Virus record (IMG/VR): IMGVR_UViG_2597490289_000004
Location: 1-64,000 of that record
Length of the DNA stretch: 64,000 bases
Strand: one strand, 5' to 3'
Origin: a virus
Lineage: Duplodnaviria; Caudoviricetes
Below the pieces are notes generated by a model, which was not told where the DNA came from, did no database searches, and saw nothing but the letters and a program-made list of their open reading frames with translations. The position numbers were made by a program, and so were the translations under genes. This document shows, one piece after another, positions 1 to 64,000 of this stretch (within the stretch, counting starts at the first letter, position 1; the number at the start of each line of letters is the position of its first letter).

Positions 1-348
1 GTGCAAAGTGCAGAGGATCAACAAAAAATAAGAGATTCTTTTAAAAATAAAGTTATAGAAGAGGACATTATAAATATAGAAGAAGTTGCAAAAGAAGTAT
101 TAAAAGAACCAGGAGCAGCAGACAATTTTAAAGTGTATATGGCTGGAAGTTGTGAAGAAGAATTTGGAGTAGACAAGACTTATGTTGAGAAGAAAGTTAA
201 AAAAGTAAGACTTAATATAGACAGAGAAATAGATTTATATATATCAAACGTAGCCTATAATGACCAGGATAAATTCGATATAGTTCCTAACGGTGATGGA
301 AGTGTGAACATGATAATTAAAAATGTTATGAGCTATATAGAAAAGTAA
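1..348 (+). CDS. Nucleoid-associated protein (YejK/NdpA-like), C-terminal part
   Basis: Partial ORF; C-terminus DIVPNGDGSVNMIIKNV resembles the clostridial 37-kDa nucleoid-associated family. Confidence 0.55.
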   Translation: MQSAEDQQKIRDSFKNKVIEEDIINIEEVAKEVLKEPGAADNFKVYMAGSCEEEFGVDKTYVEKKVKKVRLNIDREIDLYISNVAYNDQDKFDIVPNGDGSVNMIIKNVMSYIEK

Positions 349-436
349 AAAACTAAATGTGAGAGTATAAAAATGTTACGATACTAGCTTTATATTCTCA
401 TATGATAATCAAGTGATAATTTAAGGAGGATTAAAA

Positions 437-1201
437 ATGAATAATTTAATGATAAAAGGATTAATAACTGTTGAGGGAATGACTTTTCATGATATTGAAG
501 GTGGATTTGGAGAAAGTAAAAAAGCAATGTTAGCTAAAGAAATTGCTGAAATACACAGGAGAGAAGTTAAAAAGGTAAATGAATTAATAAATAATAATAG
601 AAAAAGATTTAAAGACAATGTGGATATTATAGATTTAAAAACAGGTCTTTCAAAAAGACTTGTTTTAGAAATGGGATTAACTAATGCTCAATACGGGAAT
701 GCAAATAATATTTATCTATTATCAGAAAGAGGATATTCAAAACTTTTAAAAATACTAGAAGATGATCTTGCATGGGAGCAATATGAAAAATTAGTTGATG
801 GATATTTCAACATGAGATCAGAAATTCCTAAAATGTCTAAAGAACTTCAAGCTATCTTTATGATAGATGGAAAGCAACAAAAGCTAGAAAATGAAGTAAA
901 GGATCTAAAAGACAATATGCCATTATTCAATATAGACTGCGAAGAACTTCAAAAAGCAGTCAAAAAGAAGGCAGTTAAATGTTTAGGAGGATATAACAGA
1001 AAAGCTTATTATGATAAATCATTAAGAGCTAGAGTATTTGGAGATATACAAAGAGAAATAAAAAGACAGTTTGAGGTTAATAGCTATAAAGCAATAAAAA
1101 GAAGTCAATTAGAGATAGCCAAGGAAATAGTAGATAAATATGAAGTACCCTTTGTTCTTAAAGATGAAATAACATTAATAAATAATCAAATAGCTATGTA
1201 G
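437..1201 (+). CDS. ORF6N/ORF6C-domain antirepressor-like protein
   Basis: IYLLSERGYSKLLK N-domain and ORF6C-like C-terminus (IKRQFEVNSYKAIKR); AGGAGG RBS. Confidence 0.75.
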   Translation: MNNLMIKGLITVEGMTFHDIEGGFGESKKAMLAKEIAEIHRREVKKVNELINNNRKRFKDNVDIIDLKTGLSKRLVLEMGLTNAQYGNANNIYLLSERGYSKLLKILEDDLAWEQYEKLVDGYFNMRSEIPKMSKELQAIFMIDGKQQKLENEVKDLKDNMPLFNIDCEELQKAVKKKAVKCLGGYNRKAYYDKSLRARVFGDIQREIKRQFEVNSYKAIKRSQLEIAKEIVDKYEVPFVLKDEITLINNQIAM

Positions 1202-1212
1202 GAGTTGATATT

Positions 1213-1362
1213 ATGACTGCAAAAGAACTAGCTGCTAAAACAGTAAGAGATATTGCTAAAAGAAGAGAGCGTAAAGAAAATGAATTTCTTGCTTATCAAA
1301 AATATCATACTGAAAAGAAAAAACGTAGATGGAGTGTGAAGAAAGGCGGATACAAATGGTAA
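1213..1362 (+). CDS. 49-aa basic protein, not in the ORF track
   Basis: MTAKELAAKTVRDIAKRRER...GGYKW with AGGAG RBS; homolog at 60904-61053. Confidence 0.75.
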   Translation: MTAKELAAKTVRDIAKRRERKENEFLAYQKYHTEKKKRRWSVKKGGYKW

Positions 1363-1856
1363 AGAAGAATCCGGGAAAGCTATTTGAAGAAGATTTTAAA
1401 AAGTCAGTTCCTGAAGATTGTTGGATATATAGATTTAAAGATGGTACAGCAAATTTTGGAGGAACTAAAAATGAAAATGTAAGATTTCAAGCTCATAATA
1501 TATGTGACTTCCAGGTAATGACTAATGATTATTTAGTATTATTGGAACTCAAATCTCATGCAGGTGCTAGCATTCCTTTCAACTGTATTAGAAGTAACCA
1601 AATAGAAGAAATGTCCAATATCCAGCATCCAAAGATTAAAGCATATTTTATATTTAACTTTAGAGATTATGAAAAAACATATGCAATAAAAGCTAAAGAA
1701 TTAAAGTTATATATAGATACTGCTGATAGAAGGTCAATACCTTTAGGATGGTGTAAAGCAAATGGAATTGAAATTATAGGAAATAAGAAAAAGGTTAGAT
1801 ATAGATATGAGTTAAAAAGCTTTTTAAAGATACACAAGATTAAAACTTGCAAATAA
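1356..1856 (+). CDS. recU: RecU-family Holliday junction resolvase
   Basis: GKLFEEDF, CDF and LELKS nuclease motifs; start reassigned to ATG 1356. Confidence 0.75.
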   Translation: MVKKNPGKLFEEDFKKSVPEDCWIYRFKDGTANFGGTKNENVRFQAHNICDFQVMTNDYLVLLELKSHAGASIPFNCIRSNQIEEMSNIQHPKIKAYFIFNFRDYEKTYAIKAKELKLYIDTADRRSIPLGWCKANGIEIIGNKKKVRYRYELKSFLKIHKIKTCK

Positions 1857-1929
1857 AAACAGAATTACAAGGCAAGGTACAAGCTCTATTGCAAGTATAC
1901 ATGCCTTAGTAATTCAAAAAGAGGATAAG

Positions 1930-2238
1930 ATGTTAAATAGTCCTTTTATAACAACAGAAGATTTAAATTCTTTCACAGATCTTATTAATGAAATGGATAC
2001 ATTGAAAGATAATGAATATGCAAGGGCCTATAATCTTCATAAAAAAGCACTAGGTGTATATGATAGATGGTCAAGCATTTTATATGAAGTAAGAAGCAAT
2101 GAAGGTAAAGGAATACCAAAGAATCCACCACTTAAAGATAGAGTAGGACAAATACTTAAGATGATAGATAATGTTTATGTAAGCTCAAGAATGGTATGGA
2201 ATAAGTCCAAAGATGATATTAGTGAGGGGAGATATTAA
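1930..2238 (+). CDS. Hypothetical phage protein
   Basis: ORF with GAGG RBS, coupled to the next gene. Confidence 0.65.
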   Translation: MLNSPFITTEDLNSFTDLINEMDTLKDNEYARAYNLHKKALGVYDRWSSILYEVRSNEGKGIPKNPPLKDRVGQILKMIDNVYVSSRMVWNKSKDDISEGRY

Positions 2239-2879
2239 TGAAATATTTATTAGGAAGTCATTTCTGGGGAATGGATACAGAAGAAAGTGATAAAGATTAC
2301 TTGGAATTTGTTTTACCTACTAAAGAAGAAATGTTTTGGGGAAAGTTTAGGAGCACTCAAACTAAAGATGAATATGGAAATGATATAAACATTAAAGATA
2401 TAAGATTAATGCTTAAAGAAGTTAAAAAAGGCAGCTTAAGAATGTTTGAAATGATGTATGCCCCATTAGCAGATGATGATTGTAATCTTATATTAGAAAC
2501 AATAAGAAAATATCTTTGGAGTAATAGAGATAAGTTATTTAAAGAACTTAGAATTGAGTTTATGAAAGTGATAATAGGTGAAAGCAGAAGTAGAATAAAA
2601 TTATTAGAAAAAGATTTTAATGGTAAAGAATTAGCTCATTTACAAAAATTATATTGGTTATTGTATATAACATATAATTATAAAAATCCATTTCACATAA
2701 TGTTAACAGATACAAATAAACAAACTTTAAAGAAGATAAGATTGAATCCAGATAAAGCATTATTTGAGACATTAAAAGAAGATTTTAAGTTTGGATATTA
2801 TATAGATTTTGGAGAACCTCTTGAGGAAAAACCTATATTAGAAGAATTAGAAAAATTAATGATTAAAATTGTGGTATAA
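2238..2879 (+). CDS. Pol-beta superfamily nucleotidyltransferase (NrdC.11/RlaP-like)
   Basis: GSHFWG-x5-SDKD catalytic signature. Confidence 0.65.
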   Translation: MKYLLGSHFWGMDTEESDKDYLEFVLPTKEEMFWGKFRSTQTKDEYGNDINIKDIRLMLKEVKKGSLRMFEMMYAPLADDDCNLILETIRKYLWSNRDKLFKELRIEFMKVIIGESRSRIKLLEKDFNGKELAHLQKLYWLLYITYNYKNPFHIMLTDTNKQTLKKIRLNPDKALFETLKEDFKFGYYIDFGEPLEEKPILEELEKLMIKIVV

Positions 2880-2896
2880 AAAAGGAGGACTAGCCT

Positions 2897-3418
2897 ATGG
2901 AAAAAGAACTATTTCAAAAAACAGAAGGACAGCTTTACCGTTACTATAGATATAAAAAACAAATTAATAAAAAATATAGAAAAGTTGAATCATTAGAGGA
3001 ACAAATTAAAGCTATAGATAATCAAATGAGAAATGTTCATAATTATATAAGCTTAGATACAATGCCACCAGGAGCAGGATGTGGAGAAAGAGTACAAGCT
3101 AGTATTAGTGGAAGCTCCTATATGGAAAAACAAATGGAAAATGAGGTTACTAAATTAGAACAAAGAAAAGTAGAGAAGATAAAGCAAAAGATTAAAACAG
3201 AATCTAAGATAATGGAAATGCAATCTTTTATAAGAATTATGGATACTAATATAGAAAGCTTAAGAGAAGAGGATAAAAGATTTATAGAGTATTTCTATGG
3301 AGATAATAGAAACATTCCATATATAGCAATGCAACTTAATTTAAGCATTCCTACGTGTTATAGGCACAGAGAAGAATTAGTTGAAAATATTGCTGATTCT
3401 ATGTGGATGTATAAATAA
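2897..3418 (+). CDS. Phage late transcriptional activator (ArpU/RinA-like)
   Basis: Coiled coil plus C-terminal sigma-r4-like HTH; last early gene before the late promoter. Confidence 0.7.
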   Translation: MEKELFQKTEGQLYRYYRYKKQINKKYRKVESLEEQIKAIDNQMRNVHNYISLDTMPPGAGCGERVQASISGSSYMEKQMENEVTKLEQRKVEKIKQKIKTESKIMEMQSFIRIMDTNIESLREEDKRFIEYFYGDNRNIPYIAMQLNLSIPTCYRHREELVENIADSMWMYK

Positions 3419-3504
3419 TTTTGGAACACCTGTAGAAATATGGGTGTTCTTATATTGTCTTAAATTGTACTATTTGGTAATATTACATCTGAAGGAGGAA
3501 TTAG

Positions 3505-4227
3505 ATGGATACAAAATTACAAATTGCAATATATACTGGGATATTTACAATATCAGGTATATTAATTGGTACATTGGGTGGATTTATTCAAAACATATAT
3601 AATAATAAAATAGAAAAAAACAAATTCAACATGGAAAAAAACTTTGAAAAACAAGAAAAGATTATGAAAAACAAAGAAGAAACATATTTAGAAGCGTTAG
3701 AAGTACTTTTAAATATAAGAAAATATTGTGATTATTCAGATTGGGATTATGATATTGCACATGATAAATATCAACATGAATTAGATAATATTAATCAAAA
3801 AAGTATGAATGTTTCAGTGAAAATTAGATTGTATGCAACTGATGAAATATTTAACATATATAGTATGTTATCGAAGTATAGTCAATTTACATTTAGTAAA
3901 AAAAGATTATTTCAACAAAGTAAAGATCAATATGTTATACAATGCAATATGTTAGCCAAATTAATGAAAGAAGATTTGATGATTAATAATAAAAAATCAA
4001 TAAATACTATGAATAAAAGAAGCAACAAGAGAAAAAAGTTAATTGATTGGCCAAAAGGATTAAGACAATGGTTAAGATTAATAATAGCTTTTAGTGGAAT
4101 AATCTCAGGAATTATATTTTTAAATGATATGAATAAATTAGCTACAGCTGCTACTATAATTGGTTTTTTAGGGTATTTATTTGAAAGTCTATTTACAAAT
4201 ATAGAAGAAAGAAAAAAAATTGAATGA
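3505..4227 (+). CDS. Membrane-anchored hypothetical protein (moron)
   Basis: One N-terminal and two C-terminal hydrophobic segments; follows a hairpin terminator at 3425-3450. Confidence 0.65.
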   Translation: MDTKLQIAIYTGIFTISGILIGTLGGFIQNIYNNKIEKNKFNMEKNFEKQEKIMKNKEETYLEALEVLLNIRKYCDYSDWDYDIAHDKYQHELDNINQKSMNVSVKIRLYATDEIFNIYSMLSKYSQFTFSKKRLFQQSKDQYVIQCNMLAKLMKEDLMINNKKSINTMNKRSNKRKKLIDWPKGLRQWLRLIIAFSGIISGIIFLNDMNKLATAATIIGFLGYLFESLFTNIEERKKIE

Positions 4228-4237
4228 AGAAAATAAA

Positions 4238-4291
4238 TGATAAGAAAATGAGAAAAATTTGAGAAAAATAATTAAAAATAACCTTTATAAT
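4238..4291 (+). promoter_or_regulatory. Late promoter 1: three TGA(T/G)AA repeats plus TATAAT
   Basis: Repeats at 4238, 4249 and 4260 (11-bp period); -10 starts 26 bp after the last repeat, as in copies at 10525 and 23509. Confidence 0.75.
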
Positions 4292-4510
4292 AATAAGTAA
4301 GAGGTATCCAGTAAAACTCACCCCTTGTTTTATAAGATACCTTGGTTATTTTCTCATAAATTCTCATTACCCTTTTATACAATAGTTAAAATACTCTGTA
4401 TTAACCGAATATCTAAGTTTATACTTGGATGTCTTGTAGGTAATATGGAGTATTTTTGTTTGCTATTAAATAGTATATTTTGTATAATTATGGTATATAG
4501 GAGGGGAAAA

Positions 4511-5308
4511 ATGAAAAATAAAATAGTACTTACACTAGCAACTATAATAATACTTATAATATGCAGCATTTGGATTTATAGCAGAAAGAAAAATAAAGAA
4601 GAAAGCAATTTAATGCTTATATTCACTATATTGGCAGTAGATTTAATAATTATATTACCAACTACTATAAATATATTAGTAAGAGCTTTTAGCAATAATT
4701 TATTACCTGATATAAATAATACTTTAGTTTATTATGGTACAATAATAGGAGCATGTCTTACAGGATTTATAACTGCAGTTGGGTTATTTTTTACTCTTAA
4801 CCAAAATGCAGAACAGTTGGCAAACCAAAGAAAATTTGATAAAGATGCGATGAAAGAACAAAAAGAACTGTTTGATAAAGAATATAATCTAAAACTTATA
4901 AATCAAAAGTTAGATACTTATAAAGAAATATACTTAGTTATAGAAGACATAATAAATAAATTAGTAAACATAAATCATAATTTTATAGAGAATAAATATA
5001 AAAATCATACTAGTAATGTTATGAGAGACATAGAATCAGTATATGAAACTCATAATAAATTAAATTTTATGTTAATTTTTATAACTGAAATAAGTATTAT
5101 TGAAAAATATGAAGAAGCAAAAAAACAGATGTTTAAATTAGCGGATATTACCAACGAATTATATGAAAGTAAGATAAGTTTAGATCAATATGATGAGTAT
5201 TGGAGTAAGTTACATCATAGTTACAATTATTTATCTAATGAATTGAAAGAAGTAAGCAAGAATATTTATATAAAAAATATAAATAAAGATATAAAAATAA
5301 AATATTAA
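4511..5308 (+). CDS. Membrane protein with coiled-coil C-terminus (moron)
   Basis: Start reassigned to ATG 4511 after AGGAGGGG; three TM segments; flanked by terminators. Confidence 0.65.
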   Translation: MKNKIVLTLATIIILIICSIWIYSRKKNKEESNLMLIFTILAVDLIIILPTTINILVRAFSNNLLPDINNTLVYYGTIIGACLTGFITAVGLFFTLNQNAEQLANQRKFDKDAMKEQKELFDKEYNLKLINQKLDTYKEIYLVIEDIINKLVNINHNFIENKYKNHTSNVMRDIESVYETHNKLNFMLIFITEISIIEKYEEAKKQMFKLADITNELYESKISLDQYDEYWSKLHHSYNYLSNELKEVSKNIYIKNINKDIKIKY

Positions 5309-5375
5309 TAGTATTTAAGGAACTTTAGAAATAGAGTTCTTTTTTCATGTAATAAAACAGAAAGAGGTGAGCAAG

Positions 5376-5543
5376 ATGAACGTAAAATGCTACACAAGAT
5401 GGAAAGGAAAAGAACTAAGATGTTTATGTAAGAAAGATAATCCAGGATGCGATAGATATAAAAGTTGTAACAAAGTAGAGGTAACATTGGACCAATATAA
5501 GGGATGGGAAGAATGTTTTAAAAATAGTGAAAGGAGAAGGTAA
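5376..5543 (+). CDS. 55-aa Cys-rich protein, not in the ORF track
   Basis: GAGGTGA RBS; MNVKCYTRWKGKELRCLCKK... Confidence 0.55.
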   Translation: MNVKCYTRWKGKELRCLCKKDNPGCDRYKSCNKVEVTLDQYKGWEECFKNSERRR

Positions 5544-5735
5544 AATAAATGAGTATATGGCAACAGATAGGAGCTTTAATATTATTTTTATTAATCATGG
5601 TAGAGATAACGGATATATTATTAATTCCACACAATATAAACAGCATAGCAGAATCATTAAAAGAAATATCAGAGAGTTTGAAAGACAAGGATAAATAGTA
5701 TTCAAGGGAGCGAAGCGAGGTGAGAGCAGCAAGAT

Positions 5736-6650
5736 ATGGATAAACAGAATTATGATTTAGCAGAAGAAGATTATATAAATGGTATGAAGTACAAAGAAAT
5801 AGCAGAAAAATATAATGTATCTATTAATACAGTTAAGTCATGGAAGACCAGATATAAGTGGTGCAAAGACAAAAAAAGTATGCACACAAAAAACAAAAAG
5901 GTATGCACACAAAGTAAAAAGAGTGCAGGTGCAAAAAAACAGAATAAAGAAATTAATAAAGAGCCTATTGCAGATGAAGTTAAAGAAGTCATGGAGAATG
6001 ATGAACTTAATGATAAGCAGAGGCTTTTTTGCATTTATTACAGTAAGTGTTTTAATGCTACTAAGTCATATTTAAAAGCATACACATGTACTTATGAAAC
6101 TGCTAATGTTGAAGGGTGTAAACTCCTAGTAAAGCCTAGTATAAAGGCACAGATAGATTCATTAACTAGAATAAGATTCAATAAAGAAGCATTAAAGAAT
6201 GGAGTACTACAAAAATATATAGATATTGCGTTTGCTGATTTAGGTGATTATGTGGAATTTGGAAAGAAACAGGTGCCACGATGGACTAAGGATAAAGATG
6301 GGGTTGACATACCAATTGTGGACCCTAACACAGGGGAACAAAAGATAAGTGAATATAGTTATGTAGATTTGAAAGATAGTATTAGCGTGGATACAAGTCT
6401 CATAAGTGAAGTATCCGAGGGAAAAGATGGGGTTAAGTTTAAATTAGCAGATAAAATGAAAGCTTTAGACTTTTTAACTAAGCATTGTAACTTATTATCT
6501 GATGAAGAAAAGATTCAGCTTGATATTGAGAATAAGAAACTTACCAATGATAAGATTAAGGCTGAAATAAATAGAATGTCTAATAAAACTGGTTTAAGTA
6601 ATGATGGAGAATTAAAAGATATGTTGGAAGGTTTGATAAATGAATTATAA
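5736..6650 (+). CDS. terS: Terminase small subunit
   Basis: N-terminal HTH ([14 protein letters not shown]); [19 protein letters not shown] motif. Confidence 0.9.
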
Positions 6651-7953
6651 ATTTTCACCTAAACAAGTAGATGTATTAAAATCAACATTAAAAGGTAAAT
6701 TAGGGTTTATTAATATACTTGAGGGATCAGTAAGAAGCGGAAAGACATTCTCTGTTAATTTAGCATGGACATTGTTTGTGATTAATTCTCCATATGATAA
6801 ATTTTTAATGAGCGGTGAAAGCACAGATTCTTTATATAGAAATGTTATAGGAGATATTATTTTTATATTAGGAGAGGATAGAGCTATATATCAAGAAAGT
6901 GCTAGAGGTGGAGCTCAACTTATAATACATTATAATGGCAAAACTAAAATTTGTTATTGTAGAGGGGGTTCAAAGTCAAATGATGAAGGTAAGATAAGAG
7001 GTATTACTATTGGCGGATGGTATGCAGATGAAATAACATTACATCATGAATCTTTTGTTAAACAAGCATTGGCTAGAATGAGTTTGGTTGGAGCTAAAGC
7101 AATATGGACCACTAATCCAGATTCACCATATCACTATATCAAAACTGAATATATAGAAAAGGCTAATGAAAAGAATTATAGACATTGGCATTTTGAATTA
7201 GATGATAATTTAACTCTAAGTGAAGAATATAAGGAAAATATTAAAAATGCTTATGCAGGTCTATTTTACAAAAGGTTTATATTGGGAATGTGGGTTATAA
7301 GTGAAGGGGTTATATATGATATGTTTGATAAAAACAAACACATATTTCCAACAATATCAAGAAAATACACTCAGAAGTATGTATCTATTGACTATGGTAC
7401 TTTAAATCTAACTGCATTTGGGATGTATGGAAAAGATATTACAGGACAATGGTACAAAATAAAGGAATATCATTATAGCGGAAGAGATACAAATATTCAA
7501 AAAACAGATAGTGAATATGCTGATGATTTAGAAGAGTTTGTTAATAATGACAAAAGTATAACCATAATAGTAGATCCAAGTGCAGCTTCATTTATTGCAG
7601 AACTTAGAAAAAGAGAGTTTAAAGTAAGAAAAGCTAAGAATGATGTATTGGAAGGAATAAGGGAAGTTGGAAGTGCATTAAAAAATGGGCTGATATTGTT
7701 TAATGATTGCAACATAGAAACATTTAAGGAATTTGAAACTTATATTTGGGATGAAAAGGCTAGCTTAAAAGGTGAAGATAAACCAATAAAAGAACATGAC
7801 CATCATTTAGATAATTTACGTTATTTTGTAGCAACTATACTATTTAGAAATAGTGAAGGAAAATACAATGATGAATTATATCAAAAAGGAAAAGGCGTTG
7901 TTAAAAACAATGCTAGTGATCCATATGGAAGAAAAGGAGGAACAGTATTTTAA
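6640..7953 (+). CDS. terL: Terminase large subunit (PBSX family)
   Basis: Walker A GSVRSGKT, Walker B WYADE, TTNP, nuclease IDYG and DH..D motifs. Confidence 0.95.
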
Positions 7954-9464
7954 TGGAACAACAAGCAAAGAGCATAAGAGATACATTATTAAAGTTGCCT
8001 GATAATGAAATAGCTGAAAGAAAAAGAGTTTTTGTTGATTATTATTTTTACAAGGGTAAATCTATAGATTTAGATAAAGCAAAACAAAATCCAGCATTGT
8101 ATGGTCAGAATTGGTCCTCAGATGACAATGTTGACTATAAACCTACACAGGATATTAGGAATAAGGTTAAACCATTATTAAAGAAACAGGCTAGATGGAT
8201 GTTTGGTAAAGAACCTACACTTGTTTTCAAAGCCGATGATTTAAAAGATAAAGAGAAATGTGAAGAGTTAAGGAAGTTTATAGAAGATGTATTTGAAAAT
8301 AATAGCTTCTGGAATAATACTAGAAAAGCTTTCTTAGAAGCTACAATCAAAAAAAGAGTATTATTAAGAGCAGAAGCTAATCCAGGACAACCTATTACAA
8401 TCAAATATGAAAGTATAGAGAATTTCTTTTATAAAGAGAAGAATGGAAAGCTACTAAAAGCTATATTCTTTGAAGAAGATGAAATGAATGTGTATAGAGA
8501 AGAGGATAAAGATAAGATTTATTACTTGCATACTTATTATTATAAAGTAGAAGAGAAAACTAAAGCACTTCAAGCTTGGTATAGAAAAGAAACTTATAAG
8601 AATACTGAATTACAAAAGGAATTATTAATAGATCAAGATACAGGATTTTCAACTATTCCATGCTGGCTCATAAGAAATGGCGGGGAATTGAATAATACTT
8701 TTGGTGAAAGTGATATAACTGACTTAAGAGATCCGCAAAATCAATACAATAAAAGAAATTCAGATTTTGATGATGCTTTAAGGTTTCAAATGTTTGGTAC
8801 TGAAACTATAGTAGATGGAAAAGAAGAGGATGTAAATAAATTAAATGTTGCACCAGGAGCATTACATGCTATAAGAACATCTGATGAAGCACTAGCAGAA
8901 GGAAAACAAGCTACTATCCAAAGACAAGAATATAATATAGGCAATAGTGAAGCAATAAATTCTTTTTTAGATAGGGCAGATAGCGACATGAAAGAAACTT
9001 TAGATATGCCTAAGATAAGTGATTTAAATAACATACCATCAGCAAAGGCTATGATTTATCTTTATAATGACTTAATTGCTAGAATGGAAGAAAAGTTCAA
9101 TGATTGGGAAAAACCTTTATTATCTTTAATAAATTTTATTGTAGAAGTAGGTTCAGTATGTTATCCAGGTATATTTAATAAAGAATGGATTAATTTAAAA
9201 TATACTAAGCTTATAAAACAAAATTATCCTATTCCTAATGATTTAGATGAAAAGAAAAAGCTTGCAATGGATGAAGTAGATAGCAATGTTAGAAGTAGAA
9301 AATCTTATATTAAAGAATATTCAGATGAAGAGGATGCTGAAAAAGCTTTTGATGAAATATTAGAAGAAACAACCTTATTAAATCAAGCACAAGATACTCT
9401 TATTGGTGGAACTAATAGTGATATAGATAATATAGACAATGAATTAAAAACTGATGAAGAATAG
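7953..9464 (+). CDS. Portal protein (SPP1 gp6-like)
   Basis: 503 aa directly after terL; GESDI motif. Confidence 0.85.
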   Translation: MEQQAKSIRDTLLKLPDNEIAERKRVFVDYYFYKGKSIDLDKAKQNPALYGQNWSSDDNVDYKPTQDIRNKVKPLLKKQARWMFGKEPTLVFKADDLKDKEKCEELRKFIEDVFENNSFWNNTRKAFLEATIKKRVLLRAEANPGQPITIKYESIENFFYKEKNGKLLKAIFFEEDEMNVYREEDKDKIYYLHTYYYKVEEKTKALQAWYRKETYKNTELQKELLIDQDTGFSTIPCWLIRNGGELNNTFGESDITDLRDPQNQYNKRNSDFDDALRFQMFGTETIVDGKEEDVNKLNVAPGALHAIRTSDEALAEGKQATIQRQEYNIGNSEAINSFLDRADSDMKETLDMPKISDLNNIPSAKAMIYLYNDLIARMEEKFNDWEKPLLSLINFIVEVGSVCYPGIFNKEWINLKYTKLIKQNYPIPNDLDEKKKLAMDEVDSNVRSRKSYIKEYSDEEDAEKAFDEILEETTLLNQAQDTLIGGTNSDIDNIDNELKTDEE

Positions 9465-9476
9465 TGGTGAATAACT

Positions 9477-10487
9477 ATGAATTCTTATAAAAAGAAAATA
9501 CTTGAAGCTAGAAAACAAGTACTTAAATTAACAATTGAACAAGAAAAGCAGATAATAGAAATATATAGTAAAGCAGCAAGCAATCTTATTGATGATATTC
9601 TTGATATGAAAGATAGTAGAACTAAAACACATAAAATAGATCGTGCTAAGATAATCAACAACTACACTAAAGAACTATATGAAAATCTTAATAATAATAT
9701 TTTAGAAAATACTTGGGAAAGTTCTTATATACAAAGAAAGGTAATATTAGATTTAGCAGATCAAGTTGCACCAAATAGACATATAAGTGATAGACTAAAG
9801 AATAATATTACAAAAATATCTGATAATGCTGTAAGAACGCTTATAGCTGGAGGATATTATGAAGATGGCAAAACACTTAGTAAAAGACTATGGAATATTA
9901 CAAAAGAAAATGGGAAAAATATTGATACTCTAATAAAAACCAATATTGCTGGTGGTGCAAATGTAAGAACTCTAGCAAATGAGTTAGAGAAGTATGTTAA
10001 TCCTAAAAAAAGACTTGTAAGTAAGAGTTTTAAAGCAGGAATAAACAGTTATAAAATTTCTTACAATGCACAAAGACTAGCAAGGACAAGTATAACTCAT
10101 GCAGCTGCAGAAACACAAATTCAAAATGCAAAAAGGAATCCATTTAGTTTAGGATTAAAATGGAATTTGAGTGCTAGCCATAGTTCTAGAATGCATGGTA
10201 AACAAGATGAATGCGATGATAGAGAAGGAAAAGTATATAAGCCTAATGATACACCACTTCAACATCCTAATTGCTTATGTTTCTTTACAGAAGAGGTTGA
10301 TATTGAAAAAGCTATTAAAGAATTGAAAGAATGGAGTAATGGGGCAAGTAATCCTAAAATTGATAAATGGTATGAAGAAGAATACACCCCGAAAGACATA
10401 AGTAATAAGTCTACTAAAACAATAGCAAGAGTTGATAATAAAAATGGAAAGATAAAGATTAGTAACATTTACTTATTAAATAAGTAG
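9477..10487 (+). CDS. Minor head morphogenesis protein (gp7/MuF-like)
   Basis: RLART and HPNCLC motifs. Confidence 0.8.
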   Translation: MNSYKKKILEARKQVLKLTIEQEKQIIEIYSKAASNLIDDILDMKDSRTKTHKIDRAKIINNYTKELYENLNNNILENTWESSYIQRKVILDLADQVAPNRHISDRLKNNITKISDNAVRTLIAGGYYEDGKTLSKRLWNITKENGKNIDTLIKTNIAGGANVRTLANELEKYVNPKKRLVSKSFKAGINSYKISYNAQRLARTSITHAAAETQIQNAKRNPFSLGLKWNLSASHSSRMHGKQDECDDREGKVYKPNDTPLQHPNCLCFFTEEVDIEKAIKELKEWSNGASNPKIDKWYEEEYTPKDISNKSTKTIARVDNKNGKIKISNIYLLNK

Positions 10488-10524
10488 GTGCTTTTTTATA
10501 TTTAAAATTAAGTTAAAGAAAAAG

Positions 10525-10578
10525 TGAGAAGAATTTGAGAAAAACTTGAGAATTTTTACTTAAAATATATGATAAACT
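10525..10578 (+). promoter_or_regulatory. Late promoter 2: three TGAGAA repeats plus TGnTAAACT
   Basis: Repeats at 10525, 10536 and 10547; -10 at +26. Confidence 0.7.
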
Positions 10579-10708
10579 AAATATAGTAAGAAATATGATT
10601 AAGCGCTTGAAGTAATTCAGGTGCTTTTATTATGTTCAAGATAGGATTTGGGATTAGAGAAGTCCCCACCTATCTTTTTTATTTTATTAAGAAAGGTAGG
10701 ATGTAAAA

Positions 10709-11380
10709 ATGGAAAACAAATTATTAAACCTTACAAGTGATAAAGAATTAAGAATAACAAGCATGGAATTGGTAGAAATAATAAACAATTTTAGAAAAAT
10801 AGAAAGTGAAGCTAGTGAAAAGAAATATGTTGAACTAAGACACGATAGCTTTATGACAAAAATTAAAAGTGAACTAGGAACACTGAAAGCACTAGGTTTA
10901 GACAACGCCCAAAATATTTTGGAGGTTACCTATGAAGATAAAAAAGGTGAAACTAGACCTTGTTATTCTTTAAATGGTAGTGGCATGAGAATGATGTTGA
11001 ATTCCGAAAGTACAATAGTAAGATTTAAGACAGAGGAATATATAAATAAACTTGAAAACTCTGTGAAGTTAATTTCAGCACAAAAAGAAATTAAAGAACT
11101 AAAAAGTACGCTTGAAGATTTCAAAAGAGCTACAGAAGAGGCGAAGAGACAATTTCATCCTTGCCATAAAAGAAAACTTGATTATAACAAGATGATAAAG
11201 AATATAGTTGGAGATAATAGAGAATACGTTGAAGGTGTTAAAGATATGGTCTTTGCTCAATTACATTATGATAAGTGGGAAGATTCATCAACAGAGGATA
11301 ATGATAAGATTATAAAAGCAATTAATGTATGTTCAAGATTTATTATGCTTAATAAGTTCGAACAATTAAGTTTGTTTTAA
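10709..11380 (+). CDS. Rha-family phage regulatory protein
   Basis: ITSMELV, RHDSF and YEDKKGETRPCYSL Rha motifs. Confidence 0.75.
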   Translation: MENKLLNLTSDKELRITSMELVEIINNFRKIESEASEKKYVELRHDSFMTKIKSELGTLKALGLDNAQNILEVTYEDKKGETRPCYSLNGSGMRMMLNSESTIVRFKTEEYINKLENSVKLISAQKEIKELKSTLEDFKRATEEAKRQFHPCHKRKLDYNKMIKNIVGDNREYVEGVKDMVFAQLHYDKWEDSSTEDNDKIIKAINVCSRFIMLNKFEQLSLF

Positions 11381-11489
11381 GGAAGTGATAATTTTGGATA
11401 CATTTCAATTAATAATAATCTGTGTAACTATCACACTTTGTATAGCCACTATTGCAGAGATTTTTAAAAAATAAATGGGAGGGGTATTG

Positions 11490-11810
11490 ATGAATGTTAA
11501 ATGTGAGAATACAAATTGTAACCATGAATTTGAGCCACAAGTGAAAGAACAATATTTAGGTGCTATGATAAGTGAAACTTACTTTGAGTGTCCTAAGTGT
11601 GGCGCTAAGTATATTATTTGCTTAGATAATTCAAAAACAAGAAAGCTTAAAAATAATATTGAAAAAATTAAAGCATCACTAAATAGTACTTTACCAAAAA
11701 ACTTTAGAAATGCACTTAATGTTGCTTTAAAAGATAATATAAATATTCATAAGCAGGTTATGAGTAAATTAATGAAAGGAGAGTATGAATGGAGATACCA
11801 AACAAAGTAA
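11490..11810 (+). CDS. Zn-finger hypothetical protein
   Basis: CxxxxC...CPKC. Confidence 0.6.
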   Translation: MNVKCENTNCNHEFEPQVKEQYLGAMISETYFECPKCGAKYIICLDNSKTRKLKNNIEKIKASLNSTLPKNFRNALNVALKDNINIHKQVMSKLMKGEYEWRYQTK

Positions 11811-12130
11811 ATATATTAGGAACTGAATGGAACATCGAAGTCAGAAAAAGAACAGAAGATGAAGGATTAACAAATTGTGATGCTTATTGCGATAATAGCA
11901 TTAAGCTAATAGTGATTGAAGAATTTCAAGAAAATGCTAATACTCTTAAAAATTTAGATATTTATAGAAAACAATTATTAAGACATGAGATGATTCATGC
12001 ATTTCTACATGAAAGTGGACTTGCTGAATGTAGTACATGGGCAACGAATGAGGAAATGGTTGATTACTTTGCTAAACAATTTGACAAATTAGCTAAAACA
12101 TTTAAAGATGTAAAAGCATTAGAGCTATAA
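11789..12130 (+). CDS. HExxH metallopeptidase-like phage protein
   Basis: LLRHEMIHAFL...EEMVD. Confidence 0.6.
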   Translation: MEIPNKVNILGTEWNIEVRKRTEDEGLTNCDAYCDNSIKLIVIEEFQENANTLKNLDIYRKQLLRHEMIHAFLHESGLAECSTWATNEEMVDYFAKQFDKLAKTFKDVKALEL

Positions 12131-12202
12131 GGAGGTGATCCAATATCTCGTTTAAGTCTAACGTTATAGGCTTATTTTTATTTTAGGAAGGAATGAAAAA
12201 TA

Positions 12203-12649
12203 ATGAATAAGTATATTGGAACTAAATTAATAGAAGCAGAACCGCAGCAAAAATTATACAAAGGTGAATATATTGGTGAGGAATATATGCAAGACGGTTA
12301 TAAAATAATATATTCTGATGGTTATATCTCATGGTCGCCGAAAGAGGTTTTTGAAAAATCTTATCTTAAAGTTGATGAAAACAAGAATCTTCCTAGTGGT
12401 GTTTCTATTGGTCAACAGATGGTTGATGATTTTATTGTTGATTATGATGTATTCACAAAGAAAGATAAAATTACAATAGTTATTGCAATACTTAAAAATG
12501 GATTTACTATTGTTGAATCATCTGCATGTGTAGATTCTAAAAATTATGATGAAAAAATAGGTGCTGAAATATGCAAGGAAAGAATAAAAAATCAAGTGTG
12601 GAATCATTTGGGATTCTTACTTCAAACAGCATATAAAGGTATTAAGTAA
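12203..12649 (+). CDS. Phage Gp49/Gp66-family protein
   Basis: YIGTK, SWSPKEVFEKSY and NGF..SACVD..NYD motifs. Confidence 0.7.
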   Translation: MNKYIGTKLIEAEPQQKLYKGEYIGEEYMQDGYKIIYSDGYISWSPKEVFEKSYLKVDENKNLPSGVSIGQQMVDDFIVDYDVFTKKDKITIVIAILKNGFTIVESSACVDSKNYDEKIGAEICKERIKNQVWNHLGFLLQTAYKGIK

Positions 12650-12784
12650 GTCTTAGAAATAAGGCTTATTTTTTCGCCTTTTTTAGCTTAATTGCAGGCG
12701 TTAAAGAATAATTGAGCATAATACTCTAACGTGGTTCAGTAGCACGTTAAAAACTGTAATTAGAGATTAAGGAGGGTTTAAAAT

Positions 12785-13417
12785 ATGGCAAAATTAAAAG
12801 ACATTATAGGAGAAGATGCATACAATGCTCTTTCAGAAGATAAAAGAAAAGAACTTGGCAAAAAAGACTTTGAGGATATAAGCGGAGGAAATTTCATTCC
12901 AAAGAGTAGATTTGATCAAGTAAATGAACAGGCTAAGGAATATAAAAAGCAAGTTGGTGAAAGAGATACTCAAATTTCTAAGCTTAAAGATGAATATAAA
13001 GATGTTGATGGCTTAAAAGAAAAAGTTGAAAAGCTTGAATTAGATAATAAAACTCAAAAAGAAGGCTATGAAAAGCAATTAAATGATATTTCATTTAATA
13101 ATGCTTTAGAAAAGGCATTAGGAGTATTCAATGTTAAAGATAAAGTGTCAGTTATGGCTCATATCGATAAAAGCAAACTTCATTTAGATGGTGAATCTAT
13201 TACAGGATTAAAAGACCAAATAGAGCCACTTAAAACAAGCCACGATTTTTTATTTGAAAAAGAAATCAAAGGTACAAGTTCATTTGGTACTGGTGGAGAT
13301 GCTGGAAGTGGTGGACAAGGAGAAAAGAAAAATACTATGGAAATTGGAGAAAGATTAGCAAAAGAAAAAGCAGAGCAAATGAAAGGAACAGAAACATTAA
13401 ATAATTTTTTTAAATAG
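12785..13417 (+). CDS. Capsid scaffolding protein (GP20-like)
   Basis: FIPKSRFDQVN plus coiled coil, upstream of the capsid genes. Confidence 0.85.
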   Translation: MAKLKDIIGEDAYNALSEDKRKELGKKDFEDISGGNFIPKSRFDQVNEQAKEYKKQVGERDTQISKLKDEYKDVDGLKEKVEKLELDNKTQKEGYEKQLNDISFNNALEKALGVFNVKDKVSVMAHIDKSKLHLDGESITGLKDQIEPLKTSHDFLFEKEIKGTSSFGTGGDAGSGGQGEKKNTMEIGERLAKEKAEQMKGTETLNNFFK

Positions 13418-13430
13418 GAGGTAGAAAAAT

Positions 13431-13769
13431 ATGAGACAAAGTGGATATTCAATATCAGTAGGACAAAAAGACATTAGAGCAATAGCAGGAGATCATTATA
13501 TAAATATTAATAAGAAAGTAGCTAAAGAAGATGTAGCTTCTAAATTGGTAGATGATATATTACCAGCAGGAACATTAGTTGATAAAGATGGTAAACCATC
13601 AAATGGAACTAATACATGGGGACTTACTTTTACTGATGTAGATTTTAAAAATTCAAAAGGAACAGAAATTTTACCAGTAACAATACATGGATTTATTAAT
13701 AGTAAAGCTATTGAAGATAAACCAACAGCTGAAGCTATAGCTGCATTAAAACAAATAACATTTATGTAA
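13431..13769 (+). CDS. Head decoration protein
   Basis: Lies between scaffold and major capsid; PAGT motif. Confidence 0.6.
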   Translation: MRQSGYSISVGQKDIRAIAGDHYININKKVAKEDVASKLVDDILPAGTLVDKDGKPSNGTNTWGLTFTDVDFKNSKGTEILPVTIHGFINSKAIEDKPTAEAIAALKQITFM

Positions 13770-13782
13770 GGAGGAATACTTA

Positions 13783-14820
13783 ATGAAAATAAGTGAATTT
13801 ATAAATTCAAAACAAATAGCACTTTATATTAACAATTTACCACCACAAACTAATATTGATGAGGCTTTATTTCCATCAGACAAGCAATTGAGTATGGAAC
13901 TTGAACTTGCCAAAGGTGCTAGACAAAGACCAGTTGCTTTAAAAATGTCTACATTTGATGTAGCTGCAAAAGTTAGAGCTTTAAAAGCTAATGTAAATGT
14001 AGAAAAGAAGGAGATGCCTTTCTTTAAAGAAGCAGTAGGGATTAAAGAAAAAGATAGAAGAAAGTTAATTGAAGCTAAAAATTCAAACAATCAAAATCTT
14101 ATAGATTTCATGCTTAAGCAAGTATTTGATAATTATGCTAATTTAGTTGGCGGTGCTGATGTACAAGCCACTAGGATGAGAGCACAAGTAATTCAAAAAG
14201 GTGAAATAAATATTGTAACAGATGATGGAGATATAGTAGTAGATTATGGAATACCATTAGAACATAAAGAAGTATTATCAGGTAGTGCAAAATGGAGTGA
14301 TCCAAGCGCTGATATAGTAGGAGATATAAAAAGATGGCAAAAGAAATTTACTGATTCTGGATCTGAAAAACCTACAAGAATGTTATTAACTGAAAAAACT
14401 TTTAGTTATATAACTATTAATGAAGCAATAACTAAAGATTTAAAATCTAGAACATTAGGAGAAGTAATAATAACAGATGAGGACTATATTTCATTCTTAA
14501 AGAAAAAGTTAAGTTTAGAAATAGCCTTTTTAAATGGTGTATATGTAGATGAACAAGAGAAAAAACAAAATTATTATGAAGATAATCTAGTTACGTTAAT
14601 ACCTAAAGGCACGCTAGGAAAAACAATTTATTCAATAACACCTGAAGAATATGATAAAATTTATGGAAGTCAAACAATAGATACAGAAGTAATTAAAACT
14701 GGTATAGCAATTACAACTATGGTTAAGGAAGATCCGGTTGCAGTAGATACTAAGGTATCTCAAATTGTGTTACCATCATTTGATAATGCAGAAGAATGTT
14801 TCTTTGCAACAGTAGGTTAA
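13783..14820 (+). CDS. Major capsid protein (gpE-like)
   Basis: MPFFKE, VDYG and WSDPSADIVGDI motifs; 345 aa. Confidence 0.9.
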   Translation: MKISEFINSKQIALYINNLPPQTNIDEALFPSDKQLSMELELAKGARQRPVALKMSTFDVAAKVRALKANVNVEKKEMPFFKEAVGIKEKDRRKLIEAKNSNNQNLIDFMLKQVFDNYANLVGGADVQATRMRAQVIQKGEINIVTDDGDIVVDYGIPLEHKEVLSGSAKWSDPSADIVGDIKRWQKKFTDSGSEKPTRMLLTEKTFSYITINEAITKDLKSRTLGEVIITDEDYISFLKKKLSLEIAFLNGVYVDEQEKKQNYYEDNLVTLIPKGTLGKTIYSITPEEYDKIYGSQTIDTEVIKTGIAITTMVKEDPVAVDTKVSQIVLPSFDNAEECFFATVG

Positions 14821-14878
14821 GAGTGTGGTTACTATGAACCATGCTCTTTTATTATATTAAAATGAAGGGATGATAGAT

Positions 14879-17255
14879 ATGGCAAAATCAAAACAATGTG
14901 TATGCAAAGCTACAGCTTTAGTATGCATTAAATATGATAAAACATCATACAAACCAGGAGAAGAATTTTTAATCAGAGAAGATGATGTAAATGAATTAAA
15001 AGAAAAAGGATATGCATCAGTAGAAATTTTAGAAAATGATGATAAAAAAGGAGAAGGACAGGAAGGTGAATAAGAATGGAACTTACACCTTTAGAAATAT
15101 TAAAAATTAATCTTAATGAAAATCAATATCCTGTATTTTCTAATGAAGAACTTCAAAATTTATTATTAGTTAATGATAATAATATTCTTAAAGCTAGTTG
15201 GCGTGGTTGTTTAATGAAAGCTAATACAGATAAAAAGATTAAAGTAGGGCCTATAGAAATAGAAAATGCTGATCCTGACTATTGGAATAATCTTGCATCT
15301 ATATATCAAGCTGATTATTTAGCTGAAAAGGCTATATTGAATCCTAATATAACAACAGGATATAAAACATCTATGAGAAGGGCAGATGGCTGTTAATGGC
15401 TAGATTAAAAGCTAAAAAGATTATAGATGCAATCAATAAGGGAATATCAGTAAATCCAACTACATTTACAGTAGAACATATTGAAAAAGTATTAGTTGAT
15501 GGAGCTTTTGAAAACAATAAAAGCACAATAACATACTTAGGAATTGTATATTTAGAAGATAGCTCAACTCAAATAAATATAGATAGTAAAACAGCAGGTA
15601 CTTCATATTCTACTAATAGATACAAAATGCTCCTGAACAATGAAAATAATATTAAAGTAAATCCTAAAAATTTAATTACATTTGAAAACAAAGAAGGTTG
15701 TTTCGAAATACAAGCAGCATATCCAATAGTAATAGAAGATACAATTTGCGGTTATATGTGTGATTTGAAACGAGTAGATTAGGTGGTGTTAATATGGGGT
15801 TTGAAGTATTTGACTTTATAAATAGAAAGATGTCAGGAATGTCATTATTACTAACTGGTGTTATTTCTCCAATACTAATTTCACAAGCTAAATCTAAAAC
15901 ATACTGGAAAGATAGAAGTGGTAATGCAAGGCAACTTATAAATGGTGGAAGTGAAGGTGGAGATGGAAGCTATGAATTATATCTAGCACATGGAACAGAA
16001 TATGGAGAGTTTCTTGAAGAAGGTACAGGTATTTATGGACCAACTAAAAGAGCTATAGTCCCAGTATCTAAGAAAGTACTAAGTTGGCTTGATGAGAATG
16101 GAAAAAGACATTTTGCAAAGAGTGTAAAAGGAATAAAAGCTAGACCAGTTCTTAAAGATACACTTAATGAAAACAAATCATTAATAATAAATACAATTGA
16201 AAAATATTGGAGTGATTAAGTATGCGGTATGGAATAAGAGAAAGACTATTACAAAGTATTCCAGAATTAAAAGGGTGCTATGAACCTAATATTCCAGAAA
16301 AACAGACGATTAAACCATATGCAATTATTCTACAAAATGATGATACTAAAAATAATCAAGCGGTGGGATTTAAAAGAACTATTGAGATTTATATTTACAA
16401 TGAGAGAACATCTTTTAATTATGTAGATGCATTAATGGGGAAAGTAATTAAAACATTAAATATGCAGACTATTGAGGACACTAAAACAGGAGAAATATTT
16501 ACATGCATATTTAATGGAATAATCGGTCAAGATGGTGTTGATGAAGATTGGGACGTAATATATAGAGGATTACAGTTTACTGTTATATCCTTACATGAAG
16601 AAAATGAAGTTAATACAGATAAGTGGTTAGATGCTCTGAGTGATTATACCAAAGACATTATTAAATTACCTATTTATCTTAATAATTGGAAACAAAACTT
16701 TGAAGTACCATCAATTCTATGGAGAGTACAAAATCAGGAAAAAGAAAGAGAATCAAATGCTCTTATAAAAGAAAGTAAAACTCTTGTATGTCATATAACC
16801 AGTAATAATAAAAATGAGATTAATGAGTTATTAGAAAATATAGAAGATAGTTTGATTTCCGATTTGAAGATACCATTTGATTTAGCAGACAGGCGTTATC
16901 TTACTATAGAAAGTATAGAAGAAGATAGAGAAGCTGATATGTTCACTAAAGGGCAATTAACAGTAAAGGTATATAAGAGAAAAATGGTTAAAAGAAAAGA
17001 AGTTCCTAAAATAAATAAAATTTATGGATCAGGAACATTAAAGGAGTGATGAATTTGGCTAAAGAGAAAGAAAATGTAGTTGATACACCTAATGAACCAA
17101 CTTATCCAATTCAAACATTTATAGATAATGCAGAAGCACTTGGCTATAACAAGATTATAGTTACAGGTGCTTTATTTAATTACAAAGAAACAGAATTATC
17201 TAAAACTAAATTTATAAAGATAGTTAAAGAATTTTTAGGAAAGAAGGTTGAGTAA
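14879..17255 (+). CDS. Head-tail joining cluster (14879-15073, 15076-15396, 15396-15782, gp10-like 15794-16219, tail terminator-like 16222-17049, 17046-17255)
   Basis: Coupled ORFs between capsid and sheath; EYGEFLEEGTG gp10 motif. Confidence 0.7.
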
Positions 17256-18671
17256 ATGGCAAAAGGTACATGGAGTGAAAAAGATAAACCAAAGATTCCA
17301 GGATTCTATAACAGGATGCAGATAGTAGCAGAAGAATCAGCAAACAATATTCAAGGAGTTCTAGCTATGCCAGTAAAAAGTGATTGGGGTCCAGTAAATA
17401 AAGTAGTTTCTGTTTCTCAAGAAAGACACTTAAAAAATGCTTTTGGTAACAATGTAGATTTTACAGCATATAAGCTAGGAAAATTAGCATTGCTAGGAAA
17501 ACCAAAAGAGTTGTTACTTTATAGACTTGTTGATAGTGCTGCTAAACCAAGAGAGTTAATTCTTAAAAATACTGAAAGTTCTCCAACTAATGTAATTAAG
17601 TTGCAAACAATATATCCAAGCTCAAGATCATTTAATGTAACAATAAGAACAAACATAATTAATGATTCTGCTAAAGATATTATTTTATATGAAAATACTA
17701 CTCAATTAGTTGAAGTTAGTGATCTAACTGGAAGTATTGATGAAATAGTAGATAAAATAAACAAATCTGCTCTAAGCGATTATATTGTTGCTTCAAAAGT
17801 TGAAAATGCAACAGGAACATTAGCGGATATGGTAAATGATAAATTTACAGGTGGTAATGATGGTGCATCTAATATAACTAATACTGAATATTTAAAAGCA
17901 ATGAAAGCATTTGAAAGTCATGGAATAGATGGGTTTACATTAGATGGTGTTACAGATGTAGGATTACACACAAGTGTTAAAACATGGATCAATGAATGCA
18001 AAAAAGAAGGACTTGATATATTAGCATTTTTAGCAAGTAATTCAGAAAGTTTAAGTCAGGCTAATTCAAAATCAAAAGAGTACAATGATTACTTAATGCA
18101 CAATGTTTACTTAAAATCAACTACTTATGATGGAATTACTTACACAGCAGCAGAAGTAGCTGTATATGTTGCTGCTTTAGCACTAGGAAAGAATTTAAAA
18201 GAATCTGTCTGTAATGAAACTACCATATTTGATAGTGTAGAACCTCGTTTATCAAGAACTGAAATAGAAAGTGCATTAGAATCTGGAACTATAGTATTTG
18301 ATGTAATAGATAATGAAGTAGTTATTGTAGATGATGTAAATACTTATAAAAACTATAAGAATGAAAAAGAGGAAGCATTAGGTAATATTAGAGCAATTAG
18401 ATTTATCAATACAGTAAACAAGCAAACAGCAGGTGCTGGAAAGGACTATATAGGTAAAATCTCAAATGATGAAACAGGACATACAGTAACACTGTGTGGG
18501 TTAAAAACATTCTTTGAAACATATCAAAAGTTAGGTATTATAGCTAAATTTAATATAGAAACAGATGAAGAACTACAAAAGAACGCTCAATCAGATGAAT
18601 TTTTCTGGAAATGGGATGCTGAATATATAAATGTCATAAAGAAGATTTTCAGTACAGGTAATTTAAAATAG
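17256..18671 (+). CDS. Tail sheath protein (XkdK-like)
   Basis: PGFY, WGP and FTGGNDG motifs. Confidence 0.9.
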   Translation: MAKGTWSEKDKPKIPGFYNRMQIVAEESANNIQGVLAMPVKSDWGPVNKVVSVSQERHLKNAFGNNVDFTAYKLGKLALLGKPKELLLYRLVDSAAKPRELILKNTESSPTNVIKLQTIYPSSRSFNVTIRTNIINDSAKDIILYENTTQLVEVSDLTGSIDEIVDKINKSALSDYIVASKVENATGTLADMVNDKFTGGNDGASNITNTEYLKAMKAFESHGIDGFTLDGVTDVGLHTSVKTWINECKKEGLDILAFLASNSESLSQANSKSKEYNDYLMHNVYLKSTTYDGITYTAAEVAVYVAALALGKNLKESVCNETTIFDSVEPRLSRTEIESALESGTIVFDVIDNEVVIVDDVNTYKNYKNEKEEALGNIRAIRFINTVNKQTAGAGKDYIGKISNDETGHTVTLCGLKTFFETYQKLGIIAKFNIETDEELQKNAQSDEFFWKWDAEYINVIKKIFSTGNLK

Positions 18672-18686
18672 AGAGGATGTGTTTTA

Positions 18687-19109
18687 ATGTCTACAAAAAA
18701 AGAACTTGATTCAAGTAGAATTTGTTCAGGTACTTATGGAAGAGTTTTTAAAGATGGAAAGGAATATCCACAAGTATCTGAATGTACTGCTGATGTAGAA
18801 AGAGATATGAAAGAGACTCCAACTGTAGGTTCTGAATGGATAGGATATAAAGGTGGACTTAAAAAAGGTTCAGGAACACTTAAAGGTTGGAAGGTTACAT
18901 CAGAAATGACTCAACAAGGATTTAATAGGTTTGAGTTATTAACTGAATTAGATGATCCTGAAGCTTATGGAGCTGAAAGAATAAGATTAAAGAATTGTCA
19001 ATTTACAAAGATAAATTTAGTAAACTTTAAACCAGGTGAAGTAATTGAAGAAGAAATGCCTTTTGTATTTAGTGGGTTTGATTTACTTGATCCAATAACT
19101 GCTGATTAA
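18687..19109 (+). CDS. Tail tube protein (XkdM-like)
   Basis: LDDPEAYGAERI and EEEMPF motifs. Confidence 0.9.
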   Translation: MSTKKELDSSRICSGTYGRVFKDGKEYPQVSECTADVERDMKETPTVGSEWIGYKGGLKKGSGTLKGWKVTSEMTQQGFNRFELLTELDDPEAYGAERIRLKNCQFTKINLVNFKPGEVIEEEMPFVFSGFDLLDPITAD

Positions 19110-19164
19110 TATTAGCAGTTATTTTATTAGAATTTTAAAAGATGAAAGTGAGGAATTATTAATT

Positions 19165-19608
19165 ATGAATACAGAAAATAATGTTTTAGAAATGCAAGAA
19201 GAGGATATAATTAAAAAATTATTAGGAGAAGTTGAGGTTCCTAAGGCTGTAGTAGTTATTGAAAGAATAGGAATACCAGTGGAGTTAAAAGGTCTTAATA
19301 CTGTAGAAATTAAAAAAATAAGAGAAAAATGTACTTCAAAAAGAAAGATAAAAGGTGTTGCAGAAGAAAAGTTAAATGGAGAAGAATATGATGCTGCATT
19401 AATTATAGGTGCTACTACTAATTTTGATTGGAATAATCCTAAGTTATTAGAAAAGTATAGTTTGAGTGATGGAAAGCAATTTATATTAAGAAAATTATTA
19501 GCTGGAGAAAGGACAAATTTAGTTAATAAAGTATTAGATCTTAGTGGATATAATGATGAACTAAGTGATGCAGAAGACATAAAAAACTTATCAGGCGAGG
19601 AGGAATAA
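19165..19608 (+). CDS. Tail assembly chaperone (XkdN-like); -1 frameshift form extends to 19769
   Basis: LLAGE...LSGY motif; slippery A_AAA_AAC at 19581-19587 followed by a stem-loop. Confidence 0.85.
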   Translation: MNTENNVLEMQEEDIIKKLLGEVEVPKAVVVIERIGIPVELKGLNTVEIKKIREKCTSKRKIKGVAEEKLNGEEYDAALIIGATTNFDWNNPKLLEKYSLSDGKQFILRKLLAGERTNLVNKVLDLSGYNDELSDAEDIKNLSGEEE

Positions 19609-19817
19609 TAACTCGCCTTTACAATATTTTCACTATGCATCATATAATGCCACATGTTTTTTATGGAATACCTAATAATAAAATTTCACAAAAATTAATG
19701 ATGGTATTTAGTGACTATGAAGTACAAAAACAGAATAAAGAAATTGAAAAATCAAAGAGGGGGAACTAAATAAAAATAGTTCCCCCTTTATTTTTTTATT
19801 CTTAAGGAGGTGAAAGC

Positions 19818-22800
19818 TTGGCCAAAAAGGAAGTTTACAGATTAGGAATAAATATAAAAGTTGATGGAGACAAACAGTCTAAAAAAGTCTTAACAGAAGT
19901 AGAAAAAAACACTGAAAAAGTTAAGAAAAAAGTTAGAGATTTAGACAAGCTAACAGCTAGTCCTAGTGCAAAACTTAAAGATACAGCATCAACAGCAATA
20001 GATAAAATAAAATCTAAAACAGAAAAGCTAAATAATAAAACAGCTACAGCAAAGCTTAAAGCAAAAGATGAAGCAAGTAAAACTATCAATAAAGTTCAAA
20101 ATAAATTGAATAGTTGGATTAAAACAGGTGCTAAGAAGGTAATATCTATAGGATTAGCAGGAGCTGTGGCATTAGGTGGCTTGGGAATAGGTTCAGCCAT
20201 TAAAACATTTAGTGATTTTGAATATGGAATGAAAACTGTACAGGCAACAAGCCAAGCAAGTAATAATGAATTGCTTAAATTAACTGATACAGCTAAAAAT
20301 TTAGGAGCAACAACTTCTTTTAGTGCTGTTGAGGTAAGTCAAGGTATGAATTATCTTGCAATGGCAGGGTATAAAACAGAAGATATAATTTCAGCTATGC
20401 CAGGATTGTTAGATGCTGCAGCAGCAAGTGGAGAAGATTTAGCAGGCACAAGTGATATTATTTCAGATGCAATTACAGCATTTGGAATGAAAGCAAGCGA
20501 TACTACACATTTAGCTGATGTTATGGCTCAGGCAAGTGCAAGTGCTAATACTAGCATAGGATTATTAGGAGAATCTTTTAAGTATGTTGGAGCAACTGCT
20601 GGAGCTATGGGATATAGTATAGAAGATGCCAGCCTTGCACTAGGATTAATGGCTAATGCAGGTGTTAAAGGTTCAATGGGAGGTACAGCTCTTAAAAATG
20701 CTATAGTAAATATGGCTAGCCCTACAGATACAATGTTAACTGTTATGAAAAAATATAATTTATCTTTAACAGATAGTAGTGGAAAAATGAAATCATTAAA
20801 AAGTGTCATGGATATGCTTAGAGAAAAAATGAAAGGAGTAGATAAAGCTACTCAAGCATCAGCAGCAAGTCAATTGTTTGGTAAAGAAGCAATGTCAGGA
20901 ATGTTAAGTATTATAAATGCAAGTGAGACTGATTATAATAATTTGGCTAATGCCATTTATAATGCTGATGGAGCAGCTAAGCAAATGGCTAATACAAAAC
21001 TTGATTCTTTAAGTGGACAATGGACAATACTAAAAAGTGCTGTAGAAGGAATGAAAATTACATTAGGAGAAAGACTTGCACCTTATGCTAAACAATTTGT
21101 AACATGGTTTACTGCTAAAATACCTAATATTACAGATTCAGTTGTAAAATTTGTAGATACTATAAGTAACAATATAGGAACTATTAAAGCTGTTGGAGGT
21201 GCTGTCTTAGGATTAACAGGAGCATTTGTTGGAATGTCTGCAATTAATAAAATAGGAACTACAGTAGGAACATTTGGAAAATTATTAGGTGGATTTAAAA
21301 CAACCGCAACCGCAGATGCACTTGTGAAAACTACTGGTGCAATGCAAGGCTTAGGACTAGCATCTAAAATAATACCAGCCTTATTATCTCCAACTGGATT
21401 AGCTATAGCTGGAATAGGAATTGCTGGATTAGTAGCAGCTAAACAATTAAGTAAAGAAGTTGTTCCAGCTGTGGATTTATTTGCAGATAAAATAGATTAT
21501 TTAAAAGATTCTACAAATGTTTCAGGAATGAATGGAATGAGCCAAGAAATTACAAAAATATCTGATGCTACAAAAGAAGCTGTAGGTGCTTATATGGAAA
21601 TGGACAATAGTGTACAAAGAACATTATTAAATATGAAATTCACATCTAAGACAGTATCAACAGATTTGGCGAATGATTTAAAAACTAAGTTTTCAACTAT
21701 GGGTAGTACTATTACAAAAGAATTGGATAAGGATTTAAATAATAGTTTAAGTAAAATACAAATAATGTTTAATAATAATACTAAATTAACATCAGAAGAA
21801 CAAGATAATATTATGACACAAATAGAAAATCATTATAGTAAACAAAAAACAACTACTCAAAATGCTATGAATGAAATAAATAGGATATTGAGTGAAGCAA
21901 GTTTACAAAATAGAACAACAACTGAGGAAGAAAATAGTACAATATCTCAACTTCAAGCTTCAATGAGAACTACAGCAATAACTTCTCTTTCTGAAACTGA
22001 AAAAGAAAGTGCAATTATTTTAGGAAGAATAAAAGACCAAACAGGAAGAATAACTGCTGAAACTGCTGCTGATATAGTTCAAAAGTTAAATGAACAAAGA
22101 CAACAAACTGTAGATGCAGCTAATGCTGAATATGCTGCAAGAGTTAATATAGCAGAGCAGATAAGAGCAGAAGGTGGTCAAAAAGCAGAAGAAACAGCAA
22201 ATAAAATGATTGATGAAGCAGCAAGACAACGTGATGAAACTATAGCTGCCGCAGATGCAACTAGAAGTCAAGGGATTGATATGTTAAAACAGGCTTATGG
22301 AGATTTAGAAACAAGTGTAGATATTAACACAGGTCAAATTTTAACTTTTTGGGGAAGGTTAAAGCAATGGTGGGATAATACTACATTTGGAACAAAGTTT
22401 GCTGAAATACAAACTAATGGTGTTGTTGGAATGGTAGGACAAAACCCAAATAACTCAAGTAGTAAAATTACAAAACCAGCAAGTGAAATAGAAACTGATT
22501 TAGTCGGTGCTCCTAATAGTTTATCAAGAGAAACTATTAGATGGGGAAAGCAAAATTATACTGGAACGAATAATGCAATGTCAGGTATTAACTCAGTAGG
22601 CGAGCGTGGCATGGAGCTAGTATTAGGAAGAAGTTTATATGACTTTAAAGGTGGAGAAAAAGTGCTTAATAATGGAGAAACTAAATCATTTTTAAGCAAT
22701 TTAGGTCAAGCACCTATTTATAATCCACAAGTCCAAACTATTGGTGCTGGTGGAAATAATATTCAAGTTGATGTTCAAGTAAATAATAATGATACAGATG

Positions 22801-22877
22801 TTAATGGAATAGTTTGTGAGGTAACAAATGAAGTGGGAAGAAAGCTTAAAGAAGTCCTTACAAATATTAAAAAATAA
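19818..22877 (+). CDS. Tape measure protein (TP901-type core)
   Basis: TSFSA.EV..GM.YLA and ESFKY motifs; 1019 aa. Confidence 0.93.
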   Translation: MAKKEVYRLGINIKVDGDKQSKKVLTEVEKNTEKVKKKVRDLDKLTASPSAKLKDTASTAIDKIKSKTEKLNNKTATAKLKAKDEASKTINKVQNKLNSWIKTGAKKVISIGLAGAVALGGLGIGSAIKTFSDFEYGMKTVQATSQASNNELLKLTDTAKNLGATTSFSAVEVSQGMNYLAMAGYKTEDIISAMPGLLDAAAASGEDLAGTSDIISDAITAFGMKASDTTHLADVMAQASASANTSIGLLGESFKYVGATAGAMGYSIEDASLALGLMANAGVKGSMGGTALKNAIVNMASPTDTMLTVMKKYNLSLTDSSGKMKSLKSVMDMLREKMKGVDKATQASAASQLFGKEAMSGMLSIINASETDYNNLANAIYNADGAAKQMANTKLDSLSGQWTILKSAVEGMKITLGERLAPYAKQFVTWFTAKIPNITDSVVKFVDTISNNIGTIKAVGGAVLGLTGAFVGMSAINKIGTTVGTFGKLLGGFKTTATADALVKTTGAMQGLGLASKIIPALLSPTGLAIAGIGIAGLVAAKQLSKEVVPAVDLFADKIDYLKDSTNVSGMNGMSQEITKISDATKEAVGAYMEMDNSVQRTLLNMKFTSKTVSTDLANDLKTKFSTMGSTITKELDKDLNNSLSKIQIMFNNNTKLTSEEQDNIMTQIENHYSKQKTTTQNAMNEINRILSEASLQNRTTTEEENSTISQLQASMRTTAITSLSETEKESAIILGRIKDQTGRITAETAADIVQKLNEQRQQTVDAANAEYAARVNIAEQIRAEGGQKAEETANKMIDEAARQRDETIAAADATRSQGIDMLKQAYGDLETSVDINTGQILTFWGRLKQWWDNTTFGTKFAEIQTNGVVGMVGQNPNNSSSKITKPASEIETDLVGAPNSLSRETIRWGKQNYTGTNNAMSGINSVGERGMELVLGRSLYDFKGGEKVLNNGETKSFLSNLGQAPIYNPQVQTIGAGGNNIQVDVQVNNNDTDVNGIVCEVTNEVGRKLKEVLTNIKK

Positions 22878-22917
22878 TGAAGCATATGTTATAATTTAGA
22901 ATGAGGGGTGATAATAA

Positions 22918-23508
22918 ATGAAAAAACATAAACTATTGATTTTTAGTTTAATATCTATATTAGGATTTTCTTTAGTAGGGTGTACAAATAATAATAAGGT
23001 AAATAAAAACACAGAAAAAGAAATCCATAGCATAATTGAAGTTGATAATACCAAAACAGATAATATAAAAAAAGAAGAAAATAATAAAGGCTATAAACTT
23101 AATGAAGTTGGAAAAAGCGGAAACTATCAATTAAAAACTTTAGGATATAACGAAGTAATAAAAATAAAAGGAACTAGTAAAAGTTTTATAACAGATAATA
23201 AATATGTTGTAGTAGATATAGAGATTGCTGCTAATGATGCTACTTTGGAATCAGGATATAGTGCAGATGATTTTTTATTAGTTGATAATAATAAAAAAAC
23301 TTATAGTGCAGAAAGTACTATAACAAACCATTTAAATGTGAAGAACGAACATGATGATGATAGTTATATAGGAATATATAAACCGTTAAATCCAAATGTA
23401 TTCAAAAAAACTCAGATAGTATTTGAAGTACCTAAAGATACCGAGCCTGAACTTATAAAGAATAAAAATTCTGGATCAAAAAGTTATGTTCAATTTAATT
23501 TAAAATAA
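22918..23508 (+). CDS. DUF4352-like lipoprotein (moron)
   Basis: Lipobox LVGC; LNP...IVFEVP Ig-like motif; own TGnTATAAT upstream. Confidence 0.7.
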   Translation: MKKHKLLIFSLISILGFSLVGCTNNNKVNKNTEKEIHSIIEVDNTKTDNIKKEENNKGYKLNEVGKSGNYQLKTLGYNEVIKIKGTSKSFITDNKYVVVDIEIAANDATLESGYSADDFLLVDNNKKTYSAESTITNHLNVKNEHDDDSYIGIYKPLNPNVFKKTQIVFEVPKDTEPELIKNKNSGSKSYVQFNLK

Positions 23509-23562
23509 TGATAAGAAAATGAGAAAAAATTGATAAAATACAAGTTTAAAATATAGTATAAT
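23509..23562 (+). promoter_or_regulatory. Late promoter 3: three TGA(T/G)AA repeats plus TATAAT
   Basis: Repeats at 23509, 23520 and 23531; TATAAT at 23557 (+26). Confidence 0.75.
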
Positions 23563-23635
23563 AATTATAGAAATATTTTTAAAGCACTTACATTAGTTGT
23601 AGGTGCTTTTTTATATGCAAAAAGGAGGATTTTAC

Positions 23636-24325
23636 ATGGATATATATTTAATAGATGAAGCTAAAAATTATAAATTTCATTTTCCTGTTAATCCTTTAAA
23701 TTCTTTATCTTTATCAAAAGAAAAACGATATATCAGCTGTGATATATTAGATTTTGGTGAAGTTGATATAGCTCAAAAAGGAGAAAAAATAAGAGAAATA
23801 AGTTTTAATTCTTTATTTCCAAAAGAGTATGATGAATCTTATTGCAGAGGAATGTATTTAGATACACCTTTGAACAGTAAAAAGTTAATAGAAGACTGGC
23901 AAGATATAGAACAACCATTAAGGTTAATAATTACTGATATAGATGTAAATGAACTAGTATCTATAAGTAAATTCACTTATGAATTTGTTGCTGGAGAATT
24001 AGAAGATATTTATTTTAGTATAACTTTTAGAACTAATAGGGAAATAAAGATAGAAACTATAAATAGTACTAGCACAAGTAGTTATAGTGGTGGCTTACAA
24101 GATAATAGACCTTCACAAGAATCAAAATTTAAAGACGGTGATAAAGTTAAAGTTACTGCAAGTGCATTAAACGTTAGAAGTGGTCCAGGAACTGAAAATG
24201 ATATTATTGGTACATTATACAAAGGACAAATAGTAACGGCTTATAGAGTTGAAGGACAATGGCTACATACTTATTACGGTGACCATGGTGGTTATGTTCA
24301 TATGGATTATATAGTAAAAGTTTAA
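23636..24325 (+). CDS. XkdP-like tail tube initiator with C-terminal SH3b domain
   Basis: FPVNP motif; LNVRSGPGT...W...GGYV SH3b. Confidence 0.8.
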   Translation: MDIYLIDEAKNYKFHFPVNPLNSLSLSKEKRYISCDILDFGEVDIAQKGEKIREISFNSLFPKEYDESYCRGMYLDTPLNSKKLIEDWQDIEQPLRLIITDIDVNELVSISKFTYEFVAGELEDIYFSITFRTNREIKIETINSTSTSSYSGGLQDNRPSQESKFKDGDKVKVTASALNVRSGPGTENDIIGTLYKGQIVTAYRVEGQWLHTYYGDHGGYVHMDYIVKV

Positions 24326-24332
24326 AAAGTAG

Positions 24333-27300
24333 GTGATATTTATAGAATTAGTTTTAAAAAATAAATATAAAATACAATTACTTTCTGAAGAAGCTACTTT
24401 AAAAGAAAGTATAGATAGTATTGCATATACTTTAAATTTATCTTTAATAGAAACTGATGAATTAAAAAACATAGGACTAGTTAAAGGTGATAGTATTCAA
24501 CTTTATGACTATATGTTTAATAGTAATGAATATAAAAAAATATTTGATGGTACTGTTAGAGATATAAATAGTTCAAAGAAAAATAAAAAGCTATCTATTG
24601 TTTGTAGAGAAAGAACTATAACAATAGAAGAAAGCGAAGATGAATATTTATGGAAAGATGGTCAAACAGTCACTCAAAGAACTAAAATAATATGCAAAGA
24701 TTGGAGTATACCAGTAGGAAATTTTGCAGAGATAAATATAGGTTTATCAAAGGACATGAGAAAAGAATCTCTATTTGGTATGTTGAAAAAAGATTTAAAA
24801 GAAACAGCTCAAAAGGGTGGGAGTCTTTATAAATTTAGAATGTCAGAAAGTTTAGATTTAGTTGAGCTAGGAAGTAATAGTGTAGTTTATAAATTAGATA
24901 ATATTGTAGATGATATACAAAACAAAAGCACTCTTTCAGGAGCCATTACACAAGTAAAAGTTTTAGGTAAAGAAGAAACAAAGAAAAGCACTGAGAAAAA
25001 TAAGACTTCTAGCAGCAGTGAAGAAAAAGAATTAATATTATCTCCTATAATTGGTGTATTTAAAAAAGATACAGAGAGATATGGAACTATACAAAAGTTA
25101 TTTCAAGATGAAAAAATTGACGATTATTCCAAAGCTAAAAGTAAAGCTGATGCATTATTTAGTAATGGTGAAGATAGTAAGTCTGTACCCTGTATTAAAG
25201 ACATAAATACTATACGAGCAGGTGATAAAGTAAGCTTGTATAATGATTCTTACTATGTTACAGATATAACTCACGAATTGGGTACAGGTGGAAAGATGAA
25301 TATGACAGTAATGGATTGGGAAGGAGTGAAGAGTAAGTTTTATGGAGAATAATATTTTTGAAGATATAAAAAGAATAATGGATACTAATTCTAAGAGTGA
25401 AATAAATAAAGCTATGTTTTCGAATAGTTTAGTCTTAGGCACAATAACTACTACAGGACTTAAATTAGACGACTTTAAACATGAAATATCTGATTATTTA
25501 GTATTAGATTATTTAAAATCAAATGATAATTACAGTACTGAAGATACAAGTTGTACATCATTACATTCACATGAATTTAAAACACCTGAAAACTTAAAAT
25601 CAATAAAATCTGGTGATAGAGTATTAGTGGCTAGAATAGGAAATGAATGTGTAATAGTAGGGAGAGTGAGTACTAATGCCTAATCTATTTCCAACAGCTA
25701 ACGAAGAAACAATAAACTTAGAAGAAGACACACAACAAAAATTTAAAGGGTCTTATGCTATAAACTTTGAAACAGGGGAGTTCATTAAAAACTCTGATGG
25801 AACTATTAAAATATTAGATGAATTTGAAGCATATGTACAGTGGTGCGAAAAGGCAATGCTTACAGCACGATATAAATATGGGGCTTATTCAGATAGGTAT
25901 GGAAAAGACATTATAGGCTCAGATATTACAGATAAAAAGTTTGTAGAGTTAGAACTTAAAAGAATCACACAAGAGGCGTTAATGGTACATCCATTAACCA
26001 AAAGTGTTGATTCTTTTTCTTTTGAGTGGAAAGGTAGTGACGTTTATTATAGCTTTGAAGTTACTACTACTAAAAACAGAAACAAAGTGCTTAAAAGTAA
26101 TAAGAAAGTGTGGTGATAAAAATGGAAATGCCTGATTTTTTAACAGAAGATGTTGAAAAAATTCATAGGAGAATGATGGAGAAAGCACCTCCGGGAGTAT
26201 CTGCAATAGAAGGAGAGATATTTTGGGATGCAACAAGACCATCTGCTTTTGAAAAAGAAAGAACAGAAAAAATTCAGATGCAAAATATTCTTAAAATGGC
26301 TCATTCACAAACAGCAACAGGAAAATATTTAGAATTTTTAGGAGAATGTCAAGGGATATTTAAGAACAATCCAACAGTTTCAACAGGTTATGTTGAGATT
26401 ACAGCTAATAAAGGAACTATAATCCCTTTGAATTATTTAGTGGGTACAAAATCAACAGATATAGAAGAATCCATTAGCTTTGAAACATTAGAATCTAAAA
26501 CAATAGATGAAAGTGGAAAAGCACTTATAAAATGTAAATGTACTAAAACTGGAATAATAGGAAATGTAGAAGCAAATACAATTACTTTAGTGTATAAACC
26601 TATAAATGGACTACAGAGCATAACAAATCCTAAAAAATTCACTGGTGGTACCGAGATAGAAGATGAAAAGCATTATAGACAAAGAATTATAGAAGCTGAA
26701 CAAGAGGATAAGTTAAGTGGTGCTGATACTGACTATATTAGATGGGCCAAGGAAGTTGATGGAGTTGGTTATGCTGATTGTATAGAACTTTGGAATGGGC
26801 CACAAACAGTAAAAGTATTAATTCTTGATTCTAATAATGAACCAGCTAATGATGAATTAATTACTAAGGTAAAAGATTATATTTACCCAGATAAAAAATC
26901 AGGTGAAAGTCGTGGAGGAAAAGCACCAGCAGGAGCACTAGTTACTATTGCAACAGCAACAACATTAAAAATAAATGTTAGTGCTAAATTTATATTTACA
27001 GATGGATTTAATCAAGAAACTATATTAACAGCTTTAAAAACAAAAATAAGTGAGTATTTAAAGAAAATAAAAATAAATGGAGTTGTTAAATATAAAGCAA
27101 TTGATACTATTATAGGTTCTTATGTATTACAAGATGAAGGAATAGACGATTATGCTAATTTAACAATAAATAAGTCTACTATCAATATACAATTAGTTGA
27201 TCAAATTGCAGCTATAGGAGATGTGATAAATGCAAGTAATTAATTCTAAAAAGGGATTACAAATGTATAATTCAGTTTCTCCTATATACGATAAAAATAT

Positions 27301-27880
27301 AATTATGCAAGCGATTTTTGAAGCGATAGGAAGTGAAGCTGATTTAACAGAAAAACAGTTAGATGATATAATGCTACAACTTTATCCACAAACTGCTACT
27401 TGGGGACTTGTATTTTGGGAAGAAAGATATAAATTACAAACAAATTTAGATGAGCCTATAGAAATTAGACGAGCTAAAGTAATTAGTAGAATCCAAACTA
27501 AAAATAAAATAGTAAATCCTAAGAGAATTGAGCTCACTATAAAAAACTTTATTAAAGCACAAGTGGAGGTTTTAGACAGTATTGCTCCGTATGTGCTTGG
27601 TATAAATATATTAAGTGAAAATGGATTTCCTAATAAATTAAACCCTGTGTATAAGGAAGTTAAAAGAATTAAGCCTTCACATATGGGAGTTAAATATAAT
27701 TTAATATCTAGAACTAAGAGCAATTTATATATAGGTGCTGCATGCATTACTGGACATAAAGTTACAGTTTATCCATGGAGAACTAAAAAGCTAAGTAGCA
27801 AAGGTAAGATAAGTATTGCTGGTCCAATAATAATAAGTGCTCGGCATATTACTGTTTATCCTAAGAAAGAAAAGGAGTGA
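24333..27880 (+). CDS. Baseplate cluster (XkdQ-like 24333-25352, XkdR-like 25342-25683, XkdS-like 25676-26116, baseplate J/XkdT 26122-27243, XkdU/YmfQ-like 27230-27880)
   Basis: Gene order plus motifs (TATGKYL, GGTEIE, DYIRWA, TATWGL..WE, IKPSH). Confidence 0.85.
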
Positions 27881-29031
27881 TGAACTTGGATATATATACA
27901 TTGGTTACTAACATAGGAAAAGCTAAAATAGCAAATGCAACTGTAACTGGTTCAAAAGTTGACTTTTTAAAATTAAAAGTTGGCGATGGAAATGGATCAT
28001 ATTACGAACCAAGTGAAAGTCAGACAGATTTAGTACATACTGTTTGGGAAGGAAATGTTAATAATGTACTTACAGGTGGAGAAAATAATCCGAATTGGAT
28101 TATTGTACAAACTGTAATTCCACCAGGAGAAGGAGGTTTTTACGTCCGTGAAGCTGGTATATTTGATAATGATGATAATTTACTTGCGATAAGTAAATAT
28201 CCTGAATCATATAAGCCTTCAATGGAAGATGGGAGCACAGATGATTTGACCATAGAACTTATTTTTGAAGTTAGCAATGCATCAATTATAAACTTAAAAA
28301 TAGACCCACTTGTAACAACAGCAAGCATGAAAGATTTAAATAATTTAGAAGCTAAAATAAATACACAATTGAAAGATATTGCGAAGAAAACTGATAAGTT
28401 TACAGAGGATTCTAATGGTAAGCTTTTATATAACAATAATAAGGTTGGAGCTACAAAAGCAAAGGAACTAGAACTAGAAACTATACCTGGAATGAATGCT
28501 AAGGATGTACAGGCTGGAATAGCAGAGGTTTTTCAAGGTGCCAACAATTTCATCTCATATAAACAAGGTATAGCAGGAGTTGTTGGCAGTCCTGTAACAG
28601 GTACACAAAATAAAAATGAAACTGTAAATAGTATACAAGGAATTAAAAATAATGCTGCATCTGCACTAAAAGCTAAAAATATTGATGCTAGTGGAAACGA
28701 AGCTTTGGCTAGTTTAGTTTCTAAAATAGCTAATATAAGTATTCAAGGTATGGGTGGAAAAAAATTTTTGGGAGGAGTTATAAATCATACTAATGGTACT
28801 AGAGATGAAATATTTCTAAATTTTAATGCTGGAGCAATAACAATAGATCAACCTAATTCATCATATTCACAATATCCATATGTATGTGTAACAAAAGTAG
28901 GAGGGAGCTTTTATCCTTTTCAATCTTCAAATTCTGTAAGTGGAATATATTATGATTCTACAAAAAAGATTTTATCAATATCAAGCAGTGTAAGTACAGG
29001 GAATTTCCCATTTAATGCGTGGGGAGAGTAG
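27877..29031 (+). CDS. Tail fibre: conserved collar domain plus variable C-terminus
   Basis: T..GKAK.ANA, VGDGNG and GGF.VREAG collar motifs. Confidence 0.85.
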   Translation: MMNLDIYTLVTNIGKAKIANATVTGSKVDFLKLKVGDGNGSYYEPSESQTDLVHTVWEGNVNNVLTGGENNPNWIIVQTVIPPGEGGFYVREAGIFDNDDNLLAISKYPESYKPSMEDGSTDDLTIELIFEVSNASIINLKIDPLVTTASMKDLNNLEAKINTQLKDIAKKTDKFTEDSNGKLLYNNNKVGATKAKELELETIPGMNAKDVQAGIAEVFQGANNFISYKQGIAGVVGSPVTGTQNKNETVNSIQGIKNNAASALKAKNIDASGNEALASLVSKIANISIQGMGGKKFLGGVINHTNGTRDEIFLNFNAGAITIDQPNSSYSQYPYVCVTKVGGSFYPFQSSNSVSGIYYDSTKKILSISSSVSTGNFPFNAWGE

Positions 29032-29044
29032 GAGGAATAGAAAA

Positions 29045-29510
29045 ATGAAAGCTTTAGTAATATATAATTCTTTGGGAAAAATTATTTTTTCTACGTCTGG
29101 AACTAGTATAGAAAATAATTATAATTGTTTAGTTGCAGATATAGAGAACGGTAAAGAATTAGTTTCTGTAGATACAGAAAACAATAAGGTAATTACAAAA
29201 GATAAAGATACAAGAATAGAGGACATTAAAACATATTTAGATAATACAGATCAAACTACTGTTGCTAATGTAGAAAAAACTATTTTAGAAACAGAAAAAA
29301 ATAAAGTTGTAGAAAATGGAGGAATGTAAAATGACAAAAATGCAAGAATTATTAGGAAGAATTTTAAAGAACAGGATTAATGCAGAGTTGAAAAATGAAA
29401 CTAAAGAATTTAAGAGTATTCAAGAAACTATGGATATTTTCCTTGCAGGAAATAAGATTACTACAGAGCAGTATTCAGAATTTACAGTATTAATTACGCC
29501 TGTAATTTAG
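29045..29510 (+). CDS. Two small tail-fibre-associated proteins (29045-29329; XkdX-like 29331-29510)
   Basis: Follow the fibre gene; GNKITTEQYSE XkdX-like motif. Confidence 0.6.
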
Positions 29511-29598
29511 TTCGCAATAGGAATATAGGATGTAAAAGTAATAATTTAATAAATTAGGCAATAATATGACTGTAAAAGGTCTTTTTTTATTGTTCTAA

Positions 29599-29625
29599 AA
29601 AGGATTTAATGTTAATATGTAGAAT
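29599..29625 (+). promoter_or_regulatory. Sigma-H-type promoter
   Basis: AAAGGATTT-N11-GTAGAAT matches the sigma-H consensus. Confidence 0.6.
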
Positions 29626-29658
29626 TTAATATTATAAAATAAAAAGAAGGTGATATAT

Positions 29659-29730
29659 ATGACAGGTTCAACTAGAGGAATAGAATCAGGTGGAACATGG
29701 GGCTTTGATTCAGGAAACTCTTGGGGCTAA
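29659..29730 (+). CDS. 23-aa peptide MTGSTRGIESGGTWGFDSGNSWG
   Basis: AAGGTGA RBS, own promoter, and terminator at about 29736-29762. Confidence 0.6.
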   Translation: MTGSTRGIESGGTWGFDSGNSWG

Positions 29731-29934
29731 AAATTAAAGGCAGTTTTAAACTGTCTTTTTTTATTGCTTAAAAATAATAACTTAAAATTAACTATATGAT
29801 AAAAGTAAAAATTTACTAAATTTCTTAGATATAAAGGAATTTGTATTACGATTATTGTTGGATTTTACCAATTATAGAGATAAAATTATGTATGAACGCG
29901 TTCAATAATGGAAATAAGGGAGAAATAATATATA

Positions 29935-31170
29935 ATGAAAAATTTTTATAAAAGAATAATTATTATGTTCGTAATGGTATTAGGGATTATGGGCGGATAT
30001 ACTATAAATGCTTTTGCAGATGATAGTTTTGAGATAGGAACTAGCAATTTAAATAACACCGTAGAAAATAGTGCTAAAGTTGGAGATAAGCTTATACATC
30101 CTGAAAAGACATGGAGAAGATATGATGATACTTTTACTAATATAAAATATAGTTCTAATATAAAAGCTTCAGAAGAAAGTGGAAATTACATGAGCACATA
30201 TCATGGTGTCTATAAAACAAAATTAGGAGAAACAATAAAGTTTAATTTTACTGGTGACAAAATTAGATTGATTGGTTTAATATCATCCAATTATACTCAT
30301 AAAATTAAAATAGAAATAGATGGACAGGAAGATTATTTCGATGCAAATTTAAATTCAACTAAATATAATGATACTTTCTCAGCTGTTATGTATTCCAAAG
30401 AAAATCTATCTGAGGGAGTCCACTGTGTTGTAATAACGCATATAGAGTATATAGAAAATCTATTAACATATGATTTTAGACTTGATGCTATAGATATTGA
30501 TGAAAACGAAGAATTATTATCTTATAATGAATCAATATCATTAGATAAATCATCATTAAGTCTAAAAGAAGGCGATTCAAAAAAAATAACACCACCAACT
30601 ACTTCATCAGCTGTTGATATAGAATGGTCATCATCAGATGAAACAGTTGCGACAGTAGATTCTAATGGAAATGTTAAAGCTATAAAAGAAGGACAAGCAA
30701 AAATAACAGTACAAATTAAAGGAACAGATATAAAAGCTGATTGTATAGTTACAGTTACAAAAGAAGATACTGAACCTAAACCAACAGATCCAGAACAAGA
30801 GTATATAATTAACACTGCTTATGCCAAAGGTGATAATACTAATAATGCTAGTGGTCAAGTCTCTATAATATTTAAGGGAGTTGCAGAAGCACAATTAAAA
30901 GTTGTAAAAACAGCAGATGTAGATTCTGTGTATGTAGGAGATAATTTTACGTATACAATAGAAGTTACTAACACAAGTGATAAAACAGCTAAAGAAGTAG
31001 TAATCAATGATAGTGCACCCAATCATATTCAATTTATAACTAGTGAAGTAATAACAACTCAAGGGACAATTGCTTCAAATTCAACATCTAAAAATATTAT
31101 AGTTAATGTTGGAGATATTCCCCCATCAGGAAAAGTTATAATAAAAATACCAGTTATTGTAGTGGAATAA
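29935..31170 (+). CDS. Secreted protein with Ig-like (Big_2) and DUF11 domains (moron)
   Basis: Signal peptide; WSSSDETVATVD..G.V.A; VGDNFTYTIEVTN. Confidence 0.8.
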   Translation: MKNFYKRIIIMFVMVLGIMGGYTINAFADDSFEIGTSNLNNTVENSAKVGDKLIHPEKTWRRYDDTFTNIKYSSNIKASEESGNYMSTYHGVYKTKLGETIKFNFTGDKIRLIGLISSNYTHKIKIEIDGQEDYFDANLNSTKYNDTFSAVMYSKENLSEGVHCVVITHIEYIENLLTYDFRLDAIDIDENEELLSYNESISLDKSSLSLKEGDSKKITPPTTSSAVDIEWSSSDETVATVDSNGNVKAIKEGQAKITVQIKGTDIKADCIVTVTKEDTEPKPTDPEQEYIINTAYAKGDNTNNASGQVSIIFKGVAEAQLKVVKTADVDSVYVGDNFTYTIEVTNTSDKTAKEVVINDSAPNHIQFITSEVITTQGTIASNSTSKNIIVNVGDIPPSGKVIIKIPVIVVE

Positions 31171-31250
31171 AATTATAGATAAAATTTATAAAAGGCACTT
31201 ACTTAAATGTAGGTGTCTTTTCTTATATACAAAATTAAGGAAGGTGTTAT

Positions 31251-31475
31251 ATGAATGAAGTAGATACAATTCAAGAAATTAAAGAAAGATTAGTTAGAAT
31301 AGAGATTTTACTAGAAAAGAATACAGAAAATTGGGGAGAAAAAATTAATGTAGCTAATCTCAGAATAAGAGATTTAGAAGATACTATTAAATGGATAAGC
31401 CGTACTGCTATAGGTGGTTTGCTTACAGGCTTATTAGGGATATTATTTAGTTTAATAAAATTTGGAGGTATGTAA
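31251..31475 (+). CDS. XhlA-like lysis protein
   Basis: ERLVRIE coiled coil plus C-terminal TM. Confidence 0.75.
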   Translation: MNEVDTIQEIKERLVRIEILLEKNTENWGEKINVANLRIRDLEDTIKWISRTAIGGLLTGLLGILFSLIKFGGM

Positions 31476-31476
31476 A

Positions 31477-31737
31477 ATGGATTTAACAAATTTAATGCAA
31501 TTTATACCAGGAGAATTGGCAATAGTTATTGTAGCAACTTATGTTATTGGAGTATTTCTTAAGAATATAGAAAGTGTTAAAGATAAATATATTACTGTAG
31601 CATTAATGATATTTGCAATAGTATTTTCTATGATATTAAGTAGACCATCTGCGACAGCATTTTTACAAGGCGTATTATGTTGGGGAGTGGCTGTAGGACT
31701 AAATCAAACTGGAAAACAACTAAATAAACAAGAGTAA
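31477..31737 (+). CDS. Holin
   Basis: Three TM segments; QGVL..GVAVG.NQ..KQ. Confidence 0.85.
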   Translation: MDLTNLMQFIPGELAIVIVATYVIGVFLKNIESVKDKYITVALMIFAIVFSMILSRPSATAFLQGVLCWGVAVGLNQTGKQLNKQE

Positions 31738-31792
31738 TTTAGGTAGCAATTATAGCTACCTTTTTTGTTATATAAATAAGGAGGAATGTATA

Positions 31793-32578
31793 ATGTCTAA
31801 TTGGAAATGGTGTGTAGAAAACCAGGATGGAACTATTACTAAAGGTTGGTACCAAGATGGTGACAATTGGTATTATCTAAATGATGAAGGCATAATGCAG
31901 ATTGGATGGGTAAAAGATAAAGATGGTCGTTGGTATTACTTAGATGAAAGTGGAGCAATGAAAACAGGGTGGATTAAGTATAAAGACAAGCGGTACTATT
32001 TGGAGCCAAACAGTACAGGCTATAAAGGAGAAATGTATGGGAATCGTACAGCTATTATAGATCGCAAAGAATATAAATTTGATTTTACAGGTGAATGGAT
32101 AGAAAATAGTTTAGTAAGTTCTAAAGGAATAGAATTTATAAAGTCGTGGGAAGGATTTTATCCTAATAAGTATTATGATTGTGTTGGAGTTTTAACACAA
32201 GGATATGGAATGACTGGTAAAGAAATAGAAAATTTACCTGACAAAATATCTGAATATGAAGCTACTAAATTATTAAAAGAATGGATCAGCAAAAAGTATG
32301 CTCCTGTAATAAAAAAAGATTTAGAGTCTAAGAATGTAGATTTAAAACAACATGAGTTTGATGCATTAGTAAGCTTTGCATATAATTGTGGAACAGTAGG
32401 ACTTCTAGGTTCAACATTATATAGAAATGTATGTAGTGGAATAAGAGATAAAGATACTATTACTTCTAATTTTCAAGCTTGGAGTAATGGTGGTGGTAAA
32501 AGAATAGAAGGTTTATATCGTAGACGTACAAAAGAAGCAGATATGTTTTTAAATGCAGATTATACAGGTAATTTATAA
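31793..32578 (+). CDS. Endolysin: N-terminal cell-wall-binding repeats plus GH24 lysozyme
   Basis: WYYL..G.M.TGW repeats; FIKSWEG, FDALVSFAYN and GLYRRR..E motifs. Confidence 0.92.
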   Translation: MSNWKWCVENQDGTITKGWYQDGDNWYYLNDEGIMQIGWVKDKDGRWYYLDESGAMKTGWIKYKDKRYYLEPNSTGYKGEMYGNRTAIIDRKEYKFDFTGEWIENSLVSSKGIEFIKSWEGFYPNKYYDCVGVLTQGYGMTGKEIENLPDKISEYEATKLLKEWISKKYAPVIKKDLESKNVDLKQHEFDALVSFAYNCGTVGLLGSTLYRNVCSGIRDKDTITSNFQAWSNGGGKRIEGLYRRRTKEADMFLNADYTGNL

Positions 32579-34335
32579 AAATAAGGAATATAAAAATAGA
32601 TTAATTCATATATTTATTGTATATAAATTTCATTTGTCATGTAGTGAACTTTATAATGTATCCTGAACAATAAAAAAGTAGTAGTGTATCAAAGTTTTAT
32701 ATACTACTACTTTTTTAGTACATATAATTTAGAAATAATATTAAGGAACATTAGTATTAATAATGAATATATTACTAATATAATGATTGCTGGTTAAAGA
32801 ATGTATTAGTTGACATAAAATCCTACTTGTTGTAATTTTAATAACTATAAATTGCCCCAAAGCATAGAAGTAAAAATTTATAGTAGTATATCAATAATTT
32901 TATCATTGAACAAAAAAAGTTAGTGGCGTATAAGTTTAATATACATGCCACTAACTTTTATTTATGTTATATAAAAGTCAGAGATAATAGGAGAAAATTT
33001 CATATATTAAATATATTATAACACACATAATAGACAATTTATATATAATTTTACTTTTTATTGATATTATATAGATTAAAAAATAATATAAATGAACAAT
33101 TATATAAAATCTATTAGCAAAAAATATAACTTAAGAGATAGTTTTAATATGATCTTAAGTTATACTTTTTGTATTTATGCTATAATATGTGTGTCTAGAT
33201 TACACATAAAATTAGAAAGCACAAAAAAGAACAGTATATATTAAATTATATATACTGTTCTTTTTATGTTATAATTTAGATATTATAAACATATATGGAA
33301 ATATAAAGTCAGATAAAGGGGAAAAATTATGTTAACAAGAAGACAAAAGGAAATATTCGATGTTATTAGGGAATACATAGAAAAAGAAAAAATATCACCA
33401 ACAGTAAAAGAAATTTGTAAGATATTTGGTTTTACATCTACTTCAAAAGTATATGGGTATATTTATAAAGATAATACTGATTTAATAAATATACAAATAA
33501 GAGAAAATCAATAATAAGATCAGTACATAGTAATAAAGATAAAACAATTATATCATTTAATACAGAGGAAAGTTAAATATAATAGTAATAATTGTATATA
33601 TATGTGTCTAAATTACACATAAAATTAGAAAACGAAGGGTAGCAGATAGGAGAAATCTTATTTGCTACCCTTTCTTTTTATATTATAATCATATATAGAA
33701 ATAACCTAGGAGAATAGAAGAACTTTATAAACGTATAACTAAAAACTTAGCTATGTTTTTAGAAGCTGATTATACAGGTATAATATAAAAACAAGGAATA
33801 TAAAAATAGATTAATTCATATATTTATGATATATACATTTCACTCATGATGTAGATGAACCTTACAATTAATATCCTGAACAATAAAAAAGTAGTAGTGT
33901 ATCAAAGTTTTATATACTACTACTTTTTTAGTACATCTAATTTAGAAATAATATTTAAGGAACATTATTATTAATAATGAATATATTAATAATATAATGA
34001 TTGTTAGTTAAAGAGTGTATTAATTGTCATTAAATCCTATTTATATAAGTTAACTAAACGCATAGAAGCAAAAATTTATAGTAGTATATAAATAATTTTA
34101 TTACTGGACAAAAAAGTAAGTAACATGTAGATCAAGTCTATATGCCACTTACTTTTTTATTTGTAGTATTTAGAATGTAAAGATTGTAATTAGGAATAAA
34201 TTATAATACGTTGAATATATTATAACATGTTAGATAATTAATTTCTATGTTACAATTTTATTAAATTTTTATAGTTCACAATTCAAAAATATAACTTAAT
34301 GGGAATTATATATTCTCTTAAGTTATATTTTTTTT
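32541..34335 (+). repeat. Diverged duplication (about 32541-33170 vs 33751-34335) of a non-coding promoter/terminator block
   Basis: Shared endolysin 3' end, promoter strings and terminator stems are visible in both copies. Confidence 0.9.
33329..33514 (+). pseudogene. LexA N-terminal DNA-binding-domain remnant
   Basis: LTRRQKEIFD.I...SPTVKEIC..FGFTSTS.V, then degenerates. Confidence 0.7.
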
Positions 34336-34501
34336 GCATTATATTCTATTTTAAATATATGATATCTAATAAAAAACAACCTAATTTAGAGGCATTATAT
34401 AAAGTTTCTAAAAAATTAAATTTAAAAATAACCCTATACAGAGATTTTTATGATGAACATTGCATAAAAATAATTATAAGTAATATAGGAGCTTTAATAA
34501 G

Positions 34502-36328
34502 ATGAACTCAAGATTATGTCCAGGATATTATTCTGCAGATTCAGCTAATTTTTTAGTTGAATATAGAGGAAATTTTAAAAATGAAATAGATAATGTATCA
34601 TACGCTTGTGGAGATATATTAACAAATACTATAGGAGTCATATCATTACCTTATGAATATTTAGATCAAGTATTGATAGATGTTCCATCAATTAAGTTTA
34701 TTGATTTTAGAAGTATGTCTGTATTGCAAGATATTTCTCCAAGTTCAATTGATCAGATATTAGCAATTAAAAAAAATCCATATTTAAATTTAACAGGAAA
34801 AGGTGTACTTGTAGGAATTGTAGATACAGGAATAGATTATTTAAACAATGAATTTATTAGAGAGGATGGAACATCAAGAATAGCTGCAATATGGGATCAG
34901 ACGATACAGGATGTTAAAGCAGAATCAGTTTATTTAGGAAATATTTATTCTAATGAAGAAATAAATAAAGCAATAAATGCATATAAAAATAATCAAGATC
35001 CCTATTCCATTGTTCCATCAAAAGACGATATAAATCATGGAACTGAAATGGCTGGAATAATTGGAGCTAGGGGGTATAATGGAGAATTTCAAGGAGTTGC
35101 AAATGATTGTGAATTTGTAATTGTAAAACTCTTAGAATCTTTAAATTTTCAAAAAATTTTACAGTCAAACAATGTAAAATACACACCAATATATAATTCT
35201 GCCGAAATTGTAGCAGGAATAGAATATTTAAAAAACTATTCAATAAGTATGAACAAACCTATAGTTATTTATTTAGGTATTGGTGCAACAGAAGGAAGTC
35301 ATGACGGTAATAATTTGATTTCGAAATATTTGACTTCTATAGCAAGCATAAGGGGAGTCGCCTTAGTTGCAGGAGTTGGTAATGAAGGAGCAGCAGAAGG
35401 TCATGTATCAGGAACTATTGAAAATGTAGGTGAAACAGATAGCATTGAATTAAACATACCTAGAGAAATGAAAAATTTCTCTTTTCAAATATGGGTAAAA
35501 AGACCAAATAAAATGTCGCTCAATGTTATTTCACCTACTGGAGAAGAAAGTAGTTTTATTCAAGCTAAAAGAAATAAAAGAGAAGAAATTAATTTTGTTT
35601 TTTCAAATGCTAAATTAAAAATCAATTATTATATGCCAGAAGATTTTTCAGGTCACGAAGTTATCCAAGTGATTTTTGAAGATATAAATCCTGGTATATG
35701 GAAATTCATTTTAAGAGGGGACTATATAAGTGATGGTGAGTATAATGCTTGGCTTCAACCTAAAGTTACGTTGCCAGAAAATACAAAGTTTTTAGAACCT
35801 GATCCATTTAGTACATTAACAATTCCATCAACTGCAAGAAAAATTATTACAGTTTCTTATCATGGATTAGTTAATGAGTCTTTAATTGCAACTTCAGGAA
35901 AAGGATTTAATACTAATGGTTTAATTAATCCTGACATTGCTACGGTTGGTATAAACATTTTAACAACAAAGGCATTAGGAGAAACTACTGTTGTATCAGG
36001 AAGTTCAGCTGCTACAGCTGTGGTTGCTGGAGTATGTGCATTACTTTTGCAATGGGGAATTGTTGATGGAAATGATACTACTATGTATTCAACAAAAGTT
36101 AGGAGTTATTTAGTATATGGTGCATATAGAAAGCCTGAACTTGTATACCCAAGTAGAGAAATTGGATATGGAAGTCTTGACATACTAGGAACATTTAATA
36201 TTATAGGTAGAAAATATATGAGATCTAGAAAAAACATAATACTTAAAAACAAAAATTTTATTGAGTATAAAGTTAATAAATTATTTATAAGAGTTCCAAA
36301 GGAGATTATGCCAAATGCCAAAATATAA
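34502..36328 (+). CDS. Csp-like S8 subtilisin protease
   Basis: DTG, HGT, GNE and SGSSAA triad; IWDQT and jelly-roll insert typical of clostridial Csp proteins. Confidence 0.88.
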   Translation: MNSRLCPGYYSADSANFLVEYRGNFKNEIDNVSYACGDILTNTIGVISLPYEYLDQVLIDVPSIKFIDFRSMSVLQDISPSSIDQILAIKKNPYLNLTGKGVLVGIVDTGIDYLNNEFIREDGTSRIAAIWDQTIQDVKAESVYLGNIYSNEEINKAINAYKNNQDPYSIVPSKDDINHGTEMAGIIGARGYNGEFQGVANDCEFVIVKLLESLNFQKILQSNNVKYTPIYNSAEIVAGIEYLKNYSISMNKPIVIYLGIGATEGSHDGNNLISKYLTSIASIRGVALVAGVGNEGAAEGHVSGTIENVGETDSIELNIPREMKNFSFQIWVKRPNKMSLNVISPTGEESSFIQAKRNKREEINFVFSNAKLKINYYMPEDFSGHEVIQVIFEDINPGIWKFILRGDYISDGEYNAWLQPKVTLPENTKFLEPDPFSTLTIPSTARKIITVSYHGLVNESLIATSGKGFNTNGLINPDIATVGINILTTKALGETTVVSGSSAATAVVAGVCALLLQWGIVDGNDTTMYSTKVRSYLVYGAYRKPELVYPSREIGYGSLDILGTFNIIGRKYMRSRKNIILKNKNFIEYKVNKLFIRVPKEIMPNAKI

Positions 36329-38036
36329 ATCTAATATACCTAGAGATATTTTTCATAATACAGATTATAAACACTATATTGTTCAATATCAAGGAAAAGT
36401 AAATGATGAAGCATTGCAAAAGGAAGGATATTATATAGCAATAATTAATGACAAGTATGCTATAATTTCAACCCAAAAAGGGAAAAAAATTAATGTTGAT
36501 GACCCATTATTTTCGGATATAGTGTATATAAAAGGAACTGAAACTTATACCCTTGAAGAAATTAGCCCTATAGAAGCATCACAAGTAAGGAATGTACAAA
36601 TAAATCTACCACTTCAATTAACCGGAAAAGGAGTGGTTGTTGGTATTATTGATACTGGAATTGATTATTTAAGTGATGAATTTATGACTTTGCAGGGAGA
36701 TACTAGAATAGACTGTATATGGGATCAGACAATAACATCAGATAAAGATGGTGAGATTGAGCTTATACCATATGGAGCTTTATATACAAAAGAAAAAATA
36801 AATGAAGCAATAAAAAATTATAATGAAGGAAAAGCTCCTTATGAAATTGTACCAAGTATAGATGAATTTGGGCATGGTACTAGTATGAGTGGCATAATAG
36901 GCGCTACTGGTAAAAATCCAGAACTTAAAGGAGTTGCACCAGATTGTAAGTTTGCAATTGTAAAGCTCATAGAAGATTATTCCAATAAAGCTGCATTTGA
37001 TGCTAAAATACCAATATATAATATTACTTCAATATTTTCTGCATTAGAGTTTTTATATGAATATGCATTAAATAATTCTGTGCCAATGGTCATATACCTT
37101 CCACTTGGAAGTAACTCTGGAAACCATAGAGGAAATGGTATTTTGCCAGAGTATATAGAGTCAATTTCTAATAGTAGAGGCATAGTTGTAGTAACAGGTG
37201 CAGGAAATGAAAGAGATAAGGGAGGTCATGCATCTGGATCTATATCAAATGTAGATGAAGCAAGAAACATAGAATTAAATGTATCCCCAGAACAAAAATA
37301 TTTATGGGCAGAAATTTGGGTAGCTCCACCTAATATAATGACCGTTGATATAGTTTCACCATCAGGAGAAAACACAGGTGTAATTCCAGCTTTAATAAAT
37401 CTTAGTGAAGATTATAATTTTATTTTTGAAAAAACATCAATAAAAGTTGATTTTTATATTCCAGAAGAAAATACAGGAGATGAATTAATACGTATAGAAT
37501 TTTTTAATTTGCAACCAGGAATATGGAAAATAAAATTAATAGCTAATATGGTATTGGATGGAGCATATAACATATGGATACCACAGTATGGATTATCTAT
37601 AGGAGATACATCTTTAAGTCCTTCTGATCCTTTTGGTACATTTACCACTCCTGGTGGAGCAACTTCGATAATTACAGTAGCAGCGTATAATCAAAATAAT
37701 AACAATATAGTAAATTATTCAGGAATGTCATTTTTAGATGATTATATTGACAGAGTTGATATTGCAGCAGGTGGTGTAAATGCATTAGCTGTAGCTCCTA
37801 ATAATGAAACTAAAGTAGTAAATGGTACAAGTGTTGCAGCAGCAGTTGTAGCTGGAACATGTGCAATATTATTTGAATGGGGAATAATAGAAGGAAATGA
37901 TCCATATATGTATTCTCAAACCATGAAGACTTATTTGACTAGAGGTACTAGAAAAAGACCAGGGGATACATATCCTAATCCAGAATGGGGATATGGGATA
38001 TTAGATGTACTTGGAATTTTTTCTAATATGACTTAA
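36315..38036 (+). CDS. Csp-like S8 subtilisin protease
   Basis: DTG, HGT, GNE and NGTSVA triad; YPN..WGYG C-terminus. Confidence 0.9.
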   Translation: MPKYKSNIPRDIFHNTDYKHYIVQYQGKVNDEALQKEGYYIAIINDKYAIISTQKGKKINVDDPLFSDIVYIKGTETYTLEEISPIEASQVRNVQINLPLQLTGKGVVVGIIDTGIDYLSDEFMTLQGDTRIDCIWDQTITSDKDGEIELIPYGALYTKEKINEAIKNYNEGKAPYEIVPSIDEFGHGTSMSGIIGATGKNPELKGVAPDCKFAIVKLIEDYSNKAAFDAKIPIYNITSIFSALEFLYEYALNNSVPMVIYLPLGSNSGNHRGNGILPEYIESISNSRGIVVVTGAGNERDKGGHASGSISNVDEARNIELNVSPEQKYLWAEIWVAPPNIMTVDIVSPSGENTGVIPALINLSEDYNFIFEKTSIKVDFYIPEENTGDELIRIEFFNLQPGIWKIKLIANMVLDGAYNIWIPQYGLSIGDTSLSPSDPFGTFTTPGGATSIITVAAYNQNNNNIVNYSGMSFLDDYIDRVDIAAGGVNALAVAPNNETKVVNGTSVAAAVVAGTCAILFEWGIIEGNDPYMYSQTMKTYLTRGTRKRPGDTYPNPEWGYGILDVLGIFSNMT

Positions 38037-38454
38037 TTAAATATAATTTATTATTATAAATTGTATTCCATATCTTTTATAAATTTTTCAAAGTTTTTCT
38101 TTTGAATATGAAAATTTCTTTTATAAATTTCTGTAGAAGTTAGCACACTATTAAGTTTCATTGAATTCTCCAGTGTGAGTTTTTATTTCAATAATTGGAT
38201 ACCATAATCATTTAAATTTTCCACTATTTGTACCTGATGATCTAAAAAAGCTAAAGTTACTTTTCTATTCCATAAGTATATTTATTTTAACAAATATTAT
38301 TAATATTTATATTAATAAATTTGAAGATAATTATAGAATAAGTAATATTTTTATTTTATTCTTGATAATTATATGTAAAAATATTACAATTAAATAAAAT
38401 ATTAAAATAATCTTATAGATTGTAAATCTTTAAGATTTTTATAGGAGTACAATT

Positions 38455-38655
38455 ATGGGAGTTAAGAATAAATTAAAAGAGATTCGAATGAGAGAATATT
38501 TAATGAACCAAACTGAATTTGCAAAATTACTAGATGCTCCAAGAAGTACGTATTCTCAATGGGAAAGTGGTCTAAGTAATCCTACATTAGAAAAATCCTT
38601 TGAAATAGCTAAAAAATTGAATAAAAAAATAACTGAAATATGGCATTTTGAATAG
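38455..38655 (+). CDS. XRE-family HTH regulator
   Basis: NQTEFAKLL...YSQWESG.SNPTL. Confidence 0.85.
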   Translation: MGVKNKLKEIRMREYLMNQTEFAKLLDAPRSTYSQWESGLSNPTLEKSFEIAKKLNKKITEIWHFE

Positions 38656-38714
38656 TGCCTTATTTTTTTTTATAAGATTACTTAAAAATAATAAAATTTT
38701 CTAAAATTTAAGCA

Positions 38715-38741
38715 ACTTTTCTAAAATAACAGCATAGTATA
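38715..38741 (+). promoter_or_regulatory. Sigma-K-type promoter
   Basis: AC-N16-CATAGTATA upstream of the parM-like gene. Confidence 0.5.
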
Positions 38742-38773
38742 AACTATAAGATTAATCAAAAGGAGTTAAATTT

Positions 38774-39652
38774 ATGAAAAATTATTCGATTTTAGGTGTT
38801 GATGTTGGAAATTCTACTTGCAAAACTAACACTGGTGTTTTATTTAATTCTAAAATTACAGAGGTTGAACCTTTTGGAAAAACAGATACTTTATTTATAG
38901 ATAAAAAATATTACTGGCTGGGAGAAGGGGAGTACGATACAACTTATAGAAAAGTAGACAAAATAAATTATATAAATTTTTTATTTGGAGCTTTGGCCCT
39001 AAGTACAAATACAGTTAGAAATTATGTGGTTCTAGGATTACCATTAAGTCAATACAAAGAAGATAAATCAGCCTTGATAAATATGGTTTTATCTAATAAA
39101 GAAAAATATACAAAAATTAATGGAGTAGAAAAACACTTAATAATAGATGATATAGAAGTGTTTCCAGAAGGTGTAGTTACTTTAGATGATGAATATGAAG
39201 GAATTGTTGTTGATATAGGAGGAAGAACAACGGATTGCGCATTAGTTATTAATGAAAGAGGAAGAAGAAGGATATTAAATCCAATAAGCTTGCCATGTGG
39301 AACCATAAATCTGTATACAGATTTTATAAAAAAATTAAATAATAAATTCAGTTTGGATTTAGTTATGAATGATGCAGAAAGAATAATTAAAAATGGATTA
39401 ATTTTAGATGGAAGAAATACAAATATAGATTTTGCCATGGACGTATATAGAGCTTTCACAGAGAATCTTATAACACAATTACAGGTTGAATATAGCTTAA
39501 GAACAAATTCTATATATCTTACTGGGGGAGGAGTTATATCTTTATATAAAACCATAAAAGAAAGGCTAGGAAATGGAGTTTCACTTCAAGCAAACTCTAT
39601 TTACGCTAATACAAAGGCTTATTATGAATTGGGGTGTTCAATATGGCAGTAG
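38774..39652 (+). CDS. ParM/StbA-family actin-like ATPase
   Basis: GVDVGNSTCK, PEG, VDIGGRTTD and LTGGG actin motifs. Confidence 0.9.
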   Translation: MKNYSILGVDVGNSTCKTNTGVLFNSKITEVEPFGKTDTLFIDKKYYWLGEGEYDTTYRKVDKINYINFLFGALALSTNTVRNYVVLGLPLSQYKEDKSALINMVLSNKEKYTKINGVEKHLIIDDIEVFPEGVVTLDDEYEGIVVDIGGRTTDCALVINERGRRRILNPISLPCGTINLYTDFIKKLNNKFSLDLVMNDAERIIKNGLILDGRNTNIDFAMDVYRAFTENLITQLQVEYSLRTNSIYLTGGGVISLYKTIKERLGNGVSLQANSIYANTKAYYELGCSIWQ

Positions 39653-39822
39653 TTAAACCTGTTAGTTTTAAAAATAAAGAACATGATCTTGTGGAATTTA
39701 TAGGCGAAAGAGATTTTAGTTACTATGTTAAAAATCTTATTAGAAAGGATATGGAACAACAGGAAAGCAAAATAGGACAAATTAAGCCTAAAAAGAAGAG
39801 AAATATAAATTTTGATATATAA
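39643..39822 (+). CDS. ParR-like adaptor (RHH)
   Basis: PVSFK...FSYYVKNLIRKDM; overlaps the parM-like stop. Confidence 0.65.
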   Translation: MAVVKPVSFKNKEHDLVEFIGERDFSYYVKNLIRKDMEQQESKIGQIKPKKKRNINFDI

Positions 39823-40126
39823 AAAAGCCTACCTGTTCAATAGGTAGACTTAGGCTATATCACAGCTTCAGATAGTACTTATCTTTGAGTCTACTGCGTA
39901 GCCACGAAAGAACGCACTACAGTAGCAGTGTATGAGTTAAAAAAATGAAATAGAACTATTTCTAGTTAATTTTATAAATATTAATATTTACATGCATAAA
40001 TTTTTAATTAATTCTAGTGCTATATAAACTCCTGAAGATATAAAAAGAAATTCCATAAAAACATCTCCTTGCTTTTATATCTAAGAGTTTAACCAAAAAT
40101 AATTTTAATATACAGGAGGAAAATAT

Positions 40127-40832
40127 ATGTTCTCAAAAAAGATAACTTATACATTAGAAGAATTTAAAAATTATACTCAATTAACACAAACTGAAAAAAT
40201 AATATACGATTTTTCTAAAGAATTAGATAGTATCCAATTTAATTATAGTAAACATGAAAAATTATATAGAACACTTGCACTTATGTTAGCATCATTGTTA
40301 TTTTTTGAAAAATCGACATATGCAAGTGCTCCAAGCACAGGATACCCTGAAATTGATGAAGGAGCATGGAAGATTGTAAATGGAATTCAAGCTTGTATAT
40401 TTTGGGTATCATTAATGTATTCTTTACGTGCATTATTTCTTATGGCAATCAAAGGGGAGGGAGATTTTAAGAACGCTTTTTTAGGGATTTTAATTTGTGC
40501 AGCTGATTATGGAATTCCGTCAATATTTATAAAAATACCTGGACTTTTTAAATTTTAGGAGGGATTGATTTATGGATGAAATAAAAGAATTTTGTGTAGC
40601 TACTAAAGATTTTTTCATAAATGCTGGAAAGGGACTTTTCTATATTACTCACCCTAGAGATCTAGGACTATTAATTTGGAATGGGTGCGTATATAACAGC
40701 TTTATGATTTGCACTATAATATGTTTAACTTCTCTTATAATTTATATGTGTGGAAATAAGAAAGCTAAATTAGGAGTAACTGGAAGCTTCTTTATTTATA
40801 TGTTAATACACATGCTTAATGCAATATTCTAA
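40127..40832 (+). CDS. Two membrane proteins (40127-40558, 40572-40832)
   Basis: Hydrophobic ORFs with GGAGG RBS. Confidence 0.7.
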
Positions 40833-40846
40833 AAAGGAGAGAATGT

Positions 40847-40990
40847 ATGTTTAAATTCAAAAAAGAACAAACAATGAAATTAAGTGAATACTTTGAACTT
40901 AAGAGTCCTAAATATTGTACTTTACAGATAATACCTCACAGTTCTAATAGAAACTACGATACCGAGATATTAGTACAAACAATAGTATAA
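40847..40990 (+). pseudogene. 47-codon ORF, probably the truncated start of a longer gene
   Basis: AAGGAG RBS; ends abruptly in a hairpin at 40981-41018. Confidence 0.4.
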
Positions 40991-41038
40991 TAATTGCTTG
41001 CAAAATTACTATACTATTATTAATAATAAATATGTTCT

Positions 41039-41281
41039 TTAGTATAATTTAAAATAGGACCAGGATTGATACTCCTGGTCTTTTCTGTTTTTTATAAAAA
41101 ATACGAACACCTTTACAGGATTTAATTTAAGTTCTTTAGATAACTTAATAATAAGATTTATATCTGGATCACACATATTAGGGTAATCTTCTAATTTATT
41201 TAAATATGCTTCTTTAATATTAAGTTTTTTAGACAATTCTTCAATACTCAAACTCATTTCTATCCTTTTCTTTTTTAGCAT
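41039..41281 (-). CDS. XRE-family HTH protein
   Basis: SIEELSKKL..KEAYLNKLE...P. Confidence 0.75.
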   Translation of the reverse strand: MLKKKRIEMSLSIEELSKKLNIKEAYLNKLEDYPNMCDPDINLIIKLSKELKLNPVKVFVFFIKNRKDQEYQSWSYFKLY

Positions 41282-41305
41282 ATTAGAGTGATTTTTAAAT
41301 AATAT

Positions 41306-41458
41306 TCAATCATCACTTTTTATTTTGTAATGGTCTTTTATAATTTTTGCAACCATTTTACTGATTGTGCGGTCTTCGTATTCCGCTTCTTTTTCTAATT
41401 TTTCATATACTTTTTTAGGAATTACAGAAGTAATTCTTGTGTTTTCTTTTTTTATCAT
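41306..41458 (-). CDS. 50-aa ribbon-helix-helix protein, not in the ORF track
   Basis: MIKKENTRITSVIPKKVYEKLEKEAEYEDRTISKMVAKII; AGGGGTGA RBS. Confidence 0.7.
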   Translation of the reverse strand: MIKKENTRITSVIPKKVYEKLEKEAEYEDRTISKMVAKIIKDHYKIKSDD

Positions 41459-41568
41459 AGTGCATCACCCCTAAATTTAAGTATATAAAAAGTGATACAC
41501 TATGTATTAAAAGTGATGAACAGTGCAACACTTTTAATGCACATTTTTTATATTTTAAATTAGTAAGT

Positions 41569-41793
41569 TTAATGTTTATTAGATAAATTGGATTTAATTT
41601 TATCAACAAAGTATAAATAGATTTGCAAGTGTTCAATATCTAATTGTTGAGATAACTTTAAAATTAGTTTTACATTAGGATTGCAAAATTCAGGATGTTT
41701 TTCTAGTTGACATATGGTACTTTTACTAACATTAAGTAATAATGCCAGCTCTTCTTGAGTAAATTTTTTATCTTTTCTCTTTTGTTTTAACAT
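41569..41793 (-). CDS. XRE-family HTH protein
   Basis: TQEELA..L.VSKSTICQLE; paralog of 41039-41281. Confidence 0.8.
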   Translation of the reverse strand: MLKQKRKDKKFTQEELALLLNVSKSTICQLEKHPEFCNPNVKLILKLSQQLDIEHLQIYLYFVDKIKSNLSNKH

Positions 41794-42150
41794 AGAATCA
41801 CCTCATCAAAAATAACGAAATAATATATAAATTCATTATATATAATTCTATAAAATTTAGATATATTCCTTTTAATAAATCTTTTTTAGACAAAATTAGA
41901 TAATATTTATACTATTTTTAAAAACAATTAGAGAAAATAAATATAAAAAATAGTTCAATTGACAATTAATACTTAAAAATAAACAAAATTGACAATTTTT
42001 TAATAAAACTAGATTTACAATATATGTAATACAAATAAAGTGTCGAAAGTTTAATAGCACTAAACTTTTTTTCATGTATAATGAACTCAAAGGCGCCAAT
42101 ATTATTGATATATCAACTTATTTAAAATCACTAGAGAGGTTGAGATAAAT

Positions 42151-42318
42151 ATGAAACTTTACGAAAAAGATAATGAATATATTTTAGATGTATTAGAAGA
42201 TGAAGAAGATAGATTATTAGAAAAGTTAGGAGAAATATTATCAGAAGAAACTAGATATTTATTTTATAGATATGTTTCTGTAATAGAAACTATAAATTGT
42301 ATAAAATCGACATTGTAA
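42151..42318 (+). CDS. 55-aa acidic hypothetical protein
   Basis: GAGGT RBS; terminator at about 42336-42375. Confidence 0.55.
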   Translation: MKLYEKDNEYILDVLEDEEDRLLEKLGEILSEETRYLFYRYVSVIETINCIKSTL

Positions 42319-42378
42319 TAGTTAAATATTTTATGAAAGCTAAGATTAAATCTAAAATATAATCTTAGCTTTTTTATT

Positions 42379-42540
42379 TGACGGCAAAAAAACGTCAAAA
42401 AAAATATGTTTATTTATTCTTATTTATTCTTAAATTTCTTTTGAAATTATGCTGTCAAATGTGTAGTTTAGGTATATTGCAGTATTTTTGTTCATATTTA
42501 TTACATTAAAGATTAACATTAACATGAGATGTATTTAATT
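42379..42540. other. Putative attR region of prophage 1
   Basis: Arm-like repeats GACGGCAAA/AACGTCAAA, then a gene-end-like AACATGAGATGTATTTAA, a terminator, and host-like genes. Confidence 0.4.
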
Positions 42541-42690
42541 AAATTACAAACATCAGCACTGAACGTGTTGGTGTTTTTTGATTTTTATATGGAAAAATAT
42601 AGAGTATAATAGAATTTGCAAAGAAATTTATAGAAATATAGTTTATATTAGATTACTATAAATAATAACTTAGTGATGGGGGTATTAATA

Positions 42691-43965
42691 ATGAAATTTA
42701 ATAAGAAGGGGAAGGTTATTGCTACTATTGCACTTGTAATTGCAGTAGTTATAGGAATATTTGCTTTTAAAATATTTCATAGAGTAACTAACTCTCCTAT
42801 GATTAAAAGTGAAGATAGAAATGAGAAATTTATAGCAGATATTGAGTTCTTAAAAAAGGAATTACCTAAAAAGCATAAGAATTTATTTTTTTCTAAATCA
42901 GAAGAAGAATTCAATGATGAGATTGACTCACTAATTAACAATGTTTCAAGATATAGTGATGAAGAGATAAATGGTGAACTTGCAAAAATAATAGTATCTA
43001 TTAATGACAGTCATACTAATGTAGATATTATGGGTTCACTAGCTTATCCATTAAATTTCTTTCAGTTTGGAAATGATATATATCTTGTTGATGGGGATTC
43101 AGAATATAAAGAGTATTGGGGAAAAAAGCTTGTTTCAATAAATGGATATTCAATAAATCAATTAAAAGAAAAATTAGAACCTTTTATATCCAAGGATAAT
43201 GAAGCTATAAGTAAAAATCAGTTTTCAGTATTATTAAAATGTGTAGAAGTATTAAAACTTAGTGGAATAGTAAAGGAAGATAATGCAACCTTTACATTTG
43301 AGGGTTCATCTAATGCTGATGTTATGATGAAACCAGTTACAATGGAAGAGTATATGAATATAACAACATTATCAAGTGATGAAGAGTTTAAAAATAGATT
43401 TCCTATATCAAAACAGAACTCAAATGATAATTATTGGTTTAAGTACATTGAAGAAGAAAATACTGTGTATGTAAAATACAATTCATGTATGGAAATGAAA
43501 GAGTATTCTTTTTCTAAATTTACGAAGGATGTATTTAATGTTATTGACACAAAAAATGCAACTAAATTAGTTGTAGATTTAAGAGATAATGGTGGAGGAA
43601 ATTCTAGAATTTTTGAAACATTTTTAGATGAAATAAAGAAAAGAGAAAATATAAATAAAGAAGGGAATCTCTATGCTATTATAGGAAGGAGAACATTCTC
43701 ATCAGCAGTACTAAATGCAATGAGTCTTAGAAATGAAACTAATGCTACATTAATAGGAGAGCCAACAGGTGGAAAACCTAATCATTTTGGAGAGGTAAAA
43801 ACTATACATTTATCTAATGTGAATATTGATGTTAATTATTCAAGCAATTATTTTAAAACCTCAGATGAAGATACAGATTCAATTTATCCAAATGTAGAAA
43901 TAAACTTAAAAGCAGAATCATTCTTTAATGGACAAGATGACTTTTTGGAGTATGTAATAAGATAA
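42691..43965 (+). CDS. S41-family peptidase
   Basis: DSHT, VDLRDNGGG, TFSSA and GEPTGG motifs; N-terminal TM. Confidence 0.85.
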   Translation: MKFNKKGKVIATIALVIAVVIGIFAFKIFHRVTNSPMIKSEDRNEKFIADIEFLKKELPKKHKNLFFSKSEEEFNDEIDSLINNVSRYSDEEINGELAKIIVSINDSHTNVDIMGSLAYPLNFFQFGNDIYLVDGDSEYKEYWGKKLVSINGYSINQLKEKLEPFISKDNEAISKNQFSVLLKCVEVLKLSGIVKEDNATFTFEGSSNADVMMKPVTMEEYMNITTLSSDEEFKNRFPISKQNSNDNYWFKYIEEENTVYVKYNSCMEMKEYSFSKFTKDVFNVIDTKNATKLVVDLRDNGGGNSRIFETFLDEIKKRENINKEGNLYAIIGRRTFSSAVLNAMSLRNETNATLIGEPTGGKPNHFGEVKTIHLSNVNIDVNYSSNYFKTSDEDTDSIYPNVEINLKAESFFNGQDDFLEYVIR

Positions 43966-44102
43966 CAAATACTTATAATTGCATAAATTTATTAAAGATA
44001 AGGCTTTGTTTTAAATGAAAGCTTATAATTCATTAGTTTTTGAAAATTGAGTTATTGTATTGATAATTTAGACGCTAGATATTAAAAGGAGAATGAGAAT
44101 TT

Positions 44103-44645
44103 ATGGATTTTATAAAAGTTAATGAAAGAAAGTTTACAATATTAAAACTATTAGGAAAAGGTAAAGGTGGTTATTCATATTTGGTAACTGATGATAAGAG
44201 TAATAAATATGTTGTTAAACAAATTCATCATGAACCTTGTGAGTATTATCAATTTGGAAATAAAATAGAATCTGAATTAAATGATTATAATAAGCTTTAT
44301 AAAATAGGGCTTAAAATACCTAAAATGTTAGATGTTGATATAGAAAATGAAAGAATTCTTAAAGAATTTATTGATGGGGATACTATATACAATATGATAT
44401 TAAAGGATAATATGAATGAAAATTATATAAAGCAAATAAAGAATATGTGTAAAAAGTTATATCCAGTCAATATTAATATTGACTATTTTCCAACTAACTT
44501 TATTGTTCAAGATGAATTGATTTGGTATATAGATTACGAATGCAATGAATATATGGAAAAGTGGGATTTTGAGAATTGGGGAATAAAATATTGGTCTAAA
44601 ACTCCAGAATTTATTGAGTATGTTAACAACAACAAAGGCCAGTAA
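44103..44645 (+). CDS. Small protein-kinase-like protein
   Basis: LGKGKGG.SY, V.K, DYFPTNF and IDY motifs. Confidence 0.65.
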   Translation: MDFIKVNERKFTILKLLGKGKGGYSYLVTDDKSNKYVVKQIHHEPCEYYQFGNKIESELNDYNKLYKIGLKIPKMLDVDIENERILKEFIDGDTIYNMILKDNMNENYIKQIKNMCKKLYPVNINIDYFPTNFIVQDELIWYIDYECNEYMEKWDFENWGIKYWSKTPEFIEYVNNNKGQ

Positions 44646-44742
44646 TTATAATATAATCAAAAGAATTTAATTGATGAAGCTATAACATCAATTAGGTTCT
44701 TTTTTTGTATTAAATAATTATAAAAAATTATTAATTTTAAAT

Positions 44743-44760
44743 TAGTAACATATGTTACAG
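44743..44760. promoter_or_regulatory. Palindromic operator upstream of hcp (HcpR2-like Crp/Fnr site)
   Basis: Perfect palindrome GTAACATATGTTAC, resembling the motif predicted for clostridial HcpR2. Confidence 0.65.
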
Positions 44761-44862
44761 AAAAAGTGAAAAGAATATAGTAGAATTTGAATTGTTAAAG
44801 TTAAGAAATAACAAAAAGAAATTAATAATTTTTATATAAAAAGAGAAATAGGAGGAAATAAT

Positions 44863-45792
44863 ATGTCAATGTTTTGTTATCAATGTCAAGAAACAGCAGG
44901 GTGCAAAGGCTGTACTAAAGTAGGTGTTTGTGGTAAAGACGAACATGTAGCAAAGGCGCAAGATTTATTAATATATGTAACTAAAGGACTAGCTATAGTA
45001 AGTAATGAGGGAAGAAAAGTTGGAGTTATAGATAGTAAAGTTGATAAATACATAACAGAAAATTTATTTACAACAATTACAAATGCTAATTTTGATAGAG
45101 ATTCTATTTTAGATAGAGTAAGAGAAACTTTAAAATTAAGAGAAATTCTAAAAGCTAAAGTTATTAAAGCTGGTGGTAAAGTTGGAGAAGTAAAAGTAAG
45201 TGGTGGTTTCTTCAAAAAAATATTTGGAATGCAAACTACAGAGATGATAATGCCAGATGCAGCAACTTGGACAGCTGATAATATAATAGAATTTGATGTA
45301 AAGGCTGAAAAAGTTGGGGTACTTGCAACAGAAAATGAGGATATAAGAAGCTTAAGAGAACTTATAACTTATGGATTAAAAGGATTATCTGCTTATATGA
45401 AACATGCTATGAACTTAAAATATAACAATGAAGAAGTTCATGGATTTATGGCAAGAGCATTAGCAGCTACATTAGATGATAGTTTAACTGTTGATGATTT
45501 AGTTGCACTTGCATTAGAAGCTGGTAAATTTGGTGTAGATGGTATGGCATTACTTGATAAAGCTAATACTGAAAGTTATGGCCATCCTGAAATAACTACT
45601 GTAGATATTGGAGTTAGAACTAATCCAGGAATATTAATTTCAGGACATGATTTAAAAGATCTAGAGATGTTACTTAAACAAACAGAAGGAACTGGAGTAG
45701 ATGTATATACTCATGGAGAAATGCTTGCTGGACAATACTACCCAAAATTCAAGAAATATAAACACTTTGCAGGAAATTATGGTAATGCATGA
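44863..45792 (+). pseudogene. hcp: Hybrid-cluster protein (hydroxylamine reductase), 5' part, interrupted by prophage 2
   Basis: [10 protein letters not shown]...GVCGK, SGHDL, YTHGEM; stops at GNYGNA where GNAW is expected. Confidence 0.93.
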
Positions 45793-45811
45793 ATGACAAA
45801 TGTAATACATA

Positions 45812-47278
45812 TTAAATAGTAATTTTATTTTTATATGGATCATATTGCAAATTAGTAAATATCAGTTTTAGAATTCTATTTTTCTCTTTTGTAGACTTTA
45901 ACTTGTTAAATTCAATTATTTTATTATAAATAAATTCTGAGCTAGTATCATTAGCTTTTTTTTGCATTTCTAAAAGTTTCTCAATTTCTATTTTGTTTTT
46001 TATTTCATTATTTCTTTGTGTAAGTTCCTCAATTTTTTCTATAAAAATTTTAGAGGCTTCAGTACTCAATAAAGCAACTTTTTCAACCAAACCATTTATT
46101 GCATTATTGTTTTTATTAAGTTGTTTTTCTAAATTTGATATATTTGACTCTCTGCCTTCTTTGGGATCAGAAAATAATTTTTTAAATATATCTTTATTTT
46201 CTAGCTGTTTAAGGAACTGAGATATTTTTTCTTCAAGTAAATCAGCTTTTATGTATTTCTTATTTTTACATTTCTCTTTTGATTTATCTATTCCAGTCTT
46301 GGTTCTGTTTATTCTATTTTGACACACATAATATCTAACTTTATTTGATTGGGAAAGTTGATAATAACCTCCACAATAAGGGCATTTTAATACAGAAGAT
46401 AAAAAATTAACTTCACTTGTATTTTTAAATTGCTCTTTTCTTTCATCAAGTTGCATTTGCACTTTCAACCATATGTTTGAATCTAAAACACCAATATGCT
46501 TTCCGACAATAGCAATAGGGGTATTATTTATTTTCCCATATGTCATATATCCACTTTTATTATCAACTTGCCCTATAACTTCATACCCCTTTGATTTTAA
46601 ATAATTAGTTACTTCCTTGGAGGATTTTACATATATAGGGTTCCTTAAAACTTTTCTATACCCCTCCCTACTAATTGTGATTCCTTTTTCTTTTAAAAAT
46701 TTGTATCCAAGAAATAAACTTCCATTATCTAAATATGAGTTGAAATATGAATGTATTAAATCAGAATCAATTATTTGTAAGCAACTTTTTTTGTTTTCTT
46801 TTATAATTTTACATCCCTTTGGAACAGTACCACCAGTATAATAACCTTTTCTAGCTAATTGCAACATATTATCTTTTACACGTTCAGCAATAGTTTCTCT
46901 TTCTAACTGTGCAAACACAGAAGCTATATAAATCATAGCTCTGCCCATTGGCGTGCTTGTATCAAATTGTTCTTTAATACTTATAAAAGTAACATTATAC
47001 TTTTGTAACAATTCCAATGTTGATGAAAAATCTGCTACATTTCTACTTATTCTATCTAGCCTATAGCAAATCAGTGCATCAAACTTATTCATTTTACATT
47101 CTAATATCAATCTTTTAAATGCTGGCCTATTTATATTTTTCCCTGAATAGCCTTCATCTTCGAATATTTCATATTCGTTATCACCTTTAAAATAGGTTTT
47201 GCATAAATTTATTTGAGTTTTTATACTTTCAGAGTTTTCAACATAAACAGATTTTCTTGTATATATAGCTATTCTCAT
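45812..47278 (-). CDS. Large serine recombinase (integrase)
   Basis: IYTRKS, DEGYSG...RP, RLDRISRN, recombinase domain and Zn ribbon (CPYCG). Confidence 0.95.
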   Translation of the reverse strand: MRIAIYTRKSVYVENSESIKTQINLCKTYFKGDNEYEIFEDEGYSGKNINRPAFKRLILECKMNKFDALICYRLDRISRNVADFSSTLELLQKYNVTFISIKEQFDTSTPMGRAMIYIASVFAQLERETIAERVKDNMLQLARKGYYTGGTVPKGCKIIKENKKSCLQIIDSDLIHSYFNSYLDNGSLFLGYKFLKEKGITISREGYRKVLRNPIYVKSSKEVTNYLKSKGYEVIGQVDNKSGYMTYGKINNTPIAIVGKHIGVLDSNIWLKVQMQLDERKEQFKNTSEVNFLSSVLKCPYCGGYYQLSQSNKVRYYVCQNRINRTKTGIDKSKEKCKNKKYIKADLLEEKISQFLKQLENKDIFKKLFSDPKEGRESNISNLEKQLNKNNNAINGLVEKVALLSTEASKIFIEKIEELTQRNNEIKNKIEIEKLLEMQKKANDTSSEFIYNKIIEFNKLKSTKEKNRILKLIFTNLQYDPYKNKITI

Positions 47279-47637
47279 TATTTTTTCCCTTTCTTTAAAA
47301 TCTCAATTTCTGTTTTTACCATATTTAATATCATATCGTGTGTATTTTGGTCTATGTTATTTGAATCAGTGATTACTCCACTTTCAACTAAAAATTCTAA
47401 AAAGTTACTTACTAAAGTTTCTCTTTCAACTGTTGCAGTTTTCTCTGTAAGGCCTTCTAAATAGTCCATGCTTACATTGAAATATTGAGCAACCTTTTTT
47501 GTTAATTCTCTTCCACCATCCTGTTGACTGCTTTCTATCATACCTATGAGGCTTCTAGATACTCCTAGCTCTTTTGCAAGCTGTTGTTGAGTTATATTAT
47601 TTTCATTCCTTAATTTTTTTAATATATCTGCTTTCAT
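47278..47637 (-). CDS. CI-like XRE repressor
   Basis: TQQQLAKELGVSRS.IG.IE; start reassigned to ATG 47637 after AAGGAG. Confidence 0.85.
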   Translation of the reverse strand: MKADILKKLRNENNITQQQLAKELGVSRSLIGMIESSQQDGGRELTKKVAQYFNVSMDYLEGLTEKTATVERETLVSNFLEFLVESGVITDSNNIDQNTHDMILNMVKTEIEILKKGKK

Positions 47638-47694
47638 TTTTACTAAAATCTCCTTATCACATAAAATCATATATAATGACCATAAACAAAATAT

Positions 47695-47868
47695 TATCAC
47701 AAATAGTGACAAAATAAAAGAGAACATATATTCTAAAATGAAATAATTTGGATTAATTTTTATTAAATAAATGCTATAAAAGGTTAATTTTTCTAGGTCA
47801 CTCTGTATGACTTTATATGACCTAATACGGGAAAATACAAGGGTTGAGAGATGTCACTTATTGTGACA
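47695..47868. promoter_or_regulatory. Repressor operators (TCAC-N5-RTGAC)
   Basis: TATCACAAATAGTGACA at 47695, GGTCACTCTGTATGACT at 47796, TGTCACTTATTGTGACA at 47852. Confidence 0.65.
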
Positions 47869-47900
47869 TAATAAAAACATCAGCTACGGGAGGTGAGTAG

Positions 47901-48131
47901 GTGTTTAAAGAACTAAGAAAGAAGACAGGCTATAGTACAGAACATGTAGCCAAATTATTAAAAATAAATAAATGGACACTTTATAAATTTGAAGAATATC
48001 ATTTGTTGCCTTCAATAAAAATTTTACTAGGAATGCGTGGAATTTACAACTGTTCTTATGAAGAAATTATGCAATCTTATGAATTTGCGAAAGGAGTTTA
48101 TAATGAGAGACGAATTAACAAGACAAGTTAA
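47901..48131 (+). CDS. Cro-like HTH protein
   Basis: XRE HTH divergent from the repressor. Confidence 0.8.
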   Translation: MFKELRKKTGYSTEHVAKLLKINKWTLYKFEEYHLLPSIKILLGMRGIYNCSYEEIMQSYEFAKGVYNERRINKTS

Positions 48132-48555
48132 AAATTTAGATTTAACAGAAATCAAAATGGTTTTTGGTAATGTTGAAAAAGTTCTACTTCAGCAAAAGAT
48201 AATTAATAAATATGGAGAAAATTTAATTGTTAGAAATTCCTGATACTAAAAACTCAATTGTTTTAACAAAAAATCAATATCCAGATTTGCCTTTTGATGA
48301 AGTAGAAATAAATAATCCAAAAGAATTTAAGGAAAAAATAAATCTTTATCATAAACTTATGGTTGAAGCTTATTATAGAGGAAGTTTTACAACAGAATCA
48401 GAATAAGAGGTCGCAGACCAATAACTTAATTTAATTCTTAACATAACAATTTTAAAGACAAGCACATCTAAAGCTCAAAAAGCAATTACATCTAGTAATT
48501 TTCAGCTTAAGAGTAGTAGAAAGTAAATAACAAGCTAATTTAAGGAGGAGAATAT

Positions 48556-49308
48556 ATGGATAAAAAAGTTTTACAAGTATCTCAAATTGGAGATAAAACA
48601 AAATTATTTAAGGATACAGAATTAAAATTCCGAGTTAGAACAATTCAAAATAATAATGGAAGTATTTTAGTTAGTGCTGAAGATACTGCTATTGGATTTG
48701 GATGGACAAAGACAGAGAATAAAGGAACTAAACAATATACATCTATTAGATGGGAAACAATTAATAACTATTGCAAGGATTTAGGCTTCGACAACAAGTT
48801 GGCGAAAGAAGATTACATTCCAGAAAGTCTATTTTATATGCTAGGAATGAAAGCGAATAATAAAGTAGCTCAAGATTTTCAAAGGTGGCTAGCAGTTGAT
48901 GTAATACCTTCTATAAGAAAAACAGGAGCATACCAAATGCCTAAAATGTCAAAGGAGTTACAAGCAATATTTGCAATCGATGAAAGAACAGTTGAATTAG
49001 ACAGCAGAATTACCAAATTAGAAAATAATACAACAATAGATTATTCACAACAGGAAGAATTAAGAACTCTTGGAACTAAAAAAGTAGTTGCAATTTTAGG
49101 TGGAACAGATGCACCAGCATATAAAGAACTTAATAAGAAGGTATTCAGCAGTTTTTGGAGAGATTATAAAAGAAAACTTGAAGTTAATTCATATAAGAAT
49201 ACATTAGTAAAAGATTTTGAAACAGGAAAACAAGCTATCATAAATTGGTGTCCAAGCAAGGAAGTATCTTTTATGATTAGAGGTTGTAATGCTCAAATGA
49301 GAATGTAA
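48556..49308 (+). CDS. BRO-N/ORF6C antirepressor
   Basis: FQRWL..DVIPSIRKTGAY; shares MSKELQAIF with 437-1201. Confidence 0.8.
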   Translation: MDKKVLQVSQIGDKTKLFKDTELKFRVRTIQNNNGSILVSAEDTAIGFGWTKTENKGTKQYTSIRWETINNYCKDLGFDNKLAKEDYIPESLFYMLGMKANNKVAQDFQRWLAVDVIPSIRKTGAYQMPKMSKELQAIFAIDERTVELDSRITKLENNTTIDYSQQEELRTLGTKKVVAILGGTDAPAYKELNKKVFSSFWRDYKRKLEVNSYKNTLVKDFETGKQAIINWCPSKEVSFMIRGCNAQMRM

Positions 49309-49373
49309 GATAAGAGACTTTATATTAAATCTTTTATCTTAACATAATAACAGAATTGTAAGGAGGAATAAAC

Positions 49374-49916
49374 ATGATACGAATAATTAACAATACATTA
49401 TATCTAAATGATGGTACTTTTTATAACTTAAGCAATACAAGTAAAAAAAGAGTTTTGCAAGGATTAAATTCTCAATTACAAGAAGGAAGTTTGACCAAAA
49501 CTGAATATAATCAATGCCTAGAATTAATTTCAATGAGTAAAAAAGAAGAATTAAAAAGATTAGAGGAAGTATGTAAACCAGTAGTGGATTATTTAAAAAA
49601 GAATTATGATCCACATTGCGCAGTAGTTATTACAGATAGTCAAATAAGATTAGTTAGAGATGAAATAGATATTCCAGTAGGAACTGCTCAAGAAGTACCA
49701 GTTCAAGAGCAGCCAAAAGTAACATTTGATTATTTTATAGATAAACCATCAAAAGTAATTTTAACTAATGATGAAGTCCTATATAAAAACTTAATAAAAA
49801 ATTATAGAACTATTTATATGTTTGGACCTGAACTTAATAAAGGTAATAATTCAGATCATACTTTATCAATTAGCACTAATGATTATCGTTTGGTTCAAAT
49901 CCCGTTGGATAAATAG
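49374..49916 (+). CDS. Hypothetical phage protein
   Basis: AAGGAGG RBS; long ORF. Confidence 0.55.
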   Translation: MIRIINNTLYLNDGTFYNLSNTSKKRVLQGLNSQLQEGSLTKTEYNQCLELISMSKKEELKRLEEVCKPVVDYLKKNYDPHCAVVITDSQIRLVRDEIDIPVGTAQEVPVQEQPKVTFDYFIDKPSKVILTNDEVLYKNLIKNYRTIYMFGPELNKGNNSDHTLSISTNDYRLVQIPLDK

Positions 49917-50097
49917 GATTACCTTTTGATGATAACCAACCAAGTTGAGTGAATTGAACTTCATTTAAATTTAAATTACCTATAATATCCCATCCAACTT
50001 TAACAAATTCATTAATATGTTTATTAACACTAGATTTGTTAAGTTTAGTAGATTGGAAAATATGATAATTTAGATAACCTTCAACATTAGGAAACAT
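49876..50097 (-). CDS. Small hypothetical protein, inverted orientation
   Basis: AAGGGGGTG RBS before MFPNVEG. Confidence 0.55.
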   Translation of the reverse strand: MFPNVEGYLNYHIFQSTKLNKSSVNKHINEFVKVGWDIIGNLNLNEVQFTQLGWLSSKGNPIYPTGFEPNDNH

Positions 50098-50168
50098 AAA
50101 AACACCCCCTTTCAACATAATTTTACCATATGTTAGGGGAAATAAAAAATATTAGGAGGAATGTAAAA

Positions 50169-50423
50169 ATGAAATCAACAGGCATTGTAAGAAAAATGGA
50201 CGAGTTAGGAAGGGTAGTAATACCAATGGAACTAAGAAGGAACTTAAATATTGCTGAAAAGGATGCATTAGAAATTTATGTAGAAGGAGATAACATAATT
50301 TTAAAAAAGTATACTCCTGGATGTTTTATCTGCCAAGAGATTGATAATTTGGTTATTATTCCGGATTCAAAAGTTAAGATTTGTCCAAAATGTTTAGCTA
50401 AATTAAGAAGTAAGCTACTTTAA
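50169..50423 (+). CDS. abrB: AbrB-family regulator with C-terminal Zn ribbon
   Basis: MKSTGIVRKMDELGRVVIPMELRR; CxxC...CxxC. Confidence 0.88.
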   Translation: MKSTGIVRKMDELGRVVIPMELRRNLNIAEKDALEIYVEGDNIILKKYTPGCFICQEIDNLVIIPDSKVKICPKCLAKLRSKLL

Positions 50424-50812
50424 GGAGGATTAACATGGAAGATGTAAATTTGTATGTAAACTTGCTTTCTAAGAAGAGACATAAGGTATCTATTGTAAAG
50501 AGAATAGTAAAAAGGATTTTAGGGTTATGAATAATCCAAGAAAGTTAAATAACAGACACAAAAGATTCTTAAGTGAACAGGGATATAATCCAAAAGATTT
50601 TTTAATAGTGAGTGAGGGATATGACTATTATACATTTTACAGTAAAACTATTAAGAAGGTATTTGATATGAGGAGGTAGTAATGGGGAAGTTAGCAGATT
50701 ATGCAGAGCAATCAAAAGAAGTAGAAAGGTTAGTTCAAGATGAAAGATACAGCATAGAAGAAGCTTTAAAAATTGTAAAAGAAAAATATTCAAGCAAGGA
50801 GGAAGAAAGGCA

Positions 50813-51321
50813 ATGAAGGAGAACTGGTTTGCATTATACCTAGCTGTAGTTGGAGAAAAAAGTTTAGATACTGCTTTAGGAATAATGGGAATAAGACCTA
50901 AAAGAGAATATATTAAAAACTCCAATTTAAAGTTAGATAATAGCGCAGTTAAATTAATAGAATTTCTTAAACTAGAGCATACATGGGAAGAAATAGGAGA
51001 AATGTGTGGAGTTAAAGGAGATTATTTAAGAAACAAGGTTAAAAATTATAAAGCTACCAAGAACTCCGACCAAAGCGTTCCTAGTAGCACAGCAAAATTT
51101 TCAATTTCATTATACCACAAAACTGGAGGTGTGCAATGGTAAGTATTAAAAGATTTGAACAAAAGTCAGCGATAGTTAATTCAATAGTTGAAGATATAGT
51201 ACATGCCTTACCGGACAACGAAATTGCTGAGGAGTTAGAAAATAATTTTGGTGAACTCTATAGTATGATTTTAGGTTTGTGTGAAACCTTAGGTGTATTA
51301 AATTCAGATATTGAGAAATAA
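50813..51321 (+). CDS. Two hypothetical proteins (50813-51142, 51136-51321)
   Basis: RBS-bearing ORFs in the early operon. Confidence 0.6.
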
Positions 51322-51338
51322 ATAAGGAGGATTTTATT

Positions 51339-51851
51339 ATGGAAAATACATTATTAAAACAATATTTGCAAGAAGAAAGAAGAGAAAGTTTTAAAATAGA
51401 AAATTTAGAAGGTGCTACATGGGCTTTTAGAAAATTAAGAGCTATTGGAACTAAGAAAGCAGAAGTTGAAGCTGTAGCAGCCGAGGAAATTGCACGAATC
51501 GAAGCTTGGAAGCAAGAACAGCTAAAACAATATGATGATGATACAGAGTTCTTTGAAGGTTGCATAAGCGTTTATTTTGTAGAAGAAAGAGCAAAGGATA
51601 AAAAGTTTAAATTATCTACACCGTATGGAAAAGTAAGTAGTAGAAAATCTAAGAAGTGGATTTATGAAGATGAAGCAGCACTTAAGGAATATGTAAAGGA
51701 AAATGAAATAGAAGCTATTAGAGTTAAAGAGGAACTTGATAAAACAGTTCTTAAAAAGATATGCAAAGATGGAGTTAATACTGAAACTGGTGAAATACTT
51801 CCAGGAGTAAGAATTGAAGAAACTGAGACTATTGAAGTTAAAGCAGAATAG
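51339..51851 (+). CDS. Mu Gam-like host-nuclease inhibitor
   Basis: A.WA.RKL, TPYGKV..RK and ETGEILPGV motifs. Confidence 0.8.
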   Translation: MENTLLKQYLQEERRESFKIENLEGATWAFRKLRAIGTKKAEVEAVAAEEIARIEAWKQEQLKQYDDDTEFFEGCISVYFVEERAKDKKFKLSTPYGKVSSRKSKKWIYEDEAALKEYVKENEIEAIRVKEELDKTVLKKICKDGVNTETGEILPGVRIEETETIEVKAE

Positions 51852-51866
51852 AGAGGTGAGAATTTA

Positions 51867-52433
51867 ATGGAGCTAACAAATCAAGTAAATAATAATAATT
51901 CAGATTTATGGAAATCTTTTATAGAATTTCAAAAAGACTTTAAAGGAATGCAACCAGATGCAACAAATCCCTTTTTTAAGTCATCATATATAACTTTAGA
52001 TGGGATTTTAGAAACTGTAAGACCATTATTAGCTAAACATGGACTTGCAGTACTACAAGAAGCAAAGGGAGTAGATGGTTCAGTAACGATAAAAACAAGA
52101 CTAGTTCATGAAAGCGGACAATATTATGAAACAGACATTTTAGAAATGAAACCTCAGAAAGCTAATGATCCCCAACAAATGGGTTCATGTATAACTTATT
52201 CAAAAAGGTATCAATTGGCAGCATTACTTGGAATTTGTGAAAGTGTAGATGATGATGGGAATACAGCCACATATGGCAATGGCAAATCACCTAATTCTAA
52301 TAAAAATGATAATTCAGCAAAATCATATAAATGTGTATCATGTGGAAATGAAGTCACAGAAAAGGTGGCCAAGTTCAGTTATTCAAAGCATAAGAAAATA
52401 CTTTGTATGGATTGTCAAAAGAAAGAAAAATAA
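51867..52433 (+). CDS. ERF-family ssDNA annealing protein
   Basis: NPFFKS.Y, L.HESGQ and GS.ITY.KRY.L....G...DDDG motifs. Confidence 0.9.
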   Translation: MELTNQVNNNNSDLWKSFIEFQKDFKGMQPDATNPFFKSSYITLDGILETVRPLLAKHGLAVLQEAKGVDGSVTIKTRLVHESGQYYETDILEMKPQKANDPQQMGSCITYSKRYQLAALLGICESVDDDGNTATYGNGKSPNSNKNDNSAKSYKCVSCGNEVTEKVAKFSYSKHKKILCMDCQKKEK

Positions 52434-52444
52434 AGGGTGATTAA

Positions 52445-53314
52445 ATGGCACAAAGAAGGATGTTTAGTCTAAAAGTAATTGATACAGATATGTTTTTAGA
52501 TATGCCACAATCAGCAAGGCTATTATATTACGACCTTTCTATGAGAGCAGATGATGATGGATTTGTAGCTTCACCTAAGAAGATACAAAGAATGATAGGA
52601 TGCTCAGATGATGATTTCAAGATATTAATAGCTAAGAGATTCTTAATTCCATTTGAGAGTGGTGTATGTGTTATAAAGCATTGGAGAATACACAATTATA
52701 TTCGTGCAGATAGGTACGTAGAAACTATTTATAAAGATGAAAAACAAGAGTTAATTGAAGAAAATGGACAATATGAAGTTATACAAAAAGCTAATGACAT
52801 ACCAAATGTCATACCAACGGTTTCCAATTTGTCAACGCAAATGGATACACAGGTTAGGTTAGGTAAGGTTAGGTTAGAGTTAGGTAAGGATAGTATAGAT
52901 AATACAACTAAAGTTGTAAGTAGTACTAAAGTACAACCCATAACATCAAAATGGAATGAATTAGGCTTACAAAAGCTTATTTCTATAAATAAAGGTACTA
53001 ATAGATACAAATTACTTCAAGCGAGAATTAAAGAGTATGGAGAGGAAAAGGTATTACAAGCTATAGAGAACATTAAAGATAGTAGTTTCTTAAAAGGTCA
53101 GAACGGTAAAAGCTGGACAATAACTTTTGATTGGCTAATAAAACCTAATAATTTTGTAAAAGTTCTTGAAGGAAATTACAAAGACAAAGAAATACAGTCT
53201 CAGCAACCAAATAAAAATAGAAAGTCATCATTAAGGTTTGACAATTTTGAAGCAAGGGATTATGACTATGATTCCTTAGAAAAGAAATTATTAGGATGGG
53301 ATGAAAGTAATTAA
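52445..53314 (+). CDS. Replication initiator (replisome organiser)
   Basis: MAQRRMFS, RADDDGF and KHW.IHN; FDWL..NNF.KVLEGNY C-domain; internal AGGTT repeats at about 52850-52890. Confidence 0.85.
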   Translation: MAQRRMFSLKVIDTDMFLDMPQSARLLYYDLSMRADDDGFVASPKKIQRMIGCSDDDFKILIAKRFLIPFESGVCVIKHWRIHNYIRADRYVETIYKDEKQELIEENGQYEVIQKANDIPNVIPTVSNLSTQMDTQVRLGKVRLELGKDSIDNTTKVVSSTKVQPITSKWNELGLQKLISINKGTNRYKLLQARIKEYGEEKVLQAIENIKDSSFLKGQNGKSWTITFDWLIKPNNFVKVLEGNYKDKEIQSQQPNKNRKSSLRFDNFEARDYDYDSLEKKLLGWDESN

Positions 53315-53338
53315 AAATTATAGATTGAGGTGATTAAT

Positions 53339-53488
53339 TTGAAATTTAAAGAGCTTAAGTCAGATTGCAATAAAGTTGATGTATTAATAAACAAGTGGTT
53401 AAAGGAAAATCCAAGCGTAAAAGTTATGGATGTTAATTATACAGCTAACAATTTTGGAAGTCATGTGTTAATTAGTTATGAGGAGTAA
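53339..53488 (+). CDS. 49-aa hypothetical protein, not in the ORF track
   Basis: GAGGTGA RBS, TTG start. Confidence 0.55.
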   Translation: MKFKELKSDCNKVDVLINKWLKENPSVKVMDVNYTANNFGSHVLISYEE

Positions 53489-56373
53489 TTCATTATTGTC
53501 AGATATTGTGAAGTGAAGGAGATGTTTTTATGAAAAATAAACATGCAGGTATGATTAAAGGGTTTACTCAATTATCAAAAGCATGGTATGGAGAACCAAG
53601 TTTAAGAGGTGCTGATTATATAGACTCAGTACATTTTGGGTTCTATGGCACAGAAGGCGGAACAACTGGCGAAGTTTCGGTTAAGTGGATAAACCTAAGT
53701 GGTAAAATAGTACCACAATTAACTATTTTTAGTGACACTTGGAGTGCTTTATCTCAATTTCATGATTTAATTGATTTATTAGGTAAACATGATAATGAAG
53801 ACCCTACTCCAGAGCAATTTTGTAAATTTTTATTACACTGTGGCTTTGTAGATAGGACTGAAACTGTTAGAAGTTAATTCGTAATGTGTAAATATTAAAT
53901 AGTTTTTGTAAGCTTAAAATAATTGGAAATGTATATCAAAATTCAGAATTATTAAAGTAAGTCAGAAAGGGTGAAGAATGTGGAAATTAATAATGAAATA
54001 AAAGAAATATTTAAAGATCATAAAGCACACTTTAGAGATTTAGGAGAAGTTCAAATATTAGATTGGAAAATAGATAATACGTTTTGTTGCTCTATAAGAT
54101 ATATTTTTGATAGCGACAAACTATATATTTCAGGTGATTATGGTTGTGCTGTTTACTGGTTGACATGGAATGGAACACCACAAAGTTTTAAAGGTATTAA
54201 TTTAGGATATTTTTATGAAAAGAATGCAGCACATGAATATGATGAATATGAATTTAATGATAAGAAAGCTAGAGAAGATATAGAAGATTACTTAAGCTTT
54301 ATGTTTGAAGATTATGAAAATGCAAAAGAAGGTCATGAGGAAGAAATAAAAGATATTGAAAAAGAAATAGCTGAATTAGACAGAGGAGATTATGATTCAG
54401 ATGAAGATTTTCAAGATGCTAAAGAAAATTTAAGACAGGATATTGACTATTATAAAGCTTTAATACAAGAAGAATATATAGCAGAAGAAATCGAAAAGAA
54501 AGAACGTATAAAGCAGGATTTATTAAATTTAGTTAATGAATCTTCTAGTTTAAGCCAATGGAATTACTATGTAGCAGAATCTAATGTAACTGATGATTTG
54601 CAAGAGTATGATTATGATTATTGGGAATGGATAAGTGAAGTTGGAAAAGCAATACCAGAAAGAGCAGAGCTGCATTTAGCTGGATTAATAATGGCAGCAG
54701 AGCAATTAGAAGAAATTGAGGTAAAGAATTATGAAGTTTAAAATTGAAGTAGATGAAACAAGAAGTTTTAGACATGAATTTGTAGTTGAAGCAGAGAATG
54801 CAGATAAATTAGATTCTATTTTAGATAAGATTGAATCTGAAAGAATGCTTGGAATAAATGATTATGAGTGCCTATTAGAAGAAAATGGATTAAAAATTAT
54901 AGAAAGTGTAAGAGATGAAGATGGAGATCTTGGAGAAATTGAATGTACTGATATAGAGGATTTTGAAGAAGATTAGAAAGGGTGAAAGAAGTTGAAGTTA
55001 AAAGACTTAAGATGTGTTTTGAGTTCACAAATGGTTGATATAAACTTAGATTTTTTGGACACTAGAACTTTTGTACAAGAAGATTATTCAGAAGATAATG
55101 AGTATTTAGGACAAGATGAAAGTGAAAGCATGTGGGATTTATATGGAGAAAAAGAAGTAGAACAAATATATGCTGAAGATTCGGAACGTATAAATATAGA
55201 TTTAGGGGGAGAAGTCAATGAGTAAAAATATACAAGATTTAATTAATTACCTTGAAGCAGTAAAAGCAGAAAGTGGAAATTATACAGAAGTTAGAGTTGA
55301 TGGATGCGTTGTAGAAGAATTTGAAGATTATATAGAAGTAGATCATGTAAAAGACTATGTTGATTTTGTAACACCTAGCAGAATTTAGGTGAGAGCATGA
55401 AAAAATTATTCGTTAAATACAATGATGGAAGTGGTACAACTTATACTATGGAAAATCGTGTAGATCATGAGAAATATGTATATAAACACATTAATGTTCC
55501 TGGGATAGAATCAATAATTTTACAACAATATCCTAAATCAAAGTATGAGCCAGTTGTTTATATATATCATGGATTTTGTAAAGATGGGCAGAAGGAAATG
55601 TTGAAATACGATATTGATTGGTATTTAGCATTTCAAGGGAATGTAAGTACATCTCTTATAAACAGATTAACAAATACATTAGGGTTAGATGAACATGATG
55701 CAGTACCTTATAGTAATGCTGATTTAACTTATAAAATTAAAAGAAGTTTAGATATAATGATGCCTGTAATTTTAACAAAATGTATAGGGCATAAGATAGA
55801 TGCTTTTAGAGATTGTGGAGTTAATAAATTTATAATTAAAATATCAAATTAAATTAGCAATATGCAGAAGGTGAATTTATAAAAAGCAAAAATGGCGAAT
55901 AAATGAGGTGTGGATATGTTCGGTTTAATGTATAAATTATCAGTAAAGTTTCTGATATGGGACTTAAAAAGATTGGGTATAAATGATTTAGAAATAGTAA
56001 TTAGAAGTGATGGAAAGACAGTTTATAAAAGAAATAAAGAAAGAGAAAAAAGCATTAAAAGAACATTAGATTTAATAAGGTAATTCACAATATGTAGAAA
56101 GGACGAAGCAAAATGACATTAGCTATGAAGATAAATAGAAAATTTACTAAGTGGAGATTGGAAAATACATTTACTCGAAAAGAAAGGCTTAAATGTAAAA
56201 AAGACGCTAATAGAACTATAAAAAAAATCAAAAAGTGGAGAAAACTAATGAAGAATAAAAGCTTTGGAATTATAAATGAAGTTAATTGTAAGGCAATAAT
56301 AAGATTAGCAAATAGGGGAAATAAATCGCAAAGAGAATTAAAAAGTTAGTTCACAATACTAAGCCAGGATGAA
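53489..56373 (+). repeat. Array of 24-bp putative recombination sites at gene boundaries (53489, 53878, 53952, 55854, 55876, 56084, 56350)
   Basis: 8-8-8 imperfect palindromes, five of them within 1 nt of a stop codon; further copies at 28362, 29511, 61600 and 61860. Confidence 0.65.
53530..56349 (+). CDS. Variable small genes (53530-53877, 53971-54741, 54731-54976, 54992-55225, 55218-55388, 55397-55852, 55916-56083, 56113-56349)
   Basis: Co-oriented ORFs with RBSs; no family recognised. Confidence 0.7.
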
Positions 56374-56459
56374 AGACTGAATAGAGAATGAAGCTGCAGC
56401 TATAGTTGTAAAACTTCATTCTCAATAAATAATCAATTTCACAAGGGGAGGAAAGAATA

Positions 56460-57467
56460 ATGAGCAACTTAAACGAAGAAGTATCGATAAAATTAGTGGG
56501 AAAATTAACATTGTTATTACCTTTTTTAGAACAGAAATTAGATATGCAACTGGAAGTTAAGAAAGTTATAGATGAGACTTTGTATAACTATGAAGTACAA
56601 ACTAAGTGTACAGATTTAGTTTGCAGTGATATAGAAGAAAAGGCTCAGCTATACCTTGCATGTAAGAAACTAGAAGGTTTAAGCAATAAGACATTATATA
56701 ATTACAAATTGTTTCTTAATAAGCTAGACCAGTATTTTACTAAACCATGTAGCACAATTGCAACAATGGACTTAAGAATGTTTCTAGGATTATTAGGAAA
56801 AGGGAAACAAGCTAGTACTATTAATGGGTATATCACTTATTTAAAGAACTTTTTCGGATGGTTGCAGAATGAGGAATATATAATTAAAAATCCTGCCTTT
56901 AAATTAAAGCAAACTAAAGTTCCTCGAGTAATTTTACAGGGATATAAGGCAGAAAACTTAGAGAAATTAAGAGAAGCCTGTAAAACGGAAAGGGAAAAAT
57001 GTCTTTTTGAACTATTAGATTCTACAGCTTGTAGAATATCTGAGATAGATAATATTACTTTAGATGATATTAATTGGTCCGAGCAGAGTATAAAAGTCAC
57101 TGGAAAAGGAAATGCACAAAGAATAGTTTATTTTTCTACTAAAGCTAAATTGCATATTCAGCAGTATATAAGTACAAGAAAAGGAGAATCAAACTATTTG
57201 TTTATATCAGAAAAAGCACCATATCAAGCAATAGGTACAAGAGCTTTGCAACTAATTATAAAAAAGATAAAAGATAGGACAAATGTAACAGAAAGGGTTC
57301 ATGCGCATAAGTTTAGAAGGACTCAGGCGACTAGGCTATTAAATAGTGGAATGAGGATTGAAGGAGTACAAGGTATATTAGGACATACTACTCCAACTAC
57401 AACTCAGATTTATGCACAACTTTCACAAGAAAATTTGAAAAATGAATATAGAAGATTAGTAGTTTAA
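56460..57467 (+). CDS. XerD-like tyrosine recombinase
   Basis: Intact R (ACRISE), K (GKGN), HxxR (HKFRR), H (LGH) and Y (TQIYA). Confidence 0.93.
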   Translation: MSNLNEEVSIKLVGKLTLLLPFLEQKLDMQLEVKKVIDETLYNYEVQTKCTDLVCSDIEEKAQLYLACKKLEGLSNKTLYNYKLFLNKLDQYFTKPCSTIATMDLRMFLGLLGKGKQASTINGYITYLKNFFGWLQNEEYIIKNPAFKLKQTKVPRVILQGYKAENLEKLREACKTEREKCLFELLDSTACRISEIDNITLDDINWSEQSIKVTGKGNAQRIVYFSTKAKLHIQQYISTRKGESNYLFISEKAPYQAIGTRALQLIIKKIKDRTNVTERVHAHKFRRTQATRLLNSGMRIEGVQGILGHTTPTTTQIYAQLSQENLKNEYRRLVV

Positions 57468-57497
57468 ATTTATTAATAATAGAAAGGAAGAATAAAA

Positions 57498-58682
57498 ATG
57501 GAAAACATAATTAATTTAGAAAAGTTTGCTGAAGGAGCATTAGCTGAAAAAGTTAATATTGCACTTAAGGAGGTATTAAGTAATATAGCAGATCCTAATA
57601 CAGATTGGAAAACAAAAAGAAAATTAACAATAGATATTACATTTGAATCACAAGAAGATAGACAATTAGCTTTATTGGATATTAAAACAAAGAAAAAGCT
57701 TGCAGAGCCAAAGAGTATTGGGACAAGAATTATTATAGATACAGATGGAAAAGGTGGAATATTAGCTTCAGAATATAAAAAGCAAATTCCAGGACAATCA
57801 ACAATGAGAGTTGATGAAGAAACTGGAGAAATAGTAACAACTGCAGAAGAAAAAGCAAATGATCTAATAGACTTAAATGGTATCAAATTAGTTAAATAAT
57901 TAAATCTATATAGCCATGGCAAGGGGCTTAAACCTTGCACATTAATTAAGAAAAGGTGGAAATAAAAAATGAGAGAACAAGAAGCATTACAATACTTAGT
58001 ACAATTAGGAGAAGAAAGTGAACCAATAATTGAATTAGATCAAGGAACTTATTCAAGAGTTGATTTAAATAGAGTTAAACAACCAAAGGCACAAGGATTA
58101 AGCATTAGTACATTAACAGGATTCGTAGATTACATTAAGAGCAATATAGATGCAATAGACACTAAATTATTAATACATGTTGCATCACATAAAAGAGTTG
58201 ACTTATATGGACCATTAAATGCAGATAGAGAAAGAGAATGTTATTTAGTAGCAGGAGCAGAGCTACCAACTAATATTAGATATGAGCAATTTTTAGATAC
58301 AGAGCAATTTAATATTATGTTACAAAGTTCATTTTCAGATAAAGGGGACAAGGAAGTTTTATTAAAATATACAGGACTTGTGAGAGATGAAGCTGTAAAA
58401 ACTACTGGTGATGATGGAATAAGTCAAAAGGTAACAGTAAAAACAGGAGTTGCAAGTGTAGCTGAAGCTGTAGTACCTAATCCAGTAAGTTTAGCACCAT
58501 ATAGAACATTCCCAGAGATAGAACAACCTTTAAGTAAATTTATATTTAGAATGAAAGATGGTCCAAGAGCAGCAATTTTTGAAGCTGATGGAGGGGCATG
58601 GAGAAATACAGCTATATTAAGAATTAAAGAATACTTAAAGGAAGCACTAAAAGAAAATGAAAACATTGAAATAATAGCATAG
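57498..58682 (+). CDS. Conserved phage gene pair (57498-57899; 57969-58682)
   Basis: NIADPNT..K.KRK; L.PYRTF.E..QP and FEADGGAW motifs. Confidence 0.7.
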
Positions 58683-58725
58683 GAAAATGGGAGGGGTAAA
58701 ACTCTCCTAGAAAAAAGGAGAAGAT

Positions 58726-59217
58726 ATGGCTAAGAATTCAGGAAAAATATTTGAAGAAGATATAAAAAACTCAATACCTAAAAATCAAGATTTCTTTTAT
58801 TACAGATTTATAGATAATGCAGCTTCATTTAGTGGTGGAGATAATGTCAGATTCACTTCACACAACCTATGTGACTGCATGACAATGACAAAGGATAAAT
58901 TATACCTTATGGAATTAAAAACCCATACAGGGGCAAGCTTACCACTATCATGCATAAGGGAAAATCAAATAGATGGTATGGCAAAGATAAATCATCCAAA
59001 TATGAAAGCAATATTTATTATTAACTTTAGAGAAAAAGAAAAAACTTATGCGATAGAAGCAGATAAATTAGAAAAATATATACAAACATCTAAAAGAAAA
59101 AGTATTCCCATTAGTTTCTTAGAAGAATGTGGAGTTGAAATAATAGGTACTAAGAAAAAAGTACATTACAGATATGATTTAGAAAAGTATTTTGAGGAGG
59201 ACAATGATAATGAATAA
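58726..59217 (+). CDS. recU: RecU-family resolvase
   Basis: Paralog of 1356-1856 (GKIFEED, MELKT). Confidence 0.75.
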   Translation: MAKNSGKIFEEDIKNSIPKNQDFFYYRFIDNAASFSGGDNVRFTSHNLCDCMTMTKDKLYLMELKTHTGASLPLSCIRENQIDGMAKINHPNMKAIFIINFREKEKTYAIEADKLEKYIQTSKRKSIPISFLEECGVEIIGTKKKVHYRYDLEKYFEEDNDNE

Positions 59218-59623
59218 AGTGGTATTAATAGGAAGATTAACAAAGGATCCAGAACTAAAATTTACACCAGGAGCAGGAACAGCAGTTACTACATTAACAT
59301 TAGCAGTTGATAAGTATAATTCTAAATCTGGTCAAAAAGAAGCGGACTTTGTACCTGTAGTTGTATGGGGTAAACAAGCTGAAAGCACAGCAAATTACAT
59401 GGTCAAGGGTAGTCAAATGGCTATAAGTGGAAGAATACAAACTAGGAACTATGAAGCTAAAGACGGTACTAAGAGATACGTTACAGAAGTAGTTGCTACA
59501 GAAGTTCAGTTCTTAAGTAAATCAAATGATTCAAGTGGCGGAAATACATCATCTAGTCCTTTTGATAGTGGAAACTTTGAGGCAGATATAAATCCTGTGG
59601 ATGATGGAGATTGTCCTTTCTAG
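59210..59623 (+). CDS. ssb: Single-stranded DNA-binding protein
   Basis: MNKVVLIGRLTKDPEL...GRIQTRNY...DDGDCPF. Confidence 0.95.
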   Translation: MNKVVLIGRLTKDPELKFTPGAGTAVTTLTLAVDKYNSKSGQKEADFVPVVVWGKQAESTANYMVKGSQMAISGRIQTRNYEAKDGTKRYVTEVVATEVQFLSKSNDSSGGNTSSSPFDSGNFEADINPVDDGDCPF

Positions 59624-59632
59624 AAGGCAATT

Positions 59633-59833
59633 ATGAGTAAATATCTTTGGGTAGCAGTAAGCCCAGATAAGTATGAACTTCCACTAGTAGTTGAAGATAC
59701 ATCTAAAAAACTAGCAGATAAATTGAAAGTAACTGATGGATGTATAAGAGCATCGGAATATAATTATAGAAAAAGAAACAAGGGAAAGTATGAATCAAAA
59801 TGTGATATAAGGATAATTAAGATTTTAAGATAA
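59633..59833 (+). CDS. Hypothetical phage protein
   Basis: DKYELPL motif. Confidence 0.6.
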   Translation: MSKYLWVAVSPDKYELPLVVEDTSKKLADKLKVTDGCIRASEYNYRKRNKGKYESKCDIRIIKILR

Positions 59834-59920
59834 CTAAATAGAGAATAAGAGCAAATAGCAATATGGTTATAAGTTCTTATTCTCAAATAAAAATCAATTT
59901 CAAGAGAGGGAGTAATAAAA

Positions 59921-60172
59921 ATGAAGGATTATGTAGAAAATAGGGTAAAGGAAGTAGCTGAATTTACAGTAGAAACTAAATCTACTGTAAGAAATACTGC
60001 AAAAACATTTATGTATTCAAAATCTACAATATATAAAGATTTAACAGAACGTTTAAGTAATATAGATCCAGTTTTATATAACCAAGTACACAGCGTATTA
60101 GTAGAAAATAAATCTCAAAGACATATTAGAGGTGGAAAGGCTACTCAAAGTAAATTTAAGGGGTTGATGTAG
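59921..60172 (+). CDS. spoIIID: SpoIIID homolog (phage-encoded)
   Basis: MKDY.E.RV...TVR..AK.F..SKSTI.KDLTERL...NK..RHIRGG.AT. Confidence 0.9.
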   Translation: MKDYVENRVKEVAEFTVETKSTVRNTAKTFMYSKSTIYKDLTERLSNIDPVLYNQVHSVLVENKSQRHIRGGKATQSKFKGLM

Positions 60173-60900
60173 TGGAAAAATTGAATTTAAGTATACAACT
60201 TAAAAATATAGACTTAACAGAAATAAATATAGTTGAGCAAATGAATAAATCTGATGAAGAAAGAAAAGAGCTTGAGGATGCAATTTTATTATATACAACT
60301 AAGAAAAGTAACAATGAAGATAAACAAGAAATTGAAAATGAAAGAAATCATGTTATAGAGGAATTTTGGGACACAGTACAATCAAACTTAGGAGTATTAG
60401 ATAAGTTAGGAATAAATGCACAAGAAGTAATGGAAGGTTATTCTAAGCATTTAGTTAAGTTGGAAGATAGACCTAGAGTTAAGGAGGATTAGTTAATGGA
60501 ATATATAAGTGAAGAACAATTTTTAAAACAACCTAAGGAAATTCAAAAAGTGTTTATTGATTGGTGGAAACCAAGCACAGGGGATTTGTTTATAGATATA
60601 TCAAAAATAGATTCAGATGTTGATATTGTTTATTGTGTCCCTATTAATAACAAGCATTTTGAAAACTATAACGGTGAGATACATTATAAAATAGATTCTA
60701 TTCCTTTATTAAGTGAAGGACAACTTAGAAAGTGTATTGAGGATAAGACAAATTGTTATATAAGTTGTTCACCAACATATAAATGTGATGGATATGATAT
60801 TACTATTTTAGGAATTGTAGAAGATACTTACACTATTAAAACAGATAATTTACTTGAAGCCTATTGGAAAGTAGCTTGTGAAATTGCAAAGGAGGAATAA
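60172..60900 (+). CDS. MazG-like protein (60172-60492) and hypothetical protein (60496-60900)
   Basis: EE..EL...IEEFWD MazG-like acidic pattern. Confidence 0.55.
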
Positions 60901-60903
60901 CTT

Positions 60904-61053
60904 ATGTCTCCAAAAGAATTAGCAGAAAAAACAATTAGAGATATAGCAGCTAGGAGAGAAAGAGCTGATAGAGAATTTTATGCTTATCAAAAAGAAAGTG
61001 GAGTAAGAAGAAAAAAATCTTCTAATGTAAGATACGGTGGATATAGGTGGTAA
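60904..61053 (+). CDS. 49-aa basic protein, homolog of 1213-1362
   Basis: MSPKELAEKTIRDIAARRER...GGYRW; AGGAGG RBS. Confidence 0.75.
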   Translation: MSPKELAEKTIRDIAARRERADREFYAYQKESGVRRKKSSNVRYGGYRW

Positions 61054-61077
61054 TCCTAATAAATTAGGAGGGATAGG

Positions 61078-61602
61078 ATGCAAAAATATAAAAGAATACT
61101 TTATAAGGAAACAGAAGATAAATTATATAAATACTTCAATAGAGATAGAATATATAGAGGCTTGAATAGTCAATTAATTGTATTAAATAAACAGATAGAT
61201 CAACTAAACAATGAACTAAAAGATTGCAAGTATATCAATGTAGATGAGGAATCATCATCACCAAGTTTTGACGAAAGAGTACAAACATCATCTAGTTGTA
61301 CAAGTTATGTTGAAAGCCAAGTAATTAAATTAACAGATATGAAGTTAAGAAGAAAAGAAAAAAAGGAACTGGAAAGAGAAAATATATTAAGTCAATTAGG
61401 TGATCTTGAATCAATAGTAGTAGAAATGGAATGGAAAGTAGGACAACTTAGGGACAATTATAAAAAAATGCTTTCCATGGTATATAAGGACAACATGAAT
61501 GAAGTTCAAATATCTTTTAAATTGCATCTAAGCCAAAGCCAAGTGAATAAGAGAAAGAATAAGATACTAGAGCATATATTCATGTGGGAGAAATGGAATT
61601 AG
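61078..61602 (+). CDS. Late transcriptional activator (ArpU/RinA-like)
   Basis: Paralog of 2897-3418 (ERVQ.S..SY.E); C-terminal HTH. Confidence 0.7.
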   Translation: MQKYKRILYKETEDKLYKYFNRDRIYRGLNSQLIVLNKQIDQLNNELKDCKYINVDEESSSPSFDERVQTSSSCTSYVESQVIKLTDMKLRRKEKKELERENILSQLGDLESIVVEMEWKVGQLRDNYKKMLSMVYKDNMNEVQISFKLHLSQSQVNKRKNKILEHIFMWEKWN

Positions 61603-61628
61603 GTAATATGTATAAAGTGTGAAGGAGA

Positions 61629-62039
61629 GTGATAAATTTGAAAAATAAAAATCTAAGTGTAAATAAAGAATTATCTTTGAAAGAAAAAATTGAATATGTA
61701 AATGAATTAGGAGGAAAAGACCCTACATTAAACCTTTTAATAAACTTAGAAAATCAAGGATTAGGTAATATATCTGTAACTGAAATATTAGATTCTATAG
61801 CAACTAATACAAAAGTTGAATTACCAAATAGAAAACGTAGTTTGATAATAGAATAATCCTACGCAATACTAAGTTAATATGAGGTGGATATGAAGAAAAA
61901 TGAAATATTAAAGGAAATTGATAAGAAGATACAATTTATTGAAAAGCAACAAGGAACATTAGAATCATATCAAATTGGAATGATATATGGATTAAAATTA
62001 GCTAAAGAAACTGTAAAAGAGTTTAAACGAGGAAAGTGA
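61629..62039 (+). CDS. Two small hypothetical proteins (61629-61856, 61890-62039)
   Basis: RBS-bearing ORFs; the first is flanked by 24-bp sites. Confidence 0.6.
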
Positions 62040-62045
62040 AACCAT

Positions 62046-62099
62046 GGAATAAAAAAGGAATAAAAGAAGAATAATTTTCTAAGATTAAAGCTTTAAAAT
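62046..62099 (+). promoter_or_regulatory. Late promoter of prophage 2: three RGAATAA repeats plus TAAAAT
   Basis: Repeats at 62046, 62057 and 62068; -10 at 62094 (+26). Confidence 0.7.
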
Positions 62100-62338
62100 A
62101 GTAAGTGTAAAGAATTAAATTTAAACCTCTCATAAATTTAAAATACCCTGTATTACTTAGGTTGTATGGGGTATTTTTGTTATGTTTATAGACCAGTAGG
62201 GTTTTATCCTCCTAATTAATTTAAATGTGAAAGGTAGGTGTAAACCTCCAGACACAATATATAGTACATCAACTCTACTGGTTTTATTTGTTATATATTA
62301 GAAAATAATGTATAATAATCGAGAAAGTGGGGTTAAAC

Positions 62339-62503
62339 ATGATTAAAAGCGAATATGGAACATTGAAAACAGCAGTGGAGCCAAATAAAATAAAAACTCA
62401 GGTAAAAAGAGAAAATAAAATAATGACACAAGTAAAAAGTGATAAAATAAAAACCCAAGTTAAAGGGGATAGAATAAGAACTCGAAGAATAAAGGAACTC
62501 TAG
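62339..62503 (+). CDS. 54-aa repeat peptide (KIKTQVK repeats)
   Basis: TGTATAAT upstream, GTGGGG RBS, terminator overlapping the stop. Confidence 0.55.
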   Translation: MIKSEYGTLKTAVEPNKIKTQVKRENKIMTQVKSDKIKTQVKGDRIRTRRIKEL

Positions 62504-62549
62504 AAATAGGGTTCCTTTTTAATGCAATAAATTGAGGTGATAAAGCTAT

Positions 62550-63233
62550 GTGAAATGTGATAGAAATAAACTTAAAGATATACTTAAGGTTAATTTAAAT
62601 ACTTTAAAGCAGATAGAAAGAAGAAACAATCTACAGATAAGACTTAAAAAGATTGGTTATGATCTCGTAGATAAGCACAAAGAAAAAAATAAGTATATCT
62701 ATGAGATAAAGAAAACTACTGATGAATCATACAAGAAACTTAAAAGTATAATCAGCAGTACTTATAACTCTAATAGAGCAGATAAGTTTGTAACCTACTT
62801 TAATATAAGAACATTAGAAGAACCTAACACAGTAAGAGATATTGCAACAGCATCTGATGTTACAGAAAAAACAATAATAAAGTGGGATAATACTCTCCAA
62901 GATAAAAGAATACTTTCAAAAGATGGTTATTACTACTTTAGATTATGCAAAGATACTAGAGAAGTACAACAATGCACTATAGAAGAATACAAATCTTTCT
63001 GGAAGAACAAAGCTTATATAAATGCTTTTTATCAACTCCAAAGCAAATACATGAATGGAGAAATAACACTTACAGAGTTGCGGTTAGCTTCAGGAGAAAT
63101 AGCTGTAATAATAAGTACTATAGAAAATAAGTATTACTTCAAGGTTAAAAAATATAAAGTTAATAAGGAAAATGAGTTATACATGGAAACTAAGAATTTA
63201 ATAGATGAAATAGAAACTAGAGCATTGGAATAA
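62550..63233 (+). CDS. Putative DNA-binding protein
   Basis: HTH-like TVRDIA..SDVTEKTIIKW; N-domain shared with the next ORF. Confidence 0.65.
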   Translation: MKCDRNKLKDILKVNLNTLKQIERRNNLQIRLKKIGYDLVDKHKEKNKYIYEIKKTTDESYKKLKSIISSTYNSNRADKFVTYFNIRTLEEPNTVRDIATASDVTEKTIIKWDNTLQDKRILSKDGYYYFRLCKDTREVQQCTIEEYKSFWKNKAYINAFYQLQSKYMNGEITLTELRLASGEIAVIISTIENKYYFKVKKYKVNKENELYMETKNLIDEIETRALE

Positions 63234-63299
63234 CAGTACAAGTTATTGTTATCTTACCAATGTTCTTTTTGTTTTAATGGAAAGAAGGGTGTTAGCTAA

Positions 63300-63977
63300 A
63301 TGCTTAAAACAGACAGAAATGGTTTAATGAAAATACTTAATATTAATAAAAATGCATTAAAGCAAATTGAACGCAGAAATACATTAGGAAAAAGATTAAA
63401 TCTTAAAGGTTATAAACTTTTAGCTAAAGATAAAATGGGATTAACCAATGTCTATTATATTGAAGAATATGAATTTATAGAAGACAAACCTAGTAATAAA
63501 GCGATTATGACTAAAAAAGAAAAGAGAAGGATATATAGAAAGAGATATGAGAAAAAGCACAAAGAACAAGTTAAAGAACGCAGAAGAAAATACAGCAGAA
63601 CTAATAGTTTTATAAATTCAACAAAAATATATCAGAACAATAGGCGAGCAAGAGAAAAATACAATCAATATAATAGCATAACACTAGAACAATGGAAAGA
63701 ATGTTTAAGATTTTTTGATAATAAATGTGCATACAGTGGCGAACAAAAAGAAGATGATCGATTATCATTAGATCATGTATTAGCATTAAGTAATGATGGT
63801 GATAATTTAATTTATAATGTAGTGCCAGCAATTAATAAATATAATATAAACAAAGGTGAAAAACTATTTTTGCCATGGTATAAAAAACAATCTTTCTTTA
63901 GTGAAGAACGTCTTAATAAAATATATGAGTGGCAAATATATGCTAAAAATAAATTTAAACAAAAGGGTACATTTTAA
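63300..63977 (+). CDS. HNH endonuclease with shared N-terminal domain
   Basis: QW......FDNKCAYSG...DHV..LS..G......NVVPA....N..K. Confidence 0.8.
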   Translation: MLKTDRNGLMKILNINKNALKQIERRNTLGKRLNLKGYKLLAKDKMGLTNVYYIEEYEFIEDKPSNKAIMTKKEKRRIYRKRYEKKHKEQVKERRRKYSRTNSFINSTKIYQNNRRAREKYNQYNSITLEQWKECLRFFDNKCAYSGEQKEDDRLSLDHVLALSNDGDNLIYNVVPAINKYNINKGEKLFLPWYKKQSFFSEERLNKIYEWQIYAKNKFKQKGTF

Positions 63978-64000
63978 AGGTATAACTACAAGGTATATAT

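Follow-up and report, generated by a model that had tools for sequence, protein, structure and literature searches.

In the Rin shufflon of Bifidobacterium prophages (Mavrich et al., 2018, PMC6109161), a receptor-binding-protein gene contains an in-frame site, a second, directly oriented site lies just past its 3' end, and the variable C-terminal coding part lies between the two. The tail-fibre locus described here has the same arrangement, and prophage 2 of the same record encodes a recombinase of the same build as the Rin enzyme, a XerD-like tyrosine recombinase without an arm-binding domain. There are also differences. Rin possesses extra inverted rix sites with spare promoterless tips, whereas here there are two direct sites only; the Rin recombinase gene abuts the locus, whereas prophage 1 here has neither an adjacent recombinase nor spare tips; the rix site is an 11-bp asymmetric repeat, whereas the sites here are 24 bp with two inverted arms; and Rin varies by inversion within one genome, whereas here the variation is between genomes. 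The Gin, Cin, Min and Pin systems (Mu, P1, p15B), as summarized there, are similar in that in-frame sites join a constant stem to variable tips and accessory genes, but they have inverted sites, two or more opposed tips and an adjoining small serine invertase, none of which is present here. The pdif/xrs modules of Acinetobacter plasmids offer another likeness, that of variable gene modules between short recombinase-type sites (Blanchais et al., 2025, PMC11705084). According to that paper the sites do not excise, they recombine between replicons, and the site sequence sets compatibility. Those sites are dif-like and bound by host XerCD, with resistance-gene cargo on plasmids, whereas here one of the sites is inside a gene and what is carried is a module for host recognition by a phage.

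The window analysed here is a stretch of 64,000 nucleotides, positions 1 to 64,000 of the 98,316-base IMG/VR record IMGVR_UViG_2597490289_000004 (Caudoviricetes). The fibre locus of its prophage 1 is laid out as follows.

27877..29031, plus strand: prophage 1 tail-fibre gene, 384 aa (ORF list, Pfam and PHROG tail-fibre families)
28362..28385, plus strand: left (L) junction site, in frame, TACACAATT-GAAAGA-TATTGCGAA; in full TACACAATTGAAAGATATTGCGAA
28626..28767, plus strand: internal junction J2, a conserved coding patch (ASGNEALASLVSKI) dividing the cassette into shaft and tip sub-modules
29045..29329, plus strand: first small fibre-associated gene, 94-104 aa, in the XkdW position
29331..29510 (ORF 29316-29510), plus strand: last fibre-associated gene, XkdX-like, 59-64 aa, phrog_2310
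29511..29534, plus strand: right (R) junction site, post-stop, TTCGCAATA-GGAATA-TAGGATGTA; in full TTCGCAATAGGAATATAGGATGTA
29557..29592, plus strand: terminator-like hairpin and T-run ending the fibre operon (alignment and consensus fold)

The fibre protein begins with a collar domain (PF12571, tail-collar fibre N-terminus, amino acids 2-150 of 384, Pfam E 1.2e-52), which is followed by the exchangeable shaft and tip. The first small gene is without a family match. The last gene ends in GTAATTTAG, its TAG stop at 29508-29510; its prophage 2 counterpart matches Pfam Phage_XkdX (E 3.2e-11), and the motif ITTEQY is common to the XkdX-like proteins of both prophages. Gene order and family matches agree with a PBSX-like tail module (XkdV-XkdW-XkdX, then XhlA, holin and lysin): sheath, tube, XkdN-like chaperone, tape measure, baseplate J and a Mu gp48-like protein are followed by the collar fibre, XkdX-like protein, XhlA, holin and lysozyme. 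The terminator-like hairpin is part of a conserved right-hand block of ~85 nt, and its inner stem varies by locus (GGACC/GGTC, GGACT/AGTC, GCACC/GGTG). Phage DNA nearest to the locus, from phages of C. difficile, C. tetani and C. saccharoperbutylacetonicum, is 64-69% identical, the matches being confined to the baseplate, collar or Ig-like gene, and the cassette protein (amino acids 162-384) had no tblastn match among 50,697 phage records. A fibre search in genomes found C. ihumii (55%) and C. difficile (46%), and the sole match from a host-gene search of species-representative genomes was a MAG of an uncultured Clostridium sp. (91% amino-acid identity).

A sequence-only reading of the window had proposed that the fibre tip is bracketed by two copies of the same 24-bp site. 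The placement is correct: TACACAATTGAAAGATATTGCGAA lies in the fibre ORF past the collar domain, encoding N-T-Q-L-K-D-I-A-K from codon 162, and TTCGCAATAGGAATATAGGATGTA lies just past the last fibre-associated stop, one base after the TAG. The sites are not the same, since L and R agree at only 14/24 positions in direct and 15/24 in inverted register, and the sole exact block common to them is a 9-base inverted repeat, TATTGCGAA at 28377-28385 and TTCGCAATA at 29511-29519. At L the inner arm does not vary and the outer arm is poorly conserved, with the first base of the site in third codon position; at R the inner arm is likewise invariant and the outer weak, and TTCGCAATAGGA is unchanged in 13/13 distinct contexts. 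The window L site is a degenerate form of TTCGCAATT-TAAAGA-TATTGCGAA, which is present in 74 distinct phage contexts, and a perfect two-arm site was not found for the window's own group in 0.70 Mb of related loci. The dyad symmetry lies within coding sequence, and the spacer core AAAGA is invariant, with AAGA at positions 12-15 imposed by the search filter and position 11 free.

Synonymous variation across the QLKDIA codons, which had been suggested as a check, is absent: the codons are fixed, with ATT GCG in 15/15 distinct contexts. Just 4.1% of the record's Ala codons are GCG, yet this codon is fixed at L, and AAC is found in 11/11 Asn codons at L versus 13.4% background usage. A KEIAK peptide elsewhere in prophage 2 has the Ala codon GCT, not GCG, and synonymous positions of the J2 patch in the same loci vary freely, unlike those of L. 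Because rare codons are fixed at L while J2 drifts at synonymous sites, the constraint at L is at the nucleotide level.

Alignment of the tail-fibre loci bore out the prediction that identity drops at the in-frame site and returns or stops at the downstream one. Locus L005 is 91.9% identical to the window over 24377-28397 and L007 is 95.9% identical over 24377-28362, similarity being lost beyond in both, and in L006 the identity, of 97.7%, is confined to 28354-29592. Mosaic breakpoints fall at 28354-28397 at L and at 29502-29531 at R; downstream, the identity of L011 stops at 29531, and L005, L007 and L051 regain it at 29502-29506. Contigs from two public runs contain exactly 28364-29531 within another fibre backbone. 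In the window's group, the 78 pairs of 13 loci include 17 that are discordant and 2 that are concordant across L, pairs that are not all independent because L010 and L011 are near-duplicates. The cassette is replaced at these two sites, and exchange falls exactly at them. The idea of a swappable 1.15-kb cassette holds to that extent, but the cassette is not indivisible, there being a third recurrent breakpoint near 28686, in J2; this patch is 80.7% identical with prophage 2 across 140 nt, and 93-96% identity in five relatives starts at 28686. The terminator-like hairpin is also a recurrent breakpoint, where the identity of L006, L009, L010 and L014 ends (29592). Of the earlier proposal that host range changes by site-specific exchange, the cassette replacement stands, and we infer the site-specific step.

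The same architecture recurs, with complete sites, in a wider family. In a search for perfect two-arm sites, TTCGCAATA-TAAAGA-TATTGCGAA was found in frame in eight fibre-like ORFs of 378-918 codons, five of which have a post-stop partner with spacer TAAAAA 2.15-2.37 kb downstream. The complete pair is TTCGCAATT-TAAAGA-TATTGCGAA in frame and TTCGCAATT-TAAAAA-TATTGCGTA post-stop, the two spacers lying on the same strand and hence in direct orientation. The R pattern occurs in 80 stretches of IMG/VR (68 flank-distinct; 54 with an L site 1.2-2.9 kb upstream), and complete two-site loci number at least 55 distinct examples, in low-GC phages. L is in phase 2 in 55/55 two-site loci, and a stop triplet ends 0-6 nt before R in 53/55. 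Among informative pairs, those with one flank at least 85% identical, discordance is 161/173 across L and 35/35 across R. Flanks are in near-complete linkage equilibrium across a 24-base element. Both outer flanks are common and the cassette different in 8 pairs, the cassette is common and neither flank in 7, and 80 pairs (pattern LHLL) have only the first part of the cassette in common. Neither the site sequences nor the peptide SQYKDIA turned up in a text search of 8.1 million PMC papers and 0.36 million preprints, and a topical literature search found no description of two-site exchange of this kind.

Related sites and a candidate recombinase gene lie elsewhere in the window.

53489..53512, plus strand: related intergenic site in the prophage 2 early region; a stop, then TTCATTATT-GTCAGA-TATTGTGAA, then a ribosome-binding site
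56084..56107, plus strand: related post-stop site, TTCACAATA-TGTAGA-AAGGACGAA
56350..56373, plus strand: related post-stop site, TTCACAATA-CTAAGC-CAGGATGAA, 87 nt upstream of the recombinase gene
56460..57467, plus strand: candidate Xer-like tyrosine recombinase, 335 aa, without an arm-binding domain (Pfam PF00589, PF02899)

The resemblances of L to the site at 53489 and of R to that at 56350, which had first drawn attention to the pair, are real as matches (18/24 and 17/24), but 18/24 or better arises in 35% of 200 Markov window shuffles and 17/24 or better in 78% of 200 Markov shuffles, and taken alone they are not significant. It is by the recurrence and position of the sites that the observation exceeds chance. 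There are only four copies of TTCGCAATA in the record, two pairs at homologous places in the fibre modules of both prophages (the prophage 2 counterparts of L and R are at 85507-85530 and 86724-86747), and the L and R pair is found in corresponding positions in some 15 related prophages of Clostridium type. The word TTCRCAATA has 10 copies in the record (Markov mean 3.05, maximum 7 over 100 shuffles). In 0.70 Mb of related phage DNA, 15 of its 39 distinct copies begin 0-6 nt past the close of an open frame 40 or more codons long (background 2.4%, binomial tail 9e-15), and 25 control words of the same composition have 0-2 post-stop copies each. Similarity to L101, L130 and L131 stops at 53502-53503, within the early-region site, and similarity to relatives returns at 56331-56376, around the site at 56350. 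A 16-base site-2 pattern had 36 matches in 596 Gb of genomes, nearly all of them in unrelated phyla, and these we take as chance; three are in Clostridium (L072, L082, L092), with prophage-type context in L072 and L092.

We tentatively favour, at a little under an even chance, the view that L and R are crossover sites of a conservative site-specific recombination system with different spacers. On this view a cassette for host recognition, made up of the distal part of the fibre from codon 162 and the two small partner genes, is replaceable as it sits between the two short conserved junctions, R abutting the stop codon of the last cassette gene. Because L is in frame at a constant codon phase, any cassette would join any fibre stem without a frame break. 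Each site has two 9-base inverted arms (TTCGCAATA and TATTGCGAA) around a 6-base purine-rich spacer, xAAAGA at L versus TAAAAA, or GGAATA in the window, at R; conservation is stronger in the arm facing the cassette than in the outer one. L would pair with the L site and R with the R site of a co-resident phage or prophage, resulting in replacement of the cassette, and the unlike spacers would disfavour excision by L with R. We infer that a sequence-specific enzyme acts on the sites, with a phage Xer-like recombinase, a host-encoded enzyme or another as candidates. In favour of this reading are the recurrence of the sites in prophage 2, in related prophages and in the wider family, the breakpoints at them, the nucleotide-level constraint at L, and the dyad symmetry in coding sequence with its invariant spacer core. 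Somewhat more tentative is the narrower reading that L and R are heterospecific crossover sites of a dedicated system whose enzyme is host-encoded or an unrecognised phage protein.

The sequence-only reading had also suggested that the prophage 2 recombinase acts on the fibre sites in trans. This fared poorly: what speaks for it is only that the gene adjoins similar motifs, and a close homologue (74-99% identity) is present in just 3 of 10 site-bearing records of the window's group. The gene is the only PF00589 match in the record, 27 kb from the prophage 1 fibre module, and scores 204.5 bits for XerA (cut-off 220) and 170.7 bits, under the cut-off, for XerC in NCBIfam. Genome G004, rated 100% complete, has two site-bearing fibre loci and recombinase matches of only 25-26%. 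Among 28 site-bearing phage records at least 90% complete, 12 are without any tyrosine recombinase, 16 have PF00589 and 14 have PF00239, in heterogeneous integrase-type genes, and in the wider family a site lies within 1.5 kb of only 3 of 21 tyrosine-recombinase loci. For phages so diverse to have an identical site, one conserved enzyme would be needed, and none is evident; no cognate enzyme was found in the window's group or in the wider-family records. The only serine recombinase in the window is a 488-aa large type (45812-47278). A small serine recombinase next to R in L241, considered as an invertase, is of the IS607 type with a TnpB gene beside it (Pfam), and that next to R in L216 is also of the IS607 type. 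Neither an excised circle nor an empty site nor a junction of tandem cassettes came to light: the empty site with joined arms had 0 matches in IMG/VR, and a gapped empty-site pattern had 30 matches in metagenomes, none in fibre or phage-junction context. The lack of a cognate enzyme and of these products, together with the poor likeness of the sites to printed or predicted dif sequences, counts against a site-specific mechanism.

The crossover reading is favoured over recombination at short homologies, which nevertheless has a substantial claim, of about one chance in three. Here the sites would be short conserved linkers at module borders, selection keeping in-frame functional chimeras; exchange would proceed by ordinary or relaxed homologous recombination, through host RecA or an annealing protein of ERF type from the phage, or else the small palindrome would prompt template switching. 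The linkers would be conserved either because recombination is more frequent in lineages or cassettes that retain them, or because their primary role is a different one. These phages, the prophage included, encode Gam, ERF, RecU and SSB, which could use short homology, and identity extends over 24 nt at complete sites and over ~85 nt in the right-hand block that includes the terminator. These points tell for homology and against site specificity, as do the recurrent breakpoints without the motif at J2 (28686) and the terminator (29592), the 80 LHLL pairs and the missing recombinase. So do the site positions next to the spacer, 9 and 16, which are linked to neither flank (same-base rates of 56% and 49% versus a 43% baseline, and 88% and 77% versus 82%), a result that would not be expected from a strict 9-6-9 cleavage model. 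However, homology leaves unexplained the perfect inverted arms within coding sequence, the better conservation of the cassette-facing arm, the distinct conserved spacers of L and R, and rare codons that are fixed while J2, a real homologous breakpoint, drifts synonymously. The exact identity of the window's L core, 14-17 nt, is also below the minimal pairing segments given in section 14 of PMC3945230 (31-34 bp for RecA, 23-27 bp for Red-beta), which counts for the site-specific reading.

It is improbable, though less so than inversion, that the main role of the sites is as RNA or regulatory elements, for instance processing or stability hairpins or regulator-binding sites at gene ends, at which mosaic borders fall only because they are the sole shared sequence. 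The coding-strand motif 0-6 nt after stops, far above chance, would suit such elements, as would the early-region copies between a stop and the next ribosome-binding site, the terminator-like hairpin that follows the window R site, the ability of complete sites to fold 8-9-bp hairpins, and the G-to-A changes in one arm of L171 and L174 paired with C-to-T in the other. Yet the in-frame copy is in the middle of the fibre ORF, where ribosomes would melt a hairpin; the window's group has lost the local hairpin through degenerate outer arms while the cassette-facing arms are still invariant; arm types are mixed in L172, L182 and L170; R sites of the wider family have no T-runs downstream; and Rfam gave nothing on 27500-32000 but a chance miRNA match (E 0.51). 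We regard as very unlikely a Gin- or Rin-type switch in which an invertase flips the 1.1-kb segment at the 9-base inverted repeat, turning the fibre off or giving another tip. The sole exact block common to the window sites is indeed an inverted 9-mer, our reading of the sequences is that a flip would yield ...KDIAN and an immediate stop in both prophages, and in-frame invertase sites in fibre genes are well known (PMC6109161). Against this, there is no opposite-strand tip (among minus-strand ORFs of 50 aa or more, 28140-28436 alone overlaps the cassette) and no small serine invertase in the window, and the cassette has one orientation in all ~17 natural copies. The inverted left junction had a single IMG/VR match, in an unrelated GC-richer lambda-like tail gene (...EDIAN), and contigs of three runs, which cannot show rare forms, contained no strand-changing joint. 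With the spacers TAAAGA and TAAAAA of complete-site relatives on the same strand and no inverted junction found for the locus, the earlier argument for replacement over inversion is upheld.

What a phage can infect is limited chiefly by its host range, and natural tip exchange is mostly ascribed to untargeted recombination. In the loci described here, at least 55 of them distinct, the module for host recognition lies between a fixed joint that preserves the reading frame and a fixed mark at its end. The idea that phages possess dedicated joints for exchanging modules is a long-standing one, and it is now directly testable, the sites being a defined sequence pair for binding, cleavage and exchange assays. 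A dedicated system, if that is what the sites serve, would provide a universal in-frame docking joint by which cassettes are traded among otherwise unrelated AT-rich phages and prophages; a cassette would need only the two cassette-facing arms, and the same arms would mark the ends of early-region cassettes. If a specific enzyme is found, this would be a new diversity generator for receptor-binding proteins, beside invertase switches, shufflons and diversity-generating retroelements.

Several further systems invite comparison. The geometry fits that of Xer/dif, 9-6-9 (or 11-6-11), but likeness to dif is weak: only 6/9 bases per arm equal E. coli dif, and the sites are unlike printed or predicted dif sequences, including the Clostridium predictions in the supplement of PMC3025954. 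The PeSL of T4-type phages (PMC2839356, PMC4122927) combine an intergenic promoter and terminator and exchange by homologous recombination; by comparison, one site here is in frame within a structural gene, the sites are 24 bp and promoter function is not evident. A promoter scan gave 30 promoter-like matches versus 23.1 expected, none overlapping the R site. In the gp37/gp38 'His-box' of T-even phages, work by Tetart and colleagues in 1998 reportedly identified conserved fibre-gene motifs as joints for swapping adhesin specificity; these are said to be repeated protein motifs used by homologous recombination, with no two-site bracket or non-coding post-stop partner. The gene cassettes of integrons end in a structured inverted-repeat site just past the stop codon, and the prophage 2 early region and locus L170 resemble short cassette rows. 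Integrons have attC-length hairpins (60-140 nt) and a divergent intI with attI and a cassette promoter, whereas here there are no attC-length hairpins, divergent intI, attI or cassette promoter, and the Xer-like recombinase scores 60.4 and 31.7 bits with NCBIfam integron-integrase models whose cut-offs are 265 and 435. Engineered recombinase-mediated cassette exchange offers a parallel to the way in which unlike spacers would disfavour excision between L and R. The dedicated system, if true, would be a natural form of such cassette exchange or an integron-like trade between genomes, rather than inversion within one.

In related genomes DNA has been exchanged at both of the 24-base sites that bracket the fibre cassette of prophage 1 (the distal part of the fibre gene with two small partner genes). 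Both sites lie exactly where the sequence-only reading had placed them. The left site, L, at 28362-28385, is in-frame as fibre codons 162-170, starting at the third base of a codon, 12 codons past the end of the Pfam collar domain; the right site, R, at 29511-29534, begins one base past the TAG of the last small gene. The provirus record (98,316 bases, 28% G+C, the window being its first 64 kb) comes from a Clostridium-like organism. Prophage 1 is a PBSX-like myovirus tail and lysis module, separated by ~12 kb of cellular-looking genes from the start of prophage 2, whose own fibre module (record 85028-86723) lies outside the window.

Genes of the two prophages in the window
17256: sheath (prophage 1)
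18687: tube (prophage 1)
between tube and tape measure in the listed gene order: XkdN-like chaperone (prophage 1)
19818-22877: tape measure (prophage 1)
26110: baseplate J (prophage 1)
27230: Mu gp48-like (prophage 1)
27877-29031: collar fibre (prophage 1)
after the collar fibre, before the Ig-like gene: two small genes (prophage 1)
29935-31170: Ig-like gene (prophage 1)
between the Ig-like gene and lysozyme in the listed order: XhlA, holin (prophage 1)
31793: lysozyme (prophage 1)
45812-47278: large serine recombinase (prophage 2)
56460-57467: Xer-like tyrosine recombinase (prophage 2)
start of prophage 2: Gam, ERF, DnaD-like loader, RecU, SSB

Several neighbors of these modules deserve mention. 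The 411-aa Ig-like gene (Big_2 and DUF11), placed past the fibre terminator and ahead of the lysis genes, is peculiar to prophage 1, and prophage 2 has a 53-codon ORF at that position. Past R the DNA forms a hot spot of gene insertion. The stretch between the prophages (34502-39652) encodes two S8 subtilases in tandem (608 and 573 aa) and, at 38774-39652, an actin-like ParM/ALP protein; a gene of plasmid-partition type is unexpected in a chromosomal setting. A Prismane/hybrid-cluster-protein ORF (44863-47278 region) covers only positions 1-262 of the 513-position profile and ends 20 bases before the large serine recombinase gene, which is on the opposite strand; prophage 2 appears to have integrated inside this gene for the hybrid-cluster protein.

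The description of L and R as the same site holds only in part. They are not identical (14 of 24 positions agree in direct register, 15 of 24 inverted), and they share a single 9-base word in mirrored orientation, TATTGCGAA at the right end of L and TTCGCAATA at the left end of R, so that it flanks the cassette on its inner sides. In a 9-6-9 reading L is TACACAATT-GAAAGA-TATTGCGAA and R is TTCGCAATA-GGAATA-TAGGATGTA, each with a perfect cassette-facing arm and a weak outer arm. The proposed likeness to sites 53489 (18/24) and 56350 (17/24) is real but, taken alone, at chance for a best match in 64 kb (35% of 200 shuffles reached 18/24 and 78% reached 17/24). The word TTCGCAATA has four copies in the 98-kb record, two of them at the corresponding positions of the prophage-2 fibre module, which otherwise resembles that of prophage 1 only in patches (collar 68%, a 140-nt patch 81%, post-terminator region 91% identity).

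Relatives were collected by a fibre-protein search of IMG/VR and a pattern search for R. Both sites, 1.1-1.5 kb apart, are present in loci L005, L006, L007, L009, L010, L011, L014, L051, L054, L062, L063 and L092; the sequences of L012, L013 and L015 end before R, and that of L072 is cut before L. The motif is absent from the more distant collar-fibre genes L016-L050 (C. difficile-type) and is thus not a feature of the protein family. As the sequence-only reading predicted, identity to the window drops at the in-frame site and returns or stops at the downstream one. Thus L005 is 91.9% identical over 24377-28397 and unrelated beyond, L007 is 95.9% identical up to 28362 and L008 77.5% up to 28374, and L006 is 97.7% identical over 28354-29592 only, with nothing upstream. 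Similarity restarts at 29502-29506 in L005, L007 and L051, stops at 29531 in L011 and stops at 29592, the terminator, in L006, L009, L010 and L014. Logan contigs of two public sequencing runs carry 28364-29531 (X3) and 28364-29034 (X17), both joined on the left to a prophage-2-type stem. Around the core AAAGAWATTGCGAA, seven or more unrelated upstream contexts occur in combination with four downstream ones. Across L (13 loci including the near-duplicates L010 and L011; 78 pairs), similarity is confined to one side, the other being unrelated, in 17 pairs and spans both sides in 2. The cassette is not indivisible, since L009, L010, L011, L013 and L014 share with the window only 28686 onwards, a border within the conserved coding patch J2.

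The site codons also show the reduced synonymous variation that had been anticipated: AAA GAW ATT GCG AAS (the last AAC or AAG) is retained in 15 of 15 distinct contexts, in a record whose long ORFs use GCG for 4.1% of Ala, AAC for 13.4% of Asn and ATT for 39.5% of Ile codons. Directly 5' the codons vary (ACA/ACT/ACC, GCA/GCC/GCT, CAA/CAG), as do synonymous sites in J2 of the same loci, used as the control (GGAAACGAAGCTTTGGCT, GGAAATGAAGCTTTAGCT, GGAACTGAAACTTTAGCT), and a KEIAK peptide in the prophage-2 XkdW-like gene uses GCT for Ala. On the right, TTCGCAATAGGA is unchanged in all 13 contexts, following RTTTAG in 11 of them and GTTTAA in the other 2 despite the different genes ending there; ~30 nt further on stands a hairpin with a T-run, its inner stem varying among loci. 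A small ORF in this region (29650-29758) has a strong ribosome-binding site; its product is a peptide of 23-26 residues rich in Gly and Trp (MTGSTRGIESGGTWGFDSGNSWG), and a clean terminator (29736-29758) follows. Record positions 86968-87164 of prophage 2 match the block 29580-29776 at 91% identity, far above the conservation of neighboring genes.

Complete two-arm sites extend the pattern to other low-GC phages. The form TTCGCAATA-TAAAGA-TATTGCGAA, in-frame as SQYKDIA, occurs in 8 contigs within fibre-like ORFs of 378-918 codons (PHROG tail-fibre matches in L176, the one checked). Contexts are swapped: L175 and L180 have a common stem, as do L176 and L178, and L175 and L182 are alike immediately 3' of the site, at the cassette start. 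In 5 of the 8 a partner, TTCGCAATT-TAAAAA-TATTGYGNA (in L176 TTCGCAATA-TAAAAA-TATTGCGAA), lies at a stop codon 2.15-2.37 kb downstream. The R pattern retrieved 80 stretches from IMG/VR, 68 flank-distinct, 54 of which have an L-type site 1.2-2.9 kb upstream. Among 55 distinct two-site loci, L is always in codon phase 2, and a stop triplet ends 0-6 nt 5' of R in 53, abutting it in 41. Comparing 120 ungapped bases per side (alike, at least 85%; discordant, below 50% on the other side), we found 161 discordant versus 12 concordant pairs across L and 35 versus 0 across R. Eight pairs keep both outer flanks around different cassettes and seven keep the cassette between different flanks; 80 have only the cassette beginning in common, so internal borders are common here too. 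Across 74 distinct L sites there is almost no variation in the spacer core and right arm, whereas positions 2, 4, 8 and 9 of the left arm vary. Positions 2 and 4 are linked to the upstream flank (the same in 83% and 77%, with baselines of 42% and 46%) and position 21 to the downstream flank (88% against 63%).

The motif also stands at other module borders. Far more often than expected by chance, TTCRCAATA on the coding strand comes just past a stop codon; early regions show this as well, with a ribosome-binding site next. Similarity of prophage 2 to its relatives stops at 53502-53503 and restarts at 56331-56376, bracketing sites 53489 and 56350. This early segment (53489-56373, 2.6-2.9 kb), directly 5' of the Xer-like recombinase gene, is bounded by sites of this kind, TATTGTGAA on its left and TTCACAATA twice on its right; L130 and L131 keep both flanks around 1.5 kb of different sequence. 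L170 has a pair of nearly complete sites 1.28 kb from each other; both have the spacer CAAAGA, and both are preceded by a stop and followed by a ribosome-binding site. Its two recombinase fragments (1-2700, record G019) are in swapped order, the C-terminal one (query aa 136-333) upstream of the N-terminal one (aa 5-175), which lies inside the 1.28-kb unit.

The window's tyrosine recombinase, Xer-like and armless, lies 87 nt past the 56350 site. Close homologs occur in only 3 of the 10 site-bearing records of the window's group, and one of the ten that is rated complete has none. A search of 50 of the 59 listed wider-family loci found mixed integrase-type genes: PF00589 genes occur in 16 and PF00239 genes in 14 of the 28 records that are at least 90% complete, one record having neither, and only 3 of 21 tyrosine-recombinase loci have a site within 1.5 kb. 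The small serine recombinase directly 3' of R, checked in L241, was rejected as an IS607-type transposase with TnpB. By Pfam, the L241 element (2898-4617, ~300 nt downstream of R) has a 208-aa MerR-HTH serine transposase and a 371-aa TnpB; in L216, ORFs that match these in size (205 and 370 aa; 3310-5026, reverse strand) occupy the same place, and by coordinates record G050 has a 208-aa PF00239 gene ~500 nt past its right-hand site. The large phage G029 (139.8 kb; L282/L283) has three tyrosine recombinase genes, one ~0.9 kb before L and one ~0.85 kb after R, the only record seen with such genes flanking both sites.

To a sequence-specific, site-specific reaction at L and R we give a little less than an even chance. 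It is favored by the dyad symmetry inside a gene, the rare codons fixed beside the drifting J2, the spacers conserved yet different between L and R, the better conserved cassette-facing arms and a core below the minimum pairing lengths that PMC3945230 quotes. Plain homology-driven exchange at the sites is a serious possibility, held somewhat more tentatively: no conserved enzyme was found in the site-bearing records searched, some borders in this locus lack the motif, the phages encode annealing proteins, and L positions 9 and 16, adjoining the spacer, are linked to neither flank. That the sites are primarily RNA or regulatory elements is unlikely. Inversion of the cassette between the mirror-image words is very improbable, and what probability remains falls to other explanations.

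In the PMC papers and preprints searched there was no mention of the site sequences or of SQYKDIA, and a topical search returned no two-site exchange of this kind. L and R do not resemble the dif sequences that PMC3025954 prints. The site-specific reading has a precedent in the Rin shufflon, which likewise has one site in the gene and one directly after it (PMC6109161).

Follow-up and report, generated by a model that had tools for sequence, protein, structure and literature searches.

Introduction

Short conserved boundary (linker) sequences at the mosaic junctions of temperate phages are the basis of a modular-exchange model in which, as outlined in PMC3029335, whole-gene modules end in a short repeat at their borders, which is regarded as the substrate of recombination enzymes, either general ones or those of the phage. 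In T4-type phages, PMC2839356 describes repeated regulatory cassettes that mediate shuffling. These PeSL cassettes, each an early promoter plus a terminator stem-loop, flank small non-essential genes of a hyperplastic region, where single genes are lost, exchanged or turned into circles when neighbouring copies recombine. Rad52-like phage recombinases, an Erf included, are reported to drive mosaicism on diverged substrates (PMC3945230). Tailed temperate phages that form plasmid prophages carry, according to PMC8026635, an XerC/D-like enzyme besides or instead of an integration enzyme, which is believed to resolve dimers.

We analyzed a row of small genes at 53489-57467 in a window of 64,000 nucleotides, the whole stretch of DNA examined, which forms positions 1 to 64,000 of a 98-kb record (IMG/VR IMGVR_UViG_2597490289_000004). 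A preliminary description had read this row as an analogue of integrons or pdif modules, in which a neighbouring tyrosine recombinase acts on 24-nt sites made of left arm, spacer and right arm. In integrons each cassette carries at its 3' end an attC site, a hairpin-forming imperfect palindrome of about 55-140 nt, and the integrase stands with attI and a promoter at the head of the array, usually in divergent orientation. The pdif sites of Acinetobacter plasmids are 28 bp long (11-6-11), alternate in orientation and are used by host XerC/XerD.

The locus resembles the boundary-sequence model in that the same short sequence stands at the borders of non-homologous whole-gene modules and breakpoints fall in it or at its edge, although they also fall at motif-less borders. 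It differs in having one defined family with up to a dozen copies per operon in a Clostridium prophage group, known from sequence comparison. As in the PeSL system, repeated motifs flank small genes, but here the motif lies within a single transcription unit, as a translation-level linker, and signals of the PeSL type were not enriched at 47000-63000 (78 promoter-like against 90.6 expected; one terminator-like against 3.5 expected). A one-orientation row of unrelated, mostly promoterless small genes beside a tyrosine recombinase recalls integrons, but membership was rejected: there was no IntI signature, no attC-type hairpin and no change of cassette order among relatives, the enzyme lies at the 3' end and is co-directional instead of heading the array, and arrays persist without it. 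Genes bounded by short sites and found in different contexts also characterize pdif/dif modules, whereas the present sites are 8-8-8, all direct and weakly symmetrical (about 5 outer nt); membership was rejected here too, as 11-nt arms and alternating orientation were both lacking. Like the phages that form plasmid prophages, this tailed temperate phage has a simple tyrosine recombinase of the XerC/D-like kind, but it was apparently integrated by a serine recombinase.

Linker anatomy and gene row

The seven quoted 24-nt strings (starting at 53489, 53878, 53952, 55854, 55876, 56084 and 56350) were present as written and are part of a real family of intercistronic linkers. Five start 0-1 nt past a stop codon, after ORFs ending at 53488, 53877, 55852 (1-nt gap), 56083 and 56349, and the view of the region as a row of unrelated small genes divided by a recurring junction motif was confirmed. 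In a full linker the stop codon is followed after 0-5 nt by an octamer (consensus TTCGCAAT) and then by a purine-rich tract, nAGAAAGGRYGWAG, similar to AGAAAGGGTG and usually the ribosome-binding site of the next gene. An alignment of 20 sites gave the consensus TAATTCGCAATAnTnAGAnAGGGTGAAGnAA. The purine half alone is kept at many junctions. Junctions in the row are 0-90 nt long, and the motif occupies 24-31 nt.

Some right arms had been described as doubling as the ribosome site of the next gene; this is so at most sites but not at 53489, 56350 and 29511. At 53952, 54974 and 56084, and at most junctions of the related loci L002 and L048, the purine tract resembles a Shine-Dalgarno sequence and is separated from the start codon by 5-9 nt. 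We take AGAAAGG...GGTGA to be complementary to the 3' end of 16S rRNA in Firmicutes. The record itself carries no rRNA gene. Some linkers (53489 in the window; 2617, 3089 and 3366 in L048) are followed by a separate AGGAGG, so that their right arm need not be the ribosome site. An A at spacer position 5, claimed for 11 copies of which only seven were listed, was found in all seven and is nearly invariant in the 20-site alignment; the + strand is about 42% A around the array, and this A belongs to the purine tract AGAAAGG. The common orientation of the sites was borne out, as all significant copies lie on one strand.

The row, all on the + strand, begins with a 52-aa gene (53330-53488) that weakly matches PHROG 13248 and is conserved together with the first site in many relatives; homology to 53304-53513 is present in L002, L003 and contigs of runs X5 and X6. 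The first linker (53489-53512) is the most palindromic copy, scores 18.3 bits with profile R1 (described below) and is followed by a separate GAAGGAG ribosome site. A 115-aa gene without family match (53530-53877) comes next, in place of which L003 and the X6 contig carry other DNA, and then a linker reduced to its left octamer (53878-53901; R1 10.2 bits, E 0.12). The right arm of this copy and the left arm of the copy at 53952 mismatched the profile and were rejected as family members. The latter, a short-type linker GTCAGAAAGGGTGAA (53952-53975), provides the ribosome site for a gene of PHROG 5051 (53971-54741, likely start GTG at 53980), which is followed by a gene of PHROG 7934 (54731-54976); neither PHROG has an assigned function. 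Another short-type linker, AGAAAGGGTG (54974-54991, repeat D3), precedes the TTG start at 54992 and contains an X6 breakpoint at 54978. Three small genes with motif-less junctions (54992-55225, 55218-55388 and 55397-55852) lead to the linker at 55854-55877 (R1 E 0.15). The overlapping site claimed at 55876-55899 was rejected, as R1 gave no match there at E up to 10. The ORF list and family searches placed next a 57-aa gene without family (55910-56083), followed by the best-scoring linker (56084-56107; R1 19.4 bits), whose right arm serves the following gene as ribosome site and which forms part of a 40-nt direct repeat, D2. Between the D2 repeats lies a 78-aa gene (56113-56349). The final linker of the row (56350-56373) precedes only a 3-codon frame and marks a variable left edge of the recombinase block. 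It is followed by a conserved stem-loop (copy A) with conserved tail and ribosome site (56376-56459; stem 56386-56395 with 56416-56425) and by the XerA/C/D-like recombinase gene (56460-57467).

The claim that the array ends at the recombinase did not hold. R1 matched downstream at about 61603 and 61859: a linker-like junction (61603-61626; E 0.077, a non-training sequence) lies directly past the stop of ORF 61078-61602, and a linker (61860-61883) past that of ORF 61629-61856. The same family recurs in the late region of the other prophage (29511-29534; R1 match at about 29508), where a terminator-like hairpin follows, and an orthologous junction stands at 86721 of the record, so that the late regions of both prophages are represented. 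On the same strand the row is flanked by genes for a Gam-like protein (51339-51851) and an Erf single-strand annealing protein (51867-52433; Pfam 2.1e-25 and 1.5e-26) on one side, and for a RecU-like resolvase (58726-59217) and SSB (59192-59623; 6.2e-12 and 5.2e-34) on the other. A large serine recombinase on the minus strand (45812-47278) adjoins the N-terminal half of a Prismane-family gene; its presence had been correctly described, and it appears to have integrated the prophage.

Profile matches in related prophages

Counts in the window gave a mixed picture. TTCACAAT with up to one mismatch was not enriched (113 matches against 129 expected). TARTTCRYWAT, the stop codon plus octamer, occurred six times, always on the + strand, against 2.31 expected, a count reached in 3 of 100 shuffles; four of these matches fall inside 53486-56357. 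AGAAAGGRYG, with an expectation of 0.6, occurred three times, each time within the array. As the test patterns were taken from these very sites, counting them in the window is circular. The relatives' matches are the independent support for the family. Among relatives AGAAAGGRYG gave 26 matches in 15 of 34 loci, on the + strand every time; the tract is confined to arrays and is not the general ribosome site of the record, and this restriction suggests that the copies have an origin in common or a specialised function.

Profile R1 was built from 20 linkers picked by eye. A search of related prophage records returned 60 matches at E up to 1 in 37 loci; ten were training sequences, and the other 50 compare with about one expected. 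Most of the non-training matches (41) share the strand of the recombinase gene and precede it or its remnant, and the remainder are three downstream, four in L107 and two in L048, which lacks the recombinase. Eleven bacterial-genome loci gave 12 further matches, all on the + strand and 11 of them upstream. These counts are not independent events, as many loci are close relatives and the training sites were picked by eye. The strand and position bias is strong. L003 and L048 carry well-formed linkers at junctions whose flanking genes differ from those of the window.

Mosaic breakpoints among relatives

Relatives differ by whole-gene replacements, deletions and insertions that end at linker junctions. 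Because their gene content differs exactly at the junctions, the region can be described as a cassette-like mosaic. Sequencing runs were compared as assembled contigs, and breakpoints were counted from the first base of each site. They fell at positions 14, 15 and 25 of site 53489; 9-10 of 53952; 11 of 55854; -3, 6, 18 and 21 of 56084; and -6, 6, 13, 18, 23 and 27 of 56350. Several lie at the edge of left arm and spacer or within the spacer: at 53960-53961 (four sources), where the homology of L003 and the X1, X5 and X7 contigs to the window starts; at 55864 (two), where that of L003 and an X7 contig ends; at 53502-53503 (two); and at the edge between L008 and G012. As a whole, however, the breakpoints are spread across about 30 nt, reaching about 3 nt beyond the site on either side, and some stand at the next start codon. 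The ends given by BLAST and by alignment are uncertain by several nt, so that a fixed crossover, smeared out as the sequences diverged, may lie behind the scatter, though this is less likely.

Motif-less breakpoints were found at 55230 (X6) and 55384 (the end of an X1 contig), both inside 54992-55852, and at 56418 and 56446-56449. A homology edge at 57472, likewise motif-less and 5 nt past the stop codon of the recombinase gene, is common to 6 of 10 relatives. The blocks common to L002 and G012 include the linkers on both sides. In multi-block matches gene order was collinear (L003, L002, L005, L008, the X6 contig, and L002 versus G012). One 118-nt match in G005 is located elsewhere.

Linkers as possible sites of gene exchange or of regulation

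Taken together, we favour the reading that the repeated linkers are real and mark gene swaps, and that they are probably stop-to-ribosome-site linkers used by ordinary recombination. The 24-nt sites would be intercistronic linkers of a long early operon without intrinsic terminators. Because the family recurs between unrelated genes of the prophage and its relatives, 15-40 nt of shared sequence are available at many borders. Co-infecting or co-resident related phages may exchange single genes through homology-driven recombination in the linkers. Candidate catalysts of this exchange are the Gam, Erf, RecU and SSB of the phage itself, and selection would keep only products with intact genes. Against such exchange, an imperfect match of 15-25 nt gives homologous recombination little length to act on, and this reading does not account for the octamer. 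It is possible, though less likely than not, that the linkers act as selfish hot spots at which Erf-type annealing takes place, which would amount to PeSL-like shuffling of single genes in temperate Clostridium phages.

A primarily regulatory linker is possible but somewhat unlikely. It would be a translational-repressor operator, an RNA-processing site or a transcription-factor site by the ribosome-binding site, kept alike by selection, with the mosaic breakpoints as a by-product of gene-border selection and shared sequence. The copies are strictly on the coding strand, between stop and start, and overlap the ribosome site; the ribosome-site variant is confined to arrays; and conservation of the octamer extends to linkers with a separate AGGAGG behind them and to those that a terminator, not a gene, follows (29511 and 86721), all of which would suit a regulatory element. 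On the other hand, no regulator was identified, family searches found no informative family for the nine small genes of the row, the linkers had no Rfam match and no covariation for a hairpin in their arms, and the motif is absent from about 4 of the row's 10 junctions. Regulation is compatible with homology-driven exchange and does not exclude it.

The neighbouring tyrosine recombinase

An Xer-like recombinase that binds the 8-8-8 sites and excises, captures and shuffles cassettes between direct sites is improbable. The enzyme itself was correctly described as catalytically intact: the catalytic residues R-K-H-R-H-Y all align with those of E. coli XerD (chain 1a0p_A). It has a 65-aa N-terminal extension, is the only PF00589 gene in the record and adjoins arrays in more than 30 related records, which speaks for its involvement. 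So do the direct orientation of all sites, the breakpoints at arm/spacer edges or within spacers, the paired changes in both arms between linker 53489 and its L003 orthologue, the 6-nt core GTCAGA common to 53489 and 53952, and a natural variant, the X6 contig, which joins 56101 to 56372 and thereby lacks exactly the gene between 56084 and 56350. That gene (56113-56349) is 100% identical in another context in an X1 contig (record 5, spanning 56089-56362).

The structure of the sites argues the other way. The arms of Xer, Cre and Flp sites are 11-13 nt long, and classical tyrosine recombinases need matching overlap regions. The 8-nt arms here had been described as inverted, but the share of complementary arm cells, 60.6%, compares with 62.5% after column shuffling, where 433 of 500 shuffles reached the observed value, and with 39-56% when the partner was slid. 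Symmetry appears at the consensus level only (TTCRC...GYGAA, about 5 outer nt), and the 8-nt spacers all differ, no two window sites being alike. In most sites the right half is the next gene's ribosome-binding tract, the arms show no dyad symmetry beyond column composition, and a role of the linkers as recombinase core sites is not supported.

The distribution of the enzyme also fails to support cassette shuffling. G012 lacks the recombinase, although its array contains 12 R1 matches and it is 93% identical to window 57466-58700; its array locus, L048, ends about 5 nt past the stop codon of the last array gene and is separated by 77 nt from the start of the downstream homology. Arrays are likewise present in recombinase-less G011. 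The two recombinase-less records are 71% and 81% complete, and another prophage may supply the enzyme in trans. In L031 and L032 the gene is internally deleted, with about 60 codons joined to its last few. Homologues in phiCp-D and TPELB_ph1 (40-41% identity) lie between tail and lysis genes with no linker motif nearby (best R1 E 0.34), and C. perfringens locus L161 (62% identity) had no R1 match. Linkers also stand 4 kb past the gene on its downstream side and in the late region of each prophage, breakpoints scatter, and gene order is collinear. The enzyme stands at the 3' end of the row on the same strand, with mosaic breakpoints on both sides; it is probably one more exchangeable accessory gene of the row.

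The recombinase fell below every NCBIfam Xer cut-off (XerA_Arch 204.5 against 220, XerC 170.7 against 335, XerD 155 against 329.6, XerS 85.5 against 267). An IntI-type integrase was rejected (TIGR02249, 60.4 bits against a cut-off of 265; NF011946, 31.7 against 435). In single-recombinase Xer systems, the cognate dif-like site often adjoins the gene. No dif-like site was recognised near the recombinase, where the only strong dyad was the stem-loop, with a 10-bp stem, a 20-nt loop and compensatory changes at four of its ten pairs among ten sequences. It also precedes another gene, the SpoIIID-like gene at 59921-60172 (copy B, 59836-59920), and a variant stands in recombinase-less G012. As a guess, the enzyme may resolve circular replication forms or episomal forms in an Xer-like manner, or act as a second integration enzyme. 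We give little credence to a broader version, a tailed-phage counterpart of integron or dif-module cassette systems, in which the linkers would be dedicated recombination signals and an Xer-like enzyme, encoded in cis or supplied in trans by a co-resident prophage, would swap genes one at a time between directly oriented 24-nt sites.

An origin by chance, from AT-rich intergenic DNA and ordinary ribosome-binding sites picked by eye, is very improbable: it would suit the unenriched TTCACAAT, the off-family 55876 and parts of 53878 and 53952, and the post hoc window statistics, but it is largely refuted by the biased R1 matches in relatives and bacterial-genome loci and by the well-formed copies between other genes in L003 and L048.

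Discussion

These findings caution that a tyrosine recombinase beside a row of small genes need not indicate an integron analogue. If the favoured reading is true, this prophage group would be a clean natural example of the swapping of single accessory genes in temperate phages of Gram-positive anaerobes, with each junction a potential crossover point for the phage's annealing and resolution enzymes. The long-standing boundary-sequence model would become testable on many parallel junctions and many sequenced relatives. The linker would also be a practical marker of a hyperplastic region that collects early genes of unknown function, among which, speculatively, there may be anti-defence genes.

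Organization of the early region

The 24-nt sites (8-nt left arm, 8-nt spacer, and 8-nt right arm) between the small early genes of the second prophage are best read as a family of intercistronic linkers. All seven sequences quoted in the preliminary description were present exactly at 53489, 53878, 53952, 55854, 55876, 56084, and 56350, and five of them (53489, 53878, 55854, 56084, and 56350) lie 0-1 nt past a stop codon, as it had claimed. ORF calling placed nine plus-strand ORFs in the small-gene row (53330-56349), followed by a 335-aa gene (56460-57467). None of the nine row proteins had a Pfam family, and four had PHROG matches, which were weak or unnamed. The mechanical ORF start GTG 53971 falls within a ribosome-site tract, and alignment with L003, a locus of a relative, suggests that GTG 53980 is the real start.

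In the 98-kb provirus record that contains the window, a large serine recombinase gene (45812-47278, minus strand) stands at the start of the second prophage. Genes for a cI-like repressor, a Bro-N/ORF6C protein, and a MazE/AbrB-like protein follow in this order, and then Gam (51339), Erf (51867), and a replication gene with matches to DnaD-like genes of named phages lead to the small-gene row. Downstream of the 335-aa gene, two genes of no assigned function are followed by RecU (58726), SSB (59192), and a SpoIIID-like regulator (59921). In a scan of 47000-63000, promoter-like and terminator-like sites were not in excess, so the early region resembles a single long early transcription unit. 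When isolated-phage DNA was searched with 52400-58000, matches were obtained only at the replication gene and at the gene after the 335-aa gene.

The serine recombinase gene adjoins a Prismane/hybrid-cluster-protein gene (44863-45798) that has only its N-terminal half (model positions 1-265 of 513). The other half was absent from the 98-kb record, which suggests that the prophage integrated into that gene.

Composition of the linkers

The sequence-only profile R1 was built from 20 linker copies picked by eye and aligned (consensus TAATTCGCAATAnTnAGAnAGGGTGAAGnAA). The left half of the linker is an octamer (TTCGCAAT, TTCACAAT, TACGCAAT, or TTCATTAT) located 0-5 nt past a stop codon. A purine tract, AGAAAGGRYGWAG, forms the right half, which covers spacer positions 4-8 and the right arm. 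Many junctions carry the purine half alone, immediately after the stop codon. At 53952, 54974, and 56084, as at most junctions of the related loci L002 and L048, the tract stops 5-9 nt short of the start codon, indicating that it is a ribosome-binding site. We take it to resemble the complement of the 3' end of Firmicute 16S rRNA.

Some right arms had been described as doubling as the ribosome-binding site of the next gene. This held at 53952 and 56084, but not at 53489, which is followed by a separate AGGAGG, or at 56350, which is followed by no gene. A separate AGGAGG was also observed 3' of the L048 linkers at 2617, 3089, and 3366, and no gene follows the linker at 29511; the tract is thus not only a ribosome site. 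A regulatory role of the linker may account for its conservation, and such a role is compatible with homology-driven exchange of genes.

Complementary cells made up 60.6% of the arms, compared with 62.5% in column shuffles and 39-56% with a slid partner, so the arms are at most weakly inverted. No covariation was found, and we therefore reject the idea that the sites form hairpins. At spacer position 5, the invariant A from which a common orientation had been read is part of the purine tract on a strand that is ~42% A. The 8-nt spacer was different in every window site, with a common 6-nt core (GTCAGA) in those at 53489 and 53952. Site 55876 received no support from the profile as a member of the family. 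None of the papers listed in a literature search addressed the linker motif in title or abstract.

Mosaic structure and breakpoints

The row had been described as modules of unrelated small genes divided by the sites. In agreement with this, comparisons with relatives and with assembled contigs of public sequencing runs revealed a mosaic whose breakpoints lie at the junctions. Breakpoints were taken from BLAST ends and a few read alignments. L003 matches the window in four blocks (52400-53320, 53383-53513, 53961-55864, and 56344-57472); the genes in between are replaced, and well-formed linkers are located at the borders of the replaced genes. The matches of L002 to the window were limited to 53304-53502, a linker piece of 28 nt, and the block of the 335-aa gene. 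In a contig of run X6, 612 other letters link window position 53503 to 54978, 55230 is joined to 56081, and 56101 is joined to 56372, the last joint being the exact loss of a gene between 40-nt direct repeats. The stretch 56089-56362 was identical, with zero differences, in a contig of run X1 with other flanks, and at 53960-53961 three different upstream sequences join the same downstream gene.

The breakpoints had been expected inside the spacers. Some lay at spacer edges, but others were scattered beyond the site, and some fell at the start codon of the next gene. In site coordinates, the range began 6 nt left of the site, at a BLAST edge that the alignment put ~3 nt inside the left arm, and extended to 3 nt beyond the right end of the site. 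The motif-less border at 57472, just past the stop codon of the 335-aa gene, was an edge in 6 of 10 relatives, and further motif-less breakpoints were observed at 55230, 55384, 56418, and 56446-56449. Blocks common to L002 and the relative record G012 take in the linkers on both sides, as expected from crossing-over anywhere inside repeated homologous linkers. The order of the common genes was kept in L003, L002, L005, L008, the X6 contig, and the comparison of L002 with G012, the exception being one short match of record G005 located elsewhere. As far as the sequences indicate, these breakpoints do not behave like those of a tyrosine-recombinase crossover.

Relationship between the linkers and the tyrosine recombinase

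The product of the 335-aa gene is a tyrosine recombinase (Pfam Phage_integrase, 5.6e-35, with an N-terminal SAM-like domain), and no other PF00589 gene occurs in the record. Alignment of its catalytic residues with E. coli XerD supports the proposal that it is a catalytically intact, XerD-like enzyme. It was closest to XerA, XerC, and XerD, yet under every curated cut-off, and it was far under the cut-offs of the integron-integrase models. The best solved relatives were an archaeal XerC-like protein (3.6e-27) and E. coli XerD (4.6e-20). One account describes Xer-like enzymes as frequent in phages with plasmid prophages and thought to resolve dimers (PMC8026635); by analogy, our guess for the present enzyme would be dimer resolution or a second integration function.

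Homologues with 40-41% identity were located between tail/tail-fibre genes and lysis genes (holin) in the Clostridium phage phiCp-D (L035, 9001-9978) and the Terrisporobacter phage TPELB_ph1 (L036, 8929-9924). 'Spare' Xer-like recombinases thus recur in clostridial-type phages at different genome positions. The profile detected no linker motif near these two homologues (best E 0.34). One of the two phages also has a ParM gene, and the other has a second large integrase.

The array had been said to end at the recombinase gene. However, linkers were found 4 kb downstream, at 61603 (a non-training copy) and 61860, and also in the late region of each prophage (29508 and record position 86721). The two late junctions (29508-29590 and record 86721-86800, the latter in L154) are orthologous, each following a small late gene with a TTCGCAAT-family linker and then a terminator-like hairpin with a T run. 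Arrays also occur in records in which the recombinase is absent, namely G012 (71% complete), with 12 profile matches and 93% identity to window 57466-58700, and G011 (81% complete), with array-type linkers. The stored array locus L048 of G012 ends ~5 nt past the stop codon of the last array gene, and 77 nt lie between that end and the start of the downstream homology. In L031 (6410-6600) and L032 (8001-8190), the recombinase is internally deleted, with ~60 N-terminal codons joined to the last few codons; strong linkers are still present upstream, and the normal downstream gene follows. Like any cassette of the row, the block that carries the recombinase is sharply bounded on the right, and its left edge varies (56344 to 56449). 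Judged on these comparisons, the linker motif is not tied to the recombinase.

The preliminary description proposed that the tyrosine recombinase excises and captures cassettes at the sites. We leave this proposal a small probability, given the breakpoints at spacer edges and possible action of the recombinase in trans; the scattered breakpoints, kept gene order, motif-less borders, and arrays without an intact recombinase argue against it. Its observations were partly confirmed and its interpretation is partly supported: the cassette-like mosaic stands, but an integron-like recombinase system conflicts with the breakpoints, the recombinase-less arrays, and the model cut-offs.

Hairpin elements upstream of the recombinase and other genes

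A conserved element occurs as direct copies at 56376-56459, before the recombinase gene, and at 59836-59920, before the SpoIIID-like gene. It consists of a 10-bp stem, in which the outer GAGAAT/ATTCTC is conserved and the inner four pairs co-vary, a variable loop of 20-24 nt, and a conserved AT-rich tail ending in a ribosome site. Compensatory changes were found in 4 of the 10 stem pairs among 10 sequences. Candidate roles for the element are a structure for RNA processing or stabilization and a regulatory site at the start of modules. Its covariation is that of a structure, one copy stands before the SpoIIID-like gene, and the recombinase-less G012 has a variant, all of which makes it unlikely to be the recombination site of the recombinase. 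That variant, the third of the hairpin-plus-tail type (L153, 5233-5340), immediately precedes the homologue of window gene 57498-57899, as if the recombinase had been inserted between a regulatory element and the following gene or had been lost from there.

In L010, L011, L026, L027, and L028, a different, longer hairpin (~14-bp stem, ~25-nt loop) is located directly upstream of the recombinase at ~7895-7990 (coordinates of 8001-anchored loci). Its stem sequence differs in L028 and still pairs. The linkers and the stem-loop matched no Rfam family; the one match to reach its gathering score was a DUF3800-VIII RNA (RF03075) in the first prophage, at 4390-4454 (54.6 bits versus a gathering score of 40.2).

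Distribution of the linkers in related loci

Within the window, octamer TTCACAAT with one mismatch was not enriched (113 observed versus 129 expected). A stop codon followed by the octamer occurred six times, all on the plus strand, versus 2.3 expected, with four of the six within 53486-56357, and AGAAAGGRYG occurred three times, all inside the small-gene row, versus 0.6 expected. These statistics are post hoc; relatives provide the independent evidence. With the recombinase protein as query, 34 related viral loci and 11 bacterial-genome loci were retrieved. The close bacterial-genome loci were all from Clostridium, the genus of the host, and the nearest genomes were uncultured Clostridium MAGs, Candidatus C. 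helianthi, and C. puniceum.

The same type of junction was found in L002, L003, and L048 between genes unrelated to those of the window. R1 gave 60 matches at E up to 1 in 37 loci, 10 of them training copies. The other 50 comprised 41 upstream of the recombinase or its remnant and on its strand, 3 downstream, 4 in L107, and 2 in L048; the four in L107 are on the strand of that record's recombinase homologue if L107 keeps the record orientation. In the bacterial-genome loci, 12 matches were obtained, all on the plus strand and 11 upstream, and only in L155-L158 and L162. Many loci are near-duplicates and the matches are therefore not independent events, but even so they exclude a chance origin of the linkers.

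The exact 14-mer AGTCAGAAAGGGTG was present in at least 116 stretches of viral contigs, mostly as single copies and probably by chance; the loci examined further were those with two copies (L041, L048, L107, and L109). Against isolated phage genomes, a 35-nt junction gave one chance-level match, in an Aeromonas phage (E = 4). A further R1 match (E 0.03), which may be due to chance, was located at 28360-28388 within a 384-aa ORF (27877-29031) of the first prophage.

Proposed gene exchange at the linkers

The linkers of the window belong to a known kind, conserved boundary linkers. Linkers at mosaic junctions have a precedent in the boundary-sequence model, as outlined in PMC3029335, and shuffling mediated by PeSL is described for T4-type phages (PMC2839356). 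Relaxed homologous recombination is attributed to Rad52-like phage recombinases, an Erf included, in PMC3945230. In the second prophage, the linkers provide patches of 15-40 nt that recur at many borders between genes, and homology at these patches would drive gene swapping. The phage's own Gam, Erf, RecU, and SSB may help the exchange, and selection would then retain the products with intact genes.
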